Assembly (NCBI RefSeq): GCF_041248615.1
Contig: NZ_CP158426.1
Origin: Escherichia coli
GTDB lineage: Bacteria > Pseudomonadota > Gammaproteobacteria > Enterobacterales > Enterobacteriaceae
DNA length: 64,000 nucleotides
Reading direction: 5' to 3' (one strand)
Made by a program: the position numbers and the translations under genes. The notes under the pieces were generated by a model. It searched no databases. It was given only the letters and a program-made list of their open reading frames with translations, and was not told where the DNA came from. This document shows positions 1 to 64,000 of the stretch, one piece after another; positions within the stretch are counted from its first letter, which is position 1, and each line of letters begins with the position of its first letter.

Positions 1-313
1 GCATGGCTATGGATTGATAAATGATATCAAAACGTATCAGCTAGTTTCCACGGTTAGAGAAGATGGCTATTATACTTCAGAAACGGAACAACAGCGTTCC
101 GTTTCTGACGGACTGATTCTTCCGTAAATTCAGGTGTAAATCGTGGTGTGCCCATACGCTCCTCCTATGCTCAAACTATAGGGCAGGATCGTCTACCGGG
201 GTGGGGTCAGTCCACCAATGACTGAGAGGTGTCTGTTAAACCCGTGGCGATTCAGACATTACTCTTCCTATGTACACTGGAGTAGATTGAATAATCATAT
301 AATAATCAATCGG

Positions 314-342
314 TTGAAATCATTTAGGGCTTTTGTATTAAT
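314..342 (+). promoter_or_regulatory. candidate sigma70 promoter of the four-gene operon
   Basis: TTGAAA at 314-319, a 17-nt spacer, then TG-n-ATTAAT (extended -10) at 334-342. It lies about 50 nt upstream of the ATG at 390. Pattern match only. Confidence 0.4.
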
Positions 343-389
343 AGTATTGAGATGGTTTGGTCATGGTTCCAGTTCATAAGGAAATAGTT

Positions 390-1442
390 ATGGGAATTAG
401 TGTTCGAGTCTTGCAAGCAAATCATGGTGATTGTTTCTTAGTTAGTTATAAGAGCTCAGATAGTGTTTACAACTTGCTAATTGATGGTGGTAATAGCGCC
501 ACATTTATGTTTGGGGCTCAAGGGCGCTACAGTGGTGAGCTTAAATGTGTACTCGATGATTTGAAAAAAGAAGGTCAGAAAATTGACTTGGTTATCTTAA
601 CCCATATAGATGATGATCATATCGGTGGTTTGCTTAGGGCTTTTGAAACACCAGGTTATCTATGCCAAATGGCTTCTTCTATCTGGTTTAATTCTTCAAG
701 ATTTATCACCAAACATTTTAAGGTTGATGAAATTTCAGACAATGATGTCTGTCTTCAAAGTAACTCAACGCAGACAAGTGCTAGGCAAGGGAAGAAACTG
801 GAAAACTTACTTGATGAAATCAATTGCGAACGGCAACCCATAGTTATTGCGGGGCAGAAGTTTACAAGGGGTCCGTTCACATTCACGATCTTATCCCCTG
901 AAGAAGATAATCTACGTAGCCTTCTTCATAAGTGGCCAGATGAGCCAGATCCGGTTACGACATCCGGTGCTTCAAGGGATTATGGAATGAAATTTGAGGA
1001 TATTTTGTCTAATGATAAATTCCAGAGTGATCAATCTGTTTATAATGGTAGCTCAATTGCTTTCATCCTTGAAGCTGATGGTAAGGCTATGCTCTTTTTG
1101 GGCGATTCACATGATGAAAATATTGTCCGTAATTTACGATCTCTTGGTTTTAATGAAGGTAACAAGCTCAAACTCGACCTCGTGAAAATTTCTCATCATG
1201 GTAGCCAGTATAATACTAGCCCTGAATTTTTGTCGCTCATAGATGCGCAAAACTTCATTATATCCACTAATGGGAGTAAGCACGGACTTCCTGATAAGAG
1301 AACTATTGCACGGATTTTATCTTCAGGAGAAGGCAAAATCGGCTTCAATTATTCGCACATTATCCAGGAGATGCTTCACGAAAATGAGGTTCCATTGTAC
1401 TCTTCTCGCCTGGTAGCATTAAATGGAGAAATTAGGCTATAA
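390..1442 (+). CDS. metallo-beta-lactamase fold hydrolase, ComEC/Rec2-type (putative nuclease effector)
   Basis: Motifs seen: N-terminal HGDCFLV, LTHIDDDHIGG (an HxDxDH variant of HxHxDH), KISHHGSQYNTS, and STNGSKHGLP. These are typical of the ComEC MBL domain. AAGGA lies 7 nt upstream of the ATG at 390; the tracked ORF starts at TTG 357. Confidence 0.8.
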   Translation: MGISVRVLQANHGDCFLVSYKSSDSVYNLLIDGGNSATFMFGAQGRYSGELKCVLDDLKKEGQKIDLVILTHIDDDHIGGLLRAFETPGYLCQMASSIWFNSSRFITKHFKVDEISDNDVCLQSNSTQTSARQGKKLENLLDEINCERQPIVIAGQKFTRGPFTFTILSPEEDNLRSLLHKWPDEPDPVTTSGASRDYGMKFEDILSNDKFQSDQSVYNGSSIAFILEADGKAMLFLGDSHDENIVRNLRSLGFNEGNKLKLDLVKISHHGSQYNTSPEFLSLIDAQNFIISTNGSKHGLPDKRTIARILSSGEGKIGFNYSHIIQEMLHENEVPLYSSRLVALNGEIRL

Positions 1443-1443
1443 A

Positions 1444-2727
1444 ATGACCGCTTCAAATTTGATGGCTTCTAACGCAGTGATCGTGAACGAGGGCAGTGGT
1501 GTTCTTGTTAATGCGATGACTCAAGATTATTCATACGTACTCACAGCAAAACATGTGTTAGCGAAATCAGGTAGTCAAAATATCGTTACTAATCAATATG
1601 GTAACAGTCTTAGAGTGCTTGATGTATTGGTGGGTCAGGAAGAGCATTGCGACTGTGCTGTAATCAAAATTGAATATGTACCAACTGTTGCTCAGCAGTC
1701 CTTCCCTGCAATAGCATTACCCAATTCGGCTTTGCTAAAGTTTGTTGGTTTTCCGGGAACCGAGAGACTAAGCGCTACCCCGCTGAAAATCTATGATGGG
1801 CATGTAACAGATGTAAGGGAGGGGCTGATTAGCTTCACGATAGAAGGCAGTCCCTCAAAAACCGCAATCGATGGAATGTCTGGCGGTGGAATGTATTACA
1901 TAGTTAATGAACATCCCCTCCTTGTTGGTGTAGAATTTGGGATGGACAGTATTCGTCAAGATCTACAATATGGACGTATACAATGTAAAAGTTTAATTGT
2001 TTTTGAAGAGATAATTAATTTAAACAGTGCTGCTCCAATGGTTCCCGCTTATTTGGAGTGTTTTTCACGCTTAAAAGAATATATCTTCGATTTTAATGTT
2101 GTTGATAAAAATAGAGTTCTGAATCTGAAAAACGCATTAAATATTTTTGCAGATGAACTTATAGACAAAGGTATGCCACCACCATTTGAATTAATGTCCA
2201 AATACAAAACTGATTTGTTAGTAGGTCCATATCAAGTTGACGATGTTAAAAATAAAGAATTATGGGTTGCATATTTTGAATTTCTGATAATTTGCGCAAT
2301 TCTTGATAATGTAAGTATTGCCAATAGTTCTTATATAGAAAGTTTAGAGCGGCGTAGGAGAATTCTTTATACTCCGGATGGAAGTAATTGGGTCGGAAAG
2401 CTTGATGTAATCTTAAAAGTTGCTCGAAAGTTATTAGATAAAGATGGCATAGTAATTGTGGCATCTCCAGAAAATGGAGCCGAATTATTACCGGATGATT
2501 TTGAAGTCGATAGGGTTATAAGGAATATTGCGCGAATCGCTAATTCAGGTCCACTTGCTCCTATCGATCAAGTTGAAAAAGAGATGTATAAGAGTTTTGT
2601 ATTAACGCATCTTGAAGGGCTGAGAAAAAAATGTGTTATAAACAAAGAGAGAATGTATGCAGAAGTTGAAGCTGGCTTAGACCAACTTCAGACGTTTAAG
2701 GAAAGCTTTAATGAATTTATTAAATAA
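1444..2727 (+). CDS. trypsin-like (S1/Trypsin_2-type) serine peptidase with a ~230-aa non-catalytic C-terminal domain
   Basis: Catalytic triad context: TAKHV (His), CDCAVIKI (Asp), DGMSGGG (Ser). The start is ambiguous (ATG 1423 or ATG 1444). The gene abuts or overlaps the upstream stop and overlaps the next gene by 17 nt. Confidence 0.75.
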   Translation: MTASNLMASNAVIVNEGSGVLVNAMTQDYSYVLTAKHVLAKSGSQNIVTNQYGNSLRVLDVLVGQEEHCDCAVIKIEYVPTVAQQSFPAIALPNSALLKFVGFPGTERLSATPLKIYDGHVTDVREGLISFTIEGSPSKTAIDGMSGGGMYYIVNEHPLLVGVEFGMDSIRQDLQYGRIQCKSLIVFEEIINLNSAAPMVPAYLECFSRLKEYIFDFNVVDKNRVLNLKNALNIFADELIDKGMPPPFELMSKYKTDLLVGPYQVDDVKNKELWVAYFEFLIICAILDNVSIANSSYIESLERRRRILYTPDGSNWVGKLDVILKVARKLLDKDGIVIVASPENGAELLPDDFEVDRVIRNIARIANSGPLAPIDQVEKEMYKSFVLTHLEGLRKKCVINKERMYAEVEAGLDQLQTFKESFNEFIK

Positions 2728-3262
2728 AGAATTTGATTTGGAATTTCTTAAATCTAGATTTTCTGATGCAGATTTCTATTTTTTTGTTTCTAATGATGAC
2801 TCATCTTATATTTCATGCGTAGCATGCTATTGTGAGAGCGCTAATTACGTGGTTGCGAATTGGACAGCGATTCAGAATTATTTATCTGCTTACTACCAAC
2901 CGAAGGATGAATTAGCTCTTTGGAATATATATTTAGTTTTCTTTTGTTCCGAAAAATTACCGATTTGGGATAAGTACCTTATAGATAATGATAAGTATTC
3001 TGTCAGAAAATTAATTATTGACGGGTTAACTACTCTGCCAAGTATTTCCGAAACTGTAACTTTTCTGAACAATCATCTGCTAGGCGCAGACCTAGAATTA
3101 ACTGAAATAGAGGAGAAGAAGGAGATAGAGTTATCATTAATTGAGTATATAAGTGGAACTCCTTTAGATTCAAAGGTTGAGTCGAGAGATGAGCGTATGA
3201 GCAGAATTGATAAAATTATTAATCTAGTGAGTTCAAATAAAAATGAAAATAAAAAAAGTTGA
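2711..3262 (+). CDS. small hypothetical protein, possibly the middle or adaptor component of the ATPase system
   Basis: 183-aa ORF overlapping both neighbours (17 nt and 20 nt), with an acidic, coiled C-terminus. No motif recognised by eye. Confidence 0.6.
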   Translation: MNLLNKEFDLEFLKSRFSDADFYFFVSNDDSSYISCVACYCESANYVVANWTAIQNYLSAYYQPKDELALWNIYLVFFCSEKLPIWDKYLIDNDKYSVRKLIIDGLTTLPSISETVTFLNNHLLGADLELTEIEEKKEIELSLIEYISGTPLDSKVESRDERMSRIDKIINLVSSNKNENKKS

Positions 3263-6200
3263 AATAGAAGGCTTTCGAGCATACAGATTCAAGGAAGATG
3301 GTACTTTCGATTTTACAAATAAAGATGATACGCCATCCAATTTTGTAGCGATCTATGCACCCAATGGCTTTGGAAAAAGTTCATTCTATGATGCGGTTGA
3401 ATGGGCTATTACTCATAATTTAGATAGATTTGCGGGTGAATATAATAAAAAAAATTATGAGCAAGCTGCCAGGAGCACGAAAGAGGACGGTGTTGCACAA
3501 AAAATACTACGTAATAAAGATGTACCAGACAATATTCCTACTCGTGTAACAGTTTTCACTACTTTACCAACTCCATTCGAACAAAGTTTAGGAACAGTTC
3601 GTTCTGATTCTAGAGATATAAGAATCGGCGAGAATAAAAATAAAATCAATGGCTATTTTAGAAAAGTGGTTCTTAGTCAAGATGAAATAGACCGTTTTTT
3701 AAAAGAAGCAAAGCCGCAAGATCGTTATAAGATGTTTATGGAGAGTTTTGGAGGTGAATGGGAAAAGGCGAGACAAGAGCTAACTATACTATTGAATGAC
3801 AATAAGGCGGTTTTGTTAAATCTCGAAAAAAACAAAAATGAACTTCAGGAACAACTAGATCAGCCTGTTGATGCGTCAACATTCATACAATTTAATAAAA
3901 TAGCATCTGAACTTGTAGCAGAAGGTGAAAGTTTACCATTAGTAGATGAAACAACTATAGTTAATACACAGCATGAGCTTTTGGAAAAAATAATCACAAG
4001 AAGTCACGAAATAAATTTTTCCTTAAACAAGAAAAAAATATTGAGAGATTCGATTTCTGAGTATATTTTAAAATTTCCTGATATCAGTTTTCGTACAACC
4101 CAGATTATCGAGAAAAAGAATAGACTAGAAAAAATAAATAAAGGGATAGAAGATGTCGGTCGTTATAAGACATTTCAGTCTACTCTTGAAAAACTGACTA
4201 TCGAAAAGAAAAAGATAAGTCAGAGCTTAAATTTTATAGAAGAATTAGATGGTTTATCCCAAGAGTTTTTAAGCTTGGAATTTAACTTGGAATCAGCTCG
4301 AAAGAAACATAGAGAGATTTCATATAATTATGAAAATGAAAAAACTCTCCTTGATAATTTATTCCAAACAAGAAACCAAAATGATGCTGATTTATCTTCA
4401 ATTGACAAGCGATGCTTATCTATACGTTCTACGTTAGAAAACGCTACGGTTACTTATTCTAATATATCTAATATACAAAATAAAATTTTAAATATAGTTT
4501 CTACGCAAACAGAATTAGAGCACAAACTTAATCAAGTTAGATCCGAATACCAAAAAAACAAATCCGAATTAAACAAAGTATCAGATTTAACAATAACCGC
4601 CAAATCATTACTTTCATCAGACTTAAGTCTAATTGATTTATCTTCAGATTTATTAAAAGAACTAAACAACTTATCGCAAGAACTAAATATATTGGTCCTA
4701 CATGATCAATCAATTCATAACACACAAGAATCTCTTTCTGCACAAATGGGAGTTCACGAACGTCTAATTGCATCGGGCCTTGAGTACTTAAGTTTATGGC
4801 CGACTAATATATGTCCTTTATGTCACAAGCCGCATGACTCTGAGTCCTCTCTTAGAGAACAAGTAACAAATACTGACGTAATATCCATGCTTAGTAAAGA
4901 GAATGCAGCTAAGCTCGAGATATCCTCAAAACGGCGGTCAGAGTTAAATGGCAAGATAGAATCCATCGTACAGAAAGCCCTTGAAATTAAAATGAGTAAA
5001 CTTGAGGTATTAAGTAAAAAGGTCAATCAACAAGGAAATGAGATACATCGAGAAGAACAGCACTATACAGCTCTTTTAGCAGAAAAACAGTCTGTCCAAA
5101 ATCAGTTAAACGAGTTGCAGAAGGCTGTAGCTGGACTAACTAAAGATGAATTATTAGCTCGCTTAGATGCTGAACTTAAAGAATTAGAGGCCAAGAAAAA
5201 TGAAGTGATAAAAAACAAGCTGACCTTGACGAAAAATATTAACGTTAAAAGAACGTTGATTACAGAGTTAAGTGGGGCGATCAATTTACTTAATACGCAA
5301 ATTCATGAAATGATGTCATCATCTAACTATTTAAAAACAAAAGCTTACTCTGAAGAAAATGGCTTGTCATCGGAGTTTTTGAAAGAACATTATGATGATA
5401 AACGCCATTTTTACCTTAAAAATATAAATGGACTCAATTTTGAGATTAATAATATTACCAGCCAATTAAATGATCTTCAGAAAGCTATGATAGCCGATGA
5501 AATGTGGCTGGATTATGAAGAAATGATTTCTGAAAAAGAGAATTTCGAGGATTATATTTCTAAATCAGAAGCGGTTTTACAATCTTATTCATCATTATTA
5601 AAGCAGCATTTTGAACTACCAAAATATGAATCTTTAGTTGAATTGAAAGATTTCCTGATAAGCTCACTTGATAAAGAAACTAGGCTTTATAATGGTCTAG
5701 AGGAACGGCTTGGAAAATATAATTTATTATCAGAACTTTTGAAAACAGCAGAGTCGTTTGTAAAAAGTATTAAGTTGCAGAATGATATTAATGAAACCTT
5801 AGGTCTTATAGAAATAAGAAAAGAAGTTGATTTAGCTCTGACTAAGGAACGAAATCAAGTAATAGAGGAACTTAGAAACTTGATAAAATCTTTCTTTTAT
5901 GAGGAACTCATTAATTCTATTTATAAGAGAATAGATCCACATCCATCACTTAAGAAAGTGGTGTTTCGCCCAGATTTTGACTCATCAGATAAACCTGGTC
6001 TTAATATAGTTGTCAGTGATGAAAAAGGTGATATGGTATCTCCAATATTATTCTTTAGTGCAGCGCAATTAAATATTCTAAGCCTTAGTGTCTTTTTAGC
6101 AAGTGCTTTGCATGCAAAAGATGATAATGGAAATGTAATTGATGTGATTATGATTGATGATCCAATTCAATCAATGGATTCAATTAATATCCTATCCACA

Positions 6201-6380
6201 ATTGATCTTCTTAGAAGTATTACCGTTAGATTCAACAAACAAATAATAATATCAACACATGACGACAATTTCTTTGGCTTGCTCCAACGTAAAATCCCTT
6301 CGGAAATATTGGGTGCCAAGTTTCTTAAATTGGAGAAATTTGGGGTTGTAGTGCCTGTTGATGATTTAAATAATACATGA
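3243..6380 (+). CDS. Rad50/SbcC/SMC-like ABC ATPase with a long coiled-coil insert and a central CxxC hook-like motif
   Basis: N-terminal beta-strand plus Walker A (IEGFRAY...YAPNGFGKSSFYDAVEWA). Q-loop-like LSQDE. About 700 aa of E/K/L/N-rich coiled coil. CPLC at residues 524-527 of 1045. C-terminal signature-like FFSAAQLNILSLS, Walker B VIMIDDP, D-loop SMD, H-loop ISTHD. Confidence 0.85.
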   Translation: MKIKKVEIEGFRAYRFKEDGTFDFTNKDDTPSNFVAIYAPNGFGKSSFYDAVEWAITHNLDRFAGEYNKKNYEQAARSTKEDGVAQKILRNKDVPDNIPTRVTVFTTLPTPFEQSLGTVRSDSRDIRIGENKNKINGYFRKVVLSQDEIDRFLKEAKPQDRYKMFMESFGGEWEKARQELTILLNDNKAVLLNLEKNKNELQEQLDQPVDASTFIQFNKIASELVAEGESLPLVDETTIVNTQHELLEKIITRSHEINFSLNKKKILRDSISEYILKFPDISFRTTQIIEKKNRLEKINKGIEDVGRYKTFQSTLEKLTIEKKKISQSLNFIEELDGLSQEFLSLEFNLESARKKHREISYNYENEKTLLDNLFQTRNQNDADLSSIDKRCLSIRSTLENATVTYSNISNIQNKILNIVSTQTELEHKLNQVRSEYQKNKSELNKVSDLTITAKSLLSSDLSLIDLSSDLLKELNNLSQELNILVLHDQSIHNTQESLSAQMGVHERLIASGLEYLSLWPTNICPLCHKPHDSESSLREQVTNTDVISMLSKENAAKLEISSKRRSELNGKIESIVQKALEIKMSKLEVLSKKVNQQGNEIHREEQHYTALLAEKQSVQNQLNELQKAVAGLTKDELLARLDAELKELEAKKNEVIKNKLTLTKNINVKRTLITELSGAINLLNTQIHEMMSSSNYLKTKAYSEENGLSSEFLKEHYDDKRHFYLKNINGLNFEINNITSQLNDLQKAMIADEMWLDYEEMISEKENFEDYISKSEAVLQSYSSLLKQHFELPKYESLVELKDFLISSLDKETRLYNGLEERLGKYNLLSELLKTAESFVKSIKLQNDINETLGLIEIRKEVDLALTKERNQVIEELRNLIKSFFYEELINSIYKRIDPHPSLKKVVFRPDFDSSDKPGLNIVVSDEKGDMVSPILFFSAAQLNILSLSVFLASALHAKDDNGNVIDVIMIDDPIQSMDSINILSTIDLLRSITVRFNKQIIISTHDDNFFGLLQRKIPSEILGAKFLKLEKFGVVVPVDDLNNT

Positions 6381-6404
6381 TTTATTTAGTGTGTTAACCA
6401 TAAA

Positions 6405-6440
6405 ATAAGAACTGGGCCAGTGACGACCCAGTTCTTATTT
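6405..6440 (+). terminator. hairpin terminator after the ATPase gene
   Basis: Perfect 12-bp stem ATAAGAACTGGG/CCCAGTTCTTAT (6405-6416 and 6427-6438) with a 10-nt loop. It lies 25 nt after the stop codon, and the T-tract is weak. Confidence 0.55.
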
Positions 6441-6544
6441 ATAGGGGAACCTATTTTTATCGCAATAAATTAAGAGCGAAGATATGGTGAAAATTGTTAA
6501 AATATGAATTTTTTTAATTTTTTATCTAAAGCCCCTGTTTTCAT

Positions 6545-6840
6545 TATCGTATAAATCAATCTGGACGATTTGTTCTTCAGGTGCAAGGGTATCCGCAAAC
6601 TAGCGCAGGCTATCACCGCCTATAAGCTCCAGAATATGATCAAGTCCATGCCCTCCTGACAACCCAATCGCCTGTAATGACCATTCAGGAATGATTTGCT
6701 CTTTTGATGACTCAACCACAAATGTATCGAGCTCAGTCTTTGCTTAGAGCAGAATTTGAGCCCAAGACTTCCACTCGTATCATCGTAGGTCAGCGTTTCT
6801 CAGAAAATAACCCATGTAACCACGGCATCCGTCTCCGAAT
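6545..6840 (-). pseudogene. degraded gene remnant of unknown family
   Basis: My minus-strand translation gives protein-like stretches (KTELDTFVVESSKEQIIPEWSLQAIGLSGGHGLDHILELIGGDSL..LAPEEQIVQIDLYDNEN) broken by in-frame stops. No intact ORF is present. Confidence 0.3.
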
Positions 6841-6995
6841 GTTATCCTAGAAACAATATTGAGGGGGGAATGTAGAATCATAACCTCTGAATTAACGTAG
6901 ATTAAATCATTCGATCTAAATCAGAGCATTCATAGTGATGGTACACTCAGCACCAGACAAAGATCTCTAGGGGTTTGTTCTAATAAACATGGCCC

Positions 6996-7256
6996 TCATT
7001 CCTTCTGGTGAAATTCGGAATCTGATTGCGTAGGATAATTACATCCAGGAATCGGGCTAGCATTACAGCCCCCTAAGGGTGTTGTTTGCAACGGTTCATG
7101 TTTGTCTGAGTAACTATATTCCTGAATGTGTTGCTCCGAATTTACGGATTGCCTTGCAGAAAAGGGCTGTTCTGGCGTTGTGCTTTGAAAGGCGTACACC
7201 TGAGGAGCACAGAGCCACAGGAAGGGCAGTAGGGTGCAGCGGGCGAGTACATTCAT
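6996..7256 (-). CDS. small secreted hypothetical protein
   Basis: 86-aa ORF with GGAGA 6 nt upstream of the ATG. Signal-peptide-like N-terminus ending VYA-FQ. Confidence 0.5.
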   Translation of the reverse strand: MNVLARCTLLPFLWLCAPQVYAFQSTTPEQPFSARQSVNSEQHIQEYSYSDKHEPLQTTPLGGCNASPIPGCNYPTQSDSEFHQKE

Positions 7257-7696
7257 ATATTCTCCAGACAGAATTCATACCAATTATATGATATGCCAGA
7301 TTGACTCAATAAAGCGTTAACGAAGAACGAAAATATAAGACCAGGTATAGAACTCGACATGCCGATAGTCGCCGGGAAATATCGTGGCCAGATTTTTTGT
7401 TAATGCTCATAGTCAGGCAACAAGGGTCGCTGCAGTAATGACTTCTGAACCTTATAACAAATTTCGGCACGACACTTTTATCATCTTTTTCATAATAAAA
7501 CCTCCGTTTTTGTTTTAATCGTCCTCCGGATGTTTCGGACATTGGATGCCCGTAACATCCGGAGGCTGCGGGTGCGGGCGGCAAAGAGCCCGTGAAGATG
7601 CCCGGAATGAATGGCAAACCCCCTCAGGAATGAAGAAAATACGCAATCAATGCTGGGGTGCTTTGTTGATCACTTTTACTGAAGTACTTTTCTATC

Positions 7697-8416
7697 TCAG
7701 AAGTAGGTTGTCCAGAAAGAGGAAACTGGCATCGCCAGTACCAATGCAGGAAGCATACTGGCTACCGGGAAGACCTTGATACCGGAAATACGCAGGCCGG
7801 TCGCCACCATTAGAACGCCACCCACAGCTGAAAAGTCGGCCTGCATGGCAGGCGTGGTCAGGGGCAATATATATATCGCGCTGTAGGCGAGTGCTAACTG
7901 AATGATAAGCTGGGGGAAAGCGACTAATGCCACGGCGTAACCCAGGGTTGTGGCAAAAATGAGGGCGGTCAGCAAATCCAGGAACGCTTTCGCGATAAGG
8001 ATACTCGAGTCCCCGGTCATGCCTTCGTGCATCGCACCAAAAATACCGGTGCCACTGGCACAAAAAAGGACGATGATCGCCACATAGTTTTGTAAAAACT
8101 GCGCCTGTGAGTCTTTGTCTCCGGGATCGCTTTTCACGACGAGCTCCACCAACCCACGGGCTTGTCCGCCCAGGTGGCTTATCCCTTTTTCCAGATAGCA
8201 GAGCTCGCCCACCAGTGTGCCGAGAAGGACCGATAGAACCATGACGGGCATATGGCTGACACTTGTCACAAGGACGATCCCCATACACAGGGAGGCAGCA
8301 CCAAAAATGAGCGGCATTGAGGTACGTAACCTTTCAGGTAGACGTGAGCTAATGATGGCTCCTGCCATCCCGCCGATCACGACGGCAGAGCCGTTGAACC
8401 ATGGGCCTGTAATCAT
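7697..8416 (-). CDS. DUF554 (YqgA-like) inner-membrane protein
   Basis: 239-aa polytopic hydrophobic protein with an N-terminus like YqgA-family proteins (GxxxNxxAVxxGGxxG). Its start overlaps the stop of the UbiX-like gene (ATGA), so the two are co-operonic. Confidence 0.75.
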   Translation of the reverse strand: MITGPWFNGSAVVIGGMAGAIISSRLPERLRTSMPLIFGAASLCMGIVLVTSVSHMPVMVLSVLLGTLVGELCYLEKGISHLGGQARGLVELVVKSDPGDKDSQAQFLQNYVAIIVLFCASGTGIFGAMHEGMTGDSSILIAKAFLDLLTALIFATTLGYAVALVAFPQLIIQLALAYSAIYILPLTTPAMQADFSAVGGVLMVATGLRISGIKVFPVASMLPALVLAMPVSSFWTTYF

Positions 8417-9027
8417 AGCGATTTACTCCTGTTATTCAGGTTGGGAGTTTCACCCCAGCGCGGCAATGTGTCGCAATCAAGGTCGAGTAAACTCAGCGCC
8501 CGCGCAACACTATGAGCGAAGATGTTCTCAGTACTTGCAGGGCGTGCATACCAGGCAGGTACGGGTGGAAAAATGATGCCGCCGGTTTCGGTAACCTGAA
8601 GCATGTTACGAAGGTGCCCGGTATGCAGCGGCGTTTCCCGTACCATCAGAACCAGCCTCCGGCGCTCTTTCAGGGTCACATCGGCTGCCCGCACCAGCAA
8701 ACTGTTGGTTAAGCCCGCCGCAACAGCGGCGAGGGTGTTCATAGAGCAGGGGACAATCAACATCCCGGATGCCCTGAACGAACCGCTGGCGATGTCGGCT
8801 GCAATATCATCAAAGGGATAAATTACATCAGCCAGCTTATGAACGTCGTCTTCTGACAAAGTGGTTTCCAGACTGCGGGTCAGATGAGCGGCAGGAGAAA
8901 TCACAACGTGACTTTCCACGTTAAGTTGTCGCAGATAACGCAGGGCCTGCACTCCATATAAAAAACCGGATGCACCACTGATCCCAATGATGACGCGCTT
9001 GCGAGGAGAACATTCAGATGTCGACAT
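8413..9027 (-). CDS. UbiX-family flavin prenyltransferase
   Basis: 204 aa. Motifs GISGASG, VVISPAA, LIVPCSMNTLAAVAAG and LVLMVRETPLH are typical of UbiX/Pad1. Confidence 0.9.
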   Translation of the reverse strand: MSTSECSPRKRVIIGISGASGFLYGVQALRYLRQLNVESHVVISPAAHLTRSLETTLSEDDVHKLADVIYPFDDIAADIASGSFRASGMLIVPCSMNTLAAVAAGLTNSLLVRAADVTLKERRRLVLMVRETPLHTGHLRNMLQVTETGGIIFPPVPAWYARPASTENIFAHSVARALSLLDLDCDTLPRWGETPNLNNRSKSL

Positions 9028-9037
9028 TATGGCGTCC

Positions 9038-10522
9038 TCAGTACTTGAAGTTATCCGGGAGGAAACGACTGATCTCGACCTCCATGAATTCGCTGCGGCG
9101 AAACTGGCCTTTCATCGTGAACGGAACGGTACAGTCGAAAATAGTTTTACAGGCGATCCCGTGGTCGCGGACGGAGTAACTAAAAGCCGGGTCAGAGGAC
9201 GGATCGAGGGGATGGCACCTTACGCCGGGTATGAACACCGTGCTGATATCCCCCTGATAGCGTGTCGTCATTGCCCATATCACGTCATTGAGATCGAAAA
9301 TATCCACATCGTCATCAACCAGAATCACATGCTTGAGTTCCGAGAATGCGGAGAAGGCCAGAAGAGCCGCCTGGCGCTGACGACCTTCATCGTTTGGCAG
9401 ACGTTTTTTCACCTGCAATACGGCAAGATATTTTCCGGTCCCGGGTGACGGGCAGTGAACATTTTGCACAAAGCCGGGAAGGGCGCGCTCCACCAGTTGC
9501 AGAATACTGGCCTCGGTGGGGATCCCTGCCATATTGGTATGCTCGTCACTTGGACCAATGCAGGTCTGTAGAATTGGGTGACGGCGGTGGGTGATGGCTT
9601 TCACTTTTATCACTGGCACCATTTGCTGTGCCTGTCCGGTATAGCCGGGGAATTCCGGCATGGCTTTACCACTGTTGGTATTTTGATCCTCCCTGACCCG
9701 ATAGTTAGGAATGAGTTCCCCCTCGATAACGACTTCGGCGTTCGCAATGGCCCGGGCATTCACGGTCAGACACTGGCACAGCTCAACAGGCTGTTTACGC
9801 AAGCTCCCTGCCACTGACAGTTCGTCAAAACCAAGTGGAGTTGTGGGCGGTTCGAAGCAGGCACCGATTTCAATGGCTGGGTCAACACCAATGCTGATCG
9901 AGATGGGAAGTGGGGCCCCATCTTCCTCTGCTTTCTGACGGAACAAATCCAGATGCCGACCGGGAACGAAGTACATGGATATTTCATCCCTGTTTTGCAC
10001 GCACAGTCGGTGAATAGTGATGTCATGCTCGCCGGTATGTGGATCGGCGGCGTAGCACATACCGAGAGTGAAGTAAGGACCGGCATCCTCCGGCGTATTC
10101 GTGGGTGCTGGCAGGATATTGAGGATACTGAAATCCGGATCGGATGCCAGATGGACTACTTCCTGACAGACGGCATTTTCCTGCGGAATAACGACAGGAC
10201 TTATCGGGGTGCTTACCGCGTCTTTCAGTAAAAAGGCCAGCTTATCGGGTGTGGTATCCAGTAGCCGGGCCACGCGTTTTCGCGAGGCGAGAAGACCTAT
10301 CAGCACTCGCATATCGGTATAGCCTTTAATCCGGTTAAAGAGCATGGCTGGACCGATACGAGTCGGACGCATGACCGTACCGTGTGCCCCAATGTAGCGG
10401 TACACCCCTGACAGTTCTGCACTTGGATCAACGGGTTCATCGGTTTCGATAAGCTCATCATCAAACTTGCGCAGTACGGCCAGCGCACTGCGTAGGTCAG
10501 TCACTTTTTGTGTTTGAGACAT
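9038..10522 (-). CDS. UbiD-family (AroY-like) reversible aromatic-acid decarboxylase
   Basis: 494 aa with a full-length UbiD-family pattern (VDP..EL.GVYR, IHRLCVQ, EFPGY, PTEASI, ILVDDDVDIFD, WAMTTR). It sits directly upstream of the UbiX-like gene. Confidence 0.9.
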   Translation of the reverse strand: MSQTQKVTDLRSALAVLRKFDDELIETDEPVDPSAELSGVYRYIGAHGTVMRPTRIGPAMLFNRIKGYTDMRVLIGLLASRKRVARLLDTTPDKLAFLLKDAVSTPISPVVIPQENAVCQEVVHLASDPDFSILNILPAPTNTPEDAGPYFTLGMCYAADPHTGEHDITIHRLCVQNRDEISMYFVPGRHLDLFRQKAEEDGAPLPISISIGVDPAIEIGACFEPPTTPLGFDELSVAGSLRKQPVELCQCLTVNARAIANAEVVIEGELIPNYRVREDQNTNSGKAMPEFPGYTGQAQQMVPVIKVKAITHRRHPILQTCIGPSDEHTNMAGIPTEASILQLVERALPGFVQNVHCPSPGTGKYLAVLQVKKRLPNDEGRQRQAALLAFSAFSELKHVILVDDDVDIFDLNDVIWAMTTRYQGDISTVFIPGVRCHPLDPSSDPAFSYSVRDHGIACKTIFDCTVPFTMKGQFRRSEFMEVEISRFLPDNFKY

Positions 10523-10710
10523 TACGTTTTCCTCAGTAAGTCGCCGGGAGACAGCATGCCCGGTGTGCTTTTATCTTCATCCTGCAGGCAATCACAGGAC
10601 GAGCCGTTACATCACTGACAGTATGTGAGGCAACATAAATCCCCGTCTAATCACATTAACGACGTTTTTAATGTGGGATTGTTATCGAAAAATAGTGATT
10701 GGAGGAACGT

Positions 10711-11592
10711 GTGGACTATCGGTATTTGCATGCATTTGTGGTGCTTGCCAGAGAACTGCATTTTGGAAAAGCCGCACTGCGGCTCAACATCACGCAGCCA
10801 GCCTTAAGCCGTCAGATTAGAGTGCTGGAAGATCAGCTTGGCATGGTGCTATTTACGCGTGATCGTCGTCATGTGGCGCTGACTGTGGAAGGAACTCAGC
10901 TTGCAGCGGAGGCGCGGAGCGCCGTCAGTCATTACGAAAAAATGCTGAGCCGTGCGAGTAGCCTTCGAAAAGGCTATAAAGGACAACTCATACTGGGTTA
11001 TGTCGGATCTTCCATTCTTGATCCCGCCCTGACACGGTTAATCACCTGTTTTCGCGAGACTAAACCGGATGTTGAGATTGTTATTGAGGAGCACAACGTT
11101 GACGAACAGCTCACCCTCCTGCTCGACCATCAACTGGATATGGGGCTGCTCCGATCGCCTGTTCCGCATTTTGCCAACCTGGACTACGTGGATATCGCCA
11201 CCAGGTCACTCATCGCCGCAGTACCGCACACGCATCCGCAGGCAGGAGTCGGTAAAATAGAGCTGGAGACGTTGTCCGGGGATACATTTATGATCCAGAA
11301 AGATCCGCCCGGGGTCGGGCTAGGCTGGTCTGCATTACATGCCTGTGAGATGGCCAGTTTTGTCCCACCCAAAATCTATTTTACTCGCGATGTTGCGGTG
11401 GCTATTGGCATGGTGTCGATGGGAATAGGAGTTACGCTGGTGCCAGAAACCCAGCGTTCTGTAACGTTGCCTAATGTCTGCTACTGCCTGCTGCACGATC
11501 CCGAGGTCACAACGACCTTAACGCTTTGCTGGCCGAAATTCAGGAAAAGCAGGGAATTGATAGAGTTTGTACGCTCTTTAACGCTTGGTTGA
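10711..11592 (+). CDS. LysR-family transcriptional regulator, divergent from the decarboxylase operon
   Basis: N-terminal HTH YRYLHAFVVLARELHFGKAALRLNITQPALSRQIRVLE plus a LysR substrate-binding domain. GTG at 10711 gives the canonical MDYRYL start; the tracked ORF starts at TTG 10699. Confidence 0.9.
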   Translation: MDYRYLHAFVVLARELHFGKAALRLNITQPALSRQIRVLEDQLGMVLFTRDRRHVALTVEGTQLAAEARSAVSHYEKMLSRASSLRKGYKGQLILGYVGSSILDPALTRLITCFRETKPDVEIVIEEHNVDEQLTLLLDHQLDMGLLRSPVPHFANLDYVDIATRSLIAAVPHTHPQAGVGKIELETLSGDTFMIQKDPPGVGLGWSALHACEMASFVPPKIYFTRDVAVAIGMVSMGIGVTLVPETQRSVTLPNVCYCLLHDPEVTTTLTLCWPKFRKSRELIEFVRSLTLG

Positions 11593-11703
11593 ATCTTAAG
11601 AAGCTGCAGTTGAGTCATAGCCAGCGATCAAAATTGAGAAGACAAAACCGGGGAGAGGTGCCCGCAGTTTCTGCCCCAGCTCCCATCTTCAGGAAGATGT
11701 GTT

Positions 11704-11907
11704 TCAGGAATGCATTCGTGATGCTGGGGATAGCGGCAAGACGATTTTCTCATCGGGTAACTCTGCGGTATCGGAACAGTTGACGACGGCAGGGTGGTGA
11801 ATGGGAACCTCAGGATGAAGCGCTCGGGCAAGAGGGATGGACTGTGCTGAAGAGAACACTGACAGAACGAGCATGATGCTTGCAAAAAGGGGACTCTGGA
11901 TATTCAT
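11704..11907 (-). CDS. small secreted hypothetical protein
   Basis: 67-aa ORF with AGGAG upstream of the ATG and a signal-peptide-like N-terminus (LVLSVFSSAQS). Confidence 0.45.
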   Translation of the reverse strand: MNIQSPLFASIMLVLSVFSSAQSIPLARALHPEVPIHHPAVVNCSDTAELPDEKIVLPLSPASRMHS

Positions 11908-12133
11908 TGTTTATCTCCTGATGATATTCATCGCTCCAGAGAATACGCTTGCCACTCTTTTTATTTGTTTTCCTGAATTAAAAATGCCCGGTTTTATGTG
12001 GTTCTTCCGTAAACGTTATTACATTAATTAACATCTAGTTTCTATCTCCGAAATGAGGTAAAAAAATAATTGTCGTGGTTTTTATCAAACAAATTTACCG
12101 GCAGCTCAGATCCGAACTAATACCTGGAAATTC

Positions 12134-12182
12134 AAACCCCAAACCCCAAACCCCAAACCCCAAACACCAAACCCCAAACACC
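12134..12182. repeat. heptanucleotide tandem repeat: (AAACCCC)x5 plus (AAACACC)x2
   Basis: Read directly: units at 12134, 12141, 12148, 12155, 12162 (variant), 12169 and 12176 (variant). The complement is GGGGTTT, a G-quadruplex-type run. Confidence 0.95.
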
Positions 12183-12412
12183 ATTTCACCGCTGGCGTGT
12201 AAGGGGCTCTATATCTGTTTATTCAGGGATAGTTTTTTCTCCCGTGTGATTTCCGTTCATGTATCTGCTTCCGGTTAATCGTTTCCCAGCACAACCCGTC
12301 CCGCAAGGGTAAATGGCACGCCTGCTGCGCCCTTGCGGGATGGAACGATGCCGGGAAAGCGAACCGTCAGGCGATACGAAGACGAAAATCACACCACTGA
12401 CGGAGAAAAAAA

Positions 12413-13357
12413 ATGACTATGTCCCTGCATACCAAGATAAGTGCCCCTAACACGACAGCGGCGACCAGCGTATCCTCGCTGGATCTGTCAGGCTCCTCAA
12501 AAACGAAATGTTCAACAGCCAGAACCGATATTTATCAGACTGTTACCGACAGCATAATTGCGGCGCTGGAAACCGGAGTAAAACCTTGGGTGTGTCCTTG
12601 GCAGCGAGCTCCCGGTATGTCCGGTTTACCGTCCAATTACGCCACTGGTAAGGCTTACAGCGGAATGAATATCATGTTGCTTTGGTGCAGCGCGTCAAAA
12701 CAGGGATTCTGTGATTCACGCTGGATGACCTACAAACAGGCAAAAGCGGTAGGTGGGCAGGTGCGCAAGGGAGAACACGGCACTACCGCGATTTTCTATA
12801 CCACGCTGGAAAAGGAAAATGATAACGGAGAAACTGACTATATTCCTATGCTGAAAGCATTCACTGTGTTTAATGTTGAACAAATTGACGGTTTACTCCT
12901 GAGTGATGATGCCGTTTTTCCGGCAGAGATCTTTGAGCCATTACCACGTGCAGAAGCACTTTTTCGTAGTAGCGGTGCAACCATTATTGAAAAAGGACAG
13001 AATGCTTTTTTTACACCATCAACCGACGAAATTCGCTTACCTGAACGGTATCTTTTTATTGATGCTGCTAATTTCTACGCAACCGGCCTGCATGAGCTCG
13101 TTCACTGGAGTGGGGCAAAAAGTCGGCTGAACCGTGAAATGAAAGGGAAATTTGGCAGCGAGGGGTATGCGTTTGAAGAGTTGATCGCTGAGCTGGGGAG
13201 CGCATTCCTGATGGCGGATCTGGGGATAGTTGGAGAAGTTCTGCATGACAGTTATATCGCTTCCTGGCTTAAAGCACTGAGGAATGATAAACGCTATATT
13301 TTCAAGGCCGCCAGCGCGGCATCGAAAGCACATCGCTATTTGATGGATAAAAGCTGA
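12413..13357 (+). CDS. ardC: ArdC-type antirestriction protein (N-terminal ssDNA-binding domain plus zincin metalloprotease)
   Basis: N-terminal YQTVTDSIIAALETGVKPWVCPW and GMN..LL motifs of the ArdC N-domain. C-terminal HELVHW zinc-metalloprotease motif. 314 aa. Confidence 0.85.
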   Translation: MTMSLHTKISAPNTTAATSVSSLDLSGSSKTKCSTARTDIYQTVTDSIIAALETGVKPWVCPWQRAPGMSGLPSNYATGKAYSGMNIMLLWCSASKQGFCDSRWMTYKQAKAVGGQVRKGEHGTTAIFYTTLEKENDNGETDYIPMLKAFTVFNVEQIDGLLLSDDAVFPAEIFEPLPRAEALFRSSGATIIEKGQNAFFTPSTDEIRLPERYLFIDAANFYATGLHELVHWSGAKSRLNREMKGKFGSEGYAFEELIAELGSAFLMADLGIVGEVLHDSYIASWLKALRNDKRYIFKAASAASKAHRYLMDKS

Positions 13358-13365
13358 GTAGCAAA

Positions 13366-13387
13366 AAGCCGCAAAGGAATGCGGCTT
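13366..13387 (+). terminator. possible terminator hairpin after ardC
   Basis: AAGCCGCA / TGCGGCTT 8-bp stem with a 6-nt loop, 9 nt after the stop. There is no strong T-tract. Confidence 0.4.
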
Positions 13388-13479
13388 AATGGGCTGGGGG
13401 TACTAAACCAGTAAAGGTTTAGTCAGTAATATTAGTGAAGCAGAGCAAGTATCGAACAGTCATATTCCTGTAGTGGTAT

Positions 13480-13918
13480 TAAGACAACCTTAAGAAGGGA
13501 CTGATGTATAGCTACTCTTGTATACCCATCCATGGAAAATTCGGTTGTATTGCCGGGTTGATATGTGCAGGTTGGTCCCGACCCAAGAAGTTTTTACTGT
13601 GAAAATTGTCAAACTATATCAATGTGGTAACAGCTTCTCTTGTCCCTTTGGTTATTTCAAATTGGACCGGGCTATCTGTTGCAACACGGTTGCTCTGCTT
13701 GAAACAGAGTTAACATATGCAACATCAGATACTTTGAGTTTGATCAGATCATAGCCTCGTAGCTTACTGTCCAAGGTCATATTGAACAGAGTTAAATCGC
13801 GCATTTTACCTTCCATTTCAAGCCTGATTCGGATCCCCCCTGATATGAGATATCTGAAGTGGTCTTTTTGGTCAGTGATACTTACAATACGGTCTTTGTC
13901 CCACGGTGACGTGTTCAT
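13480..13918 (-). pseudogene. decayed tyrosine recombinase (small-integrase family) gene
   Basis: MNTSPWDKDR...DLTLFNMTLDSKLRGYDLIKLKVSDV matches the N-terminal half of small enterobacterial integrases. After ...RATVLQQ the frame breaks. A shifted frame continues PVQFEITKGTREAVTTLI, then a stop. Confidence 0.6.
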
Positions 13919-14200
13919 ACTCAAAGCTCCTGTAATGTTGGAGATTTGAGCATGGTTATCCCTCATGAGCGAGGAACGGACAATGTCCCTTGCGCGATCC
14001 AAGATTGATTTTTCTTATTAAATTAAGCTATGGCTGACCTACGAACGATAGGCAAAATGCTCCTAAAGCTACGGCTTATGACAGTAAAAAACATATTGAT
14101 AAAAATCTGAGCTGGTTTAGAATGCTATAATGGAATAATTATTTATTTTCGGCCTTCAGTTTGATCATTTTTAGAAATCACCCTTTTGAAGGAATCTACA

Positions 14201-14995
14201 ATGGAATCAGAAGAAACGAAAGAAGAGAGTTATCAACAGCGTTCGGAGTTTATCAGAAAAATAATTCAACAGCCTGTTGAGGGTGTCATATCTTCATGCA
14301 CTATACCAAAAAAAATAATTCAATTTTGGGATTCATCCAATACTATCCCTAATGATGTCAGACATTGCATGAAATCATGGCGTATCTTAGAACCTTTTGG
14401 GTATGAGTATTTACTATATGATTTCGTTAGCGCCCAAGAATTTATTAAACATAATTTGGGTGAAACATACAGTGAAGCTTTTGCCAAGTGTACTCATCCT
14501 GCTATGCAATCAGATTATTTCCGATTATGTTATATCTCGGTAAACGGGGGATTTTATGTTGACACTGATGATGTTTATCTGGGTAGTGAGATAAGTAGTT
14601 TTTTCACGGATGATAAGTTAAAAATACAACCTTTATGCTACGATATTTCCACCGATTCTATGATTCCACCAGAAATTTTTACAAAGGAAAATACTTATGA
14701 AGAATCTTGGATTTTTTATTTCAACAACAACCCGTTAATTGCTCCGCCTCATCATGTTATCATTGATAAGGCACTAGAGCAATCCACATACTTACTTAAT
14801 AAATCAAGCTATCCTCTCACAGATATTCAGTCAACAACTGGTCCTGGTAATCTATCTAAATCTATTTTCTCGTGTCGCGAGGAAATAGATTTATTATCCC
14901 AGATTACGGTAGTATCAAACTGGCAAGATATTGCAGAAACTAAGTGGGATTTAGAATACAGAGCTGATTCTAGAAATTGGCGCTTGATGAATTAA
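14201..14995 (+). CDS. DXD-motif glycosyltransferase (Gly_transf_sug / Och1-like sugar-binding region)
   Basis: IPKKIIQFWDS..IP, QSDYFRLCYISVNGGFYVDTDDVY (DxD). AAGGA lies 7 nt upstream of the ATG at 14201. Low GC. Confidence 0.75.
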   Translation: MESEETKEESYQQRSEFIRKIIQQPVEGVISSCTIPKKIIQFWDSSNTIPNDVRHCMKSWRILEPFGYEYLLYDFVSAQEFIKHNLGETYSEAFAKCTHPAMQSDYFRLCYISVNGGFYVDTDDVYLGSEISSFFTDDKLKIQPLCYDISTDSMIPPEIFTKENTYEESWIFYFNNNPLIAPPHHVIIDKALEQSTYLLNKSSYPLTDIQSTTGPGNLSKSIFSCREEIDLLSQITVVSNWQDIAETKWDLEYRADSRNWRLMN

Positions 14996-15010
14996 CATGG
15001 ATTTTTAATA

Positions 15011-17212
15011 ATGAACATTAAAAATAATTTGAAAGGTATTAGCCGTTTTTTTTATTCTTTTTACTTACGCTCTCGGTTACTTCTCCCAGCGCAAAAATCA
15101 TCGACCTTTAATACATTAAATCAGAATGAAGGCGTTATTAGCAGGATTTACGCTATAAACTTAGAACGGGAAGCGATTAGATGGGCAGATTTAAATAAAG
15201 AACTGGGTAAAATACTAGATAAATCTAATAAAAAATTAACGAGCCAATTAACCAGATTCTCTGCTATAAACGCCAAAGAAATGTCAGACATTCTCAATGA
15301 GGAAGAGGTTATTCCTTATTATACTTTAGCAGACCAGTTGTACGTTGACCCTCAACCAAAAATCTTACCCGATAAATTTGATCTCGATGTCCCTATAAAA
15401 ATGAGTAAAGCGGAAATTGCTGTAGCATTATCGCATCTAAATGTTATTAGGCTTGTTGCAGAAGGTTCTGATGCATATGCTTTAGTGCTTGAGGATGACG
15501 TGTATTTTGAAAGAGATTTTGCCAAAACCTTAGATGCTGCTTGGTCTGAAATGATTCAAGCTGACAGATCTTCACCTGGTTTTGATATCTTATATTTGTC
15601 ATTTAAAGAGGTTATGAATGGCGCGAAAAAGAAAATTATTTCGAAAAGCATATTTAAACCAGAGCGAGGGTTATGGTATTTTTCAGGATATGTATTATCT
15701 AAGAAAGGAGCAAATAAAATCCTCTCACTCCTCCCAACTTATGGACCAATTGACTTATGGATAAATCATCAATTTGAGAAACTCGATGTGAGGGCAGTAT
15801 ATAAGTCGATCATTTCTCAGAGGTTGGATTTTAACTCTTCAAATTCCTATTCAATATTACCTACCTTAGTGAAGATTGGTATTATTGACAATGAAAAAGC
15901 TTCCAGTTTTAATGAACTTCCAAATTATTGGCCTGTTTTTGCATTTGGTGTAAGTGGTTCGGGTATTTCTTCTTTGGGTATGGCACTATCAATGCTTGGC
16001 TATAAGTGTTGTAGTGATATTGATAGACTTCCCAATGCAGACTTAAAAAATCTATTAAGTAATTCAGAGCAGAATGAATTCAATGCTTATGTAAATGTTG
16101 GCTGTCTCAGTAAGTATATCGGCATATTAAAAAAACAATATCCAAAAGCAAAATTTATAATTACCACGAGTGAATCAAAAGAAATCGAAGATGTTATTTT
16201 TAATATAATTGAGGAGATCGTTGATACTGACTATGTTGTATTGCATTCAGATGAAAAAAACAAATGGAAGGTTATATGTGAATACCTTCAATGCCCACCA
16301 CCTATTTCAGCGTACCCAGAAATGGCTGACATTATTCCTAGGCAGATTATAGATATCACCAGTGCAGCACAAATCAATAATTCAGAAATTAACATGATAC
16401 ATGACATTTCCCCTTGGATATTAGAAAGAAAGAATTTTTCAGGAAATGGTTTTTTTATAAAAGATAATCCGAAGAGAATTGAAAAAGAGCTTGCTGATTT
16501 CTTCATTAATGATTCACTACAAAATATTAATAATAACTATTGGGAAATTCGCGATGATACTTTCCCTGGAAATCTTGGACTGTTTCGACCTCAAAATGTG
16601 ATTCAAAATGATATTAGTGGTTTAGGTCTTGTAGTTAAGGAGGAACAGTTAGGCGTTAGAGAGTTTAGTGCTGCTGCGATTTCAAGTAGAATGAAGTTCC
16701 TATATGGCCGATTTGAAGTGTCCCTACGAGCGGCAAATGTTGCAGGGATAGTAACCGGCTTCTTTTTACATAGAGATTCGCCTCGTCAAGAAATCGATAT
16801 TGAGTTTGTTGGAAATCGATCTGATCATATGTTGATCAATGTTTTTTATAATCCTGGTGATGAAGGTGCAAAGTTTGATTATGGATATCGTGGTACACCA
16901 ACTCTTATTCCTTTAGGTTTTGATGCTTCTGAAGAGTTTCATGATTACATGATTGAATGGAGTCCTGATGAGATAAAATGGTTTGTGGATGGAGTTATGG
17001 TTTATCGTAGAGGAGTTTGGGGGCCTACACCTATACCTCATTTACCCATGACCCTTCATGCTAACACTTGGCCAACCCGTTCCAAGGAACTGGCGGGACG
17101 TCTCCACACGCGTTCCTTACCCTGTATCACTTATATTAGGAAAATATGTATTGATGCAACAATGGATGTTAATAATCCAAAATTAAATGACCAGACAGTA
17201 GTGGCTGGTTAA
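15011..17212 (+). CDS. three-domain enzyme: GT25-like glycosyltransferase, then a P-loop (sulfotransferase-like) region, then a GH16 domain
   Basis: N-terminal IYAINLERE...EIAVALSH..LVLEDDV resembles the GT25 family. Middle region GVSGSGISSLGMAL is a P-loop-like motif. The C-terminus has the canonical GH16 catalytic motif EIDIEFVG and a ConA-like fold pattern. No signal peptide was seen. Confidence 0.7.
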   Translation: MNIKNNLKGISRFFYSFYLRSRLLLPAQKSSTFNTLNQNEGVISRIYAINLEREAIRWADLNKELGKILDKSNKKLTSQLTRFSAINAKEMSDILNEEEVIPYYTLADQLYVDPQPKILPDKFDLDVPIKMSKAEIAVALSHLNVIRLVAEGSDAYALVLEDDVYFERDFAKTLDAAWSEMIQADRSSPGFDILYLSFKEVMNGAKKKIISKSIFKPERGLWYFSGYVLSKKGANKILSLLPTYGPIDLWINHQFEKLDVRAVYKSIISQRLDFNSSNSYSILPTLVKIGIIDNEKASSFNELPNYWPVFAFGVSGSGISSLGMALSMLGYKCCSDIDRLPNADLKNLLSNSEQNEFNAYVNVGCLSKYIGILKKQYPKAKFIITTSESKEIEDVIFNIIEEIVDTDYVVLHSDEKNKWKVICEYLQCPPPISAYPEMADIIPRQIIDITSAAQINNSEINMIHDISPWILERKNFSGNGFFIKDNPKRIEKELADFFINDSLQNINNNYWEIRDDTFPGNLGLFRPQNVIQNDISGLGLVVKEEQLGVREFSAAAISSRMKFLYGRFEVSLRAANVAGIVTGFFLHRDSPRQEIDIEFVGNRSDHMLINVFYNPGDEGAKFDYGYRGTPTLIPLGFDASEEFHDYMIEWSPDEIKWFVDGVMVYRRGVWGPTPIPHLPMTLHANTWPTRSKELAGRLHTRSLPCITYIRKICIDATMDVNNPKLNDQTVVAG

Positions 17213-17383
17213 TCATTAGAGTGAAAAGTAAATATTAGTAAGGCACTGGTAAAAATGTAGACACTATCAGTGCCTTAGTAGTTATCCCTCTGGATGGTTT
17301 TTTGACAATAATTTCCGTTTCTGGCACGGAACGGACAGAAAGCAGGGCCACCAAATCTCTCACGAGCCAAAAACCTAAATTAT

Positions 17384-17427
17384 GATCTGACAGATACATG
17401 TATCAATGAAACTGTCGCTGTCAGATC
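17384..17427 (-). terminator. possible terminator hairpin downstream of the hchA paralog
   Basis: Perfect 10-bp inverted repeat GATCTGACAG/CTGTCAGATC with a 24-nt loop, about 65 nt after the stop. It is followed on the minus strand by a T-rich tract. Confidence 0.4.
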
Positions 17428-17490
17428 AATTACGCCTTACTATCTGAAAATTATTTGATTTTCTGCATCGTGCATTCAAATTAACAATGT

Positions 17491-18342
17491 TCAGGAGGCA
17501 TAAACTGAAAGGAGTTCTTTAGCTGCCAATTGACCAAGTGCGTTGGCTGCAAAAGGACTGTCACCTGTCAGTACCTTACGATCTTTGTATACGCTTCCTT
17601 TAATATCATCATTAACAATATTCATCCCCATTTGCTTAAGTGCATCGCCAAAATACCATGTGAGATGGCCCGGCATATAACCAATGTCAGGCGTCTGCTT
17701 ATCAGCTGAATCAGGGAAAGCGCAAATAGAATACTCTTTTAGAGGGTTTTCACCATTGCGCAGCGAAAGGAATGCTGCTGGGCCATGGCAAAGGGATATG
17801 ACGAAGCGGTCATTGTCCATGAACCAGCGAAGAGTATCGGCTACTGCGCTGCTTTCTGGCAGCCCAATCAGTGCGCCGTGGCCACCAGGAATAAACACGG
17901 CAGCATATTCACTTTGCTTGTTCAGGCTATTCAATACATCAGACAATTTTTCAGGATTTTGGAACTTGTCTCTATACCGGCTGAAAAATGGCATAACTTT
18001 CTCATCCTTGTGCGGCATGGCCCAGTATTCGAACTTTGTCATGTAACCTGAGATTGTCGCAATGTCAAAATCAAAACCAGCAGCATGCAGGTGATACATT
18101 GGAATAAGCGTTTCAACAGGATGGTTTCCCGTTGAGAACAGAGCCCCGCTATCAGTCATCAGGTAACGCTCATCCGCAGCGATGACCAGCACCTTCTTCC
18201 CTCCCATGCACTGTTTGGGATAGTCGTAGTCACTAAGGTCAGATACGGGGCTGGTAAACTGACTAAGGGAATAGTCAGAGGGGAAAAATGCGTTTTCTTC
18301 AGCATGATCCACTTTCGGATGTTTACTTTTATCATTTGTCAT
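17491..18342 (-). CDS. hchA: Hsp31/HchA-family glyoxalase III / protein deglycase (DJ-1/PfpI), a diverged paralog
   Basis: 283 aa from the internal ATG at 18342 (MTNDKSKHPKVDHAEENAFFPSDYSLSQ...). It is collinear with E. coli HchA as I recall it, including the ISLCHGPAA nucleophile elbow, but clearly diverged. The tracked ORF's 54 extra N-terminal codons run into IS2. Confidence 0.9.
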   Translation of the reverse strand: MTNDKSKHPKVDHAEENAFFPSDYSLSQFTSPVSDLSDYDYPKQCMGGKKVLVIAADERYLMTDSGALFSTGNHPVETLIPMYHLHAAGFDFDIATISGYMTKFEYWAMPHKDEKVMPFFSRYRDKFQNPEKLSDVLNSLNKQSEYAAVFIPGGHGALIGLPESSAVADTLRWFMDNDRFVISLCHGPAAFLSLRNGENPLKEYSICAFPDSADKQTPDIGYMPGHLTWYFGDALKQMGMNIVNDDIKGSVYKDRKVLTGDSPFAANALGQLAAKELLSVYAS

Positions 18343-18514
18343 TACGTATTCCTCGTTGATTGGTGTTAACTCTCTTTCTCGGGCCTGAATTCGCCTGTTA
18401 TATGGGCGACCAGGATAGCCTGATAGACTGGCCCCATGAATCTCCAGACAACCAATATCACTTAAATAAGTGATAGTCTTAATACTAGTTTTTAGACTAG
18501 TCATTGGAGAGCAG

Positions 18515-18880
18515 ATGATTGATGTCTTAGGACCGGAGAAACGCAGACGGCGTACTACACAGGAAAAGATCGCTATTGTTCAGCAGAGTTTTGAACCGGG
18601 AATGAAGGTCTCCCTTGTTGCCCGGCAACACGGTGTGGCAGCCAGCCAGTTATTTCTCTGGCGCAAGCAATACCAGGAGGGAAGTCTTACTGCTGTGGCC
18701 GCAGGAGAGCAGGTCGTTCCTGCCTCTGAACTTGCTGCTGCCATGAAGCAGATTAAAGAACTCCAGCGCCTGCTCGGCAAAAAAACGATGGAAAATGAAC
18801 TCCTTAAAGAAGCCGTTGAATACGGGCGTGCAAAAAAGTGGATAGCGCACGCGCCCTTATTGCCCGGGGATGGGGAGTAA
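18515..18880 (+). CDS. insC: IS2 transposase OrfA (InsC)
   Basis: 121 aa: [29 protein letters not shown]... matches IS2 InsC. Confidence 0.9.
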
Positions 18881-19743
18881 GCTTAGTCAGCCGTTGTCTC
18901 CGGGTGTCGCGTGCGCAGTTGCACGTAATTCTCAGACGAACCGATGACTGGAAAGATGGTCGCCGCAGCCGTCACTCAGATGATACGGATGTGCTTCTCC
19001 GTATACACCATGTTATCGGAGAGCTGCCCACGTATGGTTATCGTCGGGTATGGGCGCTGCTTCGCAGACAGGCCGAACTTGATGGTACGCCTGCGATCAA
19101 TGCCAAACGTGTTTACCGGATCATGCGCCAGAATGCGCTGTTGCTTGAGCGAAAAACCGCTGTACCGCCATCGAAACGGGCACATACTGGCAAAGTGGCC
19201 GTGAAAGAAAGCAATCAACGATGGTGCTCTGACGGGTTCGAGTTCCGCTGTGATAACGGAGAAAAACTGCGAGTCACGTTCGCGCTGGACTGCTGTGACC
19301 GTGAGGCACTGCACTGGGCAGTCACTACGGGCGGCTTCGACAGTGAAACAGTACAGGACGTCATGCTGGGAGCGGTGGAACGCCGCTTCGGCAACGAGCT
19401 TCCGGCGTCTCCAGTAGAGTGGCTGACGGATAATGGTTCATGCTACCGGGCTAATGAAACACGGCAGTTTGCCCGGATATTGGGGCTTGAACCGAAGAAC
19501 ACGGCGGTGCGGAGTCCGGAGAGTAACGGCATAGCAGAGAGCTTCGTGAAAACGATAAAGCGTGACTACATCAGTATCATGCCTAAACCAGACGGGTTAA
19601 CGGCAGCAAAGAACCTTGCAGAGGCGTTCGAGCATTATAACGAATGGCATCCGCATAGTGCACTGGGTTATCGCTCGCCACGGGAATATCTGCGGCAGCA
19701 GGCCAGTAATGGGTTAAGTGATAACAGGTGTCTGGAAATATAG
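18838..19743 (+). CDS. insD: IS2 transposase OrfB (InsD). The active enzyme is made as an InsCD fusion by -1 frameshift.
   Basis: 301 aa with the DDE/rve-domain pattern of IS2 InsD. It overlaps insC in the -1 frame. Confidence 0.9.
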
Positions 19744-19759
19744 GGGCAAATCCACCTGA

Positions 19760-19917
19760 GTAGTGGTAGTCTCTTCCATACGGTTGCGTACGTATCTCAG
19801 GTGGTTTGCTACAGCATGCGGAGATAGTCCCAGTAAACCAAGAACCACTTTAGCTTTTGATGACTCATACCCCCAATCTGAACACTCCTTTAATACCCAT
19901 ATTGCCGAATACAGGAA
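19760..19917 (-). pseudogene. remnant of a LuxR/GerE-type HTH ORF split by IS2 (its distal 58 nt lie at 18366-18423)
   Basis: With IS2 and one TSD copy removed, the minus strand reads 71 open codons ending ...LGLSPHAVANHLRYVRNRMEETTTTQAILVAHITGEFRPEKES*. This is a GerE-type recognition-helix pattern. There is no in-frame start codon. Confidence 0.3.
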
Positions 19918-20342
19918 TCATAATGTCGTGCAAAATACCACTAACAAAATTATGACAATTTAATAACTTTGAACGTGGCTTTGTGTTCCAGTTTTATGCC
20001 AGGAGAAATCATTCGATATCTTTATAAAATATCGTTCTAACTGTAAGTAATTAATATGATTTTTCTCATAAAAAAACTTAAAATCAGTTAACTTCAGCCC
20101 GGAATATGCGTTCACTGAGCGGCCTCTTCATGAACGAAACCGAGAAAAAATAGGCTACAGTCACAACCACACTGTAGAGCAACTTCTCTCACGTGCTGTT
20201 TCAGAGAATAGATCTTCTTGCATCTGAAGAATGGTATCCAGAGCTATCCTGATCACCCCTGAATGCAATAGTTGCGTATACTAGGCGCATGACAGAATCA
20301 TAAAATGAGAGCTATCCCTTATTATCATGACTTCAGTAAAAT

Positions 20343-21098
20343 TTAAATTTGCATTGAGGTAGCGATATCGAGACGTTGCAGTTCGTCAATCGTGTAGATG
20401 CGGAACACATTCCTGTGGCGGGTTTCCAGTGGGATGTGTTGATGATTCACGATGACGTACTGGATGCTGTCAAACAGCCGTTCAAGACCGAGTTTTTTTT
20501 GCGGGTCTGGCACAATATAAAAAACGTAGATCCAGTCTTTACGCGTTCGGGCCAGTAAATGACTGGCTATGATCGACTGGTAACGGGCTTTGGTTTTCAG
20601 ATGGCGCTCGGTCTCGATGGCGATCACCGTGCCGCTGGGGAGGGCAATTAGCCCGTCCGGGCGGTGACTGACCTGATAACGACTCAGGAAAGTTGTGCGA
20701 TCGCCATGTATCCAGCCGCATGCGCCTTTTTTTTCGAGGATGATCCGCGCCATCTGATTATCAAGGTGATGTTCCAGCGTCCAGCCTGTGAGTTTTGAAG
20801 GCTCAAACCGGGCCGGGAAAATTTCATCATCAGGCTGTATTACGACCGCCAGCCCGTCGTTGGTTATTCCCCACAATGAAATTTTCTTCGTACGTGATAC
20901 CAGGACGTGTTTTTGTATTAACCCCATTCCCTCAACTTTTGAAAGCAGGGAATACAGTGATTTATGATCCCTGAAGCCGAACAGCAGCATCAGTGTTGTA
21001 AAATCACTGTACGTTTCTTCTTTCAGGAAATTCAGCAGTCGTATTATCTTCTCGCGATGTCGGGTCTGGCGCTCGCGGTATGCGGTGATAAGCATCAT
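20343..21098 (-). CDS. mobC: MobC-like protein: winged-helix plus PD-(D/E)xK nuclease fold (MOBC-family relaxase candidate, CloDF13 MobC-like)
   Basis: 251 aa. N-terminal wHTH-like segment (IIRLLNFLKEE...LLSKVEGMGLIQKH). C-terminal RPDGLI...VIAIETERHLKTK fits a D..E.E/K nuclease motif. It sits immediately downstream of the coupling protein. Confidence 0.55.
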   Translation of the reverse strand: MMLITAYRERQTRHREKIIRLLNFLKEETYSDFTTLMLLFGFRDHKSLYSLLSKVEGMGLIQKHVLVSRTKKISLWGITNDGLAVVIQPDDEIFPARFEPSKLTGWTLEHHLDNQMARIILEKKGACGWIHGDRTTFLSRYQVSHRPDGLIALPSGTVIAIETERHLKTKARYQSIIASHLLARTRKDWIYVFYIVPDPQKKLGLERLFDSIQYVIVNHQHIPLETRHRNVFRIYTIDELQRLDIATSMQI

Positions 21099-21106
21099 TT
21101 CCCCTT

Positions 21107-23032
21107 CTAAAAGTTCAGTAACGAGGGATGATCCTCTTTACCTGCACCTGCACCTGCACCTGCACCTGCACTTGTTGTTGTGTGTTTCTCGTCCGGCTTG
21201 TCAAAAAAGAGATCGGGTTGTGTTGTCGTGATAACTGATGTTGATGACGGTCCGGATGACATTTCTTCCTCGTCAAAATTCAGGGCAATGTTGACTCTTG
21301 CGGCGGTGGCGGCAACAGCGGGCGATACGGCACAGATCGCCAGTTCCCTTTTTTTAACCCTGATGGGAGAAATTAGTGAAGCAGAGGGGAGGGCTTTGGT
21401 GGTGAATATAAAACTGACAAAATCAGGCAGGTTCAGCACCATATTACTGTCGATAAAGAAACGCTCGGCCTGCCTGATGGTGCGTTCACTATCGATAGTC
21501 TCTGTCAGCACCGCATCTGTTTTGGCTTTGCGGACTTCGTCATCGACTAATATGGTGCCTGACATTCTTGCCACCCAGTCAGCGGTATCAGGGTCCATGA
21601 CACGATAAACCAGCTTGAATTTGGCATTCTCCACAACTGCACCCACCACGGCATCGCTTTTCAAATCCGCCGGGCAATCTTTTAAATCGGCAATGGATTG
21701 GTGGTCCATAATAATGTGTACACCTTTATCCCGTGCCGCACCTAAGCCTTCCAGCGCAGGCTTGGATAAATGGTATTTCAGTTCGGAAAGGTAAATAGCA
21801 ATAGGGCGGGGTGTGTGGTTTACCCGATCGCGCCTTTCTGCCAGCTGGTACAGGCGAACCAGCAGCATGCGCTGAGCGGTAATAATTTTGCTGTTGCGCA
21901 TCGAGCCAATCACATAGCAGCAACCACCGTTATCAAATATTGTATTGAGGGAAAATCCTGCCGGTGCATTGATGGCATTGAGTAAGGCCAGCTCCTCAAT
22001 TTTCCCGAAAAAGGCTTTTATCTTATCAGCGATACTTTGGACGTATTCCCCGTTATACACATCCCGAATGGTTGAGGTCGTATTACGGGCGACAAATTGT
22101 GCAGCTATTCGGGCTGCTTTGCGATCGTCAATGCGATAAAAGTCAGACTCTTGTCCTTTCTCTGCCAGACTGAAACCCGCGACAAAAAGTTCTTCCAGTT
22201 CATCAGCGGTGATATCGTTAATCAGGTTTAGCTGGTATGCCTGTTTCCTCAGGTCAATTAGGGCAAAGGATTTCCCTGCATCCTCGCAGGCTTTCCGGTA
22301 AAGGTGTGGGGCCCACTCATCATCTTTGGGGTCCATAACAAATACGCCTTCACCGGCCAAAATACTCTGATAAAGTAATATCCCGGTGGCCACCCCTTTA
22401 CCGGCCCCCGTGGTCCCGATGATATCGGCATGTTGTTTTTGCCAGTCTTTTAACGGCAGGTACATCGGCTGTTTCATTCTGTTCATGCCGATAAAAATAC
22501 CTTTACTCAGGTTAATATAATCCTCCGGGTTATAGTGCAATGTTTCCGGTAGCAGCGATTTCACCGTTCGGACATCAGTACGTAATTCCCTTTCCAGAGT
22601 GGTTTTTCTGACGAACCGACTTTTTACTTTATCGAGTTCAGGTGTTAACACCCTGCGCAGAAGAATATGGAAAACAAAACCGGCTGCGGTAGAGGTAATC
22701 AGTATCAGCCAGGAGAGGACAGTATTGCTGGTGGCTATCTTTATTCGGTATATCCATTGAAATAATTCGTTCACCACGGGCGCTATTGTGCCAAACAAAA
22801 AGCACAGTATGGAAAAAACTATCACCAGCTTTTTCCATAAAGGGGCTTTGAGTCGTTCATCGCTTTTCATCGACGCGAAGAATGGCATGGTCAGCCCTGA
22901 GAATAGCGCCAAAATAGGTTGATGCTGGTGCATAAAAACGAGCAGTCCCAGCATGCCGTCCACTATCGGTGATAGTGAAACGATCAGCTTATTTAACACC
23001 ATAATGCTTCCTTTATCGGCCATTCGCCCCAC
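21107..23032 (-). CDS. mobB: type IV coupling protein (TraD/VirD4/CloDF13 MobB-like T4CP)
   Basis: N-terminal TM segments. Walker A IIGTTGAGKGV, Walker B-like VFVMDPKDDE, and a TraD/TraG C-terminal pattern. 641 aa. Confidence 0.9.
   Translation of the reverse strand: MGRMADKGSIMVLNKLIVSLSPIVDGMLGLLVFMHQHQPILALFSGLTMPFFASMKSDERLKAPLWKKLVIVFSILCFLFGTIAPVVNELFQWIYRIKIATSNTVLSWLILITSTAAGFVFHILLRRVLTPELDKVKSRFVRKTTLERELRTDVRTVKSLLPETLHYNPEDYINLSKGIFIGMNRMKQPMYLPLKDWQKQHADIIGTTGAGKGVATGILLYQSILAGEGVFVMDPKDDEWAPHLYRKACEDAGKSFALIDLRKQAYQLNLINDITADELEELFVAGFSLAEKGQESDFYRIDDRKAARIAAQFVARNTTSTIRDVYNGEYVQSIADKIKAFFGKIEELALLNAINAPAGFSLNTIFDNGGCCYVIGSMRNSKIITAQRMLLVRLYQLAERRDRVNHTPRPIAIYLSELKYHLSKPALEGLGAARDKGVHIIMDHQSIADLKDCPADLKSDAVVGAVVENAKFKLVYRVMDPDTADWVARMSGTILVDDEVRKAKTDAVLTETIDSERTIRQAERFFIDSNMVLNLPDFVSFIFTTKALPSASLISPIRVKKRELAICAVSPAVAATAARVNIALNFDEEEMSSGPSSTSVITTTQPDLFFDKPDEKHTTTSAGAGAGAGAGKEDHPSLLNF
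21140..21170. repeat. in-frame hexanucleotide repeat (ACCTGC)x5 encoding (Ala-Gly)5 in the T4CP C-terminal tail
   Basis: Read directly. It corresponds to SAGAGAGAGAGK, 11 residues before the stop. Confidence 0.9.
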
Positions 23033-23700
23033 GACATCGCCCCCTCAATTCGCCCCACGGTGTTGGGCGAAAAGCTGGGGTGAAAGCAGGGGCAAACAGA
23101 GGTGGCTGCGGTGCAGCCATGTGCCGGTAGATAGACTTTCCGGCCCGAAACGACGTGCACCAGTTCATGCGGGCTGGACGCCCTTATTGCCTGGCGCATG
23201 GGGGTAATGGCGTGGCTGTACGCCGCGCCAAAACCCCCAGGGTCAACGGCGGCACACCGTCGCCCGCTACGCGCGACCAACCCCTTTAAGACGCGCGTTT
23301 CGCCTGTTTTTTTCTCGCAAGCTCCAAAAAACGGGAACGCTGCTTTAAAGGGGTTGGTCGCGCCTGATTGGTAATATCCCCGCTGGGGCGGGAAATATTA
23401 CCTGGCTTGACGGTGTGCGGGGCAAGCCCCCCACAAAAAACGGCACGTGGGCGTGCCTTTTTGCTCGCTGGGGCGGCAAAATTTTTGCGGCTCCCCCGGC
23501 CTGCTTAATTCGCTGTGGGCGAATGTGCGCAGATGGATGCGGTACCTGAAAATTAACAATTTCTGCGAAATTGAATTTTCTGTCCGCGTTCCACTGGCTT
23601 ATTTCACGGCTTAACAATTTCTCCGAAATTGAAGCCAGAAATTAGCCAGCCTCAACCCCGCCGTCTGTCAGTCTGTGGCGCTGTGAGGCATAGTGTAATG
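23033..23700. other. non-coding repeat-rich region, candidate oriT / relaxosome assembly site
   Basis: 668 bp with no credible CDS, lying between mobB and the virB11-side operon. 19-bp perfect inverted repeat (23271-23289 / 23345-23363). TTCGCCCCACG direct repeats (about 23022 and 23047). Two 23-bp direct repeats (23553-23575 / 23611-23633, 22 of 23 identical). Several short GC hairpins. Confidence 0.5.
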
Positions 23701-23709
23701 TCCGGTGGT

Positions 23710-24015
23710 TCACACCTGTTCGCGATATATTTCAGCCCGGCATTCCTGTTCAGCCTTTAATACCTCCCGGTAGGTTTCATCATCGACTTTCGTTCCCTGA
23801 TTTTCGGCGTATCGTCTGAGTTTGTCAGCATCCTGTTCATTAAGACGCGAAAGATGATGTCGCAATAAACTGATCAGTCTACTTTCATAGATCTCATAGT
23901 AAAGGCCGCATCCCTGATTCGCTTCCTCAGAGAACTTTCTGTACACGGCTCCGACCGATATTCTGTCATGATGCATTGAGTGGATGTTGGAAATAAAAAG
24001 GTTTTCTTTATCCAT
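23710..24015 (-). CDS. hypothetical protein, last gene of the virB11-side operon next to the oriT-like region
   Basis: 101-aa ORF with a helical, charged C-terminus. No motif recognised. Confidence 0.45.
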   Translation of the reverse strand: MDKENLFISNIHSMHHDRISVGAVYRKFSEEANQGCGLYYEIYESRLISLLRHHLSRLNEQDADKLRRYAENQGTKVDDETYREVLKAEQECRAEIYREQV

Positions 24016-24063
24016 ATTTATTTCTCCCCAAAAAAAGGTACTAACATAATGGCCGGGGGGTTA

Positions 24064-24366
24064 TTATCCTCTGAGCCTACCAAATCTGGACAGGATTTTA
24101 TTCACCGCCTCTGGGTCGGCACTGGCACATTCTCCGAGGAAAGCTTTTCTGGCATTCAGTGTATGACCGGGTAAAAATCCGTGTTTATTCTTTTTGACGA
24201 TATTAAAGAAAGTTTTTTCAGCTGAATGGCACTCACTCCCTCCACTGTTTCCGGTCGCTTTCCCGTACATACAAAGCACGACTTCGCATGGGTCAGAGGC
24301 GAAGCAATAAACAGGGAGCACAATGGCAATGCACAGCATTACCGTCGCAATGGAGGCGTATTTCAT
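24064..24366 (-). CDS. TrbM-like small periplasmic conjugation protein
   Basis: 100 aa with a signal peptide. The Cys pattern (DPCEVVLCMYG...C...C) resembles TrbM-family proteins. Located in the T4SS context. Confidence 0.5.
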   Translation of the reverse strand: MKYASIATVMLCIAIVLPVYCFASDPCEVVLCMYGKATGNSGGSECHSAEKTFFNIVKKNKHGFLPGHTLNARKAFLGECASADPEAVNKILSRFGRLRG

Positions 24367-24410
24367 GATGAAGTCCTTACCATAATTTCTGTACCAGGAT
24401 ATCGGTATAT

Positions 24411-24806
24411 TTAATGTGAAAAATAAATATAGGTATCGCTACACGTCAGGCACTGAGTTGCAGGTTGATATTCAATAACACCATTTGCGCCATGCTGGCG
24501 AAGCCAGCTTGTTGCAGTAAAGAATGCTGTGCCTGATGGTGCAGCAACAACAATACGCGTCGAATGCGCAACTGCGTAAAATACGTCGGGGGTCCAAAGT
24601 GTCTCGTTAAACTGCGTTGAGTGAACGGACAATAACCACTTCCCATTAACGATTGGGGAAGGATTAATAACGGGGGTGTCATTCCATTGCGATAAATTGA
24701 TATTCACTGACTCGCCCGATTTATCCCATTCAACAGATACCGGTGGGGGTGGTGACGAACAGCCGGTAAGCACCATTAAAAATAACAGTATATTGATGGT
24801 TTTCAT
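24411..24806 (-). CDS. T4SS-associated lipoprotein
   Basis: Lipobox LTGC at residues 13-16, followed by a proline run. Its start overlaps the virB11 stop (TAATG). Confidence 0.65.
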   Translation of the reverse strand: MKTINILLFLMVLTGCSSPPPPVSVEWDKSGESVNINLSQWNDTPVINPSPIVNGKWLLSVHSTQFNETLWTPDVFYAVAHSTRIVVAAPSGTAFFTATSWLRQHGANGVIEYQPATQCLTCSDTYIYFSH

Positions 24807-25825
24807 TATGCTTTCATCTCCTCGAAGAAGGCATTACGGTGCAGTGGCCGGAAATAGATATCATTCATTCGGCGCACGTTGCCGTCTAAATCAATACTGA
24901 CAATAACATCCAGACTGTCCAGCACTTTGCGTAACATAAACGTGTAGGGCAGCCGGGCGCATTGTGGGTTTTCATAACAGCGAGTAATAAAACCGTCTAC
25001 CGCTTCTATTGCTGAACCCGCATGCAGGGAAGTCATACTGCCTTCATGGCCGGAGCCGGTTATTTTGAGAAAATCCCAGGCTTCACCACCGCGCACTTCG
25101 GTTAACAATATACGGTCGGGGTTCATGCGATAATTCCAGCGCAGAAGACTGGCTGGCGTCACAATCGAGCCTTTTTCATCTGCTGATTCGGACGGATAGA
25201 AGAGGTGGACATAGTTTTTATGAACAAAAAAGGTGATTTCCGGATTATCTTCAATGGTCGTAATACGCAAATGGCGAGGAATAAAACCAATCAGCATCTT
25301 CATGTAGGTTGTTTTCCCGGTACCGGTTTCCCCGGCCACCGCGATAGTTTTACCGTACTCCACGCACTTCTCCATAAAGCGCGGGATATCTTTGGCGGTA
25401 TACAGGCTCAACAATTCCTGATCGTGCGTCTGGGTGGTTTCTGAGCCCGTCACCCTGTTATAAAAACCGGCGTCGATATAGCTCTGGTGGGGAATTTGTA
25501 CCTGTGACGGCTTTCGGATAGTAATGGAGACGGTGTTGCGCTCACAGGCCGGAGGGACAATAACCTGACAACGTTCACCGGATTCCAGCGTGGCTGACAG
25601 CCCCGGTTTGATATCTTCAATATTGTCGCAGTGATGCTTTGCCAGGCATCTGGCGAAGTTGTAGCACCCCTCATAATCCAGCGAAACACTGTGCAGCTCC
25701 CAGATACCATTAATTTTGGTAAATAGCTCGCCCGGGCGGTTGACGGCGATTTCTGTTAGTCCAGGATGAGCAATAAAATCGCCAAAAAATCGCTGTGTAT
25801 AGCGATCGAGAGAGATGTTTTTCAT
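24806..25825 (-). CDS. virB11: VirB11 secretion ATPase
   Basis: Walker A GETGTGKTT plus VirB11/GspE-type motifs. AAGGA lies 7 nt upstream of the ATG at 25825; the tracked ORF extends to 25849 without an RBS. Confidence 0.9.
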   Translation of the reverse strand: MKNISLDRYTQRFFGDFIAHPGLTEIAVNRPGELFTKINGIWELHSVSLDYEGCYNFARCLAKHHCDNIEDIKPGLSATLESGERCQVIVPPACERNTVSITIRKPSQVQIPHQSYIDAGFYNRVTGSETTQTHDQELLSLYTAKDIPRFMEKCVEYGKTIAVAGETGTGKTTYMKMLIGFIPRHLRITTIEDNPEITFFVHKNYVHLFYPSESADEKGSIVTPASLLRWNYRMNPDRILLTEVRGGEAWDFLKITGSGHEGSMTSLHAGSAIEAVDGFITRCYENPQCARLPYTFMLRKVLDSLDVIVSIDLDGNVRRMNDIYFRPLHRNAFFEEMKA

Positions 25826-25862
25826 GTGATATCCTTGTATCGGATACATTTGTGGAGGGAGT

Positions 25863-26870
25863 ATGTCGAAGACGAAAGTACTGTTCGCTTATTGCCATGA
25901 ACTCGGGCGCTGTTTGTCCATTGATGAAGCGCGAATGGAATTTTTTTCCAGAAAGCCGGAAGAAAGGAAGCGGTTCACTTTTTCATGTAGCGATCGCAAC
26001 TGTGATGTCACCATTAGCGGTGTTAACTATCACGTCAAAGCTGAAGATGGTGAGAAATTCAAGGCTGCGCACTTCCGTTCACCTCATCCTCACAAGTTCG
26101 GATGTGAATGGCTCGAATTCACCGAGGATGCGGATCAGGACCGGCGTCCAGACGAGTCAGAGGCTGATTTCACAGAACGAAAAGCAAAGCAAAAGCTGAC
26201 GGACTATATCAACTGCTTTGACCCTTCAATAGATGATCCTGATGGCGAACCATCCGATCCCGTGAAGCTTGTTACGCCTGTTCACACAAGAAAAACTGTC
26301 GGGGATGATGATAAAACGGGTACAAATGAAGAGCCCCGCTGGAGTCGCTACACGCGAACCAACCAGCTTCAGCGACTTATCGACACATGGCAGGAAGCGA
26401 AAGAAACGCTGCCTCAGGATGAGTTCCGGGCGTTGAGACTCAGGATCATGCACCATGATCAGGTCTATCTACATGAATATATAACGCATATACAGCGTGG
26501 ATTGGCTAATCCGTATTCGGGCGTCATCTATGGTGGTGGGACCCTAATGCATCGGTATGGTCGGGGTTTTCTGATTAATTTCTTTGATAAACATGAGGGG
26601 AAGCCTGTTCGCCTGTATGTCAGTAAAGATCTGATGGCGAAAGGACGGTTTGGTCATTATATCGATGAGATTCTGGACACTAAAAACGTCAGATATTTCC
26701 GTATATTTTTACTCAATCCGGTTGTTTCCGAACGGGAAAACAGCACAGGAAAAAGCGTTATCAACCTTGAAATATCAAAGCTGCGTCAACTGGCTATTTA
26801 CTACGAACTGAACTCCAGCAGAGAAGATGAATCTTCATCGGTGGAGACGGAGGGGGAAAGTCCGGCGTAG
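25863..26870 (+). CDS. hypothetical Cys/His-rich protein, encoded antisense to the T4SS operon
   Basis: 335-aa ORF with GGAGGGA upstream of the ATG. N-terminal C..C / CSDRNC / H..H..C pattern (possible zinc ribbon) and an acidic middle region. No family recognised. Confidence 0.6.
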   Translation: MSKTKVLFAYCHELGRCLSIDEARMEFFSRKPEERKRFTFSCSDRNCDVTISGVNYHVKAEDGEKFKAAHFRSPHPHKFGCEWLEFTEDADQDRRPDESEADFTERKAKQKLTDYINCFDPSIDDPDGEPSDPVKLVTPVHTRKTVGDDDKTGTNEEPRWSRYTRTNQLQRLIDTWQEAKETLPQDEFRALRLRIMHHDQVYLHEYITHIQRGLANPYSGVIYGGGTLMHRYGRGFLINFFDKHEGKPVRLYVSKDLMAKGRFGHYIDEILDTKNVRYFRIFLLNPVVSERENSTGKSVINLEISKLRQLAIYYELNSSREDESSSVETEGESPA

Positions 26871-27187
26871 CGGGCTAATGTTGTCACAAGAATGAGTATA
26901 TCGGTGACGTCAGGCAGCGATATCTGCTTATGTGCCAGCCGGATATCGTCCGGGGAAAAAGGCGGTGCATCCAAAGGGCCTTCACTGATGGTGATACAGA
27001 ACGGTTGCTCTTCTCCTGAGTCAATACTGAGTTCTATCAATGCGCCCCCGGCACGATAGCATGTCATGACTATTCTTCTGATTCCGGTAAGGTGTGACAG
27101 TAAGTCGTTGACGACAGCGTTGCTGAAATCGTCCCTTACGATGACGTCTGTCGCCGTAACACCAAACAAAAACTTTCGATTACTCAC
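26801..27187 (-). CDS. hypothetical protein translationally coupled to virB10
   Basis: 128-aa ORF. Its GTG start overlaps the virB10 stop (GTGAGTAA). Its last ~23 codons overlap the 3' end of the convergent 335-aa gene. Confidence 0.45.
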   Translation of the reverse strand: MSNRKFLFGVTATDVIVRDDFSNAVVNDLLSHLTGIRRIVMTCYRAGGALIELSIDSGEEQPFCITISEGPLDAPPFSPDDIRLAHKQISLPDVTDILILVTTLARYAGLSPSVSTDEDSSSLLEFSS

Positions 27188-28430
27188 TCTTCATCCTCAG
27201 CGTGTAGATGCCTGAAAAATCAATATCCTGCCCTGTGACCAGGTTGATGATTTCACCCTGATTTTTGTAGAGCGTCGGTGGGATATTAATGCTGTTTTCC
27301 AGCGTGGTACGTGCCATATCCGCCATAGCCTGACGGCTGTTTTCTGTATAGTCGGTATTCCGATCTTTCTGACCGGCGCTGTTGGATGCCCATGCCCCAA
27401 TATCAGGGATCATACCGACCAGTAATGCACCTCCAAATCGCTCCCTGAAATGCGAGTCTATCCAGCCATCAACGCCAGCCTCGCCCAGTTCTCCGGCAGC
27501 ATTCGTATCGACCAGCGGAATATCAAGGAAAGGGGGCTGGCGGGTACGCAGTTTCGTGATGATGATGAATGCGCGTCCCTGTCCATGCGTCATTCCTGTT
27601 TCTGCACCAGTCTGGTACATCCCCGTGGCGGTGGTCCCTTTTTCTATCAGCTTTGTATTACCGCTGGCGCTCCAGATGTCTTCGGCGATCGTGCAGCGGA
27701 TTTTTCCAGCCCGATCTGAGACAAAACGGTAATCCAGTGAGCAGGGAATAGCGGTATTTTCCGGCACGTACAGATCGGGATTATAAGGAATTCGCCGGAC
27801 CGCTGTCGGGGACTGTTCCGGCTGTGGCGACGAGGTGTTTAGCGGCTGACCGGTATCAGAATATTGTGTCTCTGACGGCTGTCTGGCTGAGGATGCCTGC
27901 GTCATTTCCTGATACCGGGTCCGTACCGGATTTCGTACCGCTGAACCTGAACCCTCCCGGCGCACCAGAAAACGGGCTTTATCTAAGTCGGGCAGAGCCT
28001 CCGATCCGTTGGGTGTCGTACTACCAGGGTTGTTGTCCGCCGGTTCTGGTGTTTTCGCGTCGATATAGTGCGTACCCAGATCGGTACGCTGTCGAGAATC
28101 GGTCCGATCTGTCGGGGCCACAGTTTCCTGAGGCTTTTCTTTACCTGGCTGCCAAAGAAGATTGTGGTATATCCAGTTACCCCCCCACGCCAGTGCAATC
28201 AGGGCAACGGCAGCGAATGCCAGAAAAGCGGTGGCTTTCCCCTGCTGGCGCTTTTTCAGTTTATTGACAGCCGGCTGTATTGGATCGTTATTGTCATCAT
28301 CCTGCCAGGTGTGAAGCACAGCTTCACGCTTTGCGCGGGCCTCGCGCTCAAGCGCAGCAATATCATCATCCTTCTGTGTCGGACAGGACCTGGATTCATC
28401 TGGCACAGGATGCAGATGTTCGTCATTCAT
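27180..28430 (-). CDS. virB10: VirB10 (TrbI family)
   Basis: N-terminal cytoplasmic region plus a single TM, a Pro-rich linker, and a C-terminal TrbI/VirB10 beta-barrel pattern. 416 aa. Confidence 0.85.
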   Translation of the reverse strand: MNDEHLHPVPDESRSCPTQKDDDIAALEREARAKREAVLHTWQDDDNNDPIQPAVNKLKKRQQGKATAFLAFAAVALIALAWGGNWIYHNLLWQPGKEKPQETVAPTDRTDSRQRTDLGTHYIDAKTPEPADNNPGSTTPNGSEALPDLDKARFLVRREGSGSAVRNPVRTRYQEMTQASSARQPSETQYSDTGQPLNTSSPQPEQSPTAVRRIPYNPDLYVPENTAIPCSLDYRFVSDRAGKIRCTIAEDIWSASGNTKLIEKGTTATGMYQTGAETGMTHGQGRAFIIITKLRTRQPPFLDIPLVDTNAAGELGEAGVDGWIDSHFRERFGGALLVGMIPDIGAWASNSAGQKDRNTDYTENSRQAMADMARTTLENSINIPPTLYKNQGEIINLVTGQDIDFSGIYTLRMKSE

Positions 28431-28449
28431 GTGTACAGTTCCTCAGCTG

Positions 28450-29349
28450 TTAATTGGTTGCGGTTTTTACCACTCGCTCAACTTGCGGGGAGACTGTGGC
28501 ACCATCTGCGACCTGAACCCTGCCGAAACCACGATTTTCCAGGCCGACCACAGCGCCACCGGAACGGAGGACCAGACGGGGGGTAACTTCCTGAATAACC
28601 AGTACGGTGAAGTTGCCTTTCCTGCGGACACTGCTGTTAACCACATGCTCCTGGCCGTTTAGCTCTTTTGTCAAAGAGGGAATGGATTTGGCTGGGGAGA
28701 AGCCCACGAACGTAAAGCGACCATCGTCATAGGCGAAGTCCGGAACGATACGTGTGCTATTGCTCCCCGGATATTTGAGATAGTCCCAGTTTCGTGGCGT
28801 CTGCGCGGCGTTAAGAGCCTGCTGGATATCGGCCTGCTGTTGTTTCTGCTCCCGTTCCCGCGCTTTGGTTGTGACTTCACGGCCCGATTTTTCGTGTGCT
28901 TCATCGGGATAGCGATAACTCACCTGAAAAGCAGGCTGCTGCGATGATTTTTCATCGATGACGTTTAGCTCGACGTTATACAGCCGCCGAGTGGTAACGA
29001 TTAGCATGTTGGTATGCCAGTCGTGACTGTTGGGAGGAATGACCACCTGCGCTGTATTACCGTCCACTCCGGGGGCACCCTGAATCAGGGCTACCGGGCG
29101 GATACTGACCCGGTTTGCGTCTGTTGTGGCTTCCCATGCGTCCTCAAAACCTGGTTTAGCACTGATAACCGCTTCGTCATTGTCAAAGATGAGCGTGGTT
29201 ACGAAACCGGGTCGGGTATTGACGACAGTGACGTTAAACGGGTTATAGACAACCTGCTGGAGACGGGCGTCGTAGCGGCTTGCTTGTGGTATTGCAGCAC
29301 CCCAGGCTATACCGCACATCGCCAGTGCGAAAAGGATGATAATTTTCAT
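28450..29349 (-). CDS. virB9: VirB9 (CagX/TrbG family)
   Basis: Signal peptide and a VirB9-like N-domain (YDARLQQVVYNP..V..V). Synteny between virB8 and virB10. Confidence 0.85.
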   Translation of the reverse strand: MKIIILFALAMCGIAWGAAIPQASRYDARLQQVVYNPFNVTVVNTRPGFVTTLIFDNDEAVISAKPGFEDAWEATTDANRVSIRPVALIQGAPGVDGNTAQVVIPPNSHDWHTNMLIVTTRRLYNVELNVIDEKSSQQPAFQVSYRYPDEAHEKSGREVTTKAREREQKQQQADIQQALNAAQTPRNWDYLKYPGSNSTRIVPDFAYDDGRFTFVGFSPAKSIPSLTKELNGQEHVVNSSVRRKGNFTVLVIQEVTPRLVLRSGGAVVGLENRGFGRVQVADGATVSPQVERVVKTATN

Positions 29350-30032
29350 TATTCAACTCCTCTGATTTCACGATCTGCCTGCCAACTTGTCACCGTAAAA
29401 CCGAACGGGTTAACTTCCCGCTCTGTATCGCTCATTTCCTTACTTGGGTCGGAGTGGAATGTCAGGTGGGCATCCCAGTATTCTGTACGCGTACTGCTAT
29501 CAGCGAGGCGGCGGATAGTTTTTTTGTAACGGAGGGTGGCGACTTTATCGGGGGCAGTGCCTTCGGTGATCTGATTAGACAGGATGTCGATATGTACGGT
29601 GTGGGCCTCATTCTGGTACACCTTATCCGGGGCGTCTTTTCCTGAATAAAGTGCCAGATAATCATCATTAACCTGAGGGCTGTTATAGACCTGTACCGTT
29701 GAATAATCGTCCTGTAGGGCAGGGTAAATGTAACGTTCACGCACTCTGACGTAACTTGAGGTCATCGCCTTCTGATAAGCTTCTTCCGCTGTCAGACTCG
29801 TTTGTGACGCTCGGGTGACGTGTTCCAACCGTCCGGTATGATTATCAACAGCATACAGCTCAATAACTGTCTGTTTCAGCGGTAATATCAGCACCACAGT
29901 GGTGAGTGCCAGTATGGCAATGAGTAAGCCCGCGCCACCAACCATAAATCCCGCCTTCGTGGCGCGTTTGTCCCGCTCAATCATTTTCTGCTCAAAGGTG
30001 CGGGAATCAGCAATGATTGACTGTTCACTCAT
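29349..30032 (-). CDS. virB8: VirB8
   Basis: 227 aa with a single N-terminal TM, then an NTF2-like periplasmic domain pattern. Its start overlaps the virB7 stop, and its stop abuts the virB9 start. Confidence 0.85.
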   Translation of the reverse strand: MSEQSIIADSRTFEQKMIERDKRATKAGFMVGGAGLLIAILALTTVVLILPLKQTVIELYAVDNHTGRLEHVTRASQTSLTAEEAYQKAMTSSYVRVRERYIYPALQDDYSTVQVYNSPQVNDDYLALYSGKDAPDKVYQNEAHTVHIDILSNQITEGTAPDKVATLRYKKTIRRLADSSTRTEYWDAHLTFHSDPSKEMSDTEREVNPFGFTVTSWQADREIRGVE

Positions 30033-30162
30033 GATTGTTTAACTCCGCCATCATCTGAGGCGTGTTTACCGGGATGCCATTCCCACTAAAGGCCAGGGGA
30101 TGGGGTGACTGTGCACAGCCGTAAAGCGCGCACAGTAAAATCAGCGCAATCAAGCGTTTCAT
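30025..30162 (-). CDS. virB7: VirB7-like small lipoprotein (not in the ORF track)
   Basis: My translation: MKRLIALILLCALYGCAQSPHPLAFSGNGIPVNTPQMMAELNNHE (45 aa). Lipobox LYGC. Its stop overlaps the virB8 ATG (ATGAGTGA). Confidence 0.6.
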   Translation of the reverse strand: MKRLIALILLCALYGCAQSPHPLAFSGNGIPVNTPQMMAELNNHE

Positions 30163-30245
30163 GGGATGTTTCCTCAGTGGGTTGGATAGAGGGTAGTGTT
30201 AGCGCCGGGGGGATTGACGGAAATAGTATGCAAGGGATGACAAGT

Positions 30246-31310
30246 TTAACGATGAAATTTCTGAACGGTTGTTTCTCTTGATTTTGCCAGCCGTCGGGCC
30301 TCGTTCCTGGCGATCATTTGCTCAATGGCATACTTACGTGCCTGAGCAGCTCTGTATCCCGGGCCGCTGCCGGGTTTATCTGTACTGGCATCTCTCCATC
30401 CCTGAAGATTGTCCTGAATTGCGCGGTTTGTCTGCTTCCCGGCTCCTGCGGCTAATTTCCCTGCACCAAACGCCGCTGCGCCTATACCCACGGCGGACAG
30501 TCCCTGCATGGAGACAGTCGCTCCCGCCCCGGCTAGTGCTCCGGCCAGTTTTGCGGAAAGGTATACCATTATTGCCGCGCAGACCCCGGCGAGACAGACC
30601 TGAGCGCCTAGCTCCACAATATTAGATTGTGCAGATATTTGTGTGGCAATATCTAAGCGGGAGTTTAAATAATTAACGACCACTCGTAGCGACAATGCAG
30701 AAAACAGAACCGTTAATATGGCTGCGAAAATATTTTGCAGCCAGTTGTTAAACATGGGACGTAAAAAGCCATACATGAGACAAAAGATGAAAACGGGGGC
30801 TGTGATGCTGAGCAGCAAAACCATGACCTCTGCGATCATTGCAACAAAGGCTGTAATAGTCATTAAAACGAATATCCCAAGCCACACATAAAATTGAGCT
30901 GTGATGCCCTCGTCTTTTATGTACGTTGAATTATCCATGTCGTGTAACGTTTTGCCTAATACCTTCGCTTTATCCCATAAGCTATCCAGTAGTTGCCATA
31001 TATTATCGTTGCCGGAAAAGCCGTCTTTTAAGCCATTGATAGCGTCAATGACCCCGTCGAGATAACCGCTGACATTGGCCACAAAGGACAGGATGATGGC
31101 CATTCTTATGATGTCCCACATGACGTCCTCCATGGGTGCGGACAACTTACCTGCCAGGCTCTGGTATCCACGCCACATGATATAAAGTGTCGCTGACGTT
31201 GCCGCCAGTCCCAGCATCATGGCGGAGTATGACATCATCAGTCCCTTTGTTGCGTCGGTGACTCCCCCTATCAGGTGTTTTTCAACACCGATAAATACAC
31301 CACCAGGCAT
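30246..31310 (-). CDS. virB6: VirB6 (TrbL/VirB6 family polytopic membrane protein)
   Basis: 354 aa with multiple TM helices and a Gly/Ala-rich C-terminal extension. Syntenic position. Confidence 0.8.
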   Translation of the reverse strand: MPGGVFIGVEKHLIGGVTDATKGLMMSYSAMMLGLAATSATLYIMWRGYQSLAGKLSAPMEDVMWDIIRMAIILSFVANVSGYLDGVIDAINGLKDGFSGNDNIWQLLDSLWDKAKVLGKTLHDMDNSTYIKDEGITAQFYVWLGIFVLMTITAFVAMIAEVMVLLLSITAPVFIFCLMYGFLRPMFNNWLQNIFAAILTVLFSALSLRVVVNYLNSRLDIATQISAQSNIVELGAQVCLAGVCAAIMVYLSAKLAGALAGAGATVSMQGLSAVGIGAAAFGAGKLAAGAGKQTNRAIQDNLQGWRDASTDKPGSGPGYRAAQARKYAIEQMIARNEARRLAKSRETTVQKFHR

Positions 31311-31320
31311 ATTAACCTCA

Positions 31321-31548
31321 CTATGAATTCAGGTTGGGAGTGGGGGCATTTAACTGTTGAATCTGAAAATGAGCTTCATTGGCATTTTTACAGTTTTCAG
31401 AGGCATCGCCGGTTTTCAGGCATTTTTCATATACTGTTTTCAGCTCATCGGGATGATCTTTGTACCACTGGGTAGTTTTGGTTTCGTCTCTGCAGCCGCA
31501 AATGATGAGGAATAAAATGGACAGGAACGAAAGGGTTAATAAACGCAT
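31321..31548 (-). CDS. entry-exclusion-type small lipoprotein (Eex/EexN-like) between virB5 and virB6
   Basis: 75 aa from the ATG at 31548, with AAGGAG 6 nt upstream. Lipobox ICGC. It occupies the same position as eex in pKM101-type clusters. W.K.HP.E and C...C motifs. Confidence 0.6.
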   Translation of the reverse strand: MRLLTLSFLSILFLIICGCRDETKTTQWYKDHPDELKTVYEKCLKTGDASENCKNANEAHFQIQQLNAPTPNLNS

Positions 31549-31559
31549 GTGAAACTCCT

Positions 31560-32267
31560 TTAACGGTTTAAATCGGAGGTTGGTGCAGTTAACTGCTGCT
31601 GGTTCCACTGTTTGAGACGCTCATCCTCCAGCACTTTCCCGCGTTTTTCTGCCGCCTTCACACTCATTTCCCATTGATCAGTGAGCGTGTTCAGCATCAC
31701 TGATTTCAACTGAATACTGTTGGCAAGGTCCAGCGACTCCTTTGAGTCTTTAGAGAGTGCAATCCGGTTTGAAAGATTATTGATCTCACCCAATGTTTGG
31801 CTGACCTGATCCTGGATCTCGTCAGTCTGCTCAAACTGAATTGCCTTATTGATAACCTGTTGTTTGCAGATATCGGCATAGCTTCCGGACTGCGCCGCGT
31901 TGCACGTATCGAAAACCCGGTACTTTGCGTATAGCGCATCGAACTGCCCGGCGATGCCACCAGAAAGTAGCAGGTCGTTGAGTGTCTGGCCCGGCTTACG
32001 CAGTTTTTCCAGATCTGATTTAAGACTCTTCGCCTGATCAACGAAATCAACAATATTCCGTACACCGGTGGCCGTTGCTAACTGGTCTTTATATGCCTGA
32101 ATTTGGCTCTCATAATGCTGCGCTGTTTGTATCCAGCGTTGTGCCTCTTTCAGCCATTCGAGCTCACGTAGTGGGTCAGCATCCACCAGAACAGGGATAC
32201 CTGCGTGTGCCATCGGGCTGATGATCACACACGCAATAATTAATGCATGAAAACGCCGTTTCATCAT
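31560..32267 (-). CDS. virB5: VirB5 (minor pilin / TraC family)
   Basis: 235 aa from MMKRRFHALII, with AGGAG upstream. Signal peptide and a helical VirB5-like body. The tracked ORF's extra 17 N-terminal codons overlap virB4. Confidence 0.7.
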   Translation of the reverse strand: MMKRRFHALIIACVIISPMAHAGIPVLVDADPLRELEWLKEAQRWIQTAQHYESQIQAYKDQLATATGVRNIVDFVDQAKSLKSDLEKLRKPGQTLNDLLLSGGIAGQFDALYAKYRVFDTCNAAQSGSYADICKQQVINKAIQFEQTDEIQDQVSQTLGEINNLSNRIALSKDSKESLDLANSIQLKSVMLNTLTDQWEMSVKAAEKRGKVLEDERLKQWNQQQLTAPTSDLNR

Positions 32268-32284
32268 GAATCTCCTGTGGATTT

Positions 32285-35029
32285 TCAGAGTGCCTGAGCC
32301 AGGTAAGTATCCAGCCATTCATGGGGCTGCATTCCTTCCCGGTAGAGAGAGTCGAAGATTTCCAGGTTGTCGGCGCTGCCGCTCATGACTTTTGTGTACC
32401 TGCCGATCCCGGAAAGATCGAGCGTCACACGTGCAGCAAAACGCTTTATGTCGCCACGTCTAAATTGATTTTTTACCACTACGTACTGACGGGCCTGAGG
32501 ATCCAGGGCTTTCACGACGTCGAACACTTCCGGCTCAAACTTCATTCCGTCGACATAGTGTTCCCTGTCAGCACTGGGGTTGGCTGCCAGGATCTGCGTG
32601 CCGCACTGCTCAATCACGGCAGGCGCAATTTCATCCCTGATGATCTCCGCCGGGGACTGTGTTCCAACAACCAGCATCCCGTTTAGCTTGCGGATAGTTT
32701 TCAGTCGGTTATAGGCGAAATCCTTAAAAACCGGATCCCGTAGCCATTTCCAGAACTCATCCATGAAGATAACCAGTCGACGTCCGTCGAGTAGGCTGGT
32801 AATGCGGTACAGCAGATAAAAGGAGATCGGTGCGCAGATATTCGTATCGTCAAGAAACTCTGTGCCGTCAATGCCAAAGTTATCGCAGCGACTGATATCG
32901 AAGGTGTCTGATGCGTTATCAAACACCCAGCCAAACTCGCCACCCTGCGCCCACTGTGACAGGCGAATACTCAGGCCATTCTCCTGGGCTTCTCGGGTCG
33001 CAGGCTCCGGAAGATTCTCCAGTAAACGGGTGATCCCATGAATACGGTACTGTGGTTCATTACCGATCACCGCCAGTATGGCATCATTTAGACGTCGTTC
33101 ATTGCGGGGCGTGATGGTCGCACCGTTACGCGTACACAGCAGTTTCATCAGCTGACTGATAAAACTGATATTGCGTTTCGTGGGCGATAGCGAAAATGGG
33201 TTCCACCCGGTGGGCTCTCCATGTGTAATACGGTAATAACGGCCTTGCAATGCCCGGATATTCATTTCAGCGCCACGATCCTTATCCAGATAAACGGTTG
33301 TCAGTCGTTTGGTTTTTGCGTCGGGAGAAAAACTCTCCGTACGGCTATATTTCTGCTGCATGTTTTCCAGAAACGTCATGAGCATGGTTTTACCCGAACC
33401 GTTGGTACCGAGAATGCAGGTACTGGCTGGATTCTTCTCGTTGAATTCATCCTTATCCGCCAGCGTATTGTGAAGGTTCAGATAGTATCCATCCCCTGAT
33501 GGGGCACGCAGTAAGGCCATCGCATCCCCCCAGGGCGCATTATCGCGCTTGCCGGGATAGAAATTGTGTAGCGAAGCCAGCTCGACAAAATTCTGACTGC
33601 TCAGCTCACCCTTGCGGGGCCGCAAATGATAATTGCCAGGCAGTTGCGCCATATACCCGGCTGAAAGAGAAAGCGCGGCGGGAACCGATATAATGCCGAG
33701 GTTGTTCAGGGCATTGCTGATTTCGCTGGTATCGGCTACCAGACTATCCAGCGTCTGGGAAAACACCATGATGGAAAAATGGTGTTTTCCATACGCAATT
33801 TTTCCCGATGTCAGCAGGTCAAGCGCCACATCCAGATCCAGCCGCTGAGACACCGCATCATCATCTGAACTCATTAACAGACGTCGGGTGCGTTTGATGG
33901 CCTTCCGGGCTTCTTCCCGTGACATGCAGGTGTAGGACTGTGTGATGACATAATCACAGGGGGCATAAAGCAGAGAATCCATCATTCCAGTTGCTGTTTC
34001 TTCAGGGAACTCTTTAACTTCCAGACCCCGGAAATACTGGGTGCCGCCGGTATGGTTTATCTGTCCAGACTCCCCGGAGAAAAACAGCGCCGCCGATCCC
34101 ATGACGGAATATGCAGGAGCACGGGTGACGCGGATCCTGCGCCATTGGTGCGTCAAGAGATACTCGTAAAAGGATAACTGGGAGGAGAATACCGCCTGTT
34201 CTTCGCTGAAAGTACCAAGAGAGTGTGCGGCGTAGCGTGACAGAGCGGTATCGAGGGTACCTTTAATTTCCAGCATCCCCTGCAACACACCGTCAAGCTC
34301 TTTCAGTTTCTGGCCGTCTTTCATACGCCGGTGTCCGGCTTTTTCCAGACTGGCAAAAGGGCGGTAGCAGGCAGTCAGGAACAAGCGGTTACGGCGAAAC
34401 GGGTTAGCCTCCAGCGAGGCATAATACAGACGGCTGACTTCATCAGCGTAAGGGTTGCCGGATACCTTATGTAGCGAATCGGTAAATGGCTCCCTTACGT
34501 TATGGATATAGAAGGTGACCGGCATCCCCTCGAAAGAGCGGATAATTCCGTGCAACTGGTTACGGTCAATATTGAGCGTTTCTTCTGATTCACAATCGAA
34601 CGGAGTGCCCGTCAGTTCCCAGGTACAGTAGAGGTCACTATTGGGTGAGCGGACGACATGTTGATGAATATGCGATGAATACGGAATGTATTTCCTGAGC
34701 GTGGCACTCTGATTCAATTTCATGACGTTGAGAAACTCCGTGATATCAACAGCATCATGCTCAATGGGCATAAATGCTGTTGCGCCAAATAGACGGTTTG
34801 CCGCAGGTTTTCCTCTTGCCCTGAGCCAGACGGCTATCAGGCTGAACCGCATGGGTTCATTCTTGGTAAGCGATTTCATCAGCAGAAATTCAATCGGGAG
34901 TAGGGCGAGGAAAGCGACGGAGGTCCAGACAGCAATGATGATGGTGATACCCGTGACAGCCAGTAGAGGCACCATCGGCACTCCCCATAGTGCCGCCGGA
35001 CGTCTCATTGCCTTAAGCAGCTTTGCCAT
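32285..35029 (-). CDS. virB4: VirB3-VirB4 fusion ATPase
   Basis: The N-terminal ~90 aa carry two TM helices (VirB3-like). Then a VirB4/CagE domain with Walker A GTNGSGKT and Walker B VIFMDEFW. 914 aa. Confidence 0.9.
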   Translation of the reverse strand: MAKLLKAMRRPAALWGVPMVPLLAVTGITIIIAVWTSVAFLALLPIEFLLMKSLTKNEPMRFSLIAVWLRARGKPAANRLFGATAFMPIEHDAVDITEFLNVMKLNQSATLRKYIPYSSHIHQHVVRSPNSDLYCTWELTGTPFDCESEETLNIDRNQLHGIIRSFEGMPVTFYIHNVREPFTDSLHKVSGNPYADEVSRLYYASLEANPFRRNRLFLTACYRPFASLEKAGHRRMKDGQKLKELDGVLQGMLEIKGTLDTALSRYAAHSLGTFSEEQAVFSSQLSFYEYLLTHQWRRIRVTRAPAYSVMGSAALFFSGESGQINHTGGTQYFRGLEVKEFPEETATGMMDSLLYAPCDYVITQSYTCMSREEARKAIKRTRRLLMSSDDDAVSQRLDLDVALDLLTSGKIAYGKHHFSIMVFSQTLDSLVADTSEISNALNNLGIISVPAALSLSAGYMAQLPGNYHLRPRKGELSSQNFVELASLHNFYPGKRDNAPWGDAMALLRAPSGDGYYLNLHNTLADKDEFNEKNPASTCILGTNGSGKTMLMTFLENMQQKYSRTESFSPDAKTKRLTTVYLDKDRGAEMNIRALQGRYYRITHGEPTGWNPFSLSPTKRNISFISQLMKLLCTRNGATITPRNERRLNDAILAVIGNEPQYRIHGITRLLENLPEPATREAQENGLSIRLSQWAQGGEFGWVFDNASDTFDISRCDNFGIDGTEFLDDTNICAPISFYLLYRITSLLDGRRLVIFMDEFWKWLRDPVFKDFAYNRLKTIRKLNGMLVVGTQSPAEIIRDEIAPAVIEQCGTQILAANPSADREHYVDGMKFEPEVFDVVKALDPQARQYVVVKNQFRRGDIKRFAARVTLDLSGIGRYTKVMSGSADNLEIFDSLYREGMQPHEWLDTYLAQAL

Positions 35030-35039
35030 AGATAACCTC

Positions 35040-35333
35040 TCAGCTCATCAGCAGTGCGCCGATTTCACTGCCTCCACCAATCAGGATGCCGCCAATGATG
35101 ATGTAGGCGCACTGGGACAGGCTTTCGCCTTTCCAGAGTGTCTTGTAACCTACCCAGATCACGGCCACGGTAATGGTGATGGCCGCCAGGCCATTAAGGC
35201 CGGTGGCGACTTTTTCCATCACGGTATTTGCGCGTTGAAAGCCATCGGCAAAAACCGGAGGTACAGAACAAACGATGAGTGCAAATGCGGAAACATGACT
35301 GAAAGCGGCCTTAAGTTTGCAGCAAAGTGTCAT
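35040..35333 (-). CDS. virB2: VirB2/TrbC-type pilin
   Basis: 97 aa with a long signal sequence, then two hydrophobic helices, which is typical pilin topology. Confidence 0.75.
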   Translation of the reverse strand: MTLCCKLKAAFSHVSAFALIVCSVPPVFADGFQRANTVMEKVATGLNGLAAITITVAVIWVGYKTLWKGESLSQCAYIIIGGILIGGGSEIGALLMS

Positions 35334-36088
35334 TATTCTTTCTCCTCACGGGGTGACAGGGAGAGGCTCCGGCGCAATGACGGCGTAGAGATCTTTTCTA
35401 TGGCAATTTTCTTCTGGCGGAATTTTGAGGGGACGCCACGAACCACGCCCTTCGGCCAGATCACGCAGGGACGTAACTGGTCACCTGCAGGCGTAGGCTT
35501 CAGGAACGGCGGGGGTGTCAATTTATCCTCGTGGGTTCCGGGTACGGCATAGTGGGGAGCAGCAGCGTAACCGATTCGTTGCACATAGCTGGTTCCGGAA
35601 AAAGCCGCTTCCGGCTGTTCTCCGGTACGGAAATTGCCGGAGTAGTAGCAACTCAGTGCTCTTTTCAGCGAGCCGCCGCGTCGGTAACAGTCGTTGAGGA
35701 TGTGTTCGAAAACAGACAAATTGGTACAGGGATCAAGCAGCTCAGAGGCTGTCACACCGTAATGATGGAAATTGGTGCTGGTAATTTGCATCAGCCCCAC
35801 AGAATAACGGCGGCTCTGCGCCATAAGGCGACCTATGATTCGCTCGGCTCTTTCCCGGCTGGTGGGCTGATGAGAAATGATTTTATTGTGACCGAAGGTG
35901 CCTGAGCCCTTTGGGATAATTTCGGCGATCGCATAAGGGTTAAAATTGGACTCCACCCTTACGACGTCGAGTGCTGTGGACGGATGAATGCTGGTGGCAC
36001 ACTGCATGGCCACCGCCAGAAAGGCAGATGTGGAAAGCATAGTAGCCTCGGGAATGCGGGCAGCGTACATAGCCAAAGAACCATGCAT
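35333..36088 (-). CDS. virB1: VirB1 lytic transglycosylase (SLT domain)
   Basis: VRVESNFNPYAI catalytic-Glu motif plus GLMQI and a Y..Y pattern. First gene of the virB operon. The start is ambiguous, with ATGs between 36040 and 36088. Confidence 0.8.
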   Translation of the reverse strand: MHGSLAMYAARIPEATMLSTSAFLAVAMQCATSIHPSTALDVVRVESNFNPYAIAEIIPKGSGTFGHNKIISHQPTSRERAERIIGRLMAQSRRYSVGLMQITSTNFHHYGVTASELLDPCTNLSVFEHILNDCYRRGGSLKRALSCYYSGNFRTGEQPEAAFSGTSYVQRIGYAAAPHYAVPGTHEDKLTPPPFLKPTPAGDQLRPCVIWPKGVVRGVPSKFRQKKIAIEKISTPSLRRSLSLSPREEKE

Positions 36089-36625
36089 GCTGAGGGAAAC
36101 TTGAAGGGGTAATGTGTGGTTTCGAGATTGTGAGCACTTTGCGCCGGATTTCCGAAGCCATAATAAAGGGTTTCATGAGATATTCTTTACAGGGCTTTTG
36201 ATTCGGGTAAATGCGGCACTAATGTTTTTGAAGTAGATGTTTTATTTCAGCGTGTCTGTTGAAAATTCAAGACCGACAAAATGATGTCACTTGGTTTTAT
36301 CTGGATAGTCTCTAATCAAAATAATAATTAATGGGTCACATCCCAATTCTGCATTCCGATTTCAACGGGTCAGCGAGAACATTCAGCGGCACACTGAATT
36401 AAGGTTGTGTGATAGCCTGATATAAATTATTAAAGAACGGTGCTCGACCAGGCTGAATAAATGCCTAACTGTCAGGTCGATGAGCAGAAACACTATCAGG
36501 ATGGATTTAATTAATATAAATTGGAATGATAAAGTGAAAATGAAATGATAAGAGTTTTTCGGGGATGAATTTTAGTAGTGTAAGGGGAGGGGGATATAAT
36601 CGATGATTGTGTTTGTACTAATAGT

Positions 36626-36663
36626 GAAATATAAAGACGTGCGGGGTTTTAATTCCCTGCACG
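36626..36663 (-). terminator. rho-independent terminator after the traR-like gene
   Basis: On the minus strand: CGTGCAGGG-aattaaaa-CCCCGCACG (9-bp stem with one G-U pair), followed by TCTTTATATTTC. Confidence 0.55.
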
Positions 36664-36677
36664 CCTTACTGTTAACA

Positions 36678-36887
36678 TTAGCGTTTACGTCGTTCAAGCA
36701 TTTCCTGGCATTCTCTACACGTTGTTACTCCTGGCAGAGTGTGCCTCCGCTTTTCAGGAATTGGTCTACCGCAGAACTGACAGTGATACAGGGAAGGTGT
36801 TGCTGCTGGTTTGAAACGGCTTTGTTCAATCATTTCCTCCAGACGTTGCTCATTGAATTCCTGGTCGCGATCAACTTCGTCAGGCAT
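36678..36887 (-). CDS. traR: TraR/DksA-family C4 zinc-finger protein
   Basis: 69 aa from the ATG at 36887. CQFCGRPIPEKRR...TTCRECQE is the TraR/DksA C4 motif. Confidence 0.8.
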   Translation of the reverse strand: MPDEVDRDQEFNEQRLEEMIEQSRFKPAATPSLYHCQFCGRPIPEKRRHTLPGVTTCRECQEMLERRKR

Positions 36888-36888
36888 A

Positions 36889-37461
36889 TCATGTCCTCCT
36901 GTCTGTCCTTCCCTGCTCGCAAAATGTGATTCGGTTACACACAACAGTGAGTGAGGGGGGATTGGGCTCTGAGGCTAACTCTTCGGTGATCTGCATCATG
37001 ATGTTAATTGCTTCATTAGCATCAGGACTTTTCCCTTTTAACGCCTTCCATCGGCACCATATTGTGGCATCCATGGTTTCATCAGGAAGAGGTGAGCGTC
37101 CATACGGTACAGAGATGCCCTGTAATCTGCGGTTGAAACAGACATCGTTGGAAGTAAGACCAAAATAATGCTTTAGTAAGGCTATAGATCCACCTAACCG
37201 GATCGCCCGATTAATTTGCTGATGATGCTGGGTTTCAGTACGTGCTCTTTCCAGCTGTTTGCGTAAAATGTCATGGTGAATTTTGACTGTAATAAATGAT
37301 GCGGGAGAGTGGCAGATGTTCAATAATACATCAAGTGGTAACTGACTGATTTCGTTTATTTCTTCAAGAGTAAATCCAAGTGTTTCACCATAAGATAAGT
37401 CACCATCCTTCAATGCATAAATTACATCCGTGAGTACGTAATAATTCAGCAAGGGAAACAT
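36889..37461 (-). CDS. ICE-associated hypothetical protein (DUF2857-like)
   Basis: 190-aa ORF sitting between alpA and traR, as in other genomic-island backbones. The family call is from memory of similar contexts only. Confidence 0.45.
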   Translation of the reverse strand: MFPLLNYYVLTDVIYALKDGDLSYGETLGFTLEEINEISQLPLDVLLNICHSPASFITVKIHHDILRKQLERARTETQHHQQINRAIRLGGSIALLKHYFGLTSNDVCFNRRLQGISVPYGRSPLPDETMDATIWCRWKALKGKSPDANEAINIMMQITEELASEPNPPSLTVVCNRITFCEQGRTDRRT

Positions 37462-37478
37462 AAGTTATCTCTCTTATC

Positions 37479-37664
37479 TTAGCGGTTAGCTAATTTACAA
37501 TTAATCCATTCGTCAATCTCCGACTCGAGCCAGGCTACGCTGGCTGGGCCGATTTTTATTGAGAGTGGGAAACGCTTGTCTTTCATATACAGATAGATTT
37601 GTGAGCGTTTAAGACCTGTTTTTTGCTCGACCTGTCTGAGGCGTAATAATTGATGAGATGGCAT
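37479..37664 (-). CDS. alpA: AlpA-family transcriptional regulator / excisionase-like HTH
   Basis: 61 aa: LLRLRQVEQKTGLKRSQIYLYMKDKRFP..IKIGPASVAWLESEIDEWI is the AlpA/Phage_AlpA pattern. Confidence 0.85.
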   Translation of the reverse strand: MPSHQLLRLRQVEQKTGLKRSQIYLYMKDKRFPLSIKIGPASVAWLESEIDEWINCKLANR

Positions 37665-37798
37665 TTGTTCCTCCAGGGGCTTATGGCATTGCTATCATAA
37701 AGGAACACAGAATGATGTTTAGATAAAGACAGTGAACCCGTATTACGACATTATTCACCCGTAATACGGATCTCAGAGCTATATACACGAAGGATGTA

Positions 37799-38752
37799 CT
37801 ACTTCACCGTAGTTTTAAACGATAAAGGGGAGCCACGCTCCAGCGCCGTTTTTAGCGTATCACCGCTGAGATGATCGGTGATACCATCAGAGATTGCCCA
37901 TTCCTCAAATATAGACAAGAGTTTGTAGGGTTGTTTCACCAGAGGGCGTATATCATCATTATGATAACAGGCTAGCCAGAACAGCCGGGATAAGGGCGTA
38001 GATATTCTCGTCGGAGATAACTTGGGGTTTTTGTCACTGGTTAGCTTTTCTATCAATCTCTCAATTTCAACACATTTGATAACGAAAAAAGCATCTTGTG
38101 GCAAGTCATGCATTGGGAAGTAGCATGGATCCGCATAGTCCCGCTTTTCATTCCGCAAGGAAGACTCTTTTATTATAGAGGTGGTTTCATTCGATAAGTA
38201 TTTTATCTTGCTCTGAATTTGTTCTTTCCATGATATTTTATTGAAAAGTAAGAAAAGTTCATTTCCACTCGTAACAGTGATGCCAAAATTAATGGTGTCA
38301 GGATTATCAATAGGTAGTGGCATGCTGAGCGAGTCTGCTAGATATCTTTGTATGATAATGTATTCAAATCCAAATAGGTTTGTGTCCAAAATATTCCTGC
38401 GAGATGAAAAGTAATCTCCTTCAGTAGATATGATAAGGTTCCTATTATTTTTGAAACAATGTTTATCAAGAAAGCAGAGTCTCTTTAGCTCTGAATTGTC
38501 CAAGGTAGATATTTTTACTTTTTCTCCATTTTTAGTTATTTTTCGTAATGTCACCGGAGACTGGAAGTAAATGGATAGATTGATTTGCCCATACAGTGCA
38601 CAGCGATATATTGTACTTTCTGTAATTGAAGTATCGAATGTCTCATTAATCACTTGCACAGCTTCGTGTATTGTTAACCAGTTTTTTGCCATAAGCTTGA
38701 GATTGCTATTCCAGGACATAAGTGATTTTCCTTCATTTATTTTCTTTGGCAA
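37799..38752 (-). CDS. hypothetical protein with an N-terminal AlpA/MerR-like HTH
   Basis: 317-aa low-GC ORF. WLTIHEAVQVINETF...STIYR resembles a short HTH. The remainder is unrecognised. Confidence 0.5.
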   Translation of the reverse strand: MPKKINEGKSLMSWNSNLKLMAKNWLTIHEAVQVINETFDTSITESTIYRCALYGQINLSIYFQSPVTLRKITKNGEKVKISTLDNSELKRLCFLDKHCFKNNRNLIISTEGDYFSSRRNILDTNLFGFEYIIIQRYLADSLSMPLPIDNPDTINFGITVTSGNELFLLFNKISWKEQIQSKIKYLSNETTSIIKESSLRNEKRDYADPCYFPMHDLPQDAFFVIKCVEIERLIEKLTSDKNPKLSPTRISTPLSRLFWLACYHNDDIRPLVKQPYKLLSIFEEWAISDGITDHLSGDTLKTALERGSPLSFKTTVK

Positions 38753-38987
38753 TTATCTGATGCCATAAGTTAATTGATTGCTATCAATGTGAGAAATACC
38801 TCAGCGTTTATAGACATGCGAGGTTCAGAAAAATAAATTATCTTATTGATATTTCTTCTTTATAGCTTGTAAGTGGTAGTCGCCAATGATGCAAGGGAAA
38901 GGGTCTTTATGGGCATATATCCTATCCGTTAATTTCAACCATGTTCTGTTGTCCAGAGTCAGAATACATCTAACTCTGGATACGTTT

Positions 38988-40037
38988 TCACCAGTGATAA
39001 CTTATCCCTGTATCAAGTTTATCTGCACAGTCAATCCCTGCAGGGCTATTTCTGACGTTATTAAATTTATAATCTAAAAATATCTGCATATTTTTGTTGA
39101 AGTAGTAGCTAAAGCCTATTTCTTCATAATCCAGCACTCGGGTTCGTTGGCCAGCGATTGTTTGCGTCAGGTGAGTGTAACCAATGTTGGGCTGAAATCT
39201 GTCGGTCAGCATATACTTAGCCAGGGCTTCATAGCTGAAGGAGTTGGTATTATTGTTGCGAGGTTGGGGGTTGATAGCATTATTACTCTGCGTGAAAACA
39301 GTGGCCAGATAAAGTTTTTTGCTCTGGTACTTGACCCCCTCTGCGAAAGTTCGAATATTTTTTTTGTAACCGGCATTTTGTTGCTGTGAAAATGTGGTCT
39401 CGGAAGATGACGCAGCAAAAATTGCACTGAGCTTTGGCGTAAAGAACCAGGACAGCGAAGTACCAATACCATTGCCGTTCTGTTGTCTTAAGGTACGATT
39501 CTCGTTGTTACTTTTGAACTGGTATTGCATCGCTAATTTCACTGTCTGTTGAAAGACCGAAAATTTTTTTCGCCACGTAATAAGATCAAGGGCTCGGCCA
39601 CGCATGAAGTTGTCAATGTAGTTATAGGACATTTCCCTGAATAAGGGAGAGCGGTCTGTTATTGAGGTAACGTCGTACAGTACCCCCCAGTTCCGACCGA
39701 TATCAAGGCTTCCCCAGTACGGGTTGTCTACACCCAGAAACGCTAGCCGGGTTGCATTTCTGCTGGCATCTGATGCACTAACCGTATATTCCCAATGAGC
39801 GTAGGTTTGCCAGTTGTGGGTAAGTTCATGCTTCCCAATCAACCCAAAATAGAGATAGCTACGATCGCCATCATCTTTTATGTTATTACTGGTAAAACGT
39901 CTCGCAATAATAGTGCCATAAAAATCGAGACTTTTACCGTCCTGGTTCAGAACGTTGACCGCAAAAGAGTAGGGTGAGAAGAGTAGTGTGATTGATATAA
40001 AATAATAGCGTAAGTAATGCAATGTCATGATAAACAT
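38988..40037 (-). CDS. general-porin-family outer-membrane protein
   Basis: Signal peptide. DFYG, alternating beta-strand pattern, aromatic girdle residues. C-terminal ...GISYHW. 349 aa. Confidence 0.7.
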   Translation of the reverse strand: MFIMTLHYLRYYFISITLLFSPYSFAVNVLNQDGKSLDFYGTIIARRFTSNNIKDDGDRSYLYFGLIGKHELTHNWQTYAHWEYTVSASDASRNATRLAFLGVDNPYWGSLDIGRNWGVLYDVTSITDRSPLFREMSYNYIDNFMRGRALDLITWRKKFSVFQQTVKLAMQYQFKSNNENRTLRQQNGNGIGTSLSWFFTPKLSAIFAASSSETTFSQQQNAGYKKNIRTFAEGVKYQSKKLYLATVFTQSNNAINPQPRNNNTNSFSYEALAKYMLTDRFQPNIGYTHLTQTIAGQRTRVLDYEEIGFSYYFNKNMQIFLDYKFNNVRNSPAGIDCADKLDTGISYHW

Positions 40038-40133
40038 CCCTAAAGATGGCTCAGCATCTGAATGGTGGCAGGGTGGACAATTTACCGCGACATATGCTCA
40101 TTGCTTAAATCCAATGGAATGAGATTATTATCG

Positions 40134-40970
40134 TTATGCTGAAGCGTTTTGTTTATGGCTAAAATAACTGATGATGCCATTAGAAATGGCGGATGCAATT
40201 TTGTTGCGGAATGCTGTTGTGCCTAATAATTTCTCCTCCTGTGGGTTGGTGATAAAAGAGGTTTCAATCAGGACAGATGGGATATAGGGTGATTTAAGTA
40301 CGGCAAAAGCTGCCTGTTCTGTATGGTTTGAATGCATATGGTGGACAGGAGAAATATGGTGAACTATATGTGATCCCAGTAAAAGACTTTCCCTGATGGT
40401 TTCAGTCTGTTCAAGATCGAAGATGATTTTGTCGAGATACTTGTCTCTGTGAATGATTCGTTTTCCTGCAATATTATCAGCAGCATTCTCACTTTTAGAT
40501 AGATACCTTGCCATAGCGCTGCTGGCTCCCCGTGTTGAAAGTGCAAAAACGGAAGCGCCATGGGCTGCAGGACTTGCGAAACCATCGGCGTGAATGGACA
40601 TAAATAGATCGGCTTTGTGTGCGTGAGCAATCTGTACGCGATCGTATAGTGGAATAAATGTGTCATCCGATCGCGTCTGGAGTGCATTAATACCGTGGCT
40701 ATTGAGAATGGCTTTTATCTTAGAGGTAATATCCAGTACTACATGTTTTTCCAGCGATCCTTCACAACCCACTGCGCCGGAATCAATACCCCCGTGTCCA
40801 GGATCTAGCATTATCGTAAATTTGCTACGCCCATTTGTTGGGAGGGAGGAATGCTTATGACTTAGCTGAGGTCGCATATGTGCATATGTCAGCGGTATAG
40901 CCAGTGTATTGGCTGCGAGGGCCGCTAAACCAGTAAGAATAAGTTTTCGCCGGGTAATGTTGGTGTTCAA
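40134..40970 (-). CDS. N-acetylmuramoyl-L-alanine amidase (AmiA/AmiC-type, Tat signal)
   Basis: Twin-arginine-like TRRKLIL signal. Amidase_3 motifs: LDPGHGGIDSGA, SIHADG, LIETSFITN. Confidence 0.85.
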   Translation of the reverse strand: MNTNITRRKLILTGLAALAANTLAIPLTYAHMRPQLSHKHSSLPTNGRSKFTIMLDPGHGGIDSGAVGCEGSLEKHVVLDITSKIKAILNSHGINALQTRSDDTFIPLYDRVQIAHAHKADLFMSIHADGFASPAAHGASVFALSTRGASSAMARYLSKSENAADNIAGKRIIHRDKYLDKIIFDLEQTETIRESLLLGSHIVHHISPVHHMHSNHTEQAAFAVLKSPYIPSVLIETSFITNPQEEKLLGTTAFRNKIASAISNGIISYFSHKQNASA

Positions 40971-41303
40971 TGTTGACGCCTCATGCTGAATGATTTGTTA
41001 TGTTATAACGTTATGAATTATTTAAGGTCGAGGACTTGAATGTTATTTTTTGTTGCTTCGGGTTACTTAATATTAATCATTGGAAAATCACGAGGCTCCC
41101 AATGTATTGATAAATTGGATTTTTAATACCCATCACTACCTCTCATCGCTTGAATCATGATGACATCAGGCGTCCAGGTATGATCGTAATCTGCAAGAGC
41201 ACTGCTGATTAGCCTTTGTCCCATCTGTTTACTTTAAATCCTGAATTATCAAACAGGACAATGGAGTCCTGCTGGAAACATATTGATATAGATCCTTTCA
41301 AAA

Positions 41304-41322
41304 GATAATTATTCTCATTATT
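41304..41322. promoter_or_regulatory. Fur-box-like operator upstream of the MFS/ABC iron-uptake genes
   Basis: GATAATTATTCTCATTATT matches the 19-bp Fur consensus GATAATGATAATCATTATC at 15 of 19 positions. It lies 91 nt upstream of the MFS start. Confidence 0.55.
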
Positions 41323-41412
41323 ATTGGTTATGTTATAACGTAACAATTGAGGGTGTGCCGAGATTTAGAATGAGTCTATCCATTATTCGATGACTTATTC
41401 TGGGGAGGAATT

Positions 41413-42795
41413 ATGTCAACTGAACATATCAAAGAAGAAAAACTCAACATTGGTGCTGTGCTGGCTGTATCACTTAGTACAGTGATTGCGATGCTGGACA
41501 GCACTATCGCAAATGTTGCCTTACCTGTTATTGGCAAAGATTTTGCCGTCTCAGAAGCTGCATCCATCATGATAATCAATGCTTACCAGTTTGCTGTGGT
41601 CGCTTCATTGCTGGTATTCGCTGCATTGGGAGGCAAAATAGGTAACAAACGTATTTTTATTCTTGGAGTGATTTTTTTTGCGCTTTCCTCGTTAGGATGT
41701 GCACTTTCTGAAACACTGATGATGCTGACGGCTTTTCGCGTCATTCAGGGCTTTGGGGCTGCGGCCATTCTAAGTGTGAATGCGGTGTTGATTAAAGAGA
41801 TCTATCCTGCCCGGTTGTTAGGTCGTGGATTGGGGATTAATGTAATGGTGGTCTCTGTTTCCGCAGCGGCGGGCCCGTCAATTGCTTCAGCTATTATGTC
41901 AGTTGCGAACTGGAACTGGTTGTTTTCTATTAATGTACCGATCGCTTGTATTTCATTGCTGCTCTGTATTGTATCGTTCAAATCGACGCAACGTACCGAA
42001 AACCGGTTTGATAAAGCGGGTGCGTTGCTGGTTTTCCTGACGTTCGCTTCGTTTTCAACGATGATGCTGGGTCTGGCGAGGAACAACGTGTTAGACGTTA
42101 TCCCAAGCTCGATTATTCTTGTCGTGCTGGCAATCACTTTGTATCTGAATCAAAAAAGAAAGATTACTGATGCTTTGATCCCGGTTGCGATATTTCGCAA
42201 CAGGACATTTTCTCTGTCGTTATTAATGTCTTTGTTATCATATAGTACGCAGTTACTGGCATATGTCTCCTTACCATTTTATTTTCATAATGTATTAAAC
42301 CGCAATGTCGTTGAAATTGGCATGCTGTTAACGGCATGGCCGCTGGCGACAATGTTGACGTCATTGGTCGCGGGTGAACTAATCAAAAAGTTCGAGCCCA
42401 ACCTGGTAGCATTTACCGGACTATTACTACTTTTGATAGGCACTCTTTTAATGACATGGCTGCCCGTACAACCCTCGAATCTGCAGATCCTCTGGCGGAT
42501 CGCTATTTGTGGTTTTGGTTTTGGACTATTCCAGTCCCCTAATAATTTTCTCATTATGACTTCGGTCCCACATGAAAATAGCGGTATTGCCAGCGGATTA
42601 TTAGGCAGTTCACGTCTGATTGGGCAGATTATTGGTTCTGTGCTGGTGGCGTTTTTCTTTAATAACTTTGGGCGTAATGTAACAAATATTAGTCTTTTTG
42701 CCGGAGCATTGTTCTCATTTATGTCTCTGGCGGTGAGTTATCTCCGCTATAAATCTGCTTCTCATGACGTTGGTTTTGTTAAGAAAGTAATATAA
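41413..42795 (+). CDS. MFS transporter (DHA2/EmrB-like, about 14 TMS)
   Basis: 460 aa. Motifs LD.TIANVALP and the G..GGK.G.KR motif A. Hydrophobicity pattern fits 14 helices. Confidence 0.85.
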   Translation: MSTEHIKEEKLNIGAVLAVSLSTVIAMLDSTIANVALPVIGKDFAVSEAASIMIINAYQFAVVASLLVFAALGGKIGNKRIFILGVIFFALSSLGCALSETLMMLTAFRVIQGFGAAAILSVNAVLIKEIYPARLLGRGLGINVMVVSVSAAAGPSIASAIMSVANWNWLFSINVPIACISLLLCIVSFKSTQRTENRFDKAGALLVFLTFASFSTMMLGLARNNVLDVIPSSIILVVLAITLYLNQKRKITDALIPVAIFRNRTFSLSLLMSLLSYSTQLLAYVSLPFYFHNVLNRNVVEIGMLLTAWPLATMLTSLVAGELIKKFEPNLVAFTGLLLLLIGTLLMTWLPVQPSNLQILWRIAICGFGFGLFQSPNNFLIMTSVPHENSGIASGLLGSSRLIGQIIGSVLVAFFFNNFGRNVTNISLFAGALFSFMSLAVSYLRYKSASHDVGFVKKVI

Positions 42796-42863
42796 GTCTT
42801 TCAATAAAATAATCATGTGATGCTATTAAATTACAATTCATTTAACTCATTGAGGTGCTAAGT

Positions 42864-43943
42864 ATGCTTAATGGAAAAATATTATTCTCATTATTCATAT
42901 CATCGATAATATTATTATCAACGGCAAGCTATGCCAATAGTAGTGAGGTGAGTAAGACGATAAATGACCAAAATATGAAAAATACTGAAGAAATACCCAT
43001 AAAATTCAACCGTATTATTATCACCGGCAATTGCCCCTTTGGTGTAATTATGGCAAATGATTTGGCATATAAACATGTTGTGGGCGTAGGACCTTGGGCT
43101 TTTCTGCATTCAAACATGAAACTTCTCAAGGATATGAAGCCAGATATCGACCGTATCACTACTGACTTTATTAATAAAGACTATGTTGTAAATATGGAAT
43201 CCTTACTAAATTTACAACCAGATATTATTTACTATTATGGTAAAAGTCAGAATGATAATCTGCAGCGGGCAGGGATCCCAACTATTAATCTTGATGCTGG
43301 TGGTGACACGAAATTTGAGCCAGTAGTAACGCAAACGTATTGGGAAAACGAATTTAACCAGACGCTTGGTTTACCTCACAGTCACAAATTTTCGGATGCA
43401 TGGAAGAGAAGCCTCAATGAGGCAAAACCATATGCCGAGAAGATCAAATCACAACATATTCGGGCATTATATCTTGAGCAGAGTGATGGGAAAGAGCTCA
43501 AGGTGAGTGGGCCGAAAACATATGGTGATACCTATCTTAAGATGGCGGGGATGGAAAATGTAGCAAGTGATCTGGTGGTAAAAGGGGATGCTGGCAGGTA
43601 CATTAATGTTTCAATGGAGCAAATAATTCAGTGGGATCCCGATGTTGTATTTGTGGTCTTTGGTAGCGCGAAGGATATTCTTAATAATAAAAATCCCGGG
43701 CAAGATTGGCATAATGTTAAAGCATTCAAAGATGGGAAAATATTTTCTACACCCGTAGGACTACATAATTGGGGAGGATTGTCTGCTGAGACTTCGCTAT
43801 TACCATTGTTTATGATTAATAAATTTAACCCTGACTATATAACAGATGCAGAATTGAAAGTTGCAACGCGGTTACACTATAAAAAAGTGTTTGATTATGA
43901 AATTCCGGACGCGCTATTAACCGATGAGTTAAGACAGCGGTAA
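42864..43943 (+). CDS. periplasmic iron-siderophore/cobalamin-type substrate-binding protein (FecB/BtuF class)
   Basis: Signal peptide and the class III SBP pattern (PDIIYYYG, WDPDVVFV). GAGG lies 8 nt upstream of the ATG at 42864. It is followed by the permease and ATPase genes. Confidence 0.8.
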   Translation: MLNGKILFSLFISSIILLSTASYANSSEVSKTINDQNMKNTEEIPIKFNRIIITGNCPFGVIMANDLAYKHVVGVGPWAFLHSNMKLLKDMKPDIDRITTDFINKDYVVNMESLLNLQPDIIYYYGKSQNDNLQRAGIPTINLDAGGDTKFEPVVTQTYWENEFNQTLGLPHSHKFSDAWKRSLNEAKPYAEKIKSQHIRALYLEQSDGKELKVSGPKTYGDTYLKMAGMENVASDLVVKGDAGRYINVSMEQIIQWDPDVVFVVFGSAKDILNNKNPGQDWHNVKAFKDGKIFSTPVGLHNWGGLSAETSLLPLFMINKFNPDYITDAELKVATRLHYKKVFDYEIPDALLTDELRQR

Positions 43944-43986
43944 TAAAGTAATTCGGCGAATAGGTTTTTATTTTTAAAGGTTAGTT

Positions 43987-45000
43987 ATGCAGGAAAGACA
44001 AAAATACCGCATGCTGATGTGGATTTCAATCGTATTGTTACTGATTGTGGCTATGATTTCTTTGTTCATAGGTCGCTATACATTATCTATCCCCGAAATA
44101 ATGACGGAGGTATTACATGATAATGGTCACCGTTGTTTGAGCGCAGGATTCTCGGTTATATGCAATCTACGGTTGCCAAGGATTATTGCCGTCATGATGG
44201 TAGGGGCAGGGCTATCAGTAGCAGGCGTGACGTATCAAGCGGTGTTGCGAAATGCACTGGCTAGCCCGGATGTGCTCGGTACATCTTCCGCCGCAGCGTT
44301 CGGCGCAGCACTTGGGATACTGCTAGGTTTTCCACTACAACTCAGCGCTTTTTCCTCTTTCTTCTTTGGCATTGTCAGCCTTTTATGCGTGATGGGACTT
44401 TGCCATTTCAAGAAAAACAATGGGGAGCTCACGACTATCCTGTCGGGCATCATAGTGGCTTCGGTGTTTATGTCTTTTGTATCAATCATTAAATATGTTG
44501 CCGATCCACAGGACGAACTCCCGGCTATCGTCTTCTGGCTTATGGGGAGTTTCGCTTCTCTGGTCAAAGAGCAGGTTTATGGACTCATCCCGCTATACAT
44601 CATTTGTTATCTGGCTATTTACAAACTTCGATGGAAAATCAATGTGTTGTCTTTGGGAAATGATGAGGCCAAAATTGCTGGAATGAACCCACAATTGTTG
44701 AATACAGTTTTGCTAATCACAGCCTCAATTTTGGTGGCAGCATCAGTCACCATCGCTGGCGTGGTGGGCTGGGTTGGTCTGGTTATCCCGCATCTGGTTA
44801 GAACGCTGGTCGGGTACAACCATAGCAAGCTGATCCCGGCTTCGGCTGTATGTGGTGCGTTGTTTTTATTGGTCATCGACAACATTGCCAGGACCCTGAC
44901 TTACGCAGAGATCCCCATTGGAATACTTACTGCTCTGGTTGGTGCGCCTTTATTTGCTGTACTGTTCATCATGAGTAACCGATATGATCGAAGTGAATAA
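43987..45000 (+). CDS. FecCD-family ABC permease
   Basis: 337 aa: RLPRI..A...GA.LS.AG...Q...RN.LA.P..LG plus the C-terminal GAPLF motif. Confidence 0.85.
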   Translation: MQERQKYRMLMWISIVLLLIVAMISLFIGRYTLSIPEIMTEVLHDNGHRCLSAGFSVICNLRLPRIIAVMMVGAGLSVAGVTYQAVLRNALASPDVLGTSSAAAFGAALGILLGFPLQLSAFSSFFFGIVSLLCVMGLCHFKKNNGELTTILSGIIVASVFMSFVSIIKYVADPQDELPAIVFWLMGSFASLVKEQVYGLIPLYIICYLAIYKLRWKINVLSLGNDEAKIAGMNPQLLNTVLLITASILVAASVTIAGVVGWVGLVIPHLVRTLVGYNHSKLIPASAVCGALFLLVIDNIARTLTYAEIPIGILTALVGAPLFAVLFIMSNRYDRSE

Positions 45001-45739
45001 TCTGACGTTCGCATTCAAAAAGAGTAAAACTGCCTTTAACAATATCAGCTTCTCCATTGATGAAGGTGAGGTACTGTGCGTATTAGGACCGAATGGTGTT
45101 GGCAAAACAACATTGCTTAAAACGGTTACCGGTCTGTATCAACCGGTTAGTGGCTCATGTCATATTGGCCGAGTGGGAAACCGGAAAGCTCGTATGGCGT
45201 ATGTCCCGCAGGCCAAACGTGTTCACTTTTCTTACAATGTACTCGATTTCATCTCCTTTGGGTGCCCATTACGGGGCGGAATGCTGGCATCTCCTGGGGC
45301 GAGGGACATCGAAAAAGCGGCGCGAATATTGTCGGGACTTGGCGCTTCATATCTTGCAACCAAAGACGTTAACCAGATAAGTGGAGGTGAACTACAGATG
45401 TGCTACATCGCGAAGGCGCTGGTCTCAGAGCCGGACATCCTTGTGCTTGATGAACCTGAATCAAATCTTGATTTTAATAATCAGTCTCTCATTATCAATT
45501 GGTTGCACACGTTGTCGCGAGAGAAAAAAGTTACTATTATCCTGAATACGCACTTCATCAATCATGCAAATAACATTGCAGATAAATGTTTGCTAATGGG
45601 AAAAGATAGTTACTGTTTTGGAACAACACAGAGTGTCTTACAAGAGTCTCTCCTCGCCGATTATTTCCATGTTCCCGTTAAACGCTGTCATTTTGAACAC
45701 AAAGGAATACAGAAAGAATCATTTATTGTTGCAGTGTGA
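44984..45739 (+). CDS. ABC transporter ATP-binding protein (FecE/FepC class)
   Basis: Walker A GPNGVGKTT, signature ISGGELQ, Walker B ILVLDEP. Overlaps the permease gene by 17 nt. Confidence 0.85.
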   Translation: MIEVNNLTFAFKKSKTAFNNISFSIDEGEVLCVLGPNGVGKTTLLKTVTGLYQPVSGSCHIGRVGNRKARMAYVPQAKRVHFSYNVLDFISFGCPLRGGMLASPGARDIEKAARILSGLGASYLATKDVNQISGGELQMCYIAKALVSEPDILVLDEPESNLDFNNQSLIINWLHTLSREKKVTIILNTHFINHANNIADKCLLMGKDSYCFGTTQSVLQESLLADYFHVPVKRCHFEHKGIQKESFIVAV

Positions 45740-45934
45740 TAGGTAGCCAATATCGCAGAGAAAATAAGAATTGAGGAATTGTTTATTGCGAAACCGTGCG
45801 AGTAGATGGTAATTCTGGTAGGAATATCATTTACGATTGATCAATTTTCCCACGGACTATATGCGATAAAATAACTTTGTCGATGCATGAAATAGCAGCT
45901 TCATTTTGTTAAAAGTAATAATAAAGGTGTAATT

Positions 45935-46552
45935 ATGATTAAAAAATTCGTTGAAGAATATCTTAATCAGATCTACATAAAAAAATACTCAATTATTACT
46001 ATTAATTCTCTTGATGAAGCTTCAATTATATCTAATATGCCTCATTGTTGGGAGCGTGATTTTCTGAAAAGAGAGCTGCATCTTCGAAGTGATATTGTAT
46101 TGAAAGCTAGAAGTAAAATAACCCCCTTCAAATGGTCTTCTGTAAATGGTAATAATGAAGATCTTAAGGCTTTATCCAATAGGTATAATATTAGCAATGG
46201 GGTGACTTTTGTTATAAAAATAAAACATGATGTCGTGATCTTCACGATGTACTACAATGAGGATGATGAGGATTTCATAAGATACTACTCTAGAAAGAAA
46301 CATAAAATATTGTATGATGTTATGAGTCTTTTTGAATCCCATTATGAACAAACACCCAAACATGTATTCACTGTACGAGAAAAGGAAGTTATGAATTTGC
46401 TGAAGTTTGGAAAAACTTATATTGAAATAGCATTTATTCTTGGTGTAAGTGAAAGGACCGTCAGATTTCATATCAATAATATTCTTGATAAATTGAATGT
46501 GACATCAGTTCGTTATGCGATCTTTAAAGCAGCTTCCGAAGGTTTGATCTGA
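45935..46552 (+). CDS. LuxR-family regulator (solo; N-terminal ligand-binding-like domain plus GerE HTH)
   Basis: C-terminal FTVREKEVMNLLKFGKTYIEIAFILGVSERTVRFHINNILDKLNV. 205 aa, very low GC. No luxI-type gene is nearby. Confidence 0.8.
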   Translation: MIKKFVEEYLNQIYIKKYSIITINSLDEASIISNMPHCWERDFLKRELHLRSDIVLKARSKITPFKWSSVNGNNEDLKALSNRYNISNGVTFVIKIKHDVVIFTMYYNEDDEDFIRYYSRKKHKILYDVMSLFESHYEQTPKHVFTVREKEVMNLLKFGKTYIEIAFILGVSERTVRFHINNILDKLNVTSVRYAIFKAASEGLI

Positions 46553-46883
46553 CAAGGTTTTCCTTGTCAGATCATCTATCAATGACGATAGAATTCTGAA
46601 AGGCGTAATCTCAAGCCATCGGTATCAAATCCATGCGCCCGAATGTGTTCTTCTGGGGTCCAAAATTGTCTGAGCTCCTTTGGTTTTGCACCAATGGACA
46701 AGATTCTGTGAGGTATATCGGACAATGCCTCACCTATAGCATGAATTGTCGTTCCTTCTAGGTATGGTTAACCTAGCCGGTTTATTACTACATGTCGTGG
46801 CAACTCCAGCGGAGTACATAATAGTCCATTCAGCATTGTTACTTTTTGTGAACTAGACTGGAAAAGAACTGGGTCAAATCACA

Positions 46884-48158
46884 TTAAATGAAGATACGTA
46901 GGCCGACCGCCGCCAGATGATCTGATACATTATATGACGCATCAGTGTTACCGCTTGCTTTCTCATAACCGTATTCAATATAGGTCACTGCGTTTTTCCC
47001 CAGCCAGTAATCGGTACCCAGCGTGGTGGACTGGAAGTGTTGACCGTCCATCGCATCACCGCCTTCGGTCCAGTCAAAGTTGGCATAGACGCTCCACTCA
47101 GGGGTAATTTTGAACTGTGAGGCATATTCCAGACCCAGAATCGTTTCTTGGTCGTTAGTCTGTTTGCTGGCGCCGCTGGTTGCTGCCTGAACGTCATCAA
47201 CTTTGTTGATATAGTAAGTCGCTTGCGCGCCGTTATACCAGGTGAAACTATCAAAGCTGGTTGTGTACTTAGCGTTCATCCCCATCGAATAGGTATTACC
47301 GTCATATGAAGGGCCGGTCACCGTTGTAACTGGAACAGTACCACCGTGCGGACCTATGGGCACATCCGTGGTTATGGTACCCTGATTGACAGAATAGTTG
47401 TTATAAGCTGCCGTACCGGAAAGTGAGAAACCATTATCGAAGCGATATTGTGCTGCTAACGCAGCGCCGCCGTGAACAGTCGCGGAACCATCGTGGTACG
47501 CATCATGCATATCCGGTCCGTTGCCGTAACCGCTGCCAAAACCAATTTTATCGACATCGTCATTCCCTTGGCCCATTACACCCACCGTGAAGGCCTTGGT
47601 GTTGTAATAATAAATAACAGCCGAGTTAATAATATCGGTCGACATACCAGTGGTATCATGTTTGGCTTTGCCACCGTATGCATAGGTGGTATCAATTCCC
47701 AGCCCCCAGTCGGTTGGGGAATATTGCTTACCGAAAGTCACCACCCCATATTCATCATTACCTATCCCCGCATACGCCTGACGGGTATAAACATCGTTAC
47801 CCTGATTATCAGTTGCGGAATCCAGACCGTGTATGCCAGTTTCATAATAACCTGCTGCGTAATAGCCTTTGTCATTAATATTGTGTCGTAGTGCGACACC
47901 CAGACGTGAGTCGTTGTTTTGTATATTATGTTCTACACTGTGCGCTGAATCGTTCTTTGCCATGAGACGTAAGGATCCCATAACTGAAATGGCTGTATCA
48001 TCATTTTGATAAATCATCTCCCCCTTGGTCTGTGTAGCAGTATATGCTGGAGCCGTATGTTCCCCGCTACTCACCTGTGCACAGGCAGGTGCGACTATTG
48101 CTGCAGTAATAAGCGGAGCAACAATAAATGGTTTAAGTCTTATATATTTTACGTGCAT
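46884..48158 (-). CDS. porin-like outer-membrane beta-barrel protein
   Basis: Signal peptide from MHVKYIRLKPF...APACAQ. Gly/Tyr/Asp-rich alternating strands. Terminal ...AAVGLRIFI. The family assignment is tentative. Confidence 0.6.
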   Translation of the reverse strand: MHVKYIRLKPFIVAPLITAAIVAPACAQVSSGEHTAPAYTATQTKGEMIYQNDDTAISVMGSLRLMAKNDSAHSVEHNIQNNDSRLGVALRHNINDKGYYAAGYYETGIHGLDSATDNQGNDVYTRQAYAGIGNDEYGVVTFGKQYSPTDWGLGIDTTYAYGGKAKHDTTGMSTDIINSAVIYYYNTKAFTVGVMGQGNDDVDKIGFGSGYGNGPDMHDAYHDGSATVHGGAALAAQYRFDNGFSLSGTAAYNNYSVNQGTITTDVPIGPHGGTVPVTTVTGPSYDGNTYSMGMNAKYTTSFDSFTWYNGAQATYYINKVDDVQAATSGASKQTNDQETILGLEYASQFKITPEWSVYANFDWTEGGDAMDGQHFQSTTLGTDYWLGKNAVTYIEYGYEKASGNTDASYNVSDHLAAVGLRIFI

Positions 48159-48422
48159 AGAAACCCCATGATCATTGTTTAAGTTCATTTTTAGAGTGTT
48201 TTTTAAATATGGAGAGTCTATTAAAAGCTTTTGAATATAAAATAAAACTGTCAGTTCTGACAGGAGTGTTTTTTATTTTCAATTAAATTATTAAGCATTT
48301 TTTCGGAGATGTGGGTTTTTTACACGGTATTAGCGAAACGGTTTGCCATGTAGTTTGGACAAAGTAAAAAGCCGCATCAGTCTGCACTGATGCGGCTTTG
48401 ATTTGTCAGGGTGACTAAATCA

Positions 48423-49694
48423 CTAGCCAGCTTGAAGCGTCGTTTTTCCTCTCCCCAGTATGTAGGGCGGTACATAGGATTTGCGGCAAGTATCCAGATA
48501 ATCCGACCACCACTGCATCATTGCCTTTCTTGCTTCCAGATGCTCTGCTCTGTGAATATATGCCTGGCGTACGGAGTTACGTTCCTGGTGGCTCATTTGC
48601 CGTTCAACAGCATCCTGTGACCATATACTGGATTCCATAAGGGCACTGCATGCCATTGTCCTGAAACCGTGACCACAGATTTCCATTTTCGTATCCCAGC
48701 CCATCAGGCGTAGCGCCTTGTTCACCGTATTTTCACACATGGGTTTATACGGATTATGGTCCCCGGGGAACACGAGTGCATTATCTCCTGAGATATCCTT
48801 AATCTTTTTCAAGATCGCGATCGACTGTTGTGAGAGGGGTACGATATGAGGCCTGCGCATTTTGGCACCACGACCAGAGTAACGCACGCCTTCAATAGCT
48901 TCGCGCGTGGCGGGTATTGTCCAGACCTGGTTTCCGAAATCAATTTCATGCCAGCGGGCAAAACGCAATTCACTCGAGCGAATGAACAGATGCAGTGTTA
49001 GCAGGATGGCAAGGCGAGTGAGTTCACGGCACTGCTGAAAACTCTCAATGCTCTCAAGCAGTTCTGGAAGACGCTCCAGTGGTAGAGCGGGGTAGTGTCG
49101 TTTTACTGGTGGAGCCGTCACTCCGTCAAGGTTTGCTGCCGGATTAAAATCGATTAATCCATGATGCACGGCGTAGCGCATGATATTCCGGAGGTGCTGG
49201 CGTGTACGGGATGCAACTTCCAGGAGACCCTTTTCCTCAATTCCTTTTAATAAAGTGATGAAATGGCGGGGTTTCAGTTCTGAAACTGACATGGTGCCAA
49301 TGACTGGGAAGATATGATTATTCATGCTGGCGAGCAAACGGTCGGCGGTGTTCTCTGACCATTTTTTATTGCTCTTGTGCCATGCAAGTGCAACGTTTCT
49401 AAACACTTTCTTTGGCATGCGAGAACTGCGTTCGGCTGCTCGCTGCTCTGCTGGATTGATGTTCAGTACCAGCATTTTGCGAATACCTTCACGTTGACTA
49501 CGGGCGTCTGAGAGGGAGATGACTGGGTAGGCACCGAGTGCAATACGTGATTCTTTACCCTTAATACGGTACTTGAGATACCAGTGACGTGAACCGCCAG
49601 GTTTGACCAAGAGATACAGACCGTGGGAATCGGAAACTTTAAAGGGTTTATCAGATGGTTTGAGACTGCGGATTTTGGTGTCGGTAAGAGACAT
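48423..49694 (-). CDS. int: P4-type tyrosine integrase
   Basis: N-terminal LTDTKIRSLKPSDKPFKVSDSHGLYLLVKPGGSRHWYLKYR. C-terminal R...H.(F)R...Y catalytic pattern. It lies 161 bp from the tRNA-Asn 3' end. Confidence 0.9.
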   Translation of the reverse strand: MSLTDTKIRSLKPSDKPFKVSDSHGLYLLVKPGGSRHWYLKYRIKGKESRIALGAYPVISLSDARSQREGIRKMLVLNINPAEQRAAERSSRMPKKVFRNVALAWHKSNKKWSENTADRLLASMNNHIFPVIGTMSVSELKPRHFITLLKGIEEKGLLEVASRTRQHLRNIMRYAVHHGLIDFNPAANLDGVTAPPVKRHYPALPLERLPELLESIESFQQCRELTRLAILLTLHLFIRSSELRFARWHEIDFGNQVWTIPATREAIEGVRYSGRGAKMRRPHIVPLSQQSIAILKKIKDISGDNALVFPGDHNPYKPMCENTVNKALRLMGWDTKMEICGHGFRTMACSALMESSIWSQDAVERQMSHQERNSVRQAYIHRAEHLEARKAMMQWWSDYLDTCRKSYVPPYILGRGKTTLQAG

Positions 49695-49855
49695 ATGGGG
49701 TCACTCCATAATAGAACGAACCGGACCCCAGATTTGACCACCAATTTTTCCCGATGCGGAGGATAAAATCAAAATGCATCAGGAGAAGTTTTCACGCTAA
49801 GCTGTTGTATTAAAACCATAGAGGCATTAATGAATGCTGCACGAAAACAAGAATT

Positions 49856-49931
49856 TGGCTCCTCTGACTGGACTCGAACCAGTGACATACGGATTAACAG
49901 TCCGCCGTTCTACCGACTGAACTACAGAGGA
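49856..49931 (-). tRNA. asnT: tRNA-Asn (GUU)
   Basis: The reverse complement reads TCCTCTGTAGTTCAGTCGGTAGAACGGCGGACTGTTAATCCGTATGTCACTGGTTCGAGTCCAGTCAGAGGAGCCA, which is the E. coli tRNA-Asn sequence. The asnT name is inferred from adjacency to mtfA. Confidence 0.95.
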
Positions 49932-50031
49932 ATCGTGTGAACGGGGCGCATATTACTTAGCGGTACCTTGTCTGTCAACACTAAATTTCATAAGCCATTT
50001 CAATTGGTTAATTAATCTGCAAAGTTGTTAA

Positions 50032-50829
50032 TTAATGAACATTCGTCGCCGAAAACGAGTCTGTATCATTAGCGTGATGCAGTCTCTGCAAAGGATCTTG
50101 TTGATAAAATTGGCAGAAACGTTGCCACAATGAAGGGAAACGAGGAGCAAAAAGTTCTGGGGCGCTAAAGAAATATTCAGAAAGTACGGCAAAACACTCA
50201 GCAGGATCACTGGCAGCATAAGCATCGATGCTCGCCGCATTCTCGCCAACTAATTCGATTTCTTCCTGAATGTTGTTCATTGCAGCATGAAGATCGTGTT
50301 CCCAGCTAGCAACCTCACGCAACGGAATAAAGGGAACTCCGCTGGCGCGATCGCCGTTACGGGTGTCCAGCTTATGAGCGACTTCATGAATAATCAGGTT
50401 AAAACCAGAAGCATCAAAAGAATCTTGTATATCCAACCAGTTCAAAACGATAGGCCCTTGCTGCCAGCTCTGACCTGACTGAACAATACGTTGGTTATGC
50501 ACCAGACCGATATCGTCTTCCCATTCGTCATCGACCACAAATGGCGCAGGATAAATTAAGACTTCATGAAAACCATCCAGCCATTCCAGTCCTAACTCCA
50601 GAACGGGCAGGCAAAATAGAAGTGCTATCCGGCAGCTTCTTAATGAATCCAGTTCAAAGCCCTGTAAAGGAACAAGCCGCTTTTGCTGTAAAAAACGTTC
50701 GGCAAGAGTGACTAATTTGCTTTGTTCCTGTTCCGTCAGACACGTTAAAAGGGGGATCGATAGTGCTTCCTGCCAGGGAAGGGCAGTTTGATGTGCTGAT
50801 TCTTGTACTTTCCAGGGCCACTTAATCAT
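50032..50829 (-). CDS. mtfA: Mlc titration factor A (MtfA/YeeI), zinc aminopeptidase
   Basis: 265 aa from [13 protein letters not shown]..., with the HEVAHKLD zinc motif. Matches E. coli MtfA. Confidence 0.9.
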
Positions 50830-50922
50830 CGTTTTGCTCGCAAACTCGTCACTTGAACAAAATTGCACGGACAGGGACTGTTAAAATGCCAAATTTCCTG
50901 GCATCATGGCAACCATCTGAAC

Positions 50923-51012
50923 GGAGAGATGCCGGAGCGGCTGAACGGACCGGTCTCGAAAACCGGAGTGGGGGCAACTCCACCGGGGGTTCAAATCCCC
51001 CTCTCTCCGCCA
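50923..51012 (+). tRNA. serU: tRNA-Ser (CGA)
   Basis: GGAGAGATGCCGGAGCGGCTGAACGGACCGGTCTCGAAAACCGG...GGTTCAAATCCCCCTCTCTCCGCCA. It has a long variable arm and anticodon CGA. Its position next to mtfA matches E. coli serU. Confidence 0.9.
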
Positions 51013-51064
51013 AAATTCAATCACTTACACATCATTAAGTCAGTGACAAAAATCACACTTGGAA

Positions 51065-52090
51065 TTACTTGGAATATTTTCTTGGAATATTTTCAGGTAA
51101 CGGGACATCAAGTGTTGGTGAAACTTTAACCTTCCTGTCATAGATTAGCACTTGCCCTTCGGTTTTGTGACCAGAGAAAAGTTGCTTATCCCGGCTGCTT
51201 CCTTCATAGTCTGAAATTCCTTTCGCCTTCAGATCATGAAAGGTGAAGTCGGTTAAAATACCTGAAATTTTTCCAGCACGATTTCTTGCATCTACCCACA
51301 TTTCGTTAAAGCCTTTGTACATATATCGGTTGCCGTATTGATTGCTGATCACATAGGCAGATTTTGGTAACTGTTTTGCTTTTTCGATCGCTGCCTGTAA
51401 TCGTGGACTCCATGCTTTTATCTGTTTTTTTCCGGTTTTCCCTTGCTGGATGAATATCCCGTCGTTTCCAATCTGTTCCCATTTCAGCGATAACACATCG
51501 GAAACCCTCGCTGCACACAGATAGGCAATTTCCATTGCGATAAAAACAGGAAGAGGTGCAACGCTTAATACTGCCTGGTATTCTTTGTCGGTTACATATC
51601 GTTCGCGGTTTTTGGCCTTGAATTTACTTACACCTGCACATGGGTTAGCCTTCACGTACCCTCGCTCATACCCCCAACTGTAAACACGGGACATACTGCT
51701 TTTTTCATGGTTGGCTTGCGTTTTACTCTGCTCCCCTCTTTTGTCCATGTATCGACGGATGTGTTCTGGTTTTATGGAATCCGCTGGTACCTTACCGAAT
51801 ACGGCAAGCAACTTTTTTTGATGTTGCAGATAATCTTTTTGTGTTCTTGGACTAAGGTCACTGTAATAGGCGCTGGCGAGGAATTTTTCCCACAAGCGAC
51901 CGAATGTCATTGCACGATCGCGATTATTTACAGTTTCCTCATACTTTTTCCATAAAGCAGCTAAACCATCCTTGATGGCGGTTAGTGTGACAGATTCTCT
52001 GGATGTTGGTTTCCATACATAACTATATTTATTTGGGTATACATTTGGAGGTAATTTTTCGTGTTCAGGATTTTTCCTTCGTCTTCCCAT
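51065..52090 (-). CDS. int: phage integrase (lambda-type tyrosine recombinase)
   Basis: 341 aa with an arm-binding-type N-terminus, then a core-binding and catalytic domain (AARVSDVL, HDLKA, Y near the C-terminus). It lies 53 bp from serU. Confidence 0.9.
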   Translation of the reverse strand: MGRRRKNPEHEKLPPNVYPNKYSYVWKPTSRESVTLTAIKDGLAALWKKYEETVNNRDRAMTFGRLWEKFLASAYYSDLSPRTQKDYLQHQKKLLAVFGKVPADSIKPEHIRRYMDKRGEQSKTQANHEKSSMSRVYSWGYERGYVKANPCAGVSKFKAKNRERYVTDKEYQAVLSVAPLPVFIAMEIAYLCAARVSDVLSLKWEQIGNDGIFIQQGKTGKKQIKAWSPRLQAAIEKAKQLPKSAYVISNQYGNRYMYKGFNEMWVDARNRAGKISGILTDFTFHDLKAKGISDYEGSSRDKQLFSGHKTEGQVLIYDRKVKVSPTLDVPLPENIPRKYSK

Positions 52091-52293
52091 CAGATCGCAC
52101 CAAAATTCGGCTCTACCTCGCGTGGTGGTAAAGTTTTATTGCAGGTAAATAGATCCCGGCTGACAATCGGTTTGCCACTACGATTGGTATAGAACGGAAG
52201 CCCGTTTTCCATTAACCATTTTCGCTGGTGGCTTGCATATTTGCAGCCCGTTAATATTAGCAATTCATCTTCGGTTAAAAATAAGCTGCTCAT
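52090..52293 (-). CDS. excisionase-like small protein (DUF4224-type)
   Basis: 67 aa: LTEDELLILTGCKYASHQRKWLMENGLPF. Its stop abuts the int start. Confidence 0.6.
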   Translation of the reverse strand: MSSLFLTEDELLILTGCKYASHQRKWLMENGLPFYTNRSGKPIVSRDLFTCNKTLPPREVEPNFGAI

Positions 52294-52351
52294 AGCTATA
52301 TCTCATAACCGCCGCTAACTATATACGGTTAGCGGCAATTAGGGTTGAACA

Positions 52352-54793
52352 TTAAAAATCAGCCTGACTCGGGATCAGTTTTTGCCAGATAGCTGAAACG
52401 TATTTTGCCTGGTAACGAGCGTCATCAAGTGCATTATGGCGCTCACCTTCGAATGGAATAGCCGTTCTGGCATCGAAGTCTATGGCTTTCCCCAGCTCAA
52501 CGATTGTGCGTACATCGCGATCGTTGTAGTAACGCCACGGGCAGGGGATCCCCTGCCGTTCGTATGAACGGCGCAAAATCGTGTTGTCGAAGTTGGCTCC
52601 ATTTCCCCAAACCTGAACAAAAAATTCACCGGAGTTTTCGTCGATAAATTCCCGCAATTGTAACAGTGCATCATCTAACGGGATTTCATCGGTCATAATG
52701 GCAGATTGCGCTTCGCGTGATTGCTTAAGCCACCATTTAATGGTGTCCCGATCAATGACTCCGCCAGCAGTTTCCAGATCGATAGTCTTACTAAATTCCG
52801 GTCCCATATCTCCGGTTTGCGGATCGAAAAATATTGCACCTATTGAGATGATCGGGGCATCAGGATTTTTTCCCATGGTTTCAAGGTCGATCATTAGATG
52901 GTCACACGTCCTGCTGGTGGATGTGATTTCGTGATGACCGTTCACCTTAATTGGGTGATCTGCCGTCTCGCCAGTTTTATTATCGCTGGCGTGATGCTGA
53001 TTGCCGCCAGGGTTCTCCTTGTGTGGATGTTCAGCGCCTTCCATTTCCTCCGGATCATTTTCCTGAACTTCAACCTGATTCTCTTCATCGAATGTTTCCT
53101 GGTATGTTGCGTCGCCCATCACCGCGCCACAATCAGGGCAGTTGCCGCCACCGCTCTGACCGCAGGCGGTGCAGACTTTTTCCGGTTCCTGTTGCGCTAC
53201 TGGTTCGGATTGTTTCGTTTCTGGCTCGTTTTGTAACGCATTTGGGCTGTTTTGTTCCGCTTTTTGGTCGTTCCGTTCCGATTCATGCTGGTTCTGGTTC
53301 ACAGAATCGCGAGTCTGGATCCCCTTGACCCATTTCGGATCATTAGGGTCGCTAATCCCCTCAACAAATTCACCACGCGATACAGCAAGTAACTTATCGG
53401 CGTCAGGCTGGCTGATATTGGCTGCCTGCATAATTTTGTTTACTTCGTCAGCGGTGACTTTTACTTGGTTAGCGGAACTCACCTGCGACTGAGCATCCAG
53501 CGACTGCGCGTTCTGGCCATGTTCAGTTGTATCCGGTTCCATTGTTTCAGTTGTTGCCTGTTCACCTGCCATTGCGTCAGATGGTTGTGGTTTTTCTTCT
53601 TCTGTTTCACGCTCAGTAACCACCTCGCGGTTAATTTCTTCCAGGATATCTTTTTCCGGCGTATGCCGGGCAGCTGTGAGAGTTTCCTTGCTGGGGTTCT
53701 CGTGATCAGTTTCCGTCAAATAGGCGTTGATATACCCCTGAAGGCGTCCCGGGTAGTGATAAAATTCAGGGTGTGCGCTTCGGATAAGTGCAAAAATAGC
53801 GGCGCGGGAATAGTCCAGAATACCCGGGGTTGCACGAAGTGCTGCGGACCATTCTTTGAACGGACTTTCTTTGTTCAGGACTACTTCTTTTGCGCGACGA
53901 TAAACGCTGCCCGGAATTTCATAAATATTAAAATCCATCGGAAGTGTGGCTGCTGCAATCTCCACATCCAGTGTGTCGAGGGTGTGTACTAAATTCGGAT
54001 TGCGATCGGTTTTGTTCCCACCGCCAGCATTAGCACCGGAAGCCGTGCGGGTGATGCGTGAAACACGATTTCCTTTCATCCACTCTTTTGTCAGCAGACC
54101 CCGATCAGTGTAGTCAGCGTCCAGGTATGCTTCGAAAAAAGCAGTTATTAGTCCCAGGTCTGAATTACCAGGATTAGGGAAAACTTTGTCAGTGTCACGA
54201 ACCAGTTTGTGGAGGTCGCGAATCTCCAGCGAGTCGAGCAGACTGGTTTTATGCGAAATAGCCAGGGCAGTAACAGCCGGTAGTTCTTCAGCCCGTGCAA
54301 TGTGTAATGCCTGGAGTTCGTCGCGTGAAACGTGCGTTACTGGTTTTTCGCTGCCGTGTTGAGCAAGCCAACGAATGGGCAGTTCCTGACCGGAGACAGG
54401 CAGAAGCATGCTCTCCTCAATCTCAGTCATGTCTTCGCCGTTGATGTTGGTATTGTCAGTGCTGGCTGGTTTGTCCTGAACAGAGGGGGAAGGGCCGATA
54501 AATGTCATTGTGATGCCATCTTTCCCGCCTTTTTCATAGCGGTTGCAGAATTCAGTATCAAACACGCCTTCTGGCGGAAGGTCGTCAACAACGGGCAAAT
54601 TGACGCGGACGGGTTTTTTAAAGTCGTCTTCATCATAATCGTTGTCATCCATTGCGGTAATGCAGCGGGAGATTGCAACAGATAATTTTTTTGCTGTAGT
54701 CCAGTAAAAACCACCTTTAATTCCCAGGCGTTTTCTTACTTTGTCATTTTTTGCTTCGCAATATAGTGCAAATTCTTCTTTATCAGTGCTCAT
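52352..54793 (-). CDS. large phage exonuclease-family protein (YdfE-like N-terminus, C-terminal DEDD 3'-5' exonuclease domain)
   Basis: 813 aa with an acidic, low-complexity middle and a CxxC..CxxC element. C-terminal LMIDLETMG...GANFDN..L...H.ALDDA is DnaQ-like. Confidence 0.7.
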
Positions 54794-54886
54794 TATTGGT
54801 AAACCTCATCACAGATTTAAGGGTGAACAAATCTCTGCCATTGCTGACATATAAGAATGAAACTGGATATTTATTACGGTGCTGTT

Positions 54887-55078
54887 TTAAAATCCTGCCG
54901 GGATTTCGTTATTATCCTGGTGAATAACTTTATCGACCGGATAACAGTTGCCTGGAATTTTCTGTTCGGTTGCTGCTGCCATACATTCCTGCTTTGTTCT
55001 GTGAACACTGACTGCAATATCAACTGGCCCTCCGGAAACAAGAAAAACCGTCAGAATAAGTGCAAATACTGGATTCAT
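54887..55078 (-). CDS. ydfD: YdfD-like small membrane/lysis protein (DUF1482)
   Basis: 63 aa from MNPVFALILTVFLVSGGPVDIAVSVHRTKQECMAAATEQKIPGNCYPVDKV.... Close to Qin YdfD as I recall it. Its start overlaps the dicB stop. Confidence 0.75.
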   Translation of the reverse strand: MNPVFALILTVFLVSGGPVDIAVSVHRTKQECMAAATEQKIPGNCYPVDKVIHQDNNEIPAGF

Positions 55079-55263
55079 TGTGCACATCCTTTTGGCATCA
55101 GACGTAAACGGGCCAGCATTGAAACAATGCATACTTTATTTAATAACTCCCGTTCGTGTTTTCTTTTGTTAATGGCATCTTCAGTAAATACAGGATTACT
55201 GATAGTGACACCAATTTCAAAACAACCTTCAGACGTATTAACGTTTGGTAATAACGTTTTCAT
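55075..55263 (-). CDS. dicB: cell-division inhibitor DicB
   Basis: 62 aa: MKTLLPNVNTSEGCFEIGVTISNPVFTEDAINKRKHERELLNKVCIVSMLARLRLMPKGCAQ. Nearly identical to Qin DicB. Confidence 0.85.
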   Translation of the reverse strand: MKTLLPNVNTSEGCFEIGVTISNPVFTEDAINKRKHERELLNKVCIVSMLARLRLMPKGCAQ

Positions 55264-55431
55264 TATCGCGCCCTCAACAATGAGTTTTGTGATGCGGTGC
55301 CTGGTGCCTCCAGGTGACGTTAACCAGTTAACAATTAACGCCGGATACAGAGAATCCACCCATAACACTGTTTTTGGTTTTAACTGTTCCGCGTGCGCTT
55401 AGCCGCATTCACCGCATCACAAAATTCACTT

Positions 55432-55490
55432 TAAAAAGGGCGGCAGAGCAGTCACGGAGTAAAACTGATACCGCCAAACGTCACCAGAAA
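55432..55490 (-). ncRNA. dicF: DicF small regulatory RNA (targets ftsZ and others) with its terminator
   Basis: The reverse complement of 55438-55490 is TTTCTGGTGACGTTTGGCGGTATCAGTTTTACTCCGTGACTGCTCTGCCGCCC, followed by a T-run. This is the DicF sequence. Confidence 0.85.
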
Positions 55491-55830
55491 ATTGATAACA
55501 GAGGGCGTTGCAGCGGGGTTGTCACTTAAGCGTATGGTCAACCTGACAACCCGGTGTCCTCAACGGGGAAGGAATAACCCCGCCATACTTACCGCCGCGC
55601 CATTTCGCGGAGTGCCACAACCGGAAGCGCACGGTCGACGAAAATTTAACGACAGGCTATCTATGAACCAGCTACCTCGCCGTGCGCTTTCGCGTTATGG
55701 TCTGACTTTTCAGGGAAATATCCTTTCAGTAAACTGTCAGTGCCGGATGCTCACCCGTGTCCGGCGCACGCACTCCACCTCACCCGTGGAGAACTCCTTA
55801 ATTACCAACCTTAGCTTCGTTGGTTAGCTA

Positions 55831-56049
55831 TTAACGCGGGTATGTAATCATTCTGGCAATGCTTAATGCCGCTGCTTTTTCCAGATTGGTGATATCCTGC
55901 TCCAGAGCGGACAGATTTTCAGCCTGCTTAGCCCTGGCTTCATTAGCCCATTTCAGATCCTGCGCTGCATTAATTTTCTGGCGCATCCACTCATAAAGTT
56001 CATCATCGGTATAGTCTGGCGCGATTATGACGGGTTCTCGTTTCTGCAT
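55831..56049 (-). CDS. ydfC: YdfC-like phage early protein
   Basis: 72-aa ORF in the same position as ydfC in the Qin ydfABC-dicF-dicB operon. Confidence 0.65.
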   Translation of the reverse strand: MQKREPVIIAPDYTDDELYEWMRQKINAAQDLKWANEARAKQAENLSALEQDITNLEKAAALSIARMITYPR

Positions 56050-56078
56050 ACTGATTCCTCGCGGTGCTACTTCGCTTA

Positions 56079-56207
56079 TCAGCCGTTAGATTTTGCCGAG
56101 CTGGAAAGCGCCTGTTTAAACTCACTGAAGCTGAGAGCTTCTTCGCCTTCGGCAAGGTCTTCGAAGTATTCTTCGTAAGCCTTTTCCATGATTGTGTCGA
56201 AATCCAT
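56079..56207 (-). CDS. ydfB: YdfB-like 42-aa protein (not in the ORF track)
   Basis: My translation: MDFDTIMEKAYEEYFEDLAEGEEALSFSEFKQALSSSAKSNG. The ATG lies 1 nt after the ydfA stop. The tracked 56003-56212 ORF is in another frame. Confidence 0.65.
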   Translation of the reverse strand: MDFDTIMEKAYEEYFEDLAEGEEALSFSEFKQALSSSAKSNG

Positions 56208-56208
56208 A

Positions 56209-56364
56209 TCACTCACCTGAGTTTCTTTCCAGCCAGCGACGGGCACCATTTTCGGTTTTAAACGTTTTGCTTTTGGTATACGTCATCGCGGTGAACGTGC
56301 CGTCCTGGTTGGGAAACACGCCGTACACCAGAGATTCGTTGTTGCCAAGATCGATAGTATCCAT
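56209..56364 (-). CDS. ydfA: YdfA-like 51-aa protein
   Basis: MDTIDLGNNESLVYGVFPNQDGTFTAMTYTKSKTFKTENGARRWLERNSGE, read from the internal ATG at 56364. Confidence 0.75.
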   Translation of the reverse strand: MDTIDLGNNESLVYGVFPNQDGTFTAMTYTKSKTFKTENGARRWLERNSGE

Positions 56365-56550
56365 GCTGACCTCATTTCCCCTTAACGCCGGGGTAGCGGA
56401 ACAAAAACCTGCTGCATAGTTATTAAAGTTGAACCCTGCCGTCATGTTCTTACGCCTCGGGCTGGCTACTTAACCCCTGACCACTGCCTGGTAACTCGAA
56501 GTATTGCCCTGCATTCTGTGGGGCGGGGTGGGTTGGTATGAAAAGAAGGA

Positions 56551-56587
56551 TACCCATAGGTATTTAAAAAGTAAATACCCATGGGTA
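56551..56587. promoter_or_regulatory. two operator-like palindromes (OL-type) upstream of the ydfA operon
   Basis: TACCCATAGGTA (56551-56562) and the perfect palindrome TACCCATGGGTA (56576-56587). Confidence 0.5.
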
Positions 56588-56629
56588 ACTTTTTGCGGTG
56601 TCTTAACTGGTGACTAGTTGTTTGGTGAG

Positions 56630-57049
56630 CTATGATGCGTTTTGTGCTTTCTTTTTACGGATTTCTTCGTAGATCATATTGTAATACTGTTTTTTCTCTT
56701 CAAGAGTTTTTAATAAGTTATCCGCTTCACTTTCTGGCAGTTCGTCTAAGAGATCTAAAAAAATACGTTGTCGTGGCGTTAGAACCCTTGTTTCATAACT
56801 GGAGGCTGTGTTCGTTGATGATGAAACGATACCATCCATCCATCCCCGGGGTAACCCAAAGGACTCTTCGATAATCTCCACCATATCATCAGCGATCCGT
56901 TTTTTTCCCTTTTTCCCCTCTGGGTACAACATTCTTGATACATAAGAAGGCTCGCGCCCGATCTTTCTGGCCACGTTAACCGCTTTACCATCGCATTTCT
57001 CATCACGAATTTTGATGAGTTGCTGTCGTCTAAATTCATATTTGTCCAT
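56630..57049 (-). CDS. CI/DicA-type prophage repressor
   Basis: 139 aa with an N-terminal HTH (AVNVARKIGREPSYVSRML). It is divergent from the cro-like gene and flanked by operator repeats. Confidence 0.7.
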   Translation of the reverse strand: MDKYEFRRQQLIKIRDEKCDGKAVNVARKIGREPSYVSRMLYPEGKKGKKRIADDMVEIIEESFGLPRGWMDGIVSSSTNTASSYETRVLTPRQRIFLDLLDELPESEADNLLKTLEEKKQYYNMIYEEIRKKKAQNAS

Positions 57050-57069
57050 AGGTAAATAATAGATGCGAT

Positions 57070-57120
57070 TACCGCAAGGTAAACAACCTGTGGGTATTGA
57101 CTTTTGTTTACCTGCGGGTA
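57070..57120. promoter_or_regulatory. three operator-like sites (OR-type) in the divergent repressor/cro intergenic region
   Basis: TACCGCAAGGTA (57070-57081), AACCTGTGGGTA (57085-57096), TACCTGCGGGTA (57109-57120). They share TACC-N4-GGTA half-sites with the 56551/56576 sites. Confidence 0.55.
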
Positions 57121-57149
57121 TTCTTTACTGTGTTTACTAAGGAGTAGCT

Positions 57150-57431
57150 ATGGAAGAATTAAGAATATTTCTCAATTCTCTTTCGTCAGATGAACAGCGT
57201 ATGTTTGCATGCGAGTGTGGTACCAGCATCGGTTATCTAAGAAAGGCATTGAGTAAAGGTCAAGTGTTAGGGGCATCGTTATGTGTCCTTATTGAGCGAG
57301 CCAGTAATGGTGAAGTTACACGTCAGCAACTAAGGCCTTTTGATTGGATGAATATTTGGCCCGAGCTGGAAGATACCAAAACGTTAACACAACCACTTTC
57401 TAGGAGCTTGATTCATGAAAATCAAGCATGA
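57150..57431 (+). CDS. Cro/YdaS-like HTH protein
   Basis: 93 aa with GGAG upstream. CGTSIGYLRKALSKGQ HTH-like segment. First gene of the rightward early operon. Confidence 0.65.
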   Translation: MEELRIFLNSLSSDEQRMFACECGTSIGYLRKALSKGQVLGASLCVLIERASNGEVTRQQLRPFDWMNIWPELEDTKTLTQPLSRSLIHENQA

Positions 57432-57840
57432 ACACATCCGCATGGCGATGAATGCCTGGGCGCATCCGGACGGTGAAAAAGTTCCGGCAGCTGAAATAAC
57501 CAGGGCTTATTTTGAACTGGGTATGACGTTCCCAGAACTGTATGACGACAGCCATCCGGAAGCCCTGGCTCGCAATACCCAGAAAATTTTCCGCTGGGTA
57601 GAGAAAGACACCCCTGATGCAGTTGAAAAAATTCAGGCGTTGTTACCAGCGATCGAAAAGGCAATGCCACCTTTGCTGGTGGCCAGAATGCGCAGCCACA
57701 GTTCAGCTTATTTTCGGGAACTGGTGGAGACGCGGGAGCGACTGGTGAGAGACGCTGATGATTTTGTCGCAGTGGCAATCGCCGGTTTCAATCAGATGAA
57801 CCGTGGTGGCCCGGCAGGAAATGCTGTGGCAGTACATTGA
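57415..57840 (+). CDS. YdaT-family protein (CII-position regulator)
   Basis: 141 aa: MKIKHEHIRMAMNAWAHPDGEKVPAAEITRAYFELG.... This matches the Rac YdaT family as I recall it. Overlaps the upstream gene by 17 nt. Confidence 0.7.
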   Translation: MKIKHEHIRMAMNAWAHPDGEKVPAAEITRAYFELGMTFPELYDDSHPEALARNTQKIFRWVEKDTPDAVEKIQALLPAIEKAMPPLLVARMRSHSSAYFRELVETRERLVRDADDFVAVAIAGFNQMNRGGPAGNAVAVH

Positions 57841-57911
57841 CTGACAATAGCCATATCGAATCGCTTCCGGCAACTCGTGAGGAAAAAGATTCGGTATCAG
57901 AAGAGGTGAGT

Positions 57912-59000
57912 ATGGCTAACGCCTGGCTCAGATTATGGCATGACATGCCAAATGACCCTAAGTGGCGAACAATTGCCAGGGTGTCAGGGCAGCCAATTGC
58001 AACAGTGATGGCAGTGTATATCCACCTCCTGGTGAGCGCGTCACGAAATGTCACGCGAGGTCACATTGATGTCACGACAGAAGATTTGGCAAGTGCGCTC
58101 GACGTGACAGAAGAGGTAATTGATTCAATTTTGCAGACGATGCAGGGGCGGGTACTTGATGGTGATTTAATCACTGGATGGGAAAAACGCCAGGTGCTTA
58201 AAGAGGACAACGGCAATATTTCGCAAACCGCAAAATCTCCTGCAGAGCGCAAGAGGGCGCAGCGAGAGAGGGAAAGAAAGCGGGAACAAAATGGCGATTG
58301 TCACGGCGCGTCACGAAATGTCACGCACATGTCACGACGAGTCACGACAGATAAAGATACAGATAAAGATACAGATAAAGATACAGATACAGATCAAGAA
58401 GATCAAAACACTATGGTCCATGGCGTAAAAAACGCCACGAACCAGGCAGGGGATGTTCAGACCGTCAATCTTGGTCAGCCAGCAGGCACGACACCGGAAG
58501 CCGATTCAGCGTATGCGCTGAAAGCCGATTCGGGCGCTGTGCAGCAGGTGATGACCGCAAGGCCGGAGCAATCACACCAACTGCAGCAGCCTGAAGCCGA
58601 TTCCGCCATTCAGCGGGAAGCCGATCGGGTAGTCCCGGAAAACACCGGGCAGCCTGTGGGACGAGTAGATTATCCGGATGTGTTCGAACAGGTCTGGCGG
58701 GAATACCCGTTGCGTGCTGGGGCAAACCCGAAGAAATCCGCTTTCAGTGCTTGGAAGGCCAGATTACGCGAGGGGGTGCCACCAGAGGCCATGCTGGATG
58801 GTGTGAGGCGTTACGCAAGATACCTGGCGGCTACCGGGAAAACGGGAACGGAATTTGTTCAGCGAGCGACGACGTTTTTTGGACCGGACCGGAATTTTGA
58901 AAACCCCTGGTTTCTCCCGGTAAGCAGTACGAACAACCAGCGTTGTGTGAATCATATTTCTGAACCGGATACCGAAATTCCACCGGGCTTCAGGGGGTAA
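57912..59000 (+). CDS. phage replication initiation / replisome-organiser protein (O-like) containing the putative origin
   Basis: MANAWLRLWHDMPNDPKWRTIA... is an N-terminal organiser-type winged helix. GAGGTG lies upstream of the ATG at 57912; the tracked ORF starts at TTG 57837. Internal iterons are present. Confidence 0.7.
   Translation: MANAWLRLWHDMPNDPKWRTIARVSGQPIATVMAVYIHLLVSASRNVTRGHIDVTTEDLASALDVTEEVIDSILQTMQGRVLDGDLITGWEKRQVLKEDNGNISQTAKSPAERKRAQRERERKREQNGDCHGASRNVTHMSRRVTTDKDTDKDTDKDTDTDQEDQNTMVHGVKNATNQAGDVQTVNLGQPAGTTPEADSAYALKADSGAVQQVMTARPEQSHQLQQPEADSAIQREADRVVPENTGQPVGRVDYPDVFEQVWREYPLRAGANPKKSAFSAWKARLREGVPPEAMLDGVRRYARYLAATGKTGTEFVQRATTFFGPDRNFENPWFLPVSSTNNQRCVNHISEPDTEIPPGFRG
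58036..58390. repeat. iteron clusters plus an AT-rich 12-bp tandem repeat inside the replication gene (putative ori)
   Basis: Nine GTCAC(G/A) motifs in two clusters (58040-58076 and 58300-58346). An identical 21-mer GCGCGTCACGAAATGTCACGC occurs at 58036 and at 58306. (AGATAAAGATAC)x3 plus AGATAC at 58349-58390. Confidence 0.6.
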
Positions 59001-59040
59001 GTGTGTATTTCTGGTCATGAGGTAATTTTCAGGAGGGCTT

Positions 59041-59463
59041 GTGGCAAAAGTTTTTACACAAGAAGAGCGGGAAAAAATTAAAGGGCAGGTTCTTGAACTC
59101 GTACGCCAGAGTGGGCGCGAGACGTTACGACAACTGGAAGCTAAAACTGGGGCAACAAGATATCTGATGAGCGTTCTGGCCAGAGAGCTGGTTGCCAGTG
59201 GCGATGTATACAACTCTGGTTACGGGTTATTCCCGTCTGAACAGGCGCGTAAGGACTGGCAAAATGCCCGTAAAAAGCTCTCAAGGGCAAAGCTGAAGAA
59301 ACCATCTGCGGTTGATCCGGACCTTATCTGGTCATTACCTGATGGAGAAATACGTCGTTACGACAGGCGTCATAATATAATTTGTACTGAGTGTCGTAAA
59401 AGCGAAGTTATGCAGCGGATATTGTCGTTTTATCAGGGGGATGTTCGGTATTTTTTGAAGTGA
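59041..59463 (+). CDS. hypothetical phage protein (possible winged-helix)
   Basis: 140-aa ORF with AGGAGG 5 nt upstream of a GTG start. No family recognised. Confidence 0.55.
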   Translation: MAKVFTQEEREKIKGQVLELVRQSGRETLRQLEAKTGATRYLMSVLARELVASGDVYNSGYGLFPSEQARKDWQNARKKLSRAKLKKPSAVDPDLIWSLPDGEIRRYDRRHNIICTECRKSEVMQRILSFYQGDVRYFLK

Positions 59464-59701
59464 CGAGATTAAAGTGCATTAGTTCAGATGTAAATTGACA
59501 TTTTGTGGCACAGGGTAGAGCTAGCGTGGTTGTCCGCTTTGTGCCAAAAGCAGACATTGATAACATTGAGATATGTTAATTTATAGGGAGCAGCTCAAGG
59601 CCCACTGGAACTTCCAGTTTTTGCCCCTGAAACCGTTCCCAATGAGCACTTCCATCTGAAGACTGCGCAGTCTTAGTTTTCGTTGCCTTTAGTTTATCCC
59701 T

Positions 59702-61036
59702 TTATGATACCGATAAAAACTTTGTTGCAATTTCTGCTGCCGTTTTCTCCATGCTGGGATATACAGTGCTTTCGGATATATTAAGCTGCGCCAGCTCTTC
59801 CAGAATTTTATTTTTGTTCGCTATCTCCACTCTGTTAAGAGGAAACTCAGCATCTGTTTCCGGTAAAATGGGATCAAGTCCGAACAGAAGAAAAGCTCCT
59901 GCCTGAGATTGTATGCGTTCATTATTTATTTTAGCCTTAAGGAAAACAACTTTCCTTAAGTCATCAGGAATTATTCTGTTTCTGAAATATGATTTTTCAT
60001 TCTGTATAAGGTCTGCAAGTTTATCCGTGAGTTCAGATAACTCCATATTACCTTTTCTGGAATCAGAGGAGGACAATTTTTCCAACTCTTCGTAAGATAA
60101 AAGTGATAAGTTTGCTATACAGCTCACTGTATCTGAGTCGAAATATTTAATTTTCTTTCTATTTGTTGAAAACGAAATCACCTGTCCGTTTTCATCGGGG
60201 TTCGAACAGCAAGCAAAATATAATGCTATCAGTGGGTTAGATGTAATGTCTAAGAGTCTTGTAGGCAAGCCATAATGCTGCATGCGGACAAGTTTATCAA
60301 TCGTAAATTTATCCTCCTTAAATTCATTTGGTCTTGCGCTGAGTATTTCACGTACTAAATCAGATTCTGAAGCAAGATGCCTGTACGTCCCGTTTTGATT
60401 TTTTCTGTAAAGAGAGGGGACAAGCTCATATGAGCTTTTAGAGTGTCCACGATAAAAGGTAATGAGACCATCACGAAAGTTTTTCTTTATGAAATTAAGA
60501 TAATCTATAATATTCTCGACTACTGGGTATGTTTGTTTTTTTAATTTGATTGTACCTTTCAGTTGGCTATTTTGTTTGTTTAAACCAAGTGATTCCAGAA
60601 CAATATTTAAATCCTTATTTTTTACTGCCCAATGTGTACGACTTAACCCGAAAGATCCTAGCCCTAGGGTTTCTTTATATAATGTCGTTTGGGGATTCGT
60701 TATTTCTCCAAAATTATGATTAATCTTGAAAGAAAATAAAATATCGCCACCATCTTTACGTAAGTTTCTTATTTCCCCAAGTCTGATCCTGATGTACTTG
60801 TTTGTATCATATTCATCATCTTTTGTATAAGTTTCGGTCATGAACAATACTGGTAGCTTGGCGAGTTCTCTTAAGGTATCGGGTCTTATTGGTGTTAATT
60901 TACTGTAAATATCGCTTGGGGTGCCTTCCAGCATGCGGGACATCGAGAATCTTTCCTCGCCTTCTTTAAGCCCAGGGTCCATACACGGCCAGCGGTCAAA
61001 AACGTCCGGTTCTCCGGCCATGATTAAGCTAAACAT
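59702..61036 (-). CDS. FRG-domain protein with an unrecognised ~190-aa N-terminal domain
   Basis: The TFYRGHSKSSYELVPSLYR and MQHYGLPTRLLDITSNPLIALYFAC motifs are diagnostic of the FRG domain. 444 aa, low GC, antisense to the phage early operon. Confidence 0.8.
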   Translation of the reverse strand: MFSLIMAGEPDVFDRWPCMDPGLKEGEERFSMSRMLEGTPSDIYSKLTPIRPDTLRELAKLPVLFMTETYTKDDEYDTNKYIRIRLGEIRNLRKDGGDILFSFKINHNFGEITNPQTTLYKETLGLGSFGLSRTHWAVKNKDLNIVLESLGLNKQNSQLKGTIKLKKQTYPVVENIIDYLNFIKKNFRDGLITFYRGHSKSSYELVPSLYRKNQNGTYRHLASESDLVREILSARPNEFKEDKFTIDKLVRMQHYGLPTRLLDITSNPLIALYFACCSNPDENGQVISFSTNRKKIKYFDSDTVSCIANLSLLSYEELEKLSSSDSRKGNMELSELTDKLADLIQNEKSYFRNRIIPDDLRKVVFLKAKINNERIQSQAGAFLLFGLDPILPETDAEFPLNRVEIANKNKILEELAQLNISESTVYPSMEKTAAEIATKFLSVS

Positions 61037-61830
61037 CGCAATCTCCTAAATTTACTTGCTAAAGTCAGTGTACTTTTATCATGTTGCTTCATTGTGTATG
61101 AAAGTAACATTGGTTGTCCATGCTCGTTTGTCTCTCATAATTCACAAATTTGCGAATATTTTTTATAAAAAATTCAAAACAGATAGGTTGACACAATCAA
61201 AATTCACAAAGGGCACCTGCTTCTAATGTGGTTACGGCCCGATCATACGGGCAATGTCTTTCCATTATTGAAAACTCCGGGATCAACCATGATATATGAA
61301 GTCTCTTGCTATCCAGTTAAGTAAATGTCTGCTTCTCGCTCAAAGCGGGCTAGAAGGTTAGCTTGCGTCGGACTTGGCGTATTTAAAGAAGTGCTGGTGG
61401 TGACAGGTTATTATGTTCCATTTCTACAGAACAAAATCACAGAAACTATACCCAATAGTTGTATTGAATCACTGACGAGACATCCTCATATTTATCAGGA
61501 CTGGTGTACGTCCAATACAGGAGGTTGTGGTGCTGGTTCTCAAATGTGCGCTGGCTATTGCTGCTGTAATGGCAATTTATTGCCTTGCTGTTGTTCTTAT
61601 GGATCGCCTTTCTGATTGATTTTATATTGGCGAGGTGACGTGAGTTAAGTAGAATTGCTGCGGGTGCTTGAGGCTATCTGCCTCAGGCATGAACACCAAA
61701 GGCAGATAGAGAAAAGCCCCAGTTAACATTACGCGTCCTGCAAGACGCTTAACATTAATCTGAGGCTCAATCTATGAACGGCAAATCTAGGTTAGCCTCT
61801 TACGTGCCGAAAGGCAAGGAGAAGCAGGCT

Positions 61831-61986
61831 ATGAAGCAGCAAAAGGCGATGTTAATCGCCCTGATCGTCATCTGTTTAACCGTCATTGTGACGGCACTGG
61901 TAACGAGGAAAGACCTCTGCGAGGTACGAATCCGAACCGGCCAGACGGAGGTCGCTGTCTTCACAGCTTACGAACCTGAGGAGTAA
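61831..61986 (+). CDS. hok: Hok-family type I toxin; the overlapping in-frame mok-like reading frame starts at 61774
   Basis: MKQQKAMLIALIVICLTVIVTALVTRKDLCEVRIRTGQTEVAVFTAYEPEE (51 aa). The upstream leader resembles the hok mRNA 5' region. Confidence 0.85.
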   Translation: MKQQKAMLIALIVICLTVIVTALVTRKDLCEVRIRTGQTEVAVFTAYEPEE

Positions 61987-62129
61987 GAGACCTGGCGGGG
62001 GAGAAATCCCTCGCCACCTCTGATGTGTCAGGCATCCTCAACGCACCCGCACTTAACCCGCTTCGGCGTTTTTTCCGTTGATTAACTCTAGTTATTAGAG
62101 AACCGAACTTTTATTGATGGGGCAGGGAG

Positions 62130-62522
62130 ATGAAGAAACTTGTTTTAGTCGCAGGTGTAATGATTGCAACAGTAATGTTGGGAGGGTGTGCAGCAAAGGT
62201 CGATCCAGCGTTGAAAGCAGAAGCAATGAAGCCACTAACATGTAATGATGAAAAGCAATGTGACTTTTATTGGAAACGAGCGCAATTCTGGTTGGCTAAT
62301 AATTCCTCATGGAAAATTCAAACGGCGACAGACACGCTAATTTCCACTTATAATCCCTCTCCAAATAGTCCATTCCTCGCTTATCAAGTGAGTAAAATGC
62401 CAAATGAAGATGGATCCTCAAGAATTTTCATCAAGCCTTTTTGCGATAATATGTTTGGCTGTCAACCAAACCCCTATCAGGCAGTTGTTTCCTTTAAAAA
62501 CTTCGTTAAAACAGGGCAGTAG
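62130..62522 (+). CDS. prophage-encoded lipoprotein (moron)
   Basis: Lipobox LGGC at residues 17-20. GGGAGA upstream of the ATG. 130 aa with four further Cys residues. Confidence 0.7.
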   Translation: MKKLVLVAGVMIATVMLGGCAAKVDPALKAEAMKPLTCNDEKQCDFYWKRAQFWLANNSSWKIQTATDTLISTYNPSPNSPFLAYQVSKMPNEDGSSRIFIKPFCDNMFGCQPNPYQAVVSFKNFVKTGQ

Positions 62523-62720
62523 TGTATAGCTTGGACGATAAATTATTAGTGAAAACGCCGTAAACCCTCACCCAATGTGGACTAAGCCTATCAAACATGA
62601 CTGTGATGATTAGTCCGTAGTTGTTGCCTATGAAATCTGGATTGAGTCAGGGTTTAATCCAATAATTATTCTATCGTTCCTTTACAAGTCTGGTATATTA
62701 CTTTCAGTTTGTTTTAGCAT

Positions 62721-62746
62721 ACCCGCTTCGGCGGGTTTTGTTTTTT
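62721..62746 (+). terminator. rho-independent terminator
   Basis: ACCCGC-ttcg-GCGGGT stem-loop, followed by TTTTGTTTTTT. Confidence 0.7.
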
Positions 62747-62818
62747 CCTGGCATTCTGGTTTACAATTCGCACGCCAGCCTGAACAACTGGCACCTGCTG
62801 CGCCAGCAGAGACAACCG

Positions 62819-63097
62819 ATGGCGCACGATACCAAATTACACAATTCTGATGATTCTGCCGTCTTTGCCAGCAGGCACGGGCGACGTTCCCGCACTTTCA
62901 AATCTGACTGGTTCCAGCATGATCCATGTACTGAAGAACAGGCCGAATGGCTAATTCATAACTATCGCAGACGCGGATACGAGATTAAGAAAGCCCTCAG
63001 CCTCGATTATCGTCACTGGATAATCTATGTCAGGCTCCCTTATTCCGAACGCCCACCGCGCCCATCCCGCACATACCAGCAACGGATCTGGAGGTAA
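62819..63097 (+). CDS. hypothetical phage protein
   Basis: 92 aa from MAHDTKLHNS.... The tracked ORF starts at 62738, inside the terminator. Its stop abuts the next gene's GTG. Confidence 0.45.
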   Translation: MAHDTKLHNSDDSAVFASRHGRRSRTFKSDWFQHDPCTEEQAEWLIHNYRRRGYEIKKALSLDYRHWIIYVRLPYSERPPRPSRTYQQRIWR

Positions 63098-63098
63098 C

Positions 63099-64000
63099 GT
63101 GCGGATATTACTTCGACCTGTTCTGGTACCGGAACTCGGGCTGGTGGTCCTTAGGCCGGGCCGTGAATCCATGCAAGTATTTCATAACCCTCGAGTGCTG
63201 GTGGAGCCTGAACCGAAAAGCATGCGCGGTCTGCCGTCCGGAGTCGTCCCTGCCGTTCGCCAGCCGCTGGCGGAGGATAAATCATTACTGCCATTTTTCA
63301 GCGATGAGCGGGTGATTCGTGCTGCTGGCGGCGCTGGGGCACTGTCTGACTGGCTGTTGCGTCATGTCAAATCCTGCCAGTGGCCTCATGGTGACTATCA
63401 TCACAGTGAAATCGTCATACATCGTTACGGTACCGGCGCGATGGTGTTGTGCTGGCACTGCGACAACCAGTTGCGTGACCAGACATCCGAATCACTCGGG
63501 CAACTTGCTCATCAAAACCTGTCAGCATGGATGATTGACGTCATACGCCATGCAATGAATGGCACGCAGGAGCGGGAATTGTCGCTGGCTGAATTATCCT
63601 GGTGGGCGGTCTGCAATCAGGTGGCGGACGCGCTTCCGGAGGCAGTATTACGTCGTTCTCTGGGGTTACGTGCGGAAAAAATCCGCTCCTTGTACCGCGA
63701 AAGCGACATCGTACTGGGAGAGCAGACCGCCACCAGCATACTGAAGCAGCGCACAAAAAATCTTGCGCCGTTGCCTCATGCCCACCAGCAAAACCCGCCA
63801 CAGGAAAAGACGGTGGTCAGCATTGCCGTTGATCCGGAGTCACCGGCTCAGTATCTCCAGCGCCAGAAACCACAACGGGAAGAGATGCCTGTATACACGC
63901 GTTGGGTAAAAACGCAGAAATGCATGACGTGCGGTAATCAGGCAGATGATCCGCATCACATCATTGGTCATGGACTGGGAGGGATGGGAACAAAGGCTGA
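63099..64000 (+). CDS. ydfU: DUF968 (YdfU-like) protein, 5' part; it runs off the window and is absent from the ORF track
   Basis: The frame is open from GTG 63099 (GGAGG upstream) to position 64000. It reads VRILLRPVLVPELG...CQWPHGDYHHSEIVIHRYGTGAMVLCWHCDNQL...KCMTCGNQADDPHHIIGHGLGGMGTKA, the DUF968 Cys/His pattern. Confidence 0.75.
   Translation, partial: MRILLRPVLVPELGLVVLRPGRESMQVFHNPRVLVEPEPKSMRGLPSGVVPAVRQPLAEDKSLLPFFSDERVIRAAGGAGALSDWLLRHVKSCQWPHGDYHHSEIVIHRYGTGAMVLCWHCDNQLRDQTSESLGQLAHQNLSAWMIDVIRHAMNGTQERELSLAELSWWAVCNQVADALPEAVLRRSLGLRAEKIRSLYRESDIVLGEQTATSILKQRTKNLAPLPHAHQQNPPQEKTVVSIAVDPESPAQYLQRQKPQREEMPVYTRWVKTQKCMTCGNQADDPHHIIGHGLGGMGTKA

Follow-up and report, generated by a model that had tools for sequence, protein, structure and literature searches.

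An intact Lamassu operon of the long Hydrolase-Protease subtype on a mobile island of Escherichia coli

Introduction

Four closely packed genes near the start of a 64,000-nucleotide stretch of Escherichia coli DNA (NZ_CP158426.1; this whole stretch is called the window below) raise the question of whether they form a new defence system or a known one, and how their products might act together. A sequence-only reading of the window had described them as a co-transcribed cassette of the Lamassu or ABC-3C type, in which an effector with a C-terminal domain, a middle component and an SMC-like ATPase are joined by a separate MBL protein. It had called the system uncharacterised, had regarded both the 1045-aa ATPase and the separate MBL as unusual, and had taken the MBL for a candidate second effector. 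It had also proposed PADLOC and Pfam searches, a survey of the four genes across genomes and of their association with defence islands, and had conceded that the interpretation would fall if the cassette proved to be a conserved housekeeping locus.

Our results show that the operon is an intact, already catalogued Lamassu of the 'long' class and the Hydrolase-Protease subtype, carried as cargo of an E. coli mobile island. Hence, the interpretation as an accessory defence cassette stands, while the claim of novelty does not.

Operon structure

The ORF call on the window sequence placed all four genes on the plus strand (Table 1), packed with the start/stop overlaps noticed earlier. The first ORF is open from 357, and its start could be at 357 or 390. 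ATG 390 is the most likely choice, because it has AAGGA 7 nt upstream, is also the RefSeq start, and agrees with homologues starting with MGI. For the protease gene, the start at 1423 gives a 20-nt overlap with the MBL gene, which becomes a 1-nt gap with ATG 1444. The latter is probably the true start, giving a protein of 427 aa, because homologues start there (MTASELM). On both sides lmuC overlaps its neighbours, by 17 nt upstream and 20 nt downstream.

The block is AT-rich, as had been noted, with a GC content of 0.28-0.41 across positions 1-7000 versus 0.52-0.54 across 7500-11500. A weak putative sigma-70 promoter precedes the operon by eye; it was not among the matches of a consensus promoter scan, in which promoter-like matches across the region were no more frequent than in shuffled sequences. 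The strong hairpin reported behind the operon was recovered by folding (z = -3.83 against shuffles). It has no entry in the terminator scan, because its U-run lies partly within the stem.

Table 1. Coordinates of the operon, its signals and the main protein motifs in the window.
Feature	Position	Strand	Basis
Putative sigma-70 promoter, weak	316..343	+	TTGAAA 316-321, 16 nt, TATTAA 338-343; by-eye match
lmuA2 / 'LmuA_effector_Hydrolase', 350-aa ComEC-type MBL-fold predicted DNase	390..1442	+	PADLOC, Pfam, alignment, AF2, Foldseek
Candidate gating insertions of the MBL	717-779; 918-992		residues ~110-130; 177-201
lmuA1 / 'LmuA_effector_Protease', trypsin-like serine protease + ABC-3C CTD4	1423..2727 (or from 1444)	+	PADLOC, Pfam
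Protease triad	1552-1554; 1651-1653; 1879-1881		H44; D77; S153
lmuC, 183-aa middle component (ABC-3C MComp1)	2711..3262	+	PADLOC, Pfam
lmuB, 1045-aa Rad50/SbcC-like ABC ATPase, 'long' Lamassu class	3243..6380	+	PADLOC, motifs
LmuB Walker A	3357-3380		APNGFGKS, residues 39-46 (K45)
LmuB zinc hook	4812-4823		CPLC, residues 524-527
LmuB Walker B	6144-6161		VIMIDD, residues 968-973
Terminator-like hairpin at operon end	6403..6440	+	14-bp stem, dG -23.6 kcal/mol

Family assignment

The assignment to Lamassu is based on PADLOC models, which match all four proteins full length, and on the Pfam families CTD4 and MComp1, which both score above their gathering scores. The four-gene architecture has its own models in PADLOC and DefenseFinder, with component names taken from the Millman supplement, and a member was verified in 2022; the label 'uncharacterised' is therefore not tenable. 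In RefSeq, the products are annotated as 'ABC-three component system' proteins. Of the families proposed for searching earlier, the Lamassu models, Lactamase_B, Trypsin_2, CTD4 and MComp1 gave matches.

The MBL protein matches PADLOC LmuA model PDLC03854 (E 7.6e-125) and Pfam Lactamase_B. The protease matches LmuA model PDLC03855 (E 1.2e-122) and has the LmuA plan of an N-terminal effector domain (Trypsin_2, residues 24-157, 8e-8) followed by the family-specific C-terminal domain (CTD4, residues 190-406, E 6e-52). Its catalytic triad is conserved in 4 homologues, and a PDB search found no sequence relative of this protein. The small middle component, encoded between lmuA and lmuB within the one operon, matches LmuC model PDLC03873 full length (E 1.8e-44) and MComp1 (9e-10). 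Its length fits the long class, in which the LmuC proteins of Bacillus cereus B4077 and E. coli B116 have 182 and 179 aa. Long LmuC has been proposed to derive from the C-terminal domain of SbcD, and structural likeness to that domain is a criterion of the long class (Haudiquet et al., 2025).

LmuB aligns with model PDLC03865 over residues 1-1039 and model positions 1-1006 of 1007 (E 1.6e-269, 895 bits), whereas the short-class LmuB models of PADLOC match it weakly. According to Haudiquet et al. (2025), long Lamassu are recognised by a hhhhDD Walker B motif, exactly one CxxC zinc hook and a long LmuB. In line with this, LmuB has the Walker B motif VIMIDD (VIMIDD or VILIDD in 4 homologues) and a sole CxxC at the midpoint of the protein, which is invariant among homologues. 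Its 1045 aa exceed the long-class mean of ~800 aa and are on par with the B4077 protein (1034 aa). The Q-loop is SQDE, the signature motif FSAAQ (residues 939-943) and the H-loop STHD, and homologues of 42-52% identity retain the motifs at 39-46, 939-943, 968-973 and 1004-1007. Thus, the ATPase and protease motifs singled out by the sequence-only reading (GFGKS, VIMIDD, STHD and the triad) are all present. The gene order further places the operon in the Hydrolase_Protease subtype, in which the gene of a separate MBL directly precedes that of protease-LmuA, and those of LmuC and LmuB come next.

Distribution and mobile context

The cassette occurs in 9 of the 5426 complete E. coli genomes, always within variable islands. 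Its surroundings were studied in the 100% identical record NZ_LT599825.1, where an IS3 element lies upstream and where a VirB-type T4SS and an integrase adjoining tRNA-Asn are present, in agreement with the mobile-element setting described earlier. The operon lies at the integrase-distal end of this ~52-kb tRNA-Asn island, which also encodes ArdC.

Beyond E. coli, the same four genes recur intact in Yersiniaceae, P. stutzeri, Shewanella and V. parahaemolyticus, with order, sizes and overlaps kept. The rank order of divergence across these loci is identical for all four proteins. There the cassette is accompanied by either a type I R-M system, GmrSD and an integrase, or Tn7-like genes. Hence, the parts of the cassette are co-inherited in a mobile and defence context, and both the co-occurrence of the genes and their association with defence islands were borne out. 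One strain carries an IS insertion in lmuA.

The MBL as a candidate gated pro-nuclease

The metal motif of the MBL (H72-x-D74-x-D76-H77, D239, H269-H270) is invariant across 36 aligned sequences. In Foldseek, the AF2 model (pTM 0.88) matched the MBL domain of ComEC (9ic4). The stretch from the HxDxDH to the HHGS motif is ~70 residues longer in the present protein than in ComEC. Two segments of low pLDDT, ~110-130 and 177-201, are candidate gating insertions. In the alignment of the gammaproteobacterial clade, I115 is invariant and I205 is at least 90% conserved. The B4077 MBL has Leu at I205 and no Ile aligned to I115, with V/I aligned at position 120.

Tuck et al. (2025, Science) named Lamassu as a carrier of an MBL-protease pair, in which the MBL gene lies right before that of protease-LmuA. 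In Hachiman (PflHamMAB) and AVAST type 1 (EpiAvs1a/b), they found that the MBL is a gated pro-nuclease activated by cleavage; this activation was demonstrated in these two families only and is a model for Lamassu. In the present operon both halves of the pair are intact, the metal site of the MBL as well as the Ser-His-Asp triad of its partner protease. The MBL also matches the Avs1a and DRT RTasMBL models of PADLOC and NCBIfam, although its 207 bits remain far below the NCBIfam equivalog cut-off for Avs1a of 420. Membership of AVAST type 1 was rejected, as the Avs1a match falls under its cut-off and the protease is joined to CTD4 instead of a STAND NTPase.

Proposed mechanism and alternatives

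The identity of the parts, the integrity of their catalytic motifs, the joint inheritance of the four genes and their mobile and defence setting are direct observations. Together with work on related systems, they lead us to favour, with a probability of about 0.8, an intact long Hydrolase-Protease Lamassu, carried as integrase-distal island cargo and acting in five steps. In the resting state, a Rad50/SbcC-like LmuB dimer joined by its zinc hook would, with LmuC, sequester the CTD4 of protease-LmuA. The complex would then recognise aberrant DNA, for instance ends or structures resembling hairpins, that arises while a phage or plasmid replicates. Next, the ATPase cycle would free LmuA, and oligomerisation of its C-terminal domain would activate the fused trypsin-like protease. 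The protease could then cleave one or both of the autoinhibitory insertions in the separately encoded MBL pro-nuclease. Finally, the unmasked DNase would degrade DNA indiscriminately, resulting in abortive infection.

The resting complex, sensing and the liberation and oligomerisation of LmuA are modelled on structures of short Lamassu (SalEnt LmuACB/DdmABC), for which a model of abortive infection by way of DNA-end sensing, LmuA liberation and LmuA oligomerisation has been described. For the long class, sequestration and liberation are an assumption, because all solved Lamassu complexes belong to the short class. MBL cleavage and DNase unmasking are suggested by the HamMAB and Avs1 work. In other Lamassu members, abortive-infection defence against phages or plasmids needs the ATPase, the effector and LmuC. 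Phage defence was verified for B4077, and phage or plasmid defence is likewise predicted for the present operon.

An alternative explanation might be that protease and MBL are two independent effectors, the released protease degrading host or phage proteins and the MBL acting without proteolytic activation. Complete catalytic motifs are kept in both enzymes, MBL cleavage in Lamassu is a model, and the Ile sites of HamM and Avs1a are not clearly conserved among Lamassu MBLs. However, the MBL and the protease occur and evolve together in four unrelated defence families, and the nuclease is an inactive proenzyme, dependent on the protease, in the two families that were tested. Moreover, the present MBL has insertions that ComEC lacks, and its gene encodes no separate domain for binding a sensor. 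Independent action therefore seems improbable, and the MBL is probably not the second effector proposed earlier; judging from the homologous pairs of Hachiman and AVAST, the MBL is more likely to be the killing enzyme, activated by the protease. A somewhat different possibility, which we consider unlikely, is that the system mainly restricts plasmids or other replicons rather than phages and may help the island to compete with other mobile elements. This would suit the position of the cassette on an integrative element that encodes a T4SS of its own as well as ArdC. The type II Lamassu DdmABC is active against both plasmids and phages, and SalEnt LmuACB is reported to have anti-plasmid activity. 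Yet, the sole verified member of the subtype was scored as anti-phage. Plasmid restriction is compatible with the favoured five-step mechanism, because the mechanism would be identical.

A housekeeping or repair locus of the SbcCD/RecN kind would account for the SbcC-like length of LmuB, its zinc hook and its weak matches to SMC_N, AAA_23 and Rad50, and long Lamassu have been proposed to descend from SbcCD (Haudiquet et al., 2025). Nevertheless, this explanation is refuted by the distribution and the partner genes. The cassette is confined to variable islands of very few E. coli genomes, has R-M/GmrSD or Tn7-like neighbours in other genera, and encodes no Mre11/SbcD phosphoesterase. LmuB has no NCBIfam SbcC/RecN equivalog match, in contrast to its full-length PADLOC match, and one strain tolerates an interrupted lmuA.

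Comparison with known systems

The likeness to SbcCD and Rad50-Mre11 comprises the ABC ATPase heads, the long coiled coil, the single central CxxC zinc hook and the SbcC length; Rad50 was the sole PDB sequence match of LmuB (E 1e-4). The operon differs from them in lacking a Mre11-type nuclease, in its accessory, island-borne character, in the DD of Walker B and in the partners LmuA and LmuC.

Short Lamassu (DdmABC of V. cholerae, SalEnt LmuACB) share the gene order and the logic of an effector-CTD LmuA, LmuC and LmuB. However, their LmuB has ~600 aa, a Walker B motif hhhhD[Q/S/T/E] and 0-2 CxxC, and their LmuA carries a fused Cap4/PD-(D/E)xK nuclease as effector, without a separate MBL. A PDB sequence search gave no short-Lamassu match for the present LmuA and LmuB. 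Hachiman and AVAST type 1 share the MBL-protease pair. In the gated pro-nucleases of this kind, two disordered insertions lie over the active site, each with a conserved isoleucine at which cleavage occurs; the two candidate insertions of the present MBL may correspond to them. The sensor differs, being the SMC-like LmuB/LmuC complex here and HamB, a helicase, or a STAND NTPase there.

Within the species, B116 carries the same architecture with similar sizes (350/426/179/1043 aa). Identities are 59/54/45/46% (MBL/protease/LmuC/LmuB), and the B116 system is a different allele family, without a megablast match. It was listed as system SG172 with 'cloning failed' (Millman et al., 2022).

The closest functional precedent is the hydrolase_protease Lamassu of Bacillus cereus B4077 (system SG173), for which defence was verified (Millman et al., 2022); among 'long' Lamassu, it alone has been validated by experiment (Haudiquet et al., 2025). 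Its four genes and their order (MBL hydrolase LmuA2, peptidase LmuA1, LmuC, LmuB) are those of the present operon, with sizes of 353/448/182/1034 aa compared to 350/427-434/183/1045 aa here, and its MBL shares the metal motifs THIDDDH and SHHGS. Identities are about 37% for the MBL, 28% for the N-terminal region of the protease, 34% for LmuC (56 aa) and 31% for the N-terminal region of LmuB, coverage being partial for three of the four proteins. It differs in its Firmicute host and in loop 2 of the MBL, which is Lys-rich and 7 aa longer. Hence, the long ATPase and the separate MBL, the two features once considered unusual, are defining features of a known subtype and place the operon within it, and the exact architecture already has a verified member.

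Identity of the cassette

The four-gene cassette is already known as Lamassu (Hydrolase_Protease), and DefenseFinder or PADLOC would label it so. All four proteins matched PADLOC Lamassu models over their full length, and Pfam assigned Lactamase_B to the MBL hydrolase, Trypsin_2 and ABC-3C CTD4 (6e-52) to the protease, ABC-3C MComp1 to LmuC above the gathering score, and SMC_N/AAA_23 to LmuB with weak matches. The sequence-only reading recognised the family correctly. It called the system uncharacterised, however, while this is a catalogued subtype with a verified member, the Bacillus cereus Lamassu B4077 (Millman et al., 2022). The two features that it regarded as unusual, an ATPase of 1045 aa and a separately encoded MBL, are both defining traits of the known subtype.

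The motifs of LmuB (1045 aa) comprise Walker A APNGFGKS (K45), the Q-loop SQDE, the signature FSAAQ, Walker B VIMIDD and the H-loop STHD, together with one single CxxC (CPLC, residues 524-527) exactly at the protein midpoint. All of these were kept in four homologues of 42-52% identity, including the GFGKS, IMIDD and STHD noticed earlier. Likewise, the proposed H/D/S triad of the protease corresponds to H44/D77/S153 and is conserved in homologues. PDB sequence searches returned no match for LmuA and Rad50 as the sole match for LmuB (E 1e-4), so that there is no structural template for the long Lamassu class.

Secondary PADLOC matches of ORF1 and ORF2 pointed to Avs1a, DRT RTasMBL, RT_UG9_large and Avs2, and NCBIfam showed likeness of ORF1 to ComEC and to Avs1a, the latter at 207 bits and thus below the cut-off of 420. 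Membership of AVAST type 1 or DRT was rejected, because the cassette has neither a STAND NTPase nor a reverse transcriptase, and its Avs1a score is under the cut-off. The secondary matches mark a nuclease-protease pair that different defence families have in common; the MBL and protease match AVAST and DRT models because this pair is shared. The Rad50-like ATPase might also suggest a housekeeping SbcCD/RecN locus. Yet, the cassette occurs in 9 of the 5426 complete E. coli genomes, is not accompanied by SbcD and has no NCBIfam equivalog match, and this reading was rejected.

Operon organization

Features of the cassette and its neighbours in the window.
Feature	Coordinates	Strand	Remarks
Promoter candidate	316-343		TTGAAA 316-321, 16 nt, TATTAA 338-343; by-eye match
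ORF1 (MBL)	357/390-1442	+	PADLOC LmuA PDLC03854, E 7.6e-125, full length
ORF2 (protease-LmuA)	1423-2727	+	RefSeq start ATG 1423, alternative ATG 1444; PADLOC LmuA PDLC03855, E 1.2e-122, full length
ORF3 (LmuC)	2711-3262	+	PADLOC LmuC PDLC03873, E 1.8e-44, full length
ORF4 (LmuB)	3243-6380	+	PADLOC LmuB PDLC03865, E 1.6e-269, residues 1-1039 on model 1-1006 of 1007
Hairpin, 14-bp stem	6403-6440		after last stop codon; dG -23.6 kcal/mol, z = -3.8
DUF554-UbiX-UbiD cluster	7697-11592		GC 0.53; divergent LysR gene; aromatic-acid decarboxylase type
ArdC anti-restriction gene	12413-13357		same island
VirB-type T4SS/conjugation module	~20343-36040		MobC, T4CP, VirB2-B11; complete-looking; same island
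Tyrosine integrase	48423-49694		adjoins tRNA-Asn
tRNA-Asn	49856-49931	minus	one island boundary
Lambdoid prophage remnant	51040-64000		adjoins tRNA-Ser 50923-51012

The earlier description of a single compact operon was borne out for the four + strand ORFs, their junctions, the AT-rich block and the hairpin. It was not borne out for the promoter, which was matched by eye only and is absent from the output of the consensus scan; promoter-like matches in the AT-rich DNA of the cassette were not more frequent than in shuffles. ORF2 and ORF3 overlap by 17 nt, and ORF3 and ORF4 by 20 nt. Depending on the protease start, ORF1 and ORF2 overlap by 20 nt (ATG 1423) or are separated by a 1-nt gap (ATG 1444). 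Protease homologues in Yersiniaceae, Pseudomonas and Vibrio begin with MTASELM... at the position equal to ATG 1444, and there too the gap is 1 nt. ORF1 most likely starts at ATG 390: AAGGA lies 7 nt upstream, homologues start with MGI.. and RefSeq uses the same start. GC content is 0.28-0.41 over 1-7000, versus 0.52-0.54 over 7500-11500.

No convincing repeats were found around the cassette itself. The small hypothetical gene of 126 aa upstream of the cassette was rejected as a member of the system, since it lacks a Pfam match and does not accompany the four genes in other strains or genera. An unannotated AT-rich spacer of 1.2 kb (6450-7690) separates lmuB from the DUF554 gene. It contains an 86-aa minus-strand ORF (6996-7256), whose N-terminus resembles a signal peptide, and an inverted repeat with 20-nt arms (7523-7565) that lies downstream of the DUF554 gene.

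Distribution and genomic context

E. coli NRZ14408 (NZ_LT599825.1) matches the window at 100% identity. Among the nine E. coli genomes with this allele family, four carry it at ≥99% identity and five at 90.7%, in all cases on the chromosome; NCTC9087 has the 90.7% allele at the same chromosomal site with other downstream genes. In strain 2018-06-4CC, ISApl1 splits lmuA into an S1 peptidase and an ABC-3C CTD fragment (L012, the locus of this strain, 4857-5831), while the cassette is otherwise 99.9% identical. This natural inactivation fits a system that is costly or toxic, as does the failed cloning of the E. coli Lamassu B116.

The suggested check of conservation found the four genes together in Yersiniaceae, P. 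stutzeri, Shewanella halifaxensis and V. parahaemolyticus, with unchanged order and overlaps and with sizes of 350, 431-447, 179-183 and 1042-1044 aa. The rank order of divergence across these loci was identical for all four proteins, as expected if the cassette were inherited as a unit. This conservation was established from contigs encoding MBL homologues. A search of genome contigs with a single protease sequence gave one close match only, since single-sequence patterns reach near-identical relatives only. This match is a 6.7-kb contig (JAEZXR010000133.1) of a 'Bacillota bacterium' MAG with a 91% identical protease-LmuA; faulty binning or contamination most likely accounts for it, rather than a recent transfer to Firmicutes. 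For the same P. stutzeri locus, lmuC was called as 80 aa in one assembly and lmuB was uncalled in the other (L005 and L006); an artefact of assembly or gene calling could explain this, and so could real decay. No protease-LmuA homologue was found in phage records, and plasmids gave four distant matches only.

In Yersiniaceae, the cassette adjoins a type I R-M system, two GmrSD genes and an integrase. In V. parahaemolyticus (loci L008/L009, 308-7351), it directly adjoins Tn7-like tnsA/tnsC/tnsD-tniQ, which suggests that it is transposon cargo there.

In our window, the cassette is preceded by an IS3 element and a hypothetical gene, and sits at the integrase-distal end of a ~52-kb island. A 20-nt search with the 3' end of tRNA-Asn (TGGCTCCTCTGACTGG..) found two 18/20 copies to the left of the window (L001, the locus covering this flank, 17816-17835 and 3507-3526). 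The nearer copy, at 1.9 kb from the left edge of the window, would delimit the island at its other side; no second copy of the 30-nt tRNA-Asn att sequence was found. Because the conjugation module looks complete and ArdC lies in the same island, the cassette appears to ride on an integrative conjugative element. The sharp composition step at the AT-rich Lamassu block suggests that the DUF554-UbiX-UbiD cluster is cargo acquired separately. The prophage remnant contains a frameshifted integrase, exonuclease, dicB, ydfABC, an FRG-domain protein (59702-61036) and hokD (61831-61986).

Proposed mechanism

In Hachiman and AVAST, the MBL is a gated pro-nuclease with two insertions, which is switched on when these are cut after isoleucines (HamM I118 and I218; EpiAvs1a I134), and oligomerisation is required for activation of the protease; for Lamassu, protease-to-MBL activation is so far a model (Tuck et al., 2025). 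The metal ligands of our MBL (H72, D74, D76, H77, D239, H269, H270) are invariant among 36 homologues of 56-71% identity. Its AlphaFold2 model (pLDDT 83, pTM 0.88) is confident outside residues ~31-50, 121-130 and 181-200, and its best matches to solved structures include the ComEC MBL domain 9ic4. The HxDxDH-to-HHGS spacing is 192 residues versus ~120 in ComEC, which points to ~70 inserted residues where the low-confidence loops are. Within these loops, I115 is invariant and I205 at least 90% conserved among the 36 homologues; B4077 has Leu opposite I205 and no Ile opposite I115, with an Ile at position 120 instead. The insertions and isoleucines are compatible with proteolytic gating, but not decisive.

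The identities of the parts, their intact catalytic sites, their co-inheritance and their accessory, mobile context are direct observations of this study. By analogy with short Lamassu, LmuB and LmuC would sequester protease-LmuA via its CTD4 and release it upon sensing aberrant DNA. As in Hachiman and AVAST, the freed LmuA may then oligomerise into an active protease, which would cut the MBL insertions, unmask a non-specific DNase and cause abortive infection. It seems rather unlikely that the long-class pair departs from the Hachiman/AVAST scheme, with a protease triggered directly by the ATPase/zinc-hook cycle of LmuB instead of CTD oligomerisation, and perhaps with cuts away from the mapped isoleucines or substrates beyond the MBL. 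If true, this would be the first proteolytic cascade under SMC control that follows its own rules.

Comparison with known Lamassu systems

As a discovery the locus carries little weight, since its architecture and likely mechanism are already in the literature of 2022-2025. Lamassu was widened to hydrolase and protease effectors by Millman et al. (2022), whose supplement names the DefenseFinder components LmuA_effector_Hydrolase, LmuA_effector_Protease and LmuC_acc_hydrolase_protease. In the sensing model of Li et al. (2025), LmuB2-LmuC holds the LmuA CTD, binds DNA ends and frees LmuA, which forms a tetramer. Two classes of Lamassu, short and long, were distinguished by Haudiquet et al. (2025). 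They characterise the long class by Walker B hhhhDD, a single CxxC and a longer LmuC and LmuA-CTD, place it nearest to SbcC, report a likeness of its LmuC to the C-terminal domain of SbcD, and give the Hydrolase-Protease B4077 as its sole validated system. The practical worth of our cassette is that it offers an intact native E. coli case of this least-studied class, with an LmuB of SbcC length, and a possible test bed for a Hachiman/AVAST-type protease-activated pro-nuclease behind an SMC-type sensor.

B116, the one close relative from E. coli that had been tried before, is listed in the supplement of Millman et al. (2022) at 350/426/179/1043 aa and marked 'cloning failed'; the identities that we measured to it are 59/54/45/46% for MBL, protease, LmuC and LmuB. 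The verified four-gene system B4077, described in that supplement (LmuA2 hydrolase 353 aa, LmuA1 peptidase 448, LmuC 182, LmuB 1034) and not named in the main text, is more distant, with identities of 37/28/34/31%.

Follow-up and report, generated by a model that had tools for sequence, protein, structure and literature searches.

A four-gene Lamassu operon of Escherichia coli in which a trypsin-like protease probably activates a ComEC-like MBL nuclease

Judged from sequence matches, the genes at positions 390-6380 of the analysed window (the whole stretch of 64,000 nucleotides from Escherichia coli contig NZ_CP158426.1) form a Lamassu (ABC-3C) anti-phage operon of an already catalogued type, and by analogy with related systems we consider, at a probability of about 0.8, that its protease cuts and switches on its MBL nuclease in a single serial pathway. 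The subtype is Lamassu "hydrolase-protease", which is present in both DefenseFinder and PADLOC, and in ABC-3C notation the operon is written Trypsin(+MBL)-CTD4-MC1; the nomenclature of Krishnan et al. 2020 is used here as it is carried by Pfam and later papers. PADLOC, DefenseFinder, Pfam and PGAP all have entries for this type of system, which is thus already known, and papers of 2025 have set out how the nuclease-protease pairing works. By homology with Lamassu, the E. coli operon would serve defence against phage or plasmids by abortive infection. The features are collected in Table 1.

Table 1. Features of the Lamassu hydrolase-protease operon, with positions in the window
Feature	Position (nt)	Strand	Basis or remark
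Four-gene operon	390-6380	+	MBL hydrolase, protease-CTD4, LmuC/MComp1, LmuB; translationally coupled
lmuA-H (350 aa), stand-alone MBL hydrolase of ComEC-like type, predicted to be a gated pro-DNase	390-1442	+	PADLOC, Pfam, Foldseek
MBL motif II, T71-H-I-D-D-D-H77, HxDxDH metal ligands	600-620	+	Alignments
Predicted gating loop 1, ~residues 110-130; predicted cut T129|S130 (codons 774-779)	717-779	+	
Predicted gating loop 2, ~residues 183-199; predicted cut T191|S192 (codons 960-965)	936-986	+	
lmuA-P, trypsin-like serine protease fused to ABC-3C CTD4, 434 aa	1423-2727	+	Pfam, PADLOC
lmuA-P protease domain, ~residues 17-185	1471-1977	+	Pfam Trypsin_2, 8.1e-08 (residues 24-157)
lmuA-P CTD4 module, residues 190-406	1990-2640	+	Pfam PF20280, E 6.1e-52
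lmuC, middle component (MComp1), 183 aa	2711-3262	+	Pfam PF20289, E 9.3e-10, above cut-off; PADLOC
lmuB, SMC/Rad50-like ABC ATPase, 1045 aa	3243-6380	+	PADLOC LmuB PDLC03865

PADLOC Lamassu models match all four proteins end to end (E 1e-44 to 1e-269). The hits are LmuA PDLC03854 for the MBL protein (6.8e-125, full length), LmuA PDLC03855 for the protease-CTD4 protein (1.2e-122, full length), LmuC PDLC03873 for LmuC (1.8e-44) and LmuB PDLC03865 for LmuB (1.6e-269, residues 1-1039), and they bear out the original prediction that both putative effectors belong to one ATPase-centred system. The neighbouring genes overlap by 20 nt (MBL/protease), 17 nt (protease/lmuC) and 20 nt (lmuC/lmuB), and the first of them starts at an ATG with AAGGA ahead. 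In NZ_LT599825.1 RefSeq/PGAP calls the same genes for the MBL protein and the protease, and PGAP assigns names of the ABC-three component system to the operon proteins. A promoter and terminator scan of positions 1-7000 gave 30 promoter-like sites where 29 are expected, which is uninformative.

The LmuB protein has the size seen in type II, "long" Lamassu and carries a Walker A motif APNGFGKS, a CxxC zinc hook CPLC at residues 524-527 (nt 4812-4823), a signature-like FSAAQ at 938, a Walker B motif VIMIDD at 968 and IISTHD at 1002. The Pfam families SMC_N and AAA_23 also match it, both under the curated cut-offs of Pfam.

The linkage of the genes was followed in 30 loci from distinct species having a protease-CTD4 homologue at 27-91% identity, 29 of which have upstream DNA. 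The MBL gene was found immediately upstream of the protease gene, abutting or overlapping it, in all 29 informative loci, and the LmuC and LmuB genes come next wherever the contig goes on. This adjacency implies that the MBL gene is a linked member of the cassette and no passenger, a point which had been singled out for checking beforehand.

The MBL protein was predicted to carry the hallmarks of the ComEC family, and all of them are present and conserved, namely H12-G-D14, KISHHGS at 266-272, STNG at 292-295 and HGLP at 298-301, along with T71-HIDDDH-77 as motif II. Conservation was read from alignments of 121 homologues per protein (46-100% identity) and from two further alignments, A1 and A2, the latter of 41 sequences. 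A2 shows no variation at T71, H72, D74, D76 and H77, and these residues are at least 98% conserved in the 121 homologues; G13, D14, H269 and H270 are invariant or at least 98% conserved in the 121. A1 and A2 agree with this, and in them H12 is at least 90% conserved, short of invariant. The metal motif THIDDDH was indeed found as predicted, but its reading as a departure from the family does not hold. The form HxDxDH is that of motif II in the ComEC C-terminal domain (PMC8579336), the ComEC MBL domain of PDB 9ic4 reads THPDADH at this place, and the motif is common to all experimentally studied trypsin-linked or caspase-linked MBLs, being seen in HamM, Avs1a, LmuA-H and CanC; HxDxDH is the norm of the ComEC clade and no variant. 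The protein is 31% identical to Bacillus LmuA-H, 31% to EpiAvs1a and 27% to PflHamM, it is matched by Pfam Lactamase_B, and it scores 207.5 bits against NF041809 (AVAST type 1 Avs1a equivalog), which does not reach the cut-off of 420. The protein is ComEC-like, and by analogy with its relatives it is probably a nuclease.

The catalytic triad of the protease is intact, as was predicted, and consists of H44 (TAKHV), D77 (DCA) and S153 (GMSGGG), which are invariant or at least 98% conserved among the 121 homologues and likewise in A1 and A2. The C-terminal half had been described as uncharacterised and as lying where the docking domains of LmuA and ABC-3C effectors sit; the position was rightly recognised, since the module is ABC-3C CTD4, of the docking-domain families CTD1-12, and the region is a catalogued one, as it is covered by a Pfam family and the PADLOC LmuA model matches the whole protein. 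The protease-containing PADLOC models of DRT UG9 and Avs2 also match this protein. Searched as a profile against the PDB sequences, the protease-CTD4 alignment had no hit at E <= 0.01, BLASTP of the protease domain against the PflHamA protease domain gave no significant similarity, and the AF2 model of the CTD alone was unusable (pLDDT 51.6).

In the MBL protein about 70 residues more than in 9ic4 are found between motif II and KxxHHGS, and these include two loops of low pLDDT, at 118-128 and 184-194 (AF2 pLDDT <50). T129 lies just past the first loop and T191 inside the second, and both are invariant and followed by Ser or Ala. In the MAFFT alignment T129 falls on PflHamM I118 and EpiAvs1a I134, where cleavage has been mapped, and also on I137 of Bacillus LmuA-H, and the context x[I/T]S[A/V]xQG of the first site aligns between the E. 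coli MBL and the MBLs of Hachiman and AVAST. The short-form MBL is cut at S128|S129 and S191|S192 (Huang et al. 2025, 10.1101/2025.09.03.673762), and these cuts coincide numerically with T129/S130 and T191/S192. We therefore predict that the MBL protein is cleaved at T129|S130 and T191|S192. Neither the Ile of the long form nor the KSS of the short form is present at the aligned cleavage positions, where Thr stands instead. From the alignments, the Thr sites may plausibly represent a third cleavage-specificity class besides Ile and KSS; that there is a class with P1 = Thr in the Lamassu-CTD4 clade, or that the protease has substrates beyond the MBL and with them a real second output, is regarded as unlikely.

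Two other residues, I115 (ISDN) and I205 (ILSN), were considered as cut sites by analogy to an I-S/G-N motif and set aside. I115 was rejected because the alignment of PflHamM, EpiAvs1a and Bacillus LmuA-H places the mapped Ile at T129. I205 is predicted to be helical and does not fall within the stretch of low pLDDT. At the second site the MAFFT column of the long-form Ile is occupied by M200, which is not conserved, and the alignment is unreliable there because loop 2 of the E. coli clade is shorter by about 23 residues.

The following course of events may be proposed. At rest, a LmuB dimer together with LmuC would bind the protease-CTD4 protein as a monomer via its CTD4 and keep the protease inactive, as suggested by the structures of Cap4-type Lamassu. 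LmuB would then detect aberrant DNA of phage or plasmid, for instance ends, hairpins and intermediates of replication, and ATP-dependent engagement of the LmuB heads would release LmuA-P, which would oligomerise via its CTD, a step known only from short Cap4 Lamassu. The oligomerised trypsin-like domains would cut the MBL in its two disordered gating loops, as is known from HamMAB and Avs1, and the unmasked ComEC-like DNase, probably Mn2+-dependent, would degrade DNA indiscriminately and so abort the infection. In this scheme the protease is the activator and the MBL nuclease the single terminal effector.

This proposal is modelled on published systems. In Hachiman and AVAST the activation of a pro-nuclease by its partner protease was established by biochemistry and genetics, and the same was proposed for Lamassu (Tuck et al., Science 2025, PMC12799240); an independent demonstration is that of Huang et al. 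2025 cited above. In both systems the DNase is unmasked when the protease cleaves it in two gating loops (PMC12799240; 10.1101/2025.09.03.673762). The pair of an MBL and a trypsin recurs in AVAST, Hachiman, DRT, Lamassu/ABC-3C, short Ago and DSR2 (same two sources). Sequestration, release and oligomerisation of LmuA in Lamassu are described in 10.1101/2025.03.14.643221 and 10.1101/2025.04.02.646746. For the Hydrolase-Protease Lamassu of B. cereus B4077 an experimentally validated defence is reported in 10.1101/2025.04.02.646746, with Millman 2022 as the work cited.

The design was originally thought to be an unusual one with dual output. The pairing has turned out to be recurrent and published, and in the tested systems the nuclease is switched on by the protease, so that a serial cascade is suggested instead. 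A true dual output, in which both enzymes once activated would attack separate targets of the cell or the phage side by side and each would add to defence on its own, is quite unlikely. Both enzymes have intact catalytic residues that are invariant or nearly so, further substrates of the protease are compatible with the data, and protease-bearing Lamassu subtypes are counted among the effector classes, all of which would agree with two outputs. Against this, in both sister systems the protease specifically cleaves the MBL and leaves other proteins uncleaved, and mutants of the nuclease, of the protease and of the cleavage sites each lose or lower defence (PMC12799240; 10.1101/2025.09.03.673762). 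The MBL and the protease are reported to co-evolve, and MBL swaps between systems to abolish function (10.1101/2025.09.03.673762). The strict adjacency of the two genes described above also speaks against two outputs, and the conserved Thr-Ser/Ala sites in loops predicted as disordered fit an enzyme and its substrate.

It is highly improbable that the MBL is no DNase and acts rather on an ester of the phosphocholine or teichoic-acid type (Pce-like), on a nucleotide signal or on RNA (RNase J-like). The MBL fold is catalytically versatile, and the best Foldseek match of the protein is the phosphorylcholine esterase Pce (2bib, 1.8e-10), followed by the ComEC MBL domain 9ic4 (2.5e-9), with RNase J and CPSF73 MBLs among the further matches. 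However, homologous HamM/MBL proteins degrade plasmid, ssDNA and dsDNA and do not act on RNA, beta-lactam or choline substrates (PMC12799240; 10.1101/2025.09.03.673762), and the motifs HxDxDH, KxxHHGS and STNG..HG.P are shared with the ComEC nuclease domain.

It is hardly credible that the MBL gene has nothing to do with the three-gene cassette, be it as a passenger or as a true competence (ComEC/Rec2) gene. PGAP gives its product the name "ComEC/Rec2 family competence protein" and TIGR00361 matches weakly, but that match scores 35.3 bits where the cut-off is 190 and is confined to the MBL part (NF008580 gives 15.9 against 969), the 350-residue protein has MBL-fold families only among its matches and no competence, OB-fold or membrane-domain family, and the gene stays next to the protease gene, with which it overlaps here, down to 27% protease identity. 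The PGAP name is wrong for such stand-alone defence nucleases.

The operon offers an E. coli-native example of the Lamassu trypsin-MBL pair in which the predicted gating loops are short and the candidate cleavage sites clean and invariant. The cascade, so far known in Hachiman and AVAST only, could be probed with it downstream of an SMC-like sensor.

Among known systems the closest is Lamassu Hydrolase-Protease, as it is recorded in DefenseFinder and PADLOC (Millman et al. 2022; B. cereus B4077 system), which has the same order of four genes, that is MBL, trypsin-CTD, LmuC and LmuB. Compared with the Bacillus LmuA-H, the E. coli MBL has shorter gating loops and has Thr in place of Ile137. The operon is also like Hachiman PflHamMAB and AVAST EpiAvs1a-Avs1b in that the MBL is directly upstream of a trypsin-like domain fused to a defence subunit, and its MBL shares motif II with theirs and has two low-pLDDT loops as candidate counterparts of their two disordered insertions. 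It differs from them in its sensor, which is the SMC-like LmuB/LmuC instead of the HamB helicase or the STAND NTPase (Avs1b), in its fusion partner CTD4, and in the predicted P1 residue, which is Thr against Ile or Ser. With the C-terminal MBL of ComEC/Rec2 (B. subtilis, Moorella; PMC8579336; 9ic4) the protein has in common the fold, HxDxDH and KxxHHGS, and a DNase chemistry that is probably Mn2+-dependent, whereas it is a stand-alone cytoplasmic protein with its extra residues forming two loops. The short Cap4-type Lamassu (V. cholerae DdmABC and Salmonella LmuACB; CTD7-MC3) likewise has LmuB as the sensor, LmuC, and an LmuA made of an effector and a CTD, and it is activated by release and CTD-mediated oligomerisation, a logic which we assume for the E. 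coli operon as well. Unlike it, the operon described here has CTD4 in place of CTD7, MC1 in place of MC3 and a long LmuB, and its effector is a protease that would need a second protein, the MBL, as executioner.

Four consecutive ORFs were called on the plus strand (357/390-6380), and the neighbouring genes overlap by 20, 17 and 20 nt in gene order, which is compatible with translational coupling and a single operon. The same genes are called by PGAP in E. coli NRZ14408 (NZ_LT599825.1, from position 2083672), which is 100% identical to the window. The G+C content of the cassette block is ~32-40% against ~50% for the flanking enterobacterial DNA, and among 5426 complete E. coli genomes just 9 contain at least 80% of the cassette. 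All four proteins are matched over their full length by PADLOC Lamassu models (table), the 183-aa protein is MComp1 (PF20289) in Pfam, and the ATPase, LmuB, carries Walker A (APNGFGKS), a CxxC hook at residue 524, a signature-like FSAAQ and Walker B (VIMIDD). Based on these sequence matches and motifs, the cassette is assigned to the already catalogued Lamassu "hydrolase + protease" subtype, and its LmuB of 1045 aa places it among the "long" Lamassu systems as classed by Haudiquet et al. The original prediction that a nuclease-like MBL and a protease belong to one system is supported.

Features of the Lamassu cassette and its surroundings, with PGAP names from NZ_LT599825.1 and full-length PADLOC Lamassu matches
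Feature	Position	Strand	PGAP name	PADLOC model	E-value
MBL-fold protein, 350 aa	390-1442	+	ComEC/Rec2 family competence protein	LmuA PDLC03854	6.8e-125
Protease-CTD4, 434 aa	1423-2727	+	ABC-three component system protein	LmuA PDLC03855	1.2e-122
Middle component, 183 aa	2711-3262	+	ABC-three component system middle component 1	LmuC	1.8e-44
ATPase, 1045 aa	3243-6380	+	AAA family ATPase	LmuB	1.6e-269
DUF554 protein, UbiX-like flavin prenyltransferase, UbiD-family decarboxylase, divergent LysR regulator	7697-11592
ArdC-family (anti-restriction) gene, then degraded integrase fragment; ~6 kb downstream of cassette	12413-13357
P-type T4SS/MobC genes: VirB2-B11-like genes, coupling protein, MobC	~20343-36040
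Tyrosine integrase, adjoining tRNA-Asn	48423-49694
tRNA-Asn	49856-49931
Lambdoid/Qin-Rac-like prophage, starting after tRNA-Ser (cga): frameshifted integrase, exonuclease, dicB, ydfABC, YdaT-family toxin, FRG-domain protein	50923-64000

The motifs listed at first reading were all located in the two putative effectors and are conserved. In the MBL they are H12-G-D14, T71-HIDDDH-77, KISHHGS (266-272), STNG (292) and HGLP (298), with key residues invariant or nearly so among 121 aligned sequences (46-100% identity). HxDxDH had been taken for a variant, but it is normal within this lineage and is shared with the ComEC MBL domain structure 9ic4 (THPDADH), PflHamM (THIDNDH), EpiAvs1a (THIDSDH), Bacillus LmuA-H (THIDQDH) and KaeCanC (THIDADH). 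The ComEC C-terminal domain has Asp in place of one motif II His, and its motif II Asp residues are required for Mn2+ binding and nuclease activity (Silale et al., PMC8579336). The AF2 model of the MBL (pLDDT 81, pTM 0.86) has Pce (2bib, 1.8e-10) and 9ic4 (2.5e-9) as its nearest PDB structures. A ComEC competence protein was rejected, as this protein has only 350 aa, matches MBL-fold families only and lies far below the ComEC equivalog cut-offs (TIGR00361, 35 bits against 190). The PGAP name is misleading for this stand-alone MBL domain.

The N-terminal part of the protease is Trypsin_2, and its triad, predicted to be intact, was found as H44, D77 and S153 (the last inside GMSGGG); it is invariant or nearly so among 121 aligned homologues (46-100% identity), so the possibility that it is not conserved was checked and discarded. 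The docking role proposed for the C-terminal module stands, but the module is not unrecognised, since residues 190-406 match PF20280, "C-terminal domain 4 of the ABC-3C systems" (E 6.1e-52). In E. coli 2018-06-4CC (NZ_AP021893.1 1820754-1829826), which has a cassette copy at 99.9% identity, ISApl1 (IS30-like) is inserted within this gene (equivalent to window ~2150-2300), and PGAP calls the halves separately as "S1 family peptidase" and "ABC-three component system protein". Here the protease and its CTD4 docking domain have become separated naturally.

A pattern scan with one genome per species gave 30 loci with a protease-CTD4 relative (27-91% identity). In 29 loci, tblastn places an MBL homologue directly against or across the start of the protease gene, and the one other locus has only 126 nt of contig upstream of its match; the MBL as a passenger gene was therefore rejected. 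LmuC and LmuB homologues come next wherever the contig runs on. Across these loci the MBL is consistently better conserved than its partner, with 41-62% identity to the query where the protease has 27-52%.

The cassette sits in a horizontally acquired region, with IS3 remnants directly upstream and the ArdC gene, integrase fragment, conjugation module and tRNA-Asn-associated tyrosine integrase downstream. It appears to form the distal end of an integrative conjugative or mobilisable island of ~50 kb. The higher-GC UbiX/UbiD block (GC 0.51-0.54) immediately downstream of the low-GC cassette is probably an aromatic-acid decarboxylase unit with no relation to the present finding. Five other E. 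coli genomes have a 90%-identical cassette at the same shiA-proximal site with other neighbours. In these five, NZ_CP070026.1 among them, it occupies the same shiA / GT9 / IS3 site, and downstream come DUF4150 and DUF2169 genes and an integrase-domain gene other than that of the window. The shared site with different downstream genes suggests that the four-gene block (~273-6587) travels as a unit inside a variable hotspot.

Two 2025 studies treat exactly this MBL-protease gene pair. In Tuck et al. (Science, PMC12799240) the MBL nuclease is an inactive "gated" proenzyme with both cleavage sites in disordered insertions; the partner protease cuts PflHamM after I118 and I218 and EpiAvs1a at I134, with I234 as a second conserved, mutagenesis-backed site. 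Protease dimerisation is enough for activation, and pre-cut nuclease is toxic. Huang et al. (10.1101/2025.09.03.673762) agree and name ABC-3C among the hosts; their short-form MBL is cut at S128|S129 and S191|S192, inside loops 107-129 and 184-203, and their data point to elastase-like specificity, with small residues favoured at P1.

The AF2 model of our MBL has three low-confidence segments, namely 42-46 (short), 118-128 and 184-194. The latter two fall between motif II and KxxHHGS, within ~70 residues by which this span exceeds that of 9ic4. In a MAFFT alignment with the published sequences of Tuck et al. Table S1, PflHamM I118, EpiAvs1a I134 and Bacillus LmuA-H I137 all align to T129, in the common context x[I/T]S[A/V]xQG. 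T129 is invariant within the clade, and Thr also stands in this column in each of the three distant MBLs aligned from the loci (L024, L029, L030; 41-48% identity). In the second loop T191 is the sole invariant residue, followed by Ser or Ala. Because of this alignment and invariance, cleavage is predicted at T129|S130 and T191|S192, the second site being weakly aligned.

The original prediction of a dual-output design is not favoured, as in the published trypsin-MBL work the protease activates the nuclease serially. By analogy, the evidence best supports a serial cascade in which an SMC-like sensor would activate the protease and this in turn the pro-DNase. The system type and likely mechanism are both already in databases and literature; for Lamassu the cascade is explicitly an extrapolation in Tuck et al., and the Thr-specific sites are predictions. 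In Cap4-type Lamassu structures, LmuB2-LmuC hold a LmuA monomer via its CTD, and DNA sensing leads to release and to activation through CTD-mediated oligomerisation; the CTD4 protease may, by analogy only, be held, released and oligomerised in the same manner.

Follow-up and report, generated by a model that had tools for sequence, protein, structure and literature searches.

The question raised by this locus is what role is played by a pair of cysteines at the very middle of a long ATPase. In the window, that is, the whole stretch of 64,000 nucleotides of Escherichia coli DNA that was analysed, an open reading frame at positions 3243..6380 encodes a protein of 1045 aa; it lies on the plus strand, as do all the genes and protein features given below. 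A sequence-only reading had claimed that the sole CxxC motif of this ATPase, at 4812-4823, sits at the middle of the protein in the geometry of a Rad50-type zinc hook. Translation confirmed the motif and its coordinates exactly. The tetrapeptide is CPLC (C524-P525-L526-C527; 4812..4823), encoded by TGTCCTTTATGT at nt 4812-4823 in the protein context LSLWPTNICPLCHKPHDSES, and the protein has only three cysteines, at positions 391, 524 and 527. The arithmetic centre is residue 523, and the motif lies 1-4 residues away from it. From the evidence presented below, we consider it highly probable that the protein is LmuB, the ATPase that acts as sensor in a Lamassu (ABC-3C) anti-phage system of long type and hydrolase-protease kind, with CPLC as its zinc hook.

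The protein matches the PADLOC LmuB model PDLC03865 with E = 1.6e-269, residues 1-1039 being aligned with profile positions 1-1006 of 1007, and the same model also matches eight distant LmuB representatives (1e-189 to 1e-240). The Pfam matches, SMC_N, AAA_23 and AAA_13, were each under the curated cut-off. The closest sequence match in PDB was Rad50 of T. maritima (E = 9.7e-5), with the C-terminal lobe aligned. When the whole AlphaFold2 model of LmuB was searched with Foldseek, Smc5/6, condensin, JetC, MukB, Rad50 and the Salmonella LmuB 9hqx_B were matched. The gene was therefore annotated as lmuB, encoding an SMC/Rad50-like ABC ATPase of the long Lamassu type. The traits of a long LmuB found here are the full-length PADLOC match, the operon with LmuC and a CTD4-containing LmuA, the Walker A motif, a Walker B of the form hhhhDD and the single CxxC.

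The ABC head of the protein is split into two halves. The N-terminal half-head (aa 1-170; 3243..3752), whose motifs were read from the sequence, contains the Walker A motif APNGFGKSS (aa 39-47; 3357-3383) and the Q-loop residue Q146; K45 and Q146 are invariant in 143/143 sequences. BLASTP aligned this half-head with the N-terminus of E. coli SbcC (E = 7e-6), and hhalign of the LmuB family against the same protein aligned only residues 1-65, with a probability of 90%. AlphaFold2 models the N-terminal half-head poorly (pLDDT below 50). The C-terminal half-head (aa 884-1045; 5892..6377), recognised by its conserved motifs and the alignment with the C-terminal lobe of Rad50, contains the signature-like FSAAQ (aa 938-942; 6054-6068), the Walker B motif VIMIDD (aa 968-973; 6144-6161), the D-loop SMD and the H-loop TH1006. 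Among the 143 LmuB sequences, little or no variation is seen at S939, A941, Q942, D972, D973, P974, D979 and H1006; the two Walker B aspartates D972 and D973 are present in 143/143, and the signature reads SxAQ in 143 sequences. The hhhhDD form of Walker B is the long-Lamassu consensus (PMC12663957), whereas the catalytic residue of Walker B is normally Glu (PMC10586767) and T. maritima Rad50 has D-E at the aligned positions. The Asp-Asp pair together with the SxAQ signature suggests, as far as motifs can tell, that LmuB may bind ATP and hydrolyse it slowly.

This architecture is not that of a transporter-type ABC protein, in which a contiguous nucleotide-binding domain is combined with membrane-spanning domains, whereas the head of LmuB is split by a helical rod of about 710 aa. 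No transporter family was detected in LmuB by Pfam, and the sole ABC-transporter match in PDB had E = 0.73.

The neighbouring genes form a cassette in the order MBL hydrolase, protease-CTD4 LmuA, LmuC and LmuB, with overlapping stop and start codons. The first gene (390..1442; 350 aa as called) encodes an MBL-fold hydrolase partner of LmuA with a ComEC/Rec2-like metallo-beta-lactamase domain, matching Pfam Lactamase_B (E = 3.7e-9) and the PADLOC LmuA model PDLC03854 (E = 7.6e-125); its open frame starts at TTG 357, upstream of the called start at 390, and RefSeq names it 'ComEC/Rec2 family competence protein'. The second gene, lmuA (1423..2727; 434 aa), encodes a trypsin-like serine protease effector with the ABC-3C domain CTD4, as judged from Pfam (Trypsin_2, E = 8.1e-8; CTD4 PF20280, E = 6.1e-52) and PADLOC (LmuA PDLC03855, E = 1.2e-122). 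The third, lmuC (2711..3262; 183 aa), encodes the ABC-3C middle component 1 (PF20289 MComp1, E = 9.3e-10; PADLOC PDLC03873, E = 1.8e-44); it overlaps lmuB by 20 nt and lies directly upstream of lmuB in related loci too. RefSeq labels the neighbours as ABC-three component system proteins, and Lamassu is the ABC-3C system of Krishnan et al. 2020, as cited in PMC12663957. The identical four-gene order is found in Shewanella, Acinetobacter and Pseudomonas, and is also kept in those related loci of many species that hold enough upstream sequence. The protein had been proposed earlier to be a DNA sensor and not a transporter-type ABC; the Lamassu gene context agrees with this, as do published LmuB complexes, which sense DNA ends (10.1101/2025.03.14.643221; PMC12663957). 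Since RefSeq names the protein only "AAA family ATPase" or "SMC family ATPase", the main value of the result is a correct annotation; as a discovery it is nothing new, the zinc hook of LmuB having been published before.

Conservation of the cysteine pair was examined in three sets of sequences. C524, P525 and C527 are invariant in 119/119 sequences of a set holding 118 close homologs of LmuB, in 143/143 sequences of a set holding 142 cluster representatives sharing 23-48% identity with the query, and in 58/58 genomic ORFs of full length, whose many source species include Gammaproteobacteria and Bacteroidota. The family form of the motif is CP[LVIT]C. Exactly one CxxC occurs in 141 of the 142 representatives and two in the remaining one, and the relative position of the motif in the chain stays within 0.488-0.535 across the family. 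Over residues 219-884, a rod of about 665 aa, the only columns conserved to at least 90% are C524, P525, L526, C527 and L537. Near CPLC, the wider LmuB family conserves no further Cys, His, Asp or Glu. We also considered H531 as a third zinc ligand (CPLCxxxH). This residue is invariant in the 119 sequences but in the wider family the position is Tyr in 70, His in 40 and Phe in 29; it is therefore an aromatic structural position, and a role as ligand was rejected.

The motif is flanked by two long arms, the N-terminal or outbound arm (aa 171-518; 3753..4796) and the C-terminal or return arm (aa 534-883; 4842..5891), both delimited by AlphaFold2 helix and by composition. Between them lies an apex loop (aa 519-533; 4797..4841) with prolines at 520, 525 and 530, which is non-helical in both AlphaFold2 models. 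The arms are symmetric in length, with 353 aa from the head anchor G170 to C524 and 356 aa from C527 to F884, and the family medians are 357 and 354. These lengths hardly vary (sd 6-8 aa), and their covariation, looked at as a possible sign of antiparallel pairing in the sequence alone, gave a Pearson r of 0.32 and a Spearman coefficient of -0.06. The helix content in the AlphaFold2 model is 89% for the N-terminal arm and 91% for the stretch 534-897, which holds the C-terminal arm. Proline is absent from residues 280-519 and 531-792, and three prolines (520, 525 and 530) cluster at CPLC.

The flanks had been described as about 350 aa of heptad-like sequence rich in E/K/L/N/Q. Their length, their helical character and their composition (an E/K/L/N/Q share of 49% in the N-terminal and 52% in the C-terminal arm, versus 30% in the heads) bear this description out, whereas the heptad score, a crude home-made measure compared with shuffled sequence, was only modestly above the shuffled level; the term 'heptad-like' thus relies mainly on the AlphaFold2 model and the composition. 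Likewise, the coil around CPLC proved to be continuous only in part. The helical arms are long and their breaks symmetric, but short breaks at 500-503 and 543-548 mean that the coil is not strictly continuous at the motif, and in the AlphaFold2 model the arm helices are in general interrupted by short breaks and do not form one continuous coil; further breaks lie at 206-211 and 337-338 in the outbound arm and at 706-709 and 836 in the return arm.

In both AlphaFold2 models the apex loop lies between helix 504-518 and helix 534-542, with a beta-bridge at 523/530. A 196-aa apex fragment was modelled with pLDDT 91.4 and pTM 0.74, and the top Foldseek matches for it in PDB were the Rad50 Zn hooks 7zqy, 5gox and 1l8d, with weak, non-significant E-values. 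A profile built from the family alignment retrieved from PDB only generic coiled coils (tail needle, sigma-1, Smc coil, GCN4 and tropomyosin), and neither LmuB nor Rad50 was found in that search. The hooked rod that had been predicted to join the N- and C-terminal half-sites takes the form, in the AlphaFold2 model, of two long helical arms linked by a loop of 15 residues, and rods were matched by Foldseek. Judging from the pTM and the fold matches, the two arms would pack antiparallel.

Taken together, the invariant cysteine pair, the symmetric arms, the modelled apex loop and the top rank of Rad50 hooks in Foldseek speak for the Rad50-type hook geometry, and the data support CPLC being best read as a putative zinc hook of the Rad50/SbcC type at the tip of the LmuB rod. 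Of the refuting checks set out in the earlier reading, those that were run did not overturn it. From the N-terminal half-head the chain extends through some 350 aa of helical arm, reverses in the proline-rich loop of 15 residues that presents both cysteines, and returns to the C-terminal half-head through a second arm of about 350 aa. In the mechanism that we propose, a tetrahedral zinc site would need a second chain, since each chain has just two conserved metal ligands, and the hook would thus hold two LmuB protomers together at their apices, in the manner of Rad50/SbcC, to form a rod or ring in which each arm measures about 50 nm. If the published short Lamassu complexes are a guide, LmuC and the LmuB dimer would jointly keep the LmuA effector inactive, the effector in this case being a trypsin-like protease with CTD4 that is accompanied by an MBL-fold hydrolase. 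Phage or plasmid DNA ends captured between the ATP-engaged heads might then release or activate the effector and lead to abortive infection.

Published work on short-type LmuB offers a comparison for the hook. The Salmonella system depends on it for defence (10.1101/2025.03.14.643221), and the cryo-EM structure of a Bacillus LmuB shows two protomers with their Zn-hook motifs side by side (10.1101/2025.06.23.660979); the zinc atom itself is unresolved in the published cryo-EM maps of short LmuB. The short LmuB of V. cholerae is functional without a hook (PMC12663957). Since some functional short LmuBs are hookless, the hook is not universally required in the family.

The apex might alternatively serve mainly as a docking platform for LmuA-CTD4 and/or LmuC, with the cysteine pair stabilising the platform and not primarily mediating dimerisation, a role that would be compatible with a zinc hook. 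In close homologs a hook-proximal module of about 60 aa (aa 494-554; 4722..4904) stands out as an island of conservation inside the variable arms, far better conserved than the arms, with T494, Q501, G512, C524, P525, C527, H531, L537, S548 and N554 invariant. Moreover, the LmuA C-terminal domain and LmuC are located at the zinc-hook end in the short systems of Salmonella and Bacillus (10.1101/2025.03.14.643221; 10.1101/2025.06.23.660979). However, only CPLC and L537 are conserved in the wider family, which leaves no extended conserved surface at the apex, and AF3 predictions of long Lamassu put LmuA and LmuC at the heads, like SbcD on SbcC (PMC12663957). We therefore regard a principal docking role as unlikely.

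Another explanation confines the CxxC to a redox or structural role within a single chain, either as a disulfide or as a metal site capping the hairpin, in which case it would join no chains. CxxC motifs can form redox-active disulfides, and the AlphaFold2 monomer folds the apex confidently without a partner. Nevertheless, LmuB is a cytoplasmic protein whose sequence shows neither signal peptide nor transmembrane segment, and a third or fourth conserved ligand is not within reach of CPLC, because residue 531 is Tyr or Phe in most relatives. In addition, an identical CPLC is found at the apex of E. coli SbcC, and the solved LmuB complexes show dimers with juxtaposed hooks (10.1101/2025.06.23.660979). 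The intramolecular explanation is thus very unlikely, and the intermolecular zinc hook is preferred.

The resemblance to SbcC raises the question of whether the protein could be an SbcC/Rad50 paralog acting in DNA repair and not in defence. E. coli SbcC is 1048 aa long against 1045 aa here, carries the identical CPLC at 506-509 as an apex hook, has a split ABC head with a similar N-terminal half and has arms of about 350 aa, and several databases name homologs of LmuB 'exonuclease SbcC' or 'DNA repair protein'. On the other hand, sequence similarity between LmuB and Rad50/SbcC in BLASTP, hhalign and the PDB search is confined to the heads, and none was found in the arms or the hook region beyond the tetrapeptide. 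The signature is SGGE in E. coli SbcC but FSAAQ (SxAQ) in LmuB, which thus departs from the canonical LSGGE/Q, and the Asp-Asp of Walker B also sets LmuB apart. The Mre11/SbcD nuclease, the partner of SbcC/Rad50, is absent from the cassette, where the neighbours are instead the MBL hydrolase, the protease-CTD4 and MComp1; because no SbcD/Mre11 phosphoesterase gene lies alongside, LmuB was not filed as SbcC/Rad50 proper. Unlike SbcC, the LmuB cassette is mobile and defence-associated: an IS fragment adjoins the low-GC block that contains it, just 9 of 5426 complete E. coli genomes carry it, and its homologous cassettes are found next to pAgo, retron-type RT and other defence genes. A function in repair is hence highly improbable.

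Finally, two cysteines might have fallen into a central CxxC by accident, an idea with nothing in its favour beyond the small size of the motif. Conservation refutes it and leaves it practically no probability, the motif being invariant down to 23% identity. For three cysteines placed randomly in 1045 positions, any CxxC at all has a probability of P = 0.0057, which falls to P = 4e-5 when the motif has to be centred no more than 3 aa from the midpoint.

Among the known systems, LmuB with its zinc hook is closest to the long Lamassu type (the hydrolase-protease subtype of Lamassu in DefenseFinder/PADLOC), with which it shares the partners (MBL hydrolase, protease-CTD4 LmuA and MComp1 LmuC), the hhhhDD Walker B and the single CxxC at the apex. 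According to PMC12663957, long LmuBs consistently combine an hhhhDD Walker B with one CxxC; the same paper, citing Millman et al. 2022, reports that a long system of the hydrolase-protease subtype from B. cereus B4077 has been validated. The difference is in size. In PMC12663957, a length of about 800 aa is given for long LmuB, and its arms are said to fall short of those of SbcC by about 200 aa, whereas the protein studied here has 1045 aa, and the 142 representatives of its clade range from 984 to 1070 aa with a median of 1043. The figure of about 800 aa is a descriptive average and not a defining criterion, so the protein is still filed as a long LmuB, and the clade of about 1040 aa may be no more than the long end of the published class.

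The short LmuBs (Salmonella enterica LmuACB 9hqx/9hqu, Bacillus cellulasensis LmuAB and V. cholerae DdmABC) share the SMC-like ABC head and the coiled coil with the protein studied here. Those of Salmonella and Bacillus also have a CxxC hook at the distal end, and 9hqx_B is a structural match. They differ in being about 600-650 aa long, with arms around one third as long and tightly folded, in having D[Q/S/T/E] instead of DD in Walker B (PMC12663957), and in working with Cap4-type nucleases as effectors instead of a protease and an MBL hydrolase. No sequence-level match to short LmuBs was found in the PDB searches. The hinge-type SMC proteins (Smc, MukB, JetC of Wadjet and Smc5/6) have the same head-rod architecture and gave the best full-length Foldseek matches; however, they dimerise by a globular hinge at the apex, while in the AlphaFold2 model of LmuB the apex is the 15-residue CxxC loop and no hinge is seen. 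No kleisin or KITE partner is encoded near LmuB.

The long rod of this clade contrasts with the compact, folded complexes of short Lamassu. There is some chance, which we rate as rather small, that the SbcC-length clade uses its hook as Rad50 does, bridging two DNA ends or complexes, or uses its rod as a ruler, with a conformational change coupled over about 50 nm to the activation of the protease and the MBL hydrolase. The hydrolase-protease clade has kept a rod of SbcC length with arms matched to within a few residues and with the hook as the sole invariant in 665 aa, and for this reason it might still work as in Rad50. To our knowledge, no experimental structure or activation mechanism is yet available for any long Lamassu. 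C524 and C527 are the obvious targets for mutation. An LmuB native to E. coli with arms of SbcC length could serve as a convenient model.

A scan of positions 1-7700 for promoters and terminators gave counts no better than those in shuffled sequences. The GC content of 357-6380 is 34.5%, versus 44.9% for the window. At the left edge of this low-GC cassette lies a fragment of an IS3-family element (72..256; no strand assigned), which by megablast is 91-93% identical to IS3 transposase regions on many plasmids, and transposase remnants were also called upstream. The IS3 fragment was the only part matched in a search of a plasmid collection; the cassette itself is chromosomal and is situated in an E. 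coli genomic island.

The open reading frame at 3243-6380 on the + strand translates into 1045 residues and encodes LmuB, an SMC/Rad50-like ATPase. LmuB contains three cysteines, at positions 391, 524 and 527, and the sequence-only reading had pointed to a sole, central CxxC motif. Its only CxxC is indeed C524-P-L-C527 (nt 4812-4823), next to the arithmetic centre of the protein at residue 523. For three cysteines randomly placed in LmuB, the probability of any CxxC is 0.0057, and that of a CxxC centred no more than 3 residues from the midpoint is about 4e-5.

The cysteine pair proved to be conserved in every set of homologs. C524, P525 and C527 never vary across 118 full-length close homologs that share 41-98% identity with the query; L526 hardly varies, and C391, which lies outside the hook, is not conserved. 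A profile search over 1.84 billion cluster representatives gave 628 matches at E <= 1e-30; of the best 150 of these, 142 were full length (984-1070 aa), with 23-48% identity to LmuB. In all 142 the aligned column reads CP[LVIT]C, at a relative position of 0.488-0.535, and a genome scan found a central CP[LVI]C in 58/58 full-length genomic ORFs. Between residues 219 and 884, the only columns of the wide alignment that are at least 90% conserved are C524, P525, L526, C527 and L537. Judged by this alignment, the hook is the sole fixed feature along the 665-residue rod of LmuB. Since there are only two conserved ligands per chain, tetrahedral coordination of zinc would presumably have to be shared between two LmuB chains.

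Four positions past the second cysteine lies H531 (nt 4833-4835), which is invariant in the close homologs; E. coli SbcC has a histidine five positions past its hook (CPLCGSTSHP). In most of the distant homologs position 531 is Tyr or Phe, and it is always aromatic or imidazole. H531 was rejected as a metal ligand, because the wide family has Tyr, His or Phe at this position although the histidine is invariant in close relatives.

The flanks of the motif had been described as about 350 aa of E/K/L/N/Q-rich sequence, and the measured values agree. The stretch between the conserved head anchor G170 and C524 measures 353 residues, that between C527 and the following anchor, F884, measures 356, and the E/K/L/N/Q content is 49% and 52% in the two arms versus 30% in the heads. 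Proline-free stretches run between 280 and 519 and between 531 and 792, and three prolines (520, 525 and 530) lie at the motif. Run with the full alignment, AlphaFold2 (mean pLDDT 74.6, and 80-89 over most of the arms) gave helices at 171-518 and 534-897, with a helix content of 89% and 91% in the arms, and an apical non-helical loop at 519-533 with a beta-bridge at 523/530. The arms are broken by short interruptions, including a symmetric pair beside the hook (500-503 and 543-548), and in such a model they would pack antiparallel. The apex fragment (residues 430-625), modelled separately, reached a pLDDT of 91.4 and a pTM of 0.74. In Foldseek searches the whole model matched Smc5/6, condensin, JetC, MukB, Rad50 and the Salmonella LmuB 9hqx_B in the PDB; with the apex fragment the Rad50 Zn hooks 7zqy, 5gox and 1l8d ranked 1, 2 and 7 of 350,542 chains, at E values of only 0.08-0.3 and with large rmsd.

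The ATPase motifs were examined in the wide family together with the query (143 sequences). Walker A (APNGFGKSS, K45), the Q-loop (Q146), the D-loop (SMD, D979) and the H-loop (T-H1006) each have an invariant residue, and in Walker B, VIMIDD (up to aa 973, nt 6161) followed by P974, D972, D973 and P974 are all invariant. An Asp stands in place of the catalytic Glu; this DD is already published for long Lamassu (PMC12663957). In the signature-like region (aa 938-942, nt from 6054), S939-x-A941-Q942 has invariant S939 and Q942, with A941 in 142/143. This SxAQ contrasts with SGGE in E. coli SbcC, and we found no mention of the variant in the portions of the Lamassu literature examined. LmuB has a split ABC head, two matched helical arms and an apical invariant CP-x-C.

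The same tetrapeptide, CPLC, stands at 506-509 of E. coli SbcC (1048 aa), whose N-terminal head resembles that of LmuB (E = 7e-6; hhalign probability 90%, residues 1-65); the top PDB sequence match of LmuB is T. maritima Rad50. In the Salmonella short system the LmuB zinc hook is needed for defence and the effector is held by LmuB/LmuC until DNA is sensed (Li et al., 10.1101/2025.03.14.643221), and in a Bacillus LmuB structure the hooks of two protomers are juxtaposed (10.1101/2025.06.23.660979). Because of this likeness to SbcC/Rad50 and the published Lamassu work, the proposal of a hooked rod sensing DNA ends, rather than a transporter, is supported; both properties are already established for the LmuB class and are not new. 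Haudiquet et al. (PMC12663957) split Lamassu into short and long types, note a long hydrolase-protease Lamassu from B. cereus as validated, and argue for an origin from SbcCD; the published length of long LmuB is about 800 aa, its arms falling about 200 aa short of those of SbcC. The clade described here, in contrast, is tightly conserved at about 1040 aa, the length of SbcC, but it may be only the upper tail of that published long class, and a PADLOC model with 1007 positions already covers it.

By analogy with the short Lamassu nuclease systems, a LmuB dimer joined apex to apex by Zn would sense DNA ends through ATP-dependent head engagement, and the protease and MBL effectors would then be released or activated, leading to abortive infection. 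The sensing and release steps may fail to transfer to a protease effector or a 50-nm rod. In long Lamassu, a protease and a hydrolase would be under the control of a full-length rod like that of Rad50.

Four + strand genes, with lmuB at the end, overlap from stop to start at 1423/1442, 2711/2727 and 3243/3262. The others encode an MBL-fold hydrolase (390-1442; Pfam Lactamase_B; PADLOC LmuA PDLC03854, E = 7.6e-125), a trypsin-like protease with an ABC-3C CTD4 (1423-2727; Pfam CTD4, 6.1e-52; PADLOC LmuA PDLC03855, E = 1.2e-122) and LmuC, ABC-3C middle component 1 (2711-3262; PADLOC LmuC, E = 1.8e-44); LmuB itself matches PADLOC LmuB PDLC03865 over its full length (E = 1.6e-269). The cassette belongs to the hydrolase-protease subtype of Lamassu. 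Its block has a GC content of 34.5% versus 44.9% for the window, with an IS3-family fragment at the left edge. WP_251004532.1 from Escherichia coli is identical to this LmuB. The cassette lies on the chromosome and occurs in 9/5426 complete E. coli genomes, where RefSeq names the neighbours "ABC-three component system" proteins. Window 300-6400 was compared with E. coli NZ_AP021893.1 / NZ_AP027889.1: two sequence variants of the cassette occur in E. coli, at least 99% and about 90.7% identical to the window, and in strain 2018-06-4CC a 99.9% identical cassette is interrupted by ISApl1 in the region of the protease gene.

The four-gene order recurs in Shewanella, Acinetobacter and Pseudomonas, often adjoining other defence genes, and in related loci of many species where the upstream sequence is long enough. 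In Shewanella halifaxensis (locus L004, 9234-15132) the cassette lies in a defence island beside a ResIII helicase, a VspR-like protein, a reverse transcriptase and a PRTase-CE protein; in Acinetobacter chengduensis (locus L005, 10384-15132) a Piwi/pAgo protein, a DpnII-MboI nuclease and an nSTAND3 NTPase adjoin it in another such island. In the Bacteroidales loci L064-L067 and L071-L073, the tblastn match to LmuB starts only at residue 506, shortly ahead of the hook, and runs to the C-terminus, with the MBL and protease genes retained upstream; in these loci the N-terminal half seems to have diverged much further.

Right of the cassette, 12413-49931 looks like an integrative conjugative element, with an ArdC-like anti-restriction protein (12413-13357), a T4SS coupling protein (21107-23032, -), a VirB3/VirB4 fusion (32285-35029, -) and a P4-type integrase (48423-49694, -) adjoining tRNA-Asn (49856-49931, -). 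A stretch of very low GC (34%) at 14186-17212 holds two glycosyltransferase genes, and the 733-aa product of one of them joins Glyco_transf_25 to a GH16 glycosyl hydrolase domain. The stretch 50923-61036, which may represent a prophage or another island, begins with tRNA-Ser(cga) (50923-51012) and further on encodes an 813-aa protein in which exonuclease VIII (RecE-like) and Rv2179c-like 3'-5' exoribonuclease domains are fused (52352-54793, -), and an FRG-domain protein of 444 aa (59702-61036, -). Between lmuB and a DUF554 gene, the spacer (6381-7690) contains two short ORFs on the minus strand, 6996-7256 (86 aa) and 7306-7617 (103 aa). Neither had a match in Pfam, and the source assembly likewise annotates the 86-aa ORF as a gene.

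Follow-up and report, generated by a model that had tools for sequence, protein, structure and literature searches.

The heptanucleotide array that lies just upstream of the anti-restriction gene ardC in Escherichia coli NRZ14408 is best explained as a microsatellite that grew by slippage from a conserved edge motif, with insulation of ardC as the most plausible function if it has any. We put the probability of this overall account at roughly 0.55. It is very probable that the array is a hypervariable SSR that grew by slippage from the conserved edge motif. Whether it has a selected function of any kind is more doubtful, the odds being somewhat below even, and the insulator role takes the largest share of them. 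That the array tunes ardC expression in a way that matters to the element appears unlikely. A neutral origin is the single most likely account: we infer that array length drifts largely as a by-product of repetitiveness, and that the array is neither an on/off switch nor required for ardC control.

In the proposed course of events, slipped-strand mispairing would have grown the array from a short C-rich motif (AACCCC). This motif marks the 5' limit of the conserved region that controls ardC in a family of integrative conjugative elements (ICEs) that reside at tRNA-Asn. The evidence comes from the array itself, from its alleles in near-identical elements, and from the corresponding junction in diverged lineages.

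The Heptanucleotide Array and Its G-Quadruplex Motif

We analyzed a stretch of 64 kb (64,000 nucleotides, hereafter the window), which matches the chromosome of E. coli NRZ14408 at 100%. At positions 12134–12182 of the + strand, reading of the sequence and TRF gave (AAACCCC)4-AAACACC-AAACCCC-AAACACC. An earlier note on this DNA had described seven tandem units at this place, five AAACCCC and two AAACACC, and it was right in every detail. TRF assigned a period of 7, 7.3 copies and a score of 88, and the array is among the two top-scoring TRF arrays within the window. The 14-mer AAACCCCAAACCCC gave six matches when up to one mismatch was allowed, every one of them within the array (0.02 matches are expected from shuffles). 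The array is an SSR/VNTR, with short head-to-tail units far above chance.

The minus strand of the array reads (GGGGTTT)n. It holds exactly four consecutive GGGG runs with TTT loops, followed by a fifth GGGG past an interrupted unit, in agreement with the earlier claim of at least four GGGG runs spaced by TTT. Judged by its sequence, the array is a textbook G-quadruplex (G4) motif. It is also the sole canonical one in the 64 kb when both strands are scanned for four runs of at least three Gs on one strand, separated by loops of 1–7 nt. ViennaRNA with the G4 option puts a predicted quadruplex at the array, and all four unit types that were found at this junction site in different lineages (see below) retain G-runs of at least three.

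The array had been called telomere-like. The resemblance is real, but a telomere it is not: the array is internal, lying at ~2.096 Mb on a chromosome of 5.34 Mb and flanked on either side by unique sequence. Most (AAACCCC)4 matches in the genome collection were terminal inverted arrays on short MAG contigs, which we read as telomeres of eukaryotic contaminants. True C4A3 telomeres in public "bacterial" MAGs occupied both contig ends in inverted orientation and belonged to such contaminants. A coding or frame-shifting repeat was rejected as well. Only a 67-aa ORF (12075–12278) spans the array and, as the earlier note had suspected, it exists only mechanically: the alleles differ by 7-bp units, not by multiples of 3 bp, so no reading frame is conserved across the array.

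Gene Neighborhood and Host Element

The window carries an ICE at tRNA-Asn (49856–49931, with the integrase adjoining). The element is of the ICEKp1/HPI-ECOR31/pMET1 type, with a VirB T4SS and a CloDF13-like oriT-mobB-mobC module. Only one copy of the tRNA-Asn 3' direct repeat was found within the window; the distal ICE end therefore lies outside it, and the array is deep inside the element. The ardC gene (12413–13357, + strand) encodes an ArdC-family anti-restriction protein of 314 aa (Pfam ArdcN + MPTase-PolyVal; PGAP name "ArdC family protein"). The distance from the array end to the ATG at 12413 is 230 bp, as previously noted. The orientation of ardC is opposite to that of mobB and mobC, and it is convergent with mobC. 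The mobB-type coupling protein and the MobC "replication-relaxation" protein are encoded at ~20343–23002. In relatives ardC adjoins mobB/mobC; in the window ~7 kb of inserted cargo lies between ardC and mobC.

To the left of ardC, the cargo includes a LysR regulator, UbiD/UbiX, an ABC-three-component defence system and others. Upstream cargo genes are often directed at ardC, such as LysR in the window and in locus L008, and a transposase in L007. An unannotated ORF of 67 aa (11704–11907, minus strand), divergent from ardC, belongs to the lineage-specific cargo. It has a signal-peptide-like N-terminus and a good Shine-Dalgarno (SD) sequence, starts 226 bp from the array, and is intact across all variants of the window's element lineage.

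The oriT region was mapped to ~23003–23709, upstream of mobB, with a 19-nt inverted repeat at 23271–23363. Upstream of mobB is also where the oriT of the ICEKp1/HPI-ECOR31/pMET1-type module has been placed (PMC2262945, PMC6761156). The oriT of this family reportedly has nic sites in both inverted-repeat arms (PMC2262945), so that either strand might be transferred. As the mapped oriT is ~11 kb from the array, we rejected the array as an oriT. The transfer pause site proposed in the earlier note, if meant in the oriT sense, fails on the same distance, and a pseudo-nic reading of the junction was without covariation.

Copy-Number Variation Among Near-Identical Elements

The number of units ranges from 3 to 30, and alleles of 3, 4, 7, 8, 12, 14, and 20 units occur with identical or near-identical flanks. 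Among the five complete chromosomes that include the whole region, the array has 7 units in E. coli NRZ14408 (the window), 12 in both records of E. coli 2018-06-4CC, 20 in E. coli YF-1, 12 in E. coli A38 (flanks 95% identical) and 30 in Klebsiella sp. I138, which has the same cargo at 96% identity. The latter two represent one sublineage of 95% identity. Exact-protein look-ups of the flanking genes gave further alleles of 3, 4, 7, 8, and 14 units with several interruption patterns; copy numbers in short-read and metagenome assemblies are possibly miscounted, and the complete genomes alone give 7, 12, 20, 12, and 30.

Flanks were compared over 2 × 1,400 bp. The loci of 2018-06-4CC and YF-1 (L002 and L003) showed 0 differences in the 2,800 bp of flank and carried 12 vs. 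20 units. Loci L016, L022, and L026, again with 0 flank differences, carried 8, 3, and 4 units, respectively. The window and locus L010 also had 0 flank differences and read PPPPaPa vs. PPPPPPa, where P is AAACCCC and a is AAACACC. The variable part is the pure 5' stretch, and the 3' "aPa" tail is common to the window, 2018-06-4CC and YF-1. Whole-unit change far outpaces point mutation of the flanks and is concentrated in the pure 5' part. The view of the array as a slipped-strand-type tract was borne out by strains that differ in unit number with identical flanks, and the comparison of copy number among related genomes suggested in the earlier note was positive, with 3 to 30 units.

Five noisy assemblies, which to judge by their nearly equal contig sizes and consecutive accessions come from a single strain lineage, all had 7 units, so the rate of change is not extreme over a few laboratory passages. 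The match length was equal in the two 2018-06-4CC records. Short-read and k=31 contigs terminate within the array.

Arrays at the Backbone/Cargo Junction of Other Lineages

The array is located exactly between the conserved ICE backbone and variable cargo, and the earlier placement at a module junction was correct. To its right is a 230-bp non-coding block, starting with ATTTCACCGCTG, that is common to all relatives; the cargo on its left is specific to the lineage. The last array unit directly precedes the first base of the block. Distant relatives, with an identity of roughly 79%, comprise ~270 E. coli genomes plus numerous plasmids, those of Klebsiella among them; their alignment begins only at 12170–12183.

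A metagenome scan with a 20-nt block motif that is invariant in six lineages yielded 69 loci, which together with the earlier loci fell into 41 left-flank classes. The backbone motif had no match in the viral collection. Tandem arrays directly at the block edge were found in five independent lineages among the 41 classes. The unit is AAACCCC in the window lineage (3–30 copies) and in Pectobacterium jejuense (L082; at least 10–11 copies, running off the contig end), AAATCCC in L179 (7 copies), AACCCCC in L197 (10 copies), and the hexamer AAACCC in L206 (5 copies). The four other array lineages are no closer to the window than array-free ones are (88–89% nucleotide identity in the block and 80–88% amino acid identity in ArdC), and their cargo is unrelated to that of the window wherever the left flank was available. 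Proto-arrays of about two units, for example CCCAAACCCCAAACCC and AACCCCCAAACC, are present in further lineages.

By our reading of the class listing, about 26 of the 41 left-flank classes show one or more AACCC-type motifs directly at the block edge, and the majority of array-free lineages carry a single one. With such a motif at the edge in most classes, the C-rich unit is the outermost conserved element of the backbone block, which has either expanded repeatedly or persisted with concerted change of the unit. In L007, L151, and L153 the junction is at the same nucleotide without any C-rich motif. Among complete E. coli genomes the array is confined to four strains of one element lineage, and ~270 of the 274 genomes with this ardC family are array-free. 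The junction nucleotide is the same in lineages without arrays, so the array does not make the junction, and the recombination hot spot proposed earlier was not upheld.

The left flank of the array (12103–12133, + strand; AGCTCAGATCCGAACTAATACCTGGAAATTC) is semi-conserved across several otherwise unrelated cargo contexts, and the segment is found in L150, L179, L180, L199, L201, and L209. Within it is a degenerate inverted repeat (AGTTCAG-GT-CTGAACT in L180), and its last bases, AAATTC, resemble a decayed repeat unit. A tRNA-derived attachment remnant was considered at the junction and dropped after ARAGORN gave no tRNA in five loci. Periodicity was also computed for array-free junctions: lags 6 and 7 were significant (z about 4) in a set that still held proto-arrays of 2–5 units. 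Because these proto-arrays remained in the set, the 7-nt periodicity was dropped as a sign of ancient degenerate arrays.

The Conserved Block and the Predicted ardC Leader Hairpin

The first 50 nt of the conserved block (12183–12232, + strand) contain a small predicted hairpin (12209–12217/12224–12232) that abuts a T-run. Its sequence varies between lineages, and folding per lineage gave modest z-scores with a median of about -1. The remainder of the block, from the T-run to an A-run (12233–12411, + strand), is predicted from folding against shuffles to form a conserved imperfect hairpin of ~180 nt, which contains the invariant motif CTTCCGGTTAATCGTTTCCC. In this structure TTTTTTCTCC (12233–12242) would pair with GGAGAAAAAA (12402–12411). 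The ardC SD sequence GGAG is located at 12402–12405 and would thus be sequestered.

The block folds at -97.3 kcal/mol as RNA (z -6.3) and at -50.6 kcal/mol as minus-strand ssDNA (z -5.9), and in both cases 0 of 200 shuffles were as stable. Across 59 distinct sequences, 90.6% of pair cells were canonical, a figure somewhat inflated by the derivation of the structure from the window sequence, vs. 37–48% when the 3' partners were slid by 1–3 columns. Seven hairpin pairs changed on both sides among these sequences, and the SD was fully paired in 59 of 59 independent folds. The 3' two-thirds of the block are near-invariant and more conserved than ArdC itself, which made RNAalifold covariation of the leader uninformative. 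An Rfam E-value search of 11500–13500 returned only chance-level eukaryotic matches. We also considered the T-run as part of an intrinsic terminator. The terminator scan was negative and the small-hairpin z-scores are modest; a better account of the T-run is that it forms the 5' arm of the long hairpin.

The leader hairpin probably represents a self-contained ardC control module that is present with or without the array. Since the leader is kept in many array-free lineages, ardC control would need no array. A consensus scan of 11550–12500 detected no sigma-70-like sites, and no -35/-10 hexamers flank or span the array; under a relaxed scan, no -35/-10-like match of at least 8/12 was conserved in the block. 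The copy-number-dependent promoter spacer suggested in the earlier note was given up, as the array has no such hexamers and the ardC control block lies wholly downstream of it and is kept in many array-free lineages.

Possible Insulation of ardC

If the array is under selection, it would most plausibly provide graded insulation of ardC from transcription entering from the variable cargo. RNA of the + strand would be G-free, C-rich and unstructured, which is the kind of tract that loads Rho. On the opposite strand, which is the template when transcription runs rightward, a G-quadruplex could form. Each effect would be stronger with more units. Rho loads on C-rich, G-poor, unstructured RNA, and a rut tract extends over roughly 70–80 nt. 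The array region has the top C-minus-G excess among 127,844 78-nt windows from both strands. In the predicted read-through RNA, the probability of being unpaired is 0.83–0.96 for arrays of at least 7 units. The allele in the window measures 49 nt and is shorter than typical rut sites. Predicted SD sequestration was unchanged from 0 to 30 units, and no pairing between array and leader is predicted.

The small hairpins are predicted to be weaker in the five array lineages (-9.3 to -15.4 kcal/mol) than in 48 array-free sequences (median -17.7 kcal/mol; Mann-Whitney one-sided p = 0.002, in a post hoc comparison of five lineages with non-independent sequences). Composition, gene direction and hairpin strength favor the putative insulator role, in a suggestive way only.

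Alternative Explanations

Recurrent arrays in at least five lineages, together with pure arrays of 12–30 units, could indicate selection for the array itself, and if so regulatory accounts would be favored over drift. In one such account the array is a contingency-type regulator: the repeat number would grade ardC transcription or mRNA fate, in the manner of the hmw1A repeat of Haemophilus influenzae, and variable ArdC would help the ICE across restriction systems. Likewise, the array could be a selected, length-variable "dial" on anti-restriction, kept at the ardC module edge in several ICE lineages, in which G-strand quadruplexes or a Rho-recruiting C-rich transcript would set the duration or strength of ardC expression upon host entry. 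We regard both as improbable. An intergenic 7-nt SSR of hypervariable copy number upstream of a gene of host/element conflict would fit a contingency locus, as would the identical position of the arrays, built of four unit types, in five or more diverged lineages and the long conserved hairpin just downstream. There is also the precedent of hmw, a transcribed heptamer SSR acting via a long 5'-UTR hairpin (PMC12721329). However, the leader is retained without any array in most of the family's lineages and in ~270 of the 274 E. coli genomes with this ardC family, the array is predicted to be unpaired with the leader, and predicted SD sequestration is independent of unit number. No promoter was found upstream of or across the array, and the five assemblies of apparently one strain lineage were invariant.

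Considerably less likely is an action in the ssDNA phase of transfer, where (GGGGTTT)n on the transferred minus strand would stall complementary synthesis beside a hairpin ssDNA promoter and prolong early ardC expression. The synthesis that is stalled would be that arriving from the cargo side, and the effect would be proportional to unit number. The only G4 motif in the 64 kb is found here, its G-runs of at least three are kept by four unit types, and the neighboring hairpin is conserved and predicted to be stable as ssDNA. If transfer runs from oriT through mobB-mobC, ardC would lie in the leading region and have the T-strand as its template, and leading-region anti-defence genes are T-strand-encoded, often behind Frpo-type hairpin promoters (PMC11541004). 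With nic sites reported in both oriT arms, either strand might be transferable (PMC2262945). Of the features of Frpo, stability beyond shuffles was found; conserved -35/-10-like boxes, the defining one, were not (best 7/12). Moreover, should the mob genes enter last, ardC would be late and the C-rich repeat would be on the strand that is transferred; the array is missing from most lineages, and in the window inserted cargo of ~7 kb stands between ardC and mobC. At a slightly lower probability still, the heptads could be protein-binding iterons, that is, an operator or centromere-like array to which a small DNA-binding protein of the ICE would bind cooperatively, comparable to Reg576 or the omega protein of pSM19035. 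One lineage (L179) uses AAATCCC, the C-rich unit is kept at the block edge in most lineages, and the order in p576 is heptamer direct repeats, promoter, stem-loop leader and ardC (PMC6294495). Against this, the 64 kb contain no second site and no heptamer pairs elsewhere, with single heptamers at about chance frequency, and a p576-like multi-operator system was rejected. The unit also differs by lineage (AAACCCC, AAATCCC, AACCCCC, AAACCC) whereas identity across the remaining backbone is 88–89%, no adjacent promoter was found, and 3 to 30 spacerless head-to-tail copies are unlike known operators. Least probable is a recombination or secondary-nick site, at which a C-rich pseudo-nic or break-prone motif would create the junction and the repeats would be scars of processing. 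In its favor, the array lies exactly where backbone meets cargo, and CCAACCCC-TTT is common to the inverted-repeat arm of oriT, GCGCGACCAACCCCTTTAA, and the consensus of the junction, CCAACCCC(A/T)TTTCACC. Against it, the two have only a 7-mer and a T-run in common, for which we roughly estimate a chance probability of about 0.1. Where the oriT arm is instead GACCACCCCCTTTAAG, the junction showed no corresponding change, L007, L151, and L153 keep the junction nucleotide without a C-rich motif, and the mapped oriT is upstream of mobB.

Significance of the Array and the Leader

Neither the repeat nor the conserved hairpin of the ardC leader was found described in the literature searched or in Rfam. 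The array as a type of object is already known, being a bacterial VNTR/SSR. Distinctive are its place at the fixed edge of an anti-restriction module, the repeated occurrence of such arrays, with differing units, across several lineages and three genera, and its being the only G4 of the region. Even as a by-product of slippage, the array offers a fast-evolving marker for tracking the ICE lineage between E. coli and Klebsiella, and it explains the breaks of short-read assemblies just upstream of ardC. If functional, it would connect hypermutable simple repeats with the timing of anti-defence expression in conjugation, two fields that are hardly joined. The alleles of 3 to 30 units would then be a natural series for G4 or Rho effects in a native bacterial context. 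Should the array be a dial after all, it would act as a hypermutable controller of anti-defence in Enterobacterales, where to our knowledge contingency loci based on SSRs are uncommon. Independent of the array, a deeply conserved predicted hairpin of ~180 nt appears to hide the ardC RBS across a widespread ICE/plasmid family.

Comparison With Known Systems

Ciliate-type telomeric repeats are of the G4T4 or G4T2 form. The array resembles them in its G4T3/C4A3 unit composition and its G4 potential. Unlike them, it lies inside a bacterial chromosome with 3–30 units and no DNA end.

The (ATCTTTC)n repeats of hmw1A/hmw2A in Haemophilus influenzae are transcribed, form the left arm of a 5'-UTR hairpin and always number at least 11 (PMC12721329). 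In common with them, the ardC array is an intergenic 7-nt SSR of variable copy number at a conflict-related gene with a long leader hairpin. It differs in that it lies 50 nt outside the hairpin, is predicted to be unpaired with it, and is missing from most relatives. In p576, TTATCCC heptamers upstream of ardC and of three other promoters bind the repressor Reg576, with two heptamers 2 bp apart beside a clear sigma-A promoter (PMC6294495). Both systems have C-rich heptamer direct repeats upstream of ardC, an establishment gene of a conjugative element, and leader stem-loops. Unlike p576, the present array has 3–30 contiguous units that are lineage-specific, no adjacent promoter was found, and there are no further sites. 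The neighboring hairpin resembles Frpo/ssi (PMC11541004) as a long, stable, imperfect hairpin immediately upstream of an anti-defence gene. Unlike Frpo, it has no conserved -35/-10/UP boxes, and it is predicted to hide the SD as well, which would equally fit a role at the RNA level.

In kind, the array belongs with bacterial VNTR/SSR loci, which include the 6–7-bp MLVA loci of E. coli O157. As in those MLVA loci, short head-to-tail units differ by whole units between near-identical genomes. As in VNTR loci generally, pure tracts vary beside stable interrupted units, and short-read assemblers break at the repeat. Unlike such loci, the array is carried by an ICE at the fixed edge of a conserved regulatory block, where different units have expanded across lineages and genera.

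The ardC leader hairpin

The 230-bp non-coding block of the ICE backbone between the C4A3 array and ardC contains a hairpin of ∼180 nt (12233-12411), within which the Shine-Dalgarno sequence of ardC is hidden. The hairpin is deeply conserved, also in related loci from genomes and metagenomes (L006-L008, L082, and L150-L218), and its 3' two-thirds are nearly invariant across the ICE/plasmid family, whereas ArdC itself is only ∼80% identical. Rfam gave no match for the hairpin, and no sigma-70 boxes were found in it. Possible roles are an RNA-level lock on translation and an unconventional single-stranded DNA promoter.

Three metagenomic loci (L159, L170, and L176) have the block broken at one common point, CCCGCAAG|CAACTGTGTTATAGGG, which lies ∼45 nt past the motif CTTCCGGTTAATCGTTTCCC, within the inner stem of the hairpin. 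The common break point hints at a mobile element with the hairpin as its target. In a further locus (L211) the block is present twice, the copies being ∼2.7 kb apart and the first one truncated.

Cargo on either side of ardC

The left cargo of the ICE (390-6380) includes a ComEC/Rec2-family gene, behind which come an ABC-three-component (ABC-3C) defence system and a large AAA ATPase. In relatives, different defence systems occupy the equivalent place (restriction-modification or other ABC-3C types); the region left of ardC is therefore a defence-island hot spot. An unannotated ORF of 67 aa (11704-11907, minus strand) has a signal-peptide-like N-terminus and a strong Shine-Dalgarno sequence. 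Pfam gave no match for it, and every variant of the element lineage retains it intact, at 94-98% amino acid identity.

On the other side, ardC directly adjoins mobC in the relatives, whereas ∼7 kb has been inserted between the two genes here (13517-20100): an integrase pseudogene, GT32 and GH16/GT25 glycosyl-enzyme genes, hchA, and an IS3 element.

Repeats and the transfer origin

A perfect hexamer repeat, (ACCTGC)5.3, at 21140-21171 is possibly another length-variable tract; it forms part of the 3' end of the mobB-type T4CP (coupling protein) gene and encodes an in-frame dipeptide repeat. Two adjoining iteron-like arrays (TGTCACGACA ×5 and ACAGATAAAGAT ×4; 58299-58394) are located within a hypothetical gene that belongs to the neighbouring lambdoid prophage, and may represent the replication origin of this phage inside its replication gene.

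Many of the genome-collection matches to (AAACCCC)4 (L030-L149) are on “bacterial/archaeal” MAG contigs of 1-5 kb that have inverted C4A3 arrays at both ends. We interpret these contigs as eukaryotic mini-chromosomes of the ciliate type, capped by telomeres, that were mis-binned into species-representative MAGs such as those from horse faeces.

Upstream of the coupling-protein gene, the intergenic region contains a perfect 19-nt inverted repeat, GCGCGACCAACCCCTTTAA (23271-23289 and 23345-23363), which most relatives share unchanged; a second oriT type is marked by the variant arm GACCACCCCCTTTAAG. The repeat matches “IR2”, in which the nic sites of the CloDF13-like oriT are reported to lie (PMC2262945).
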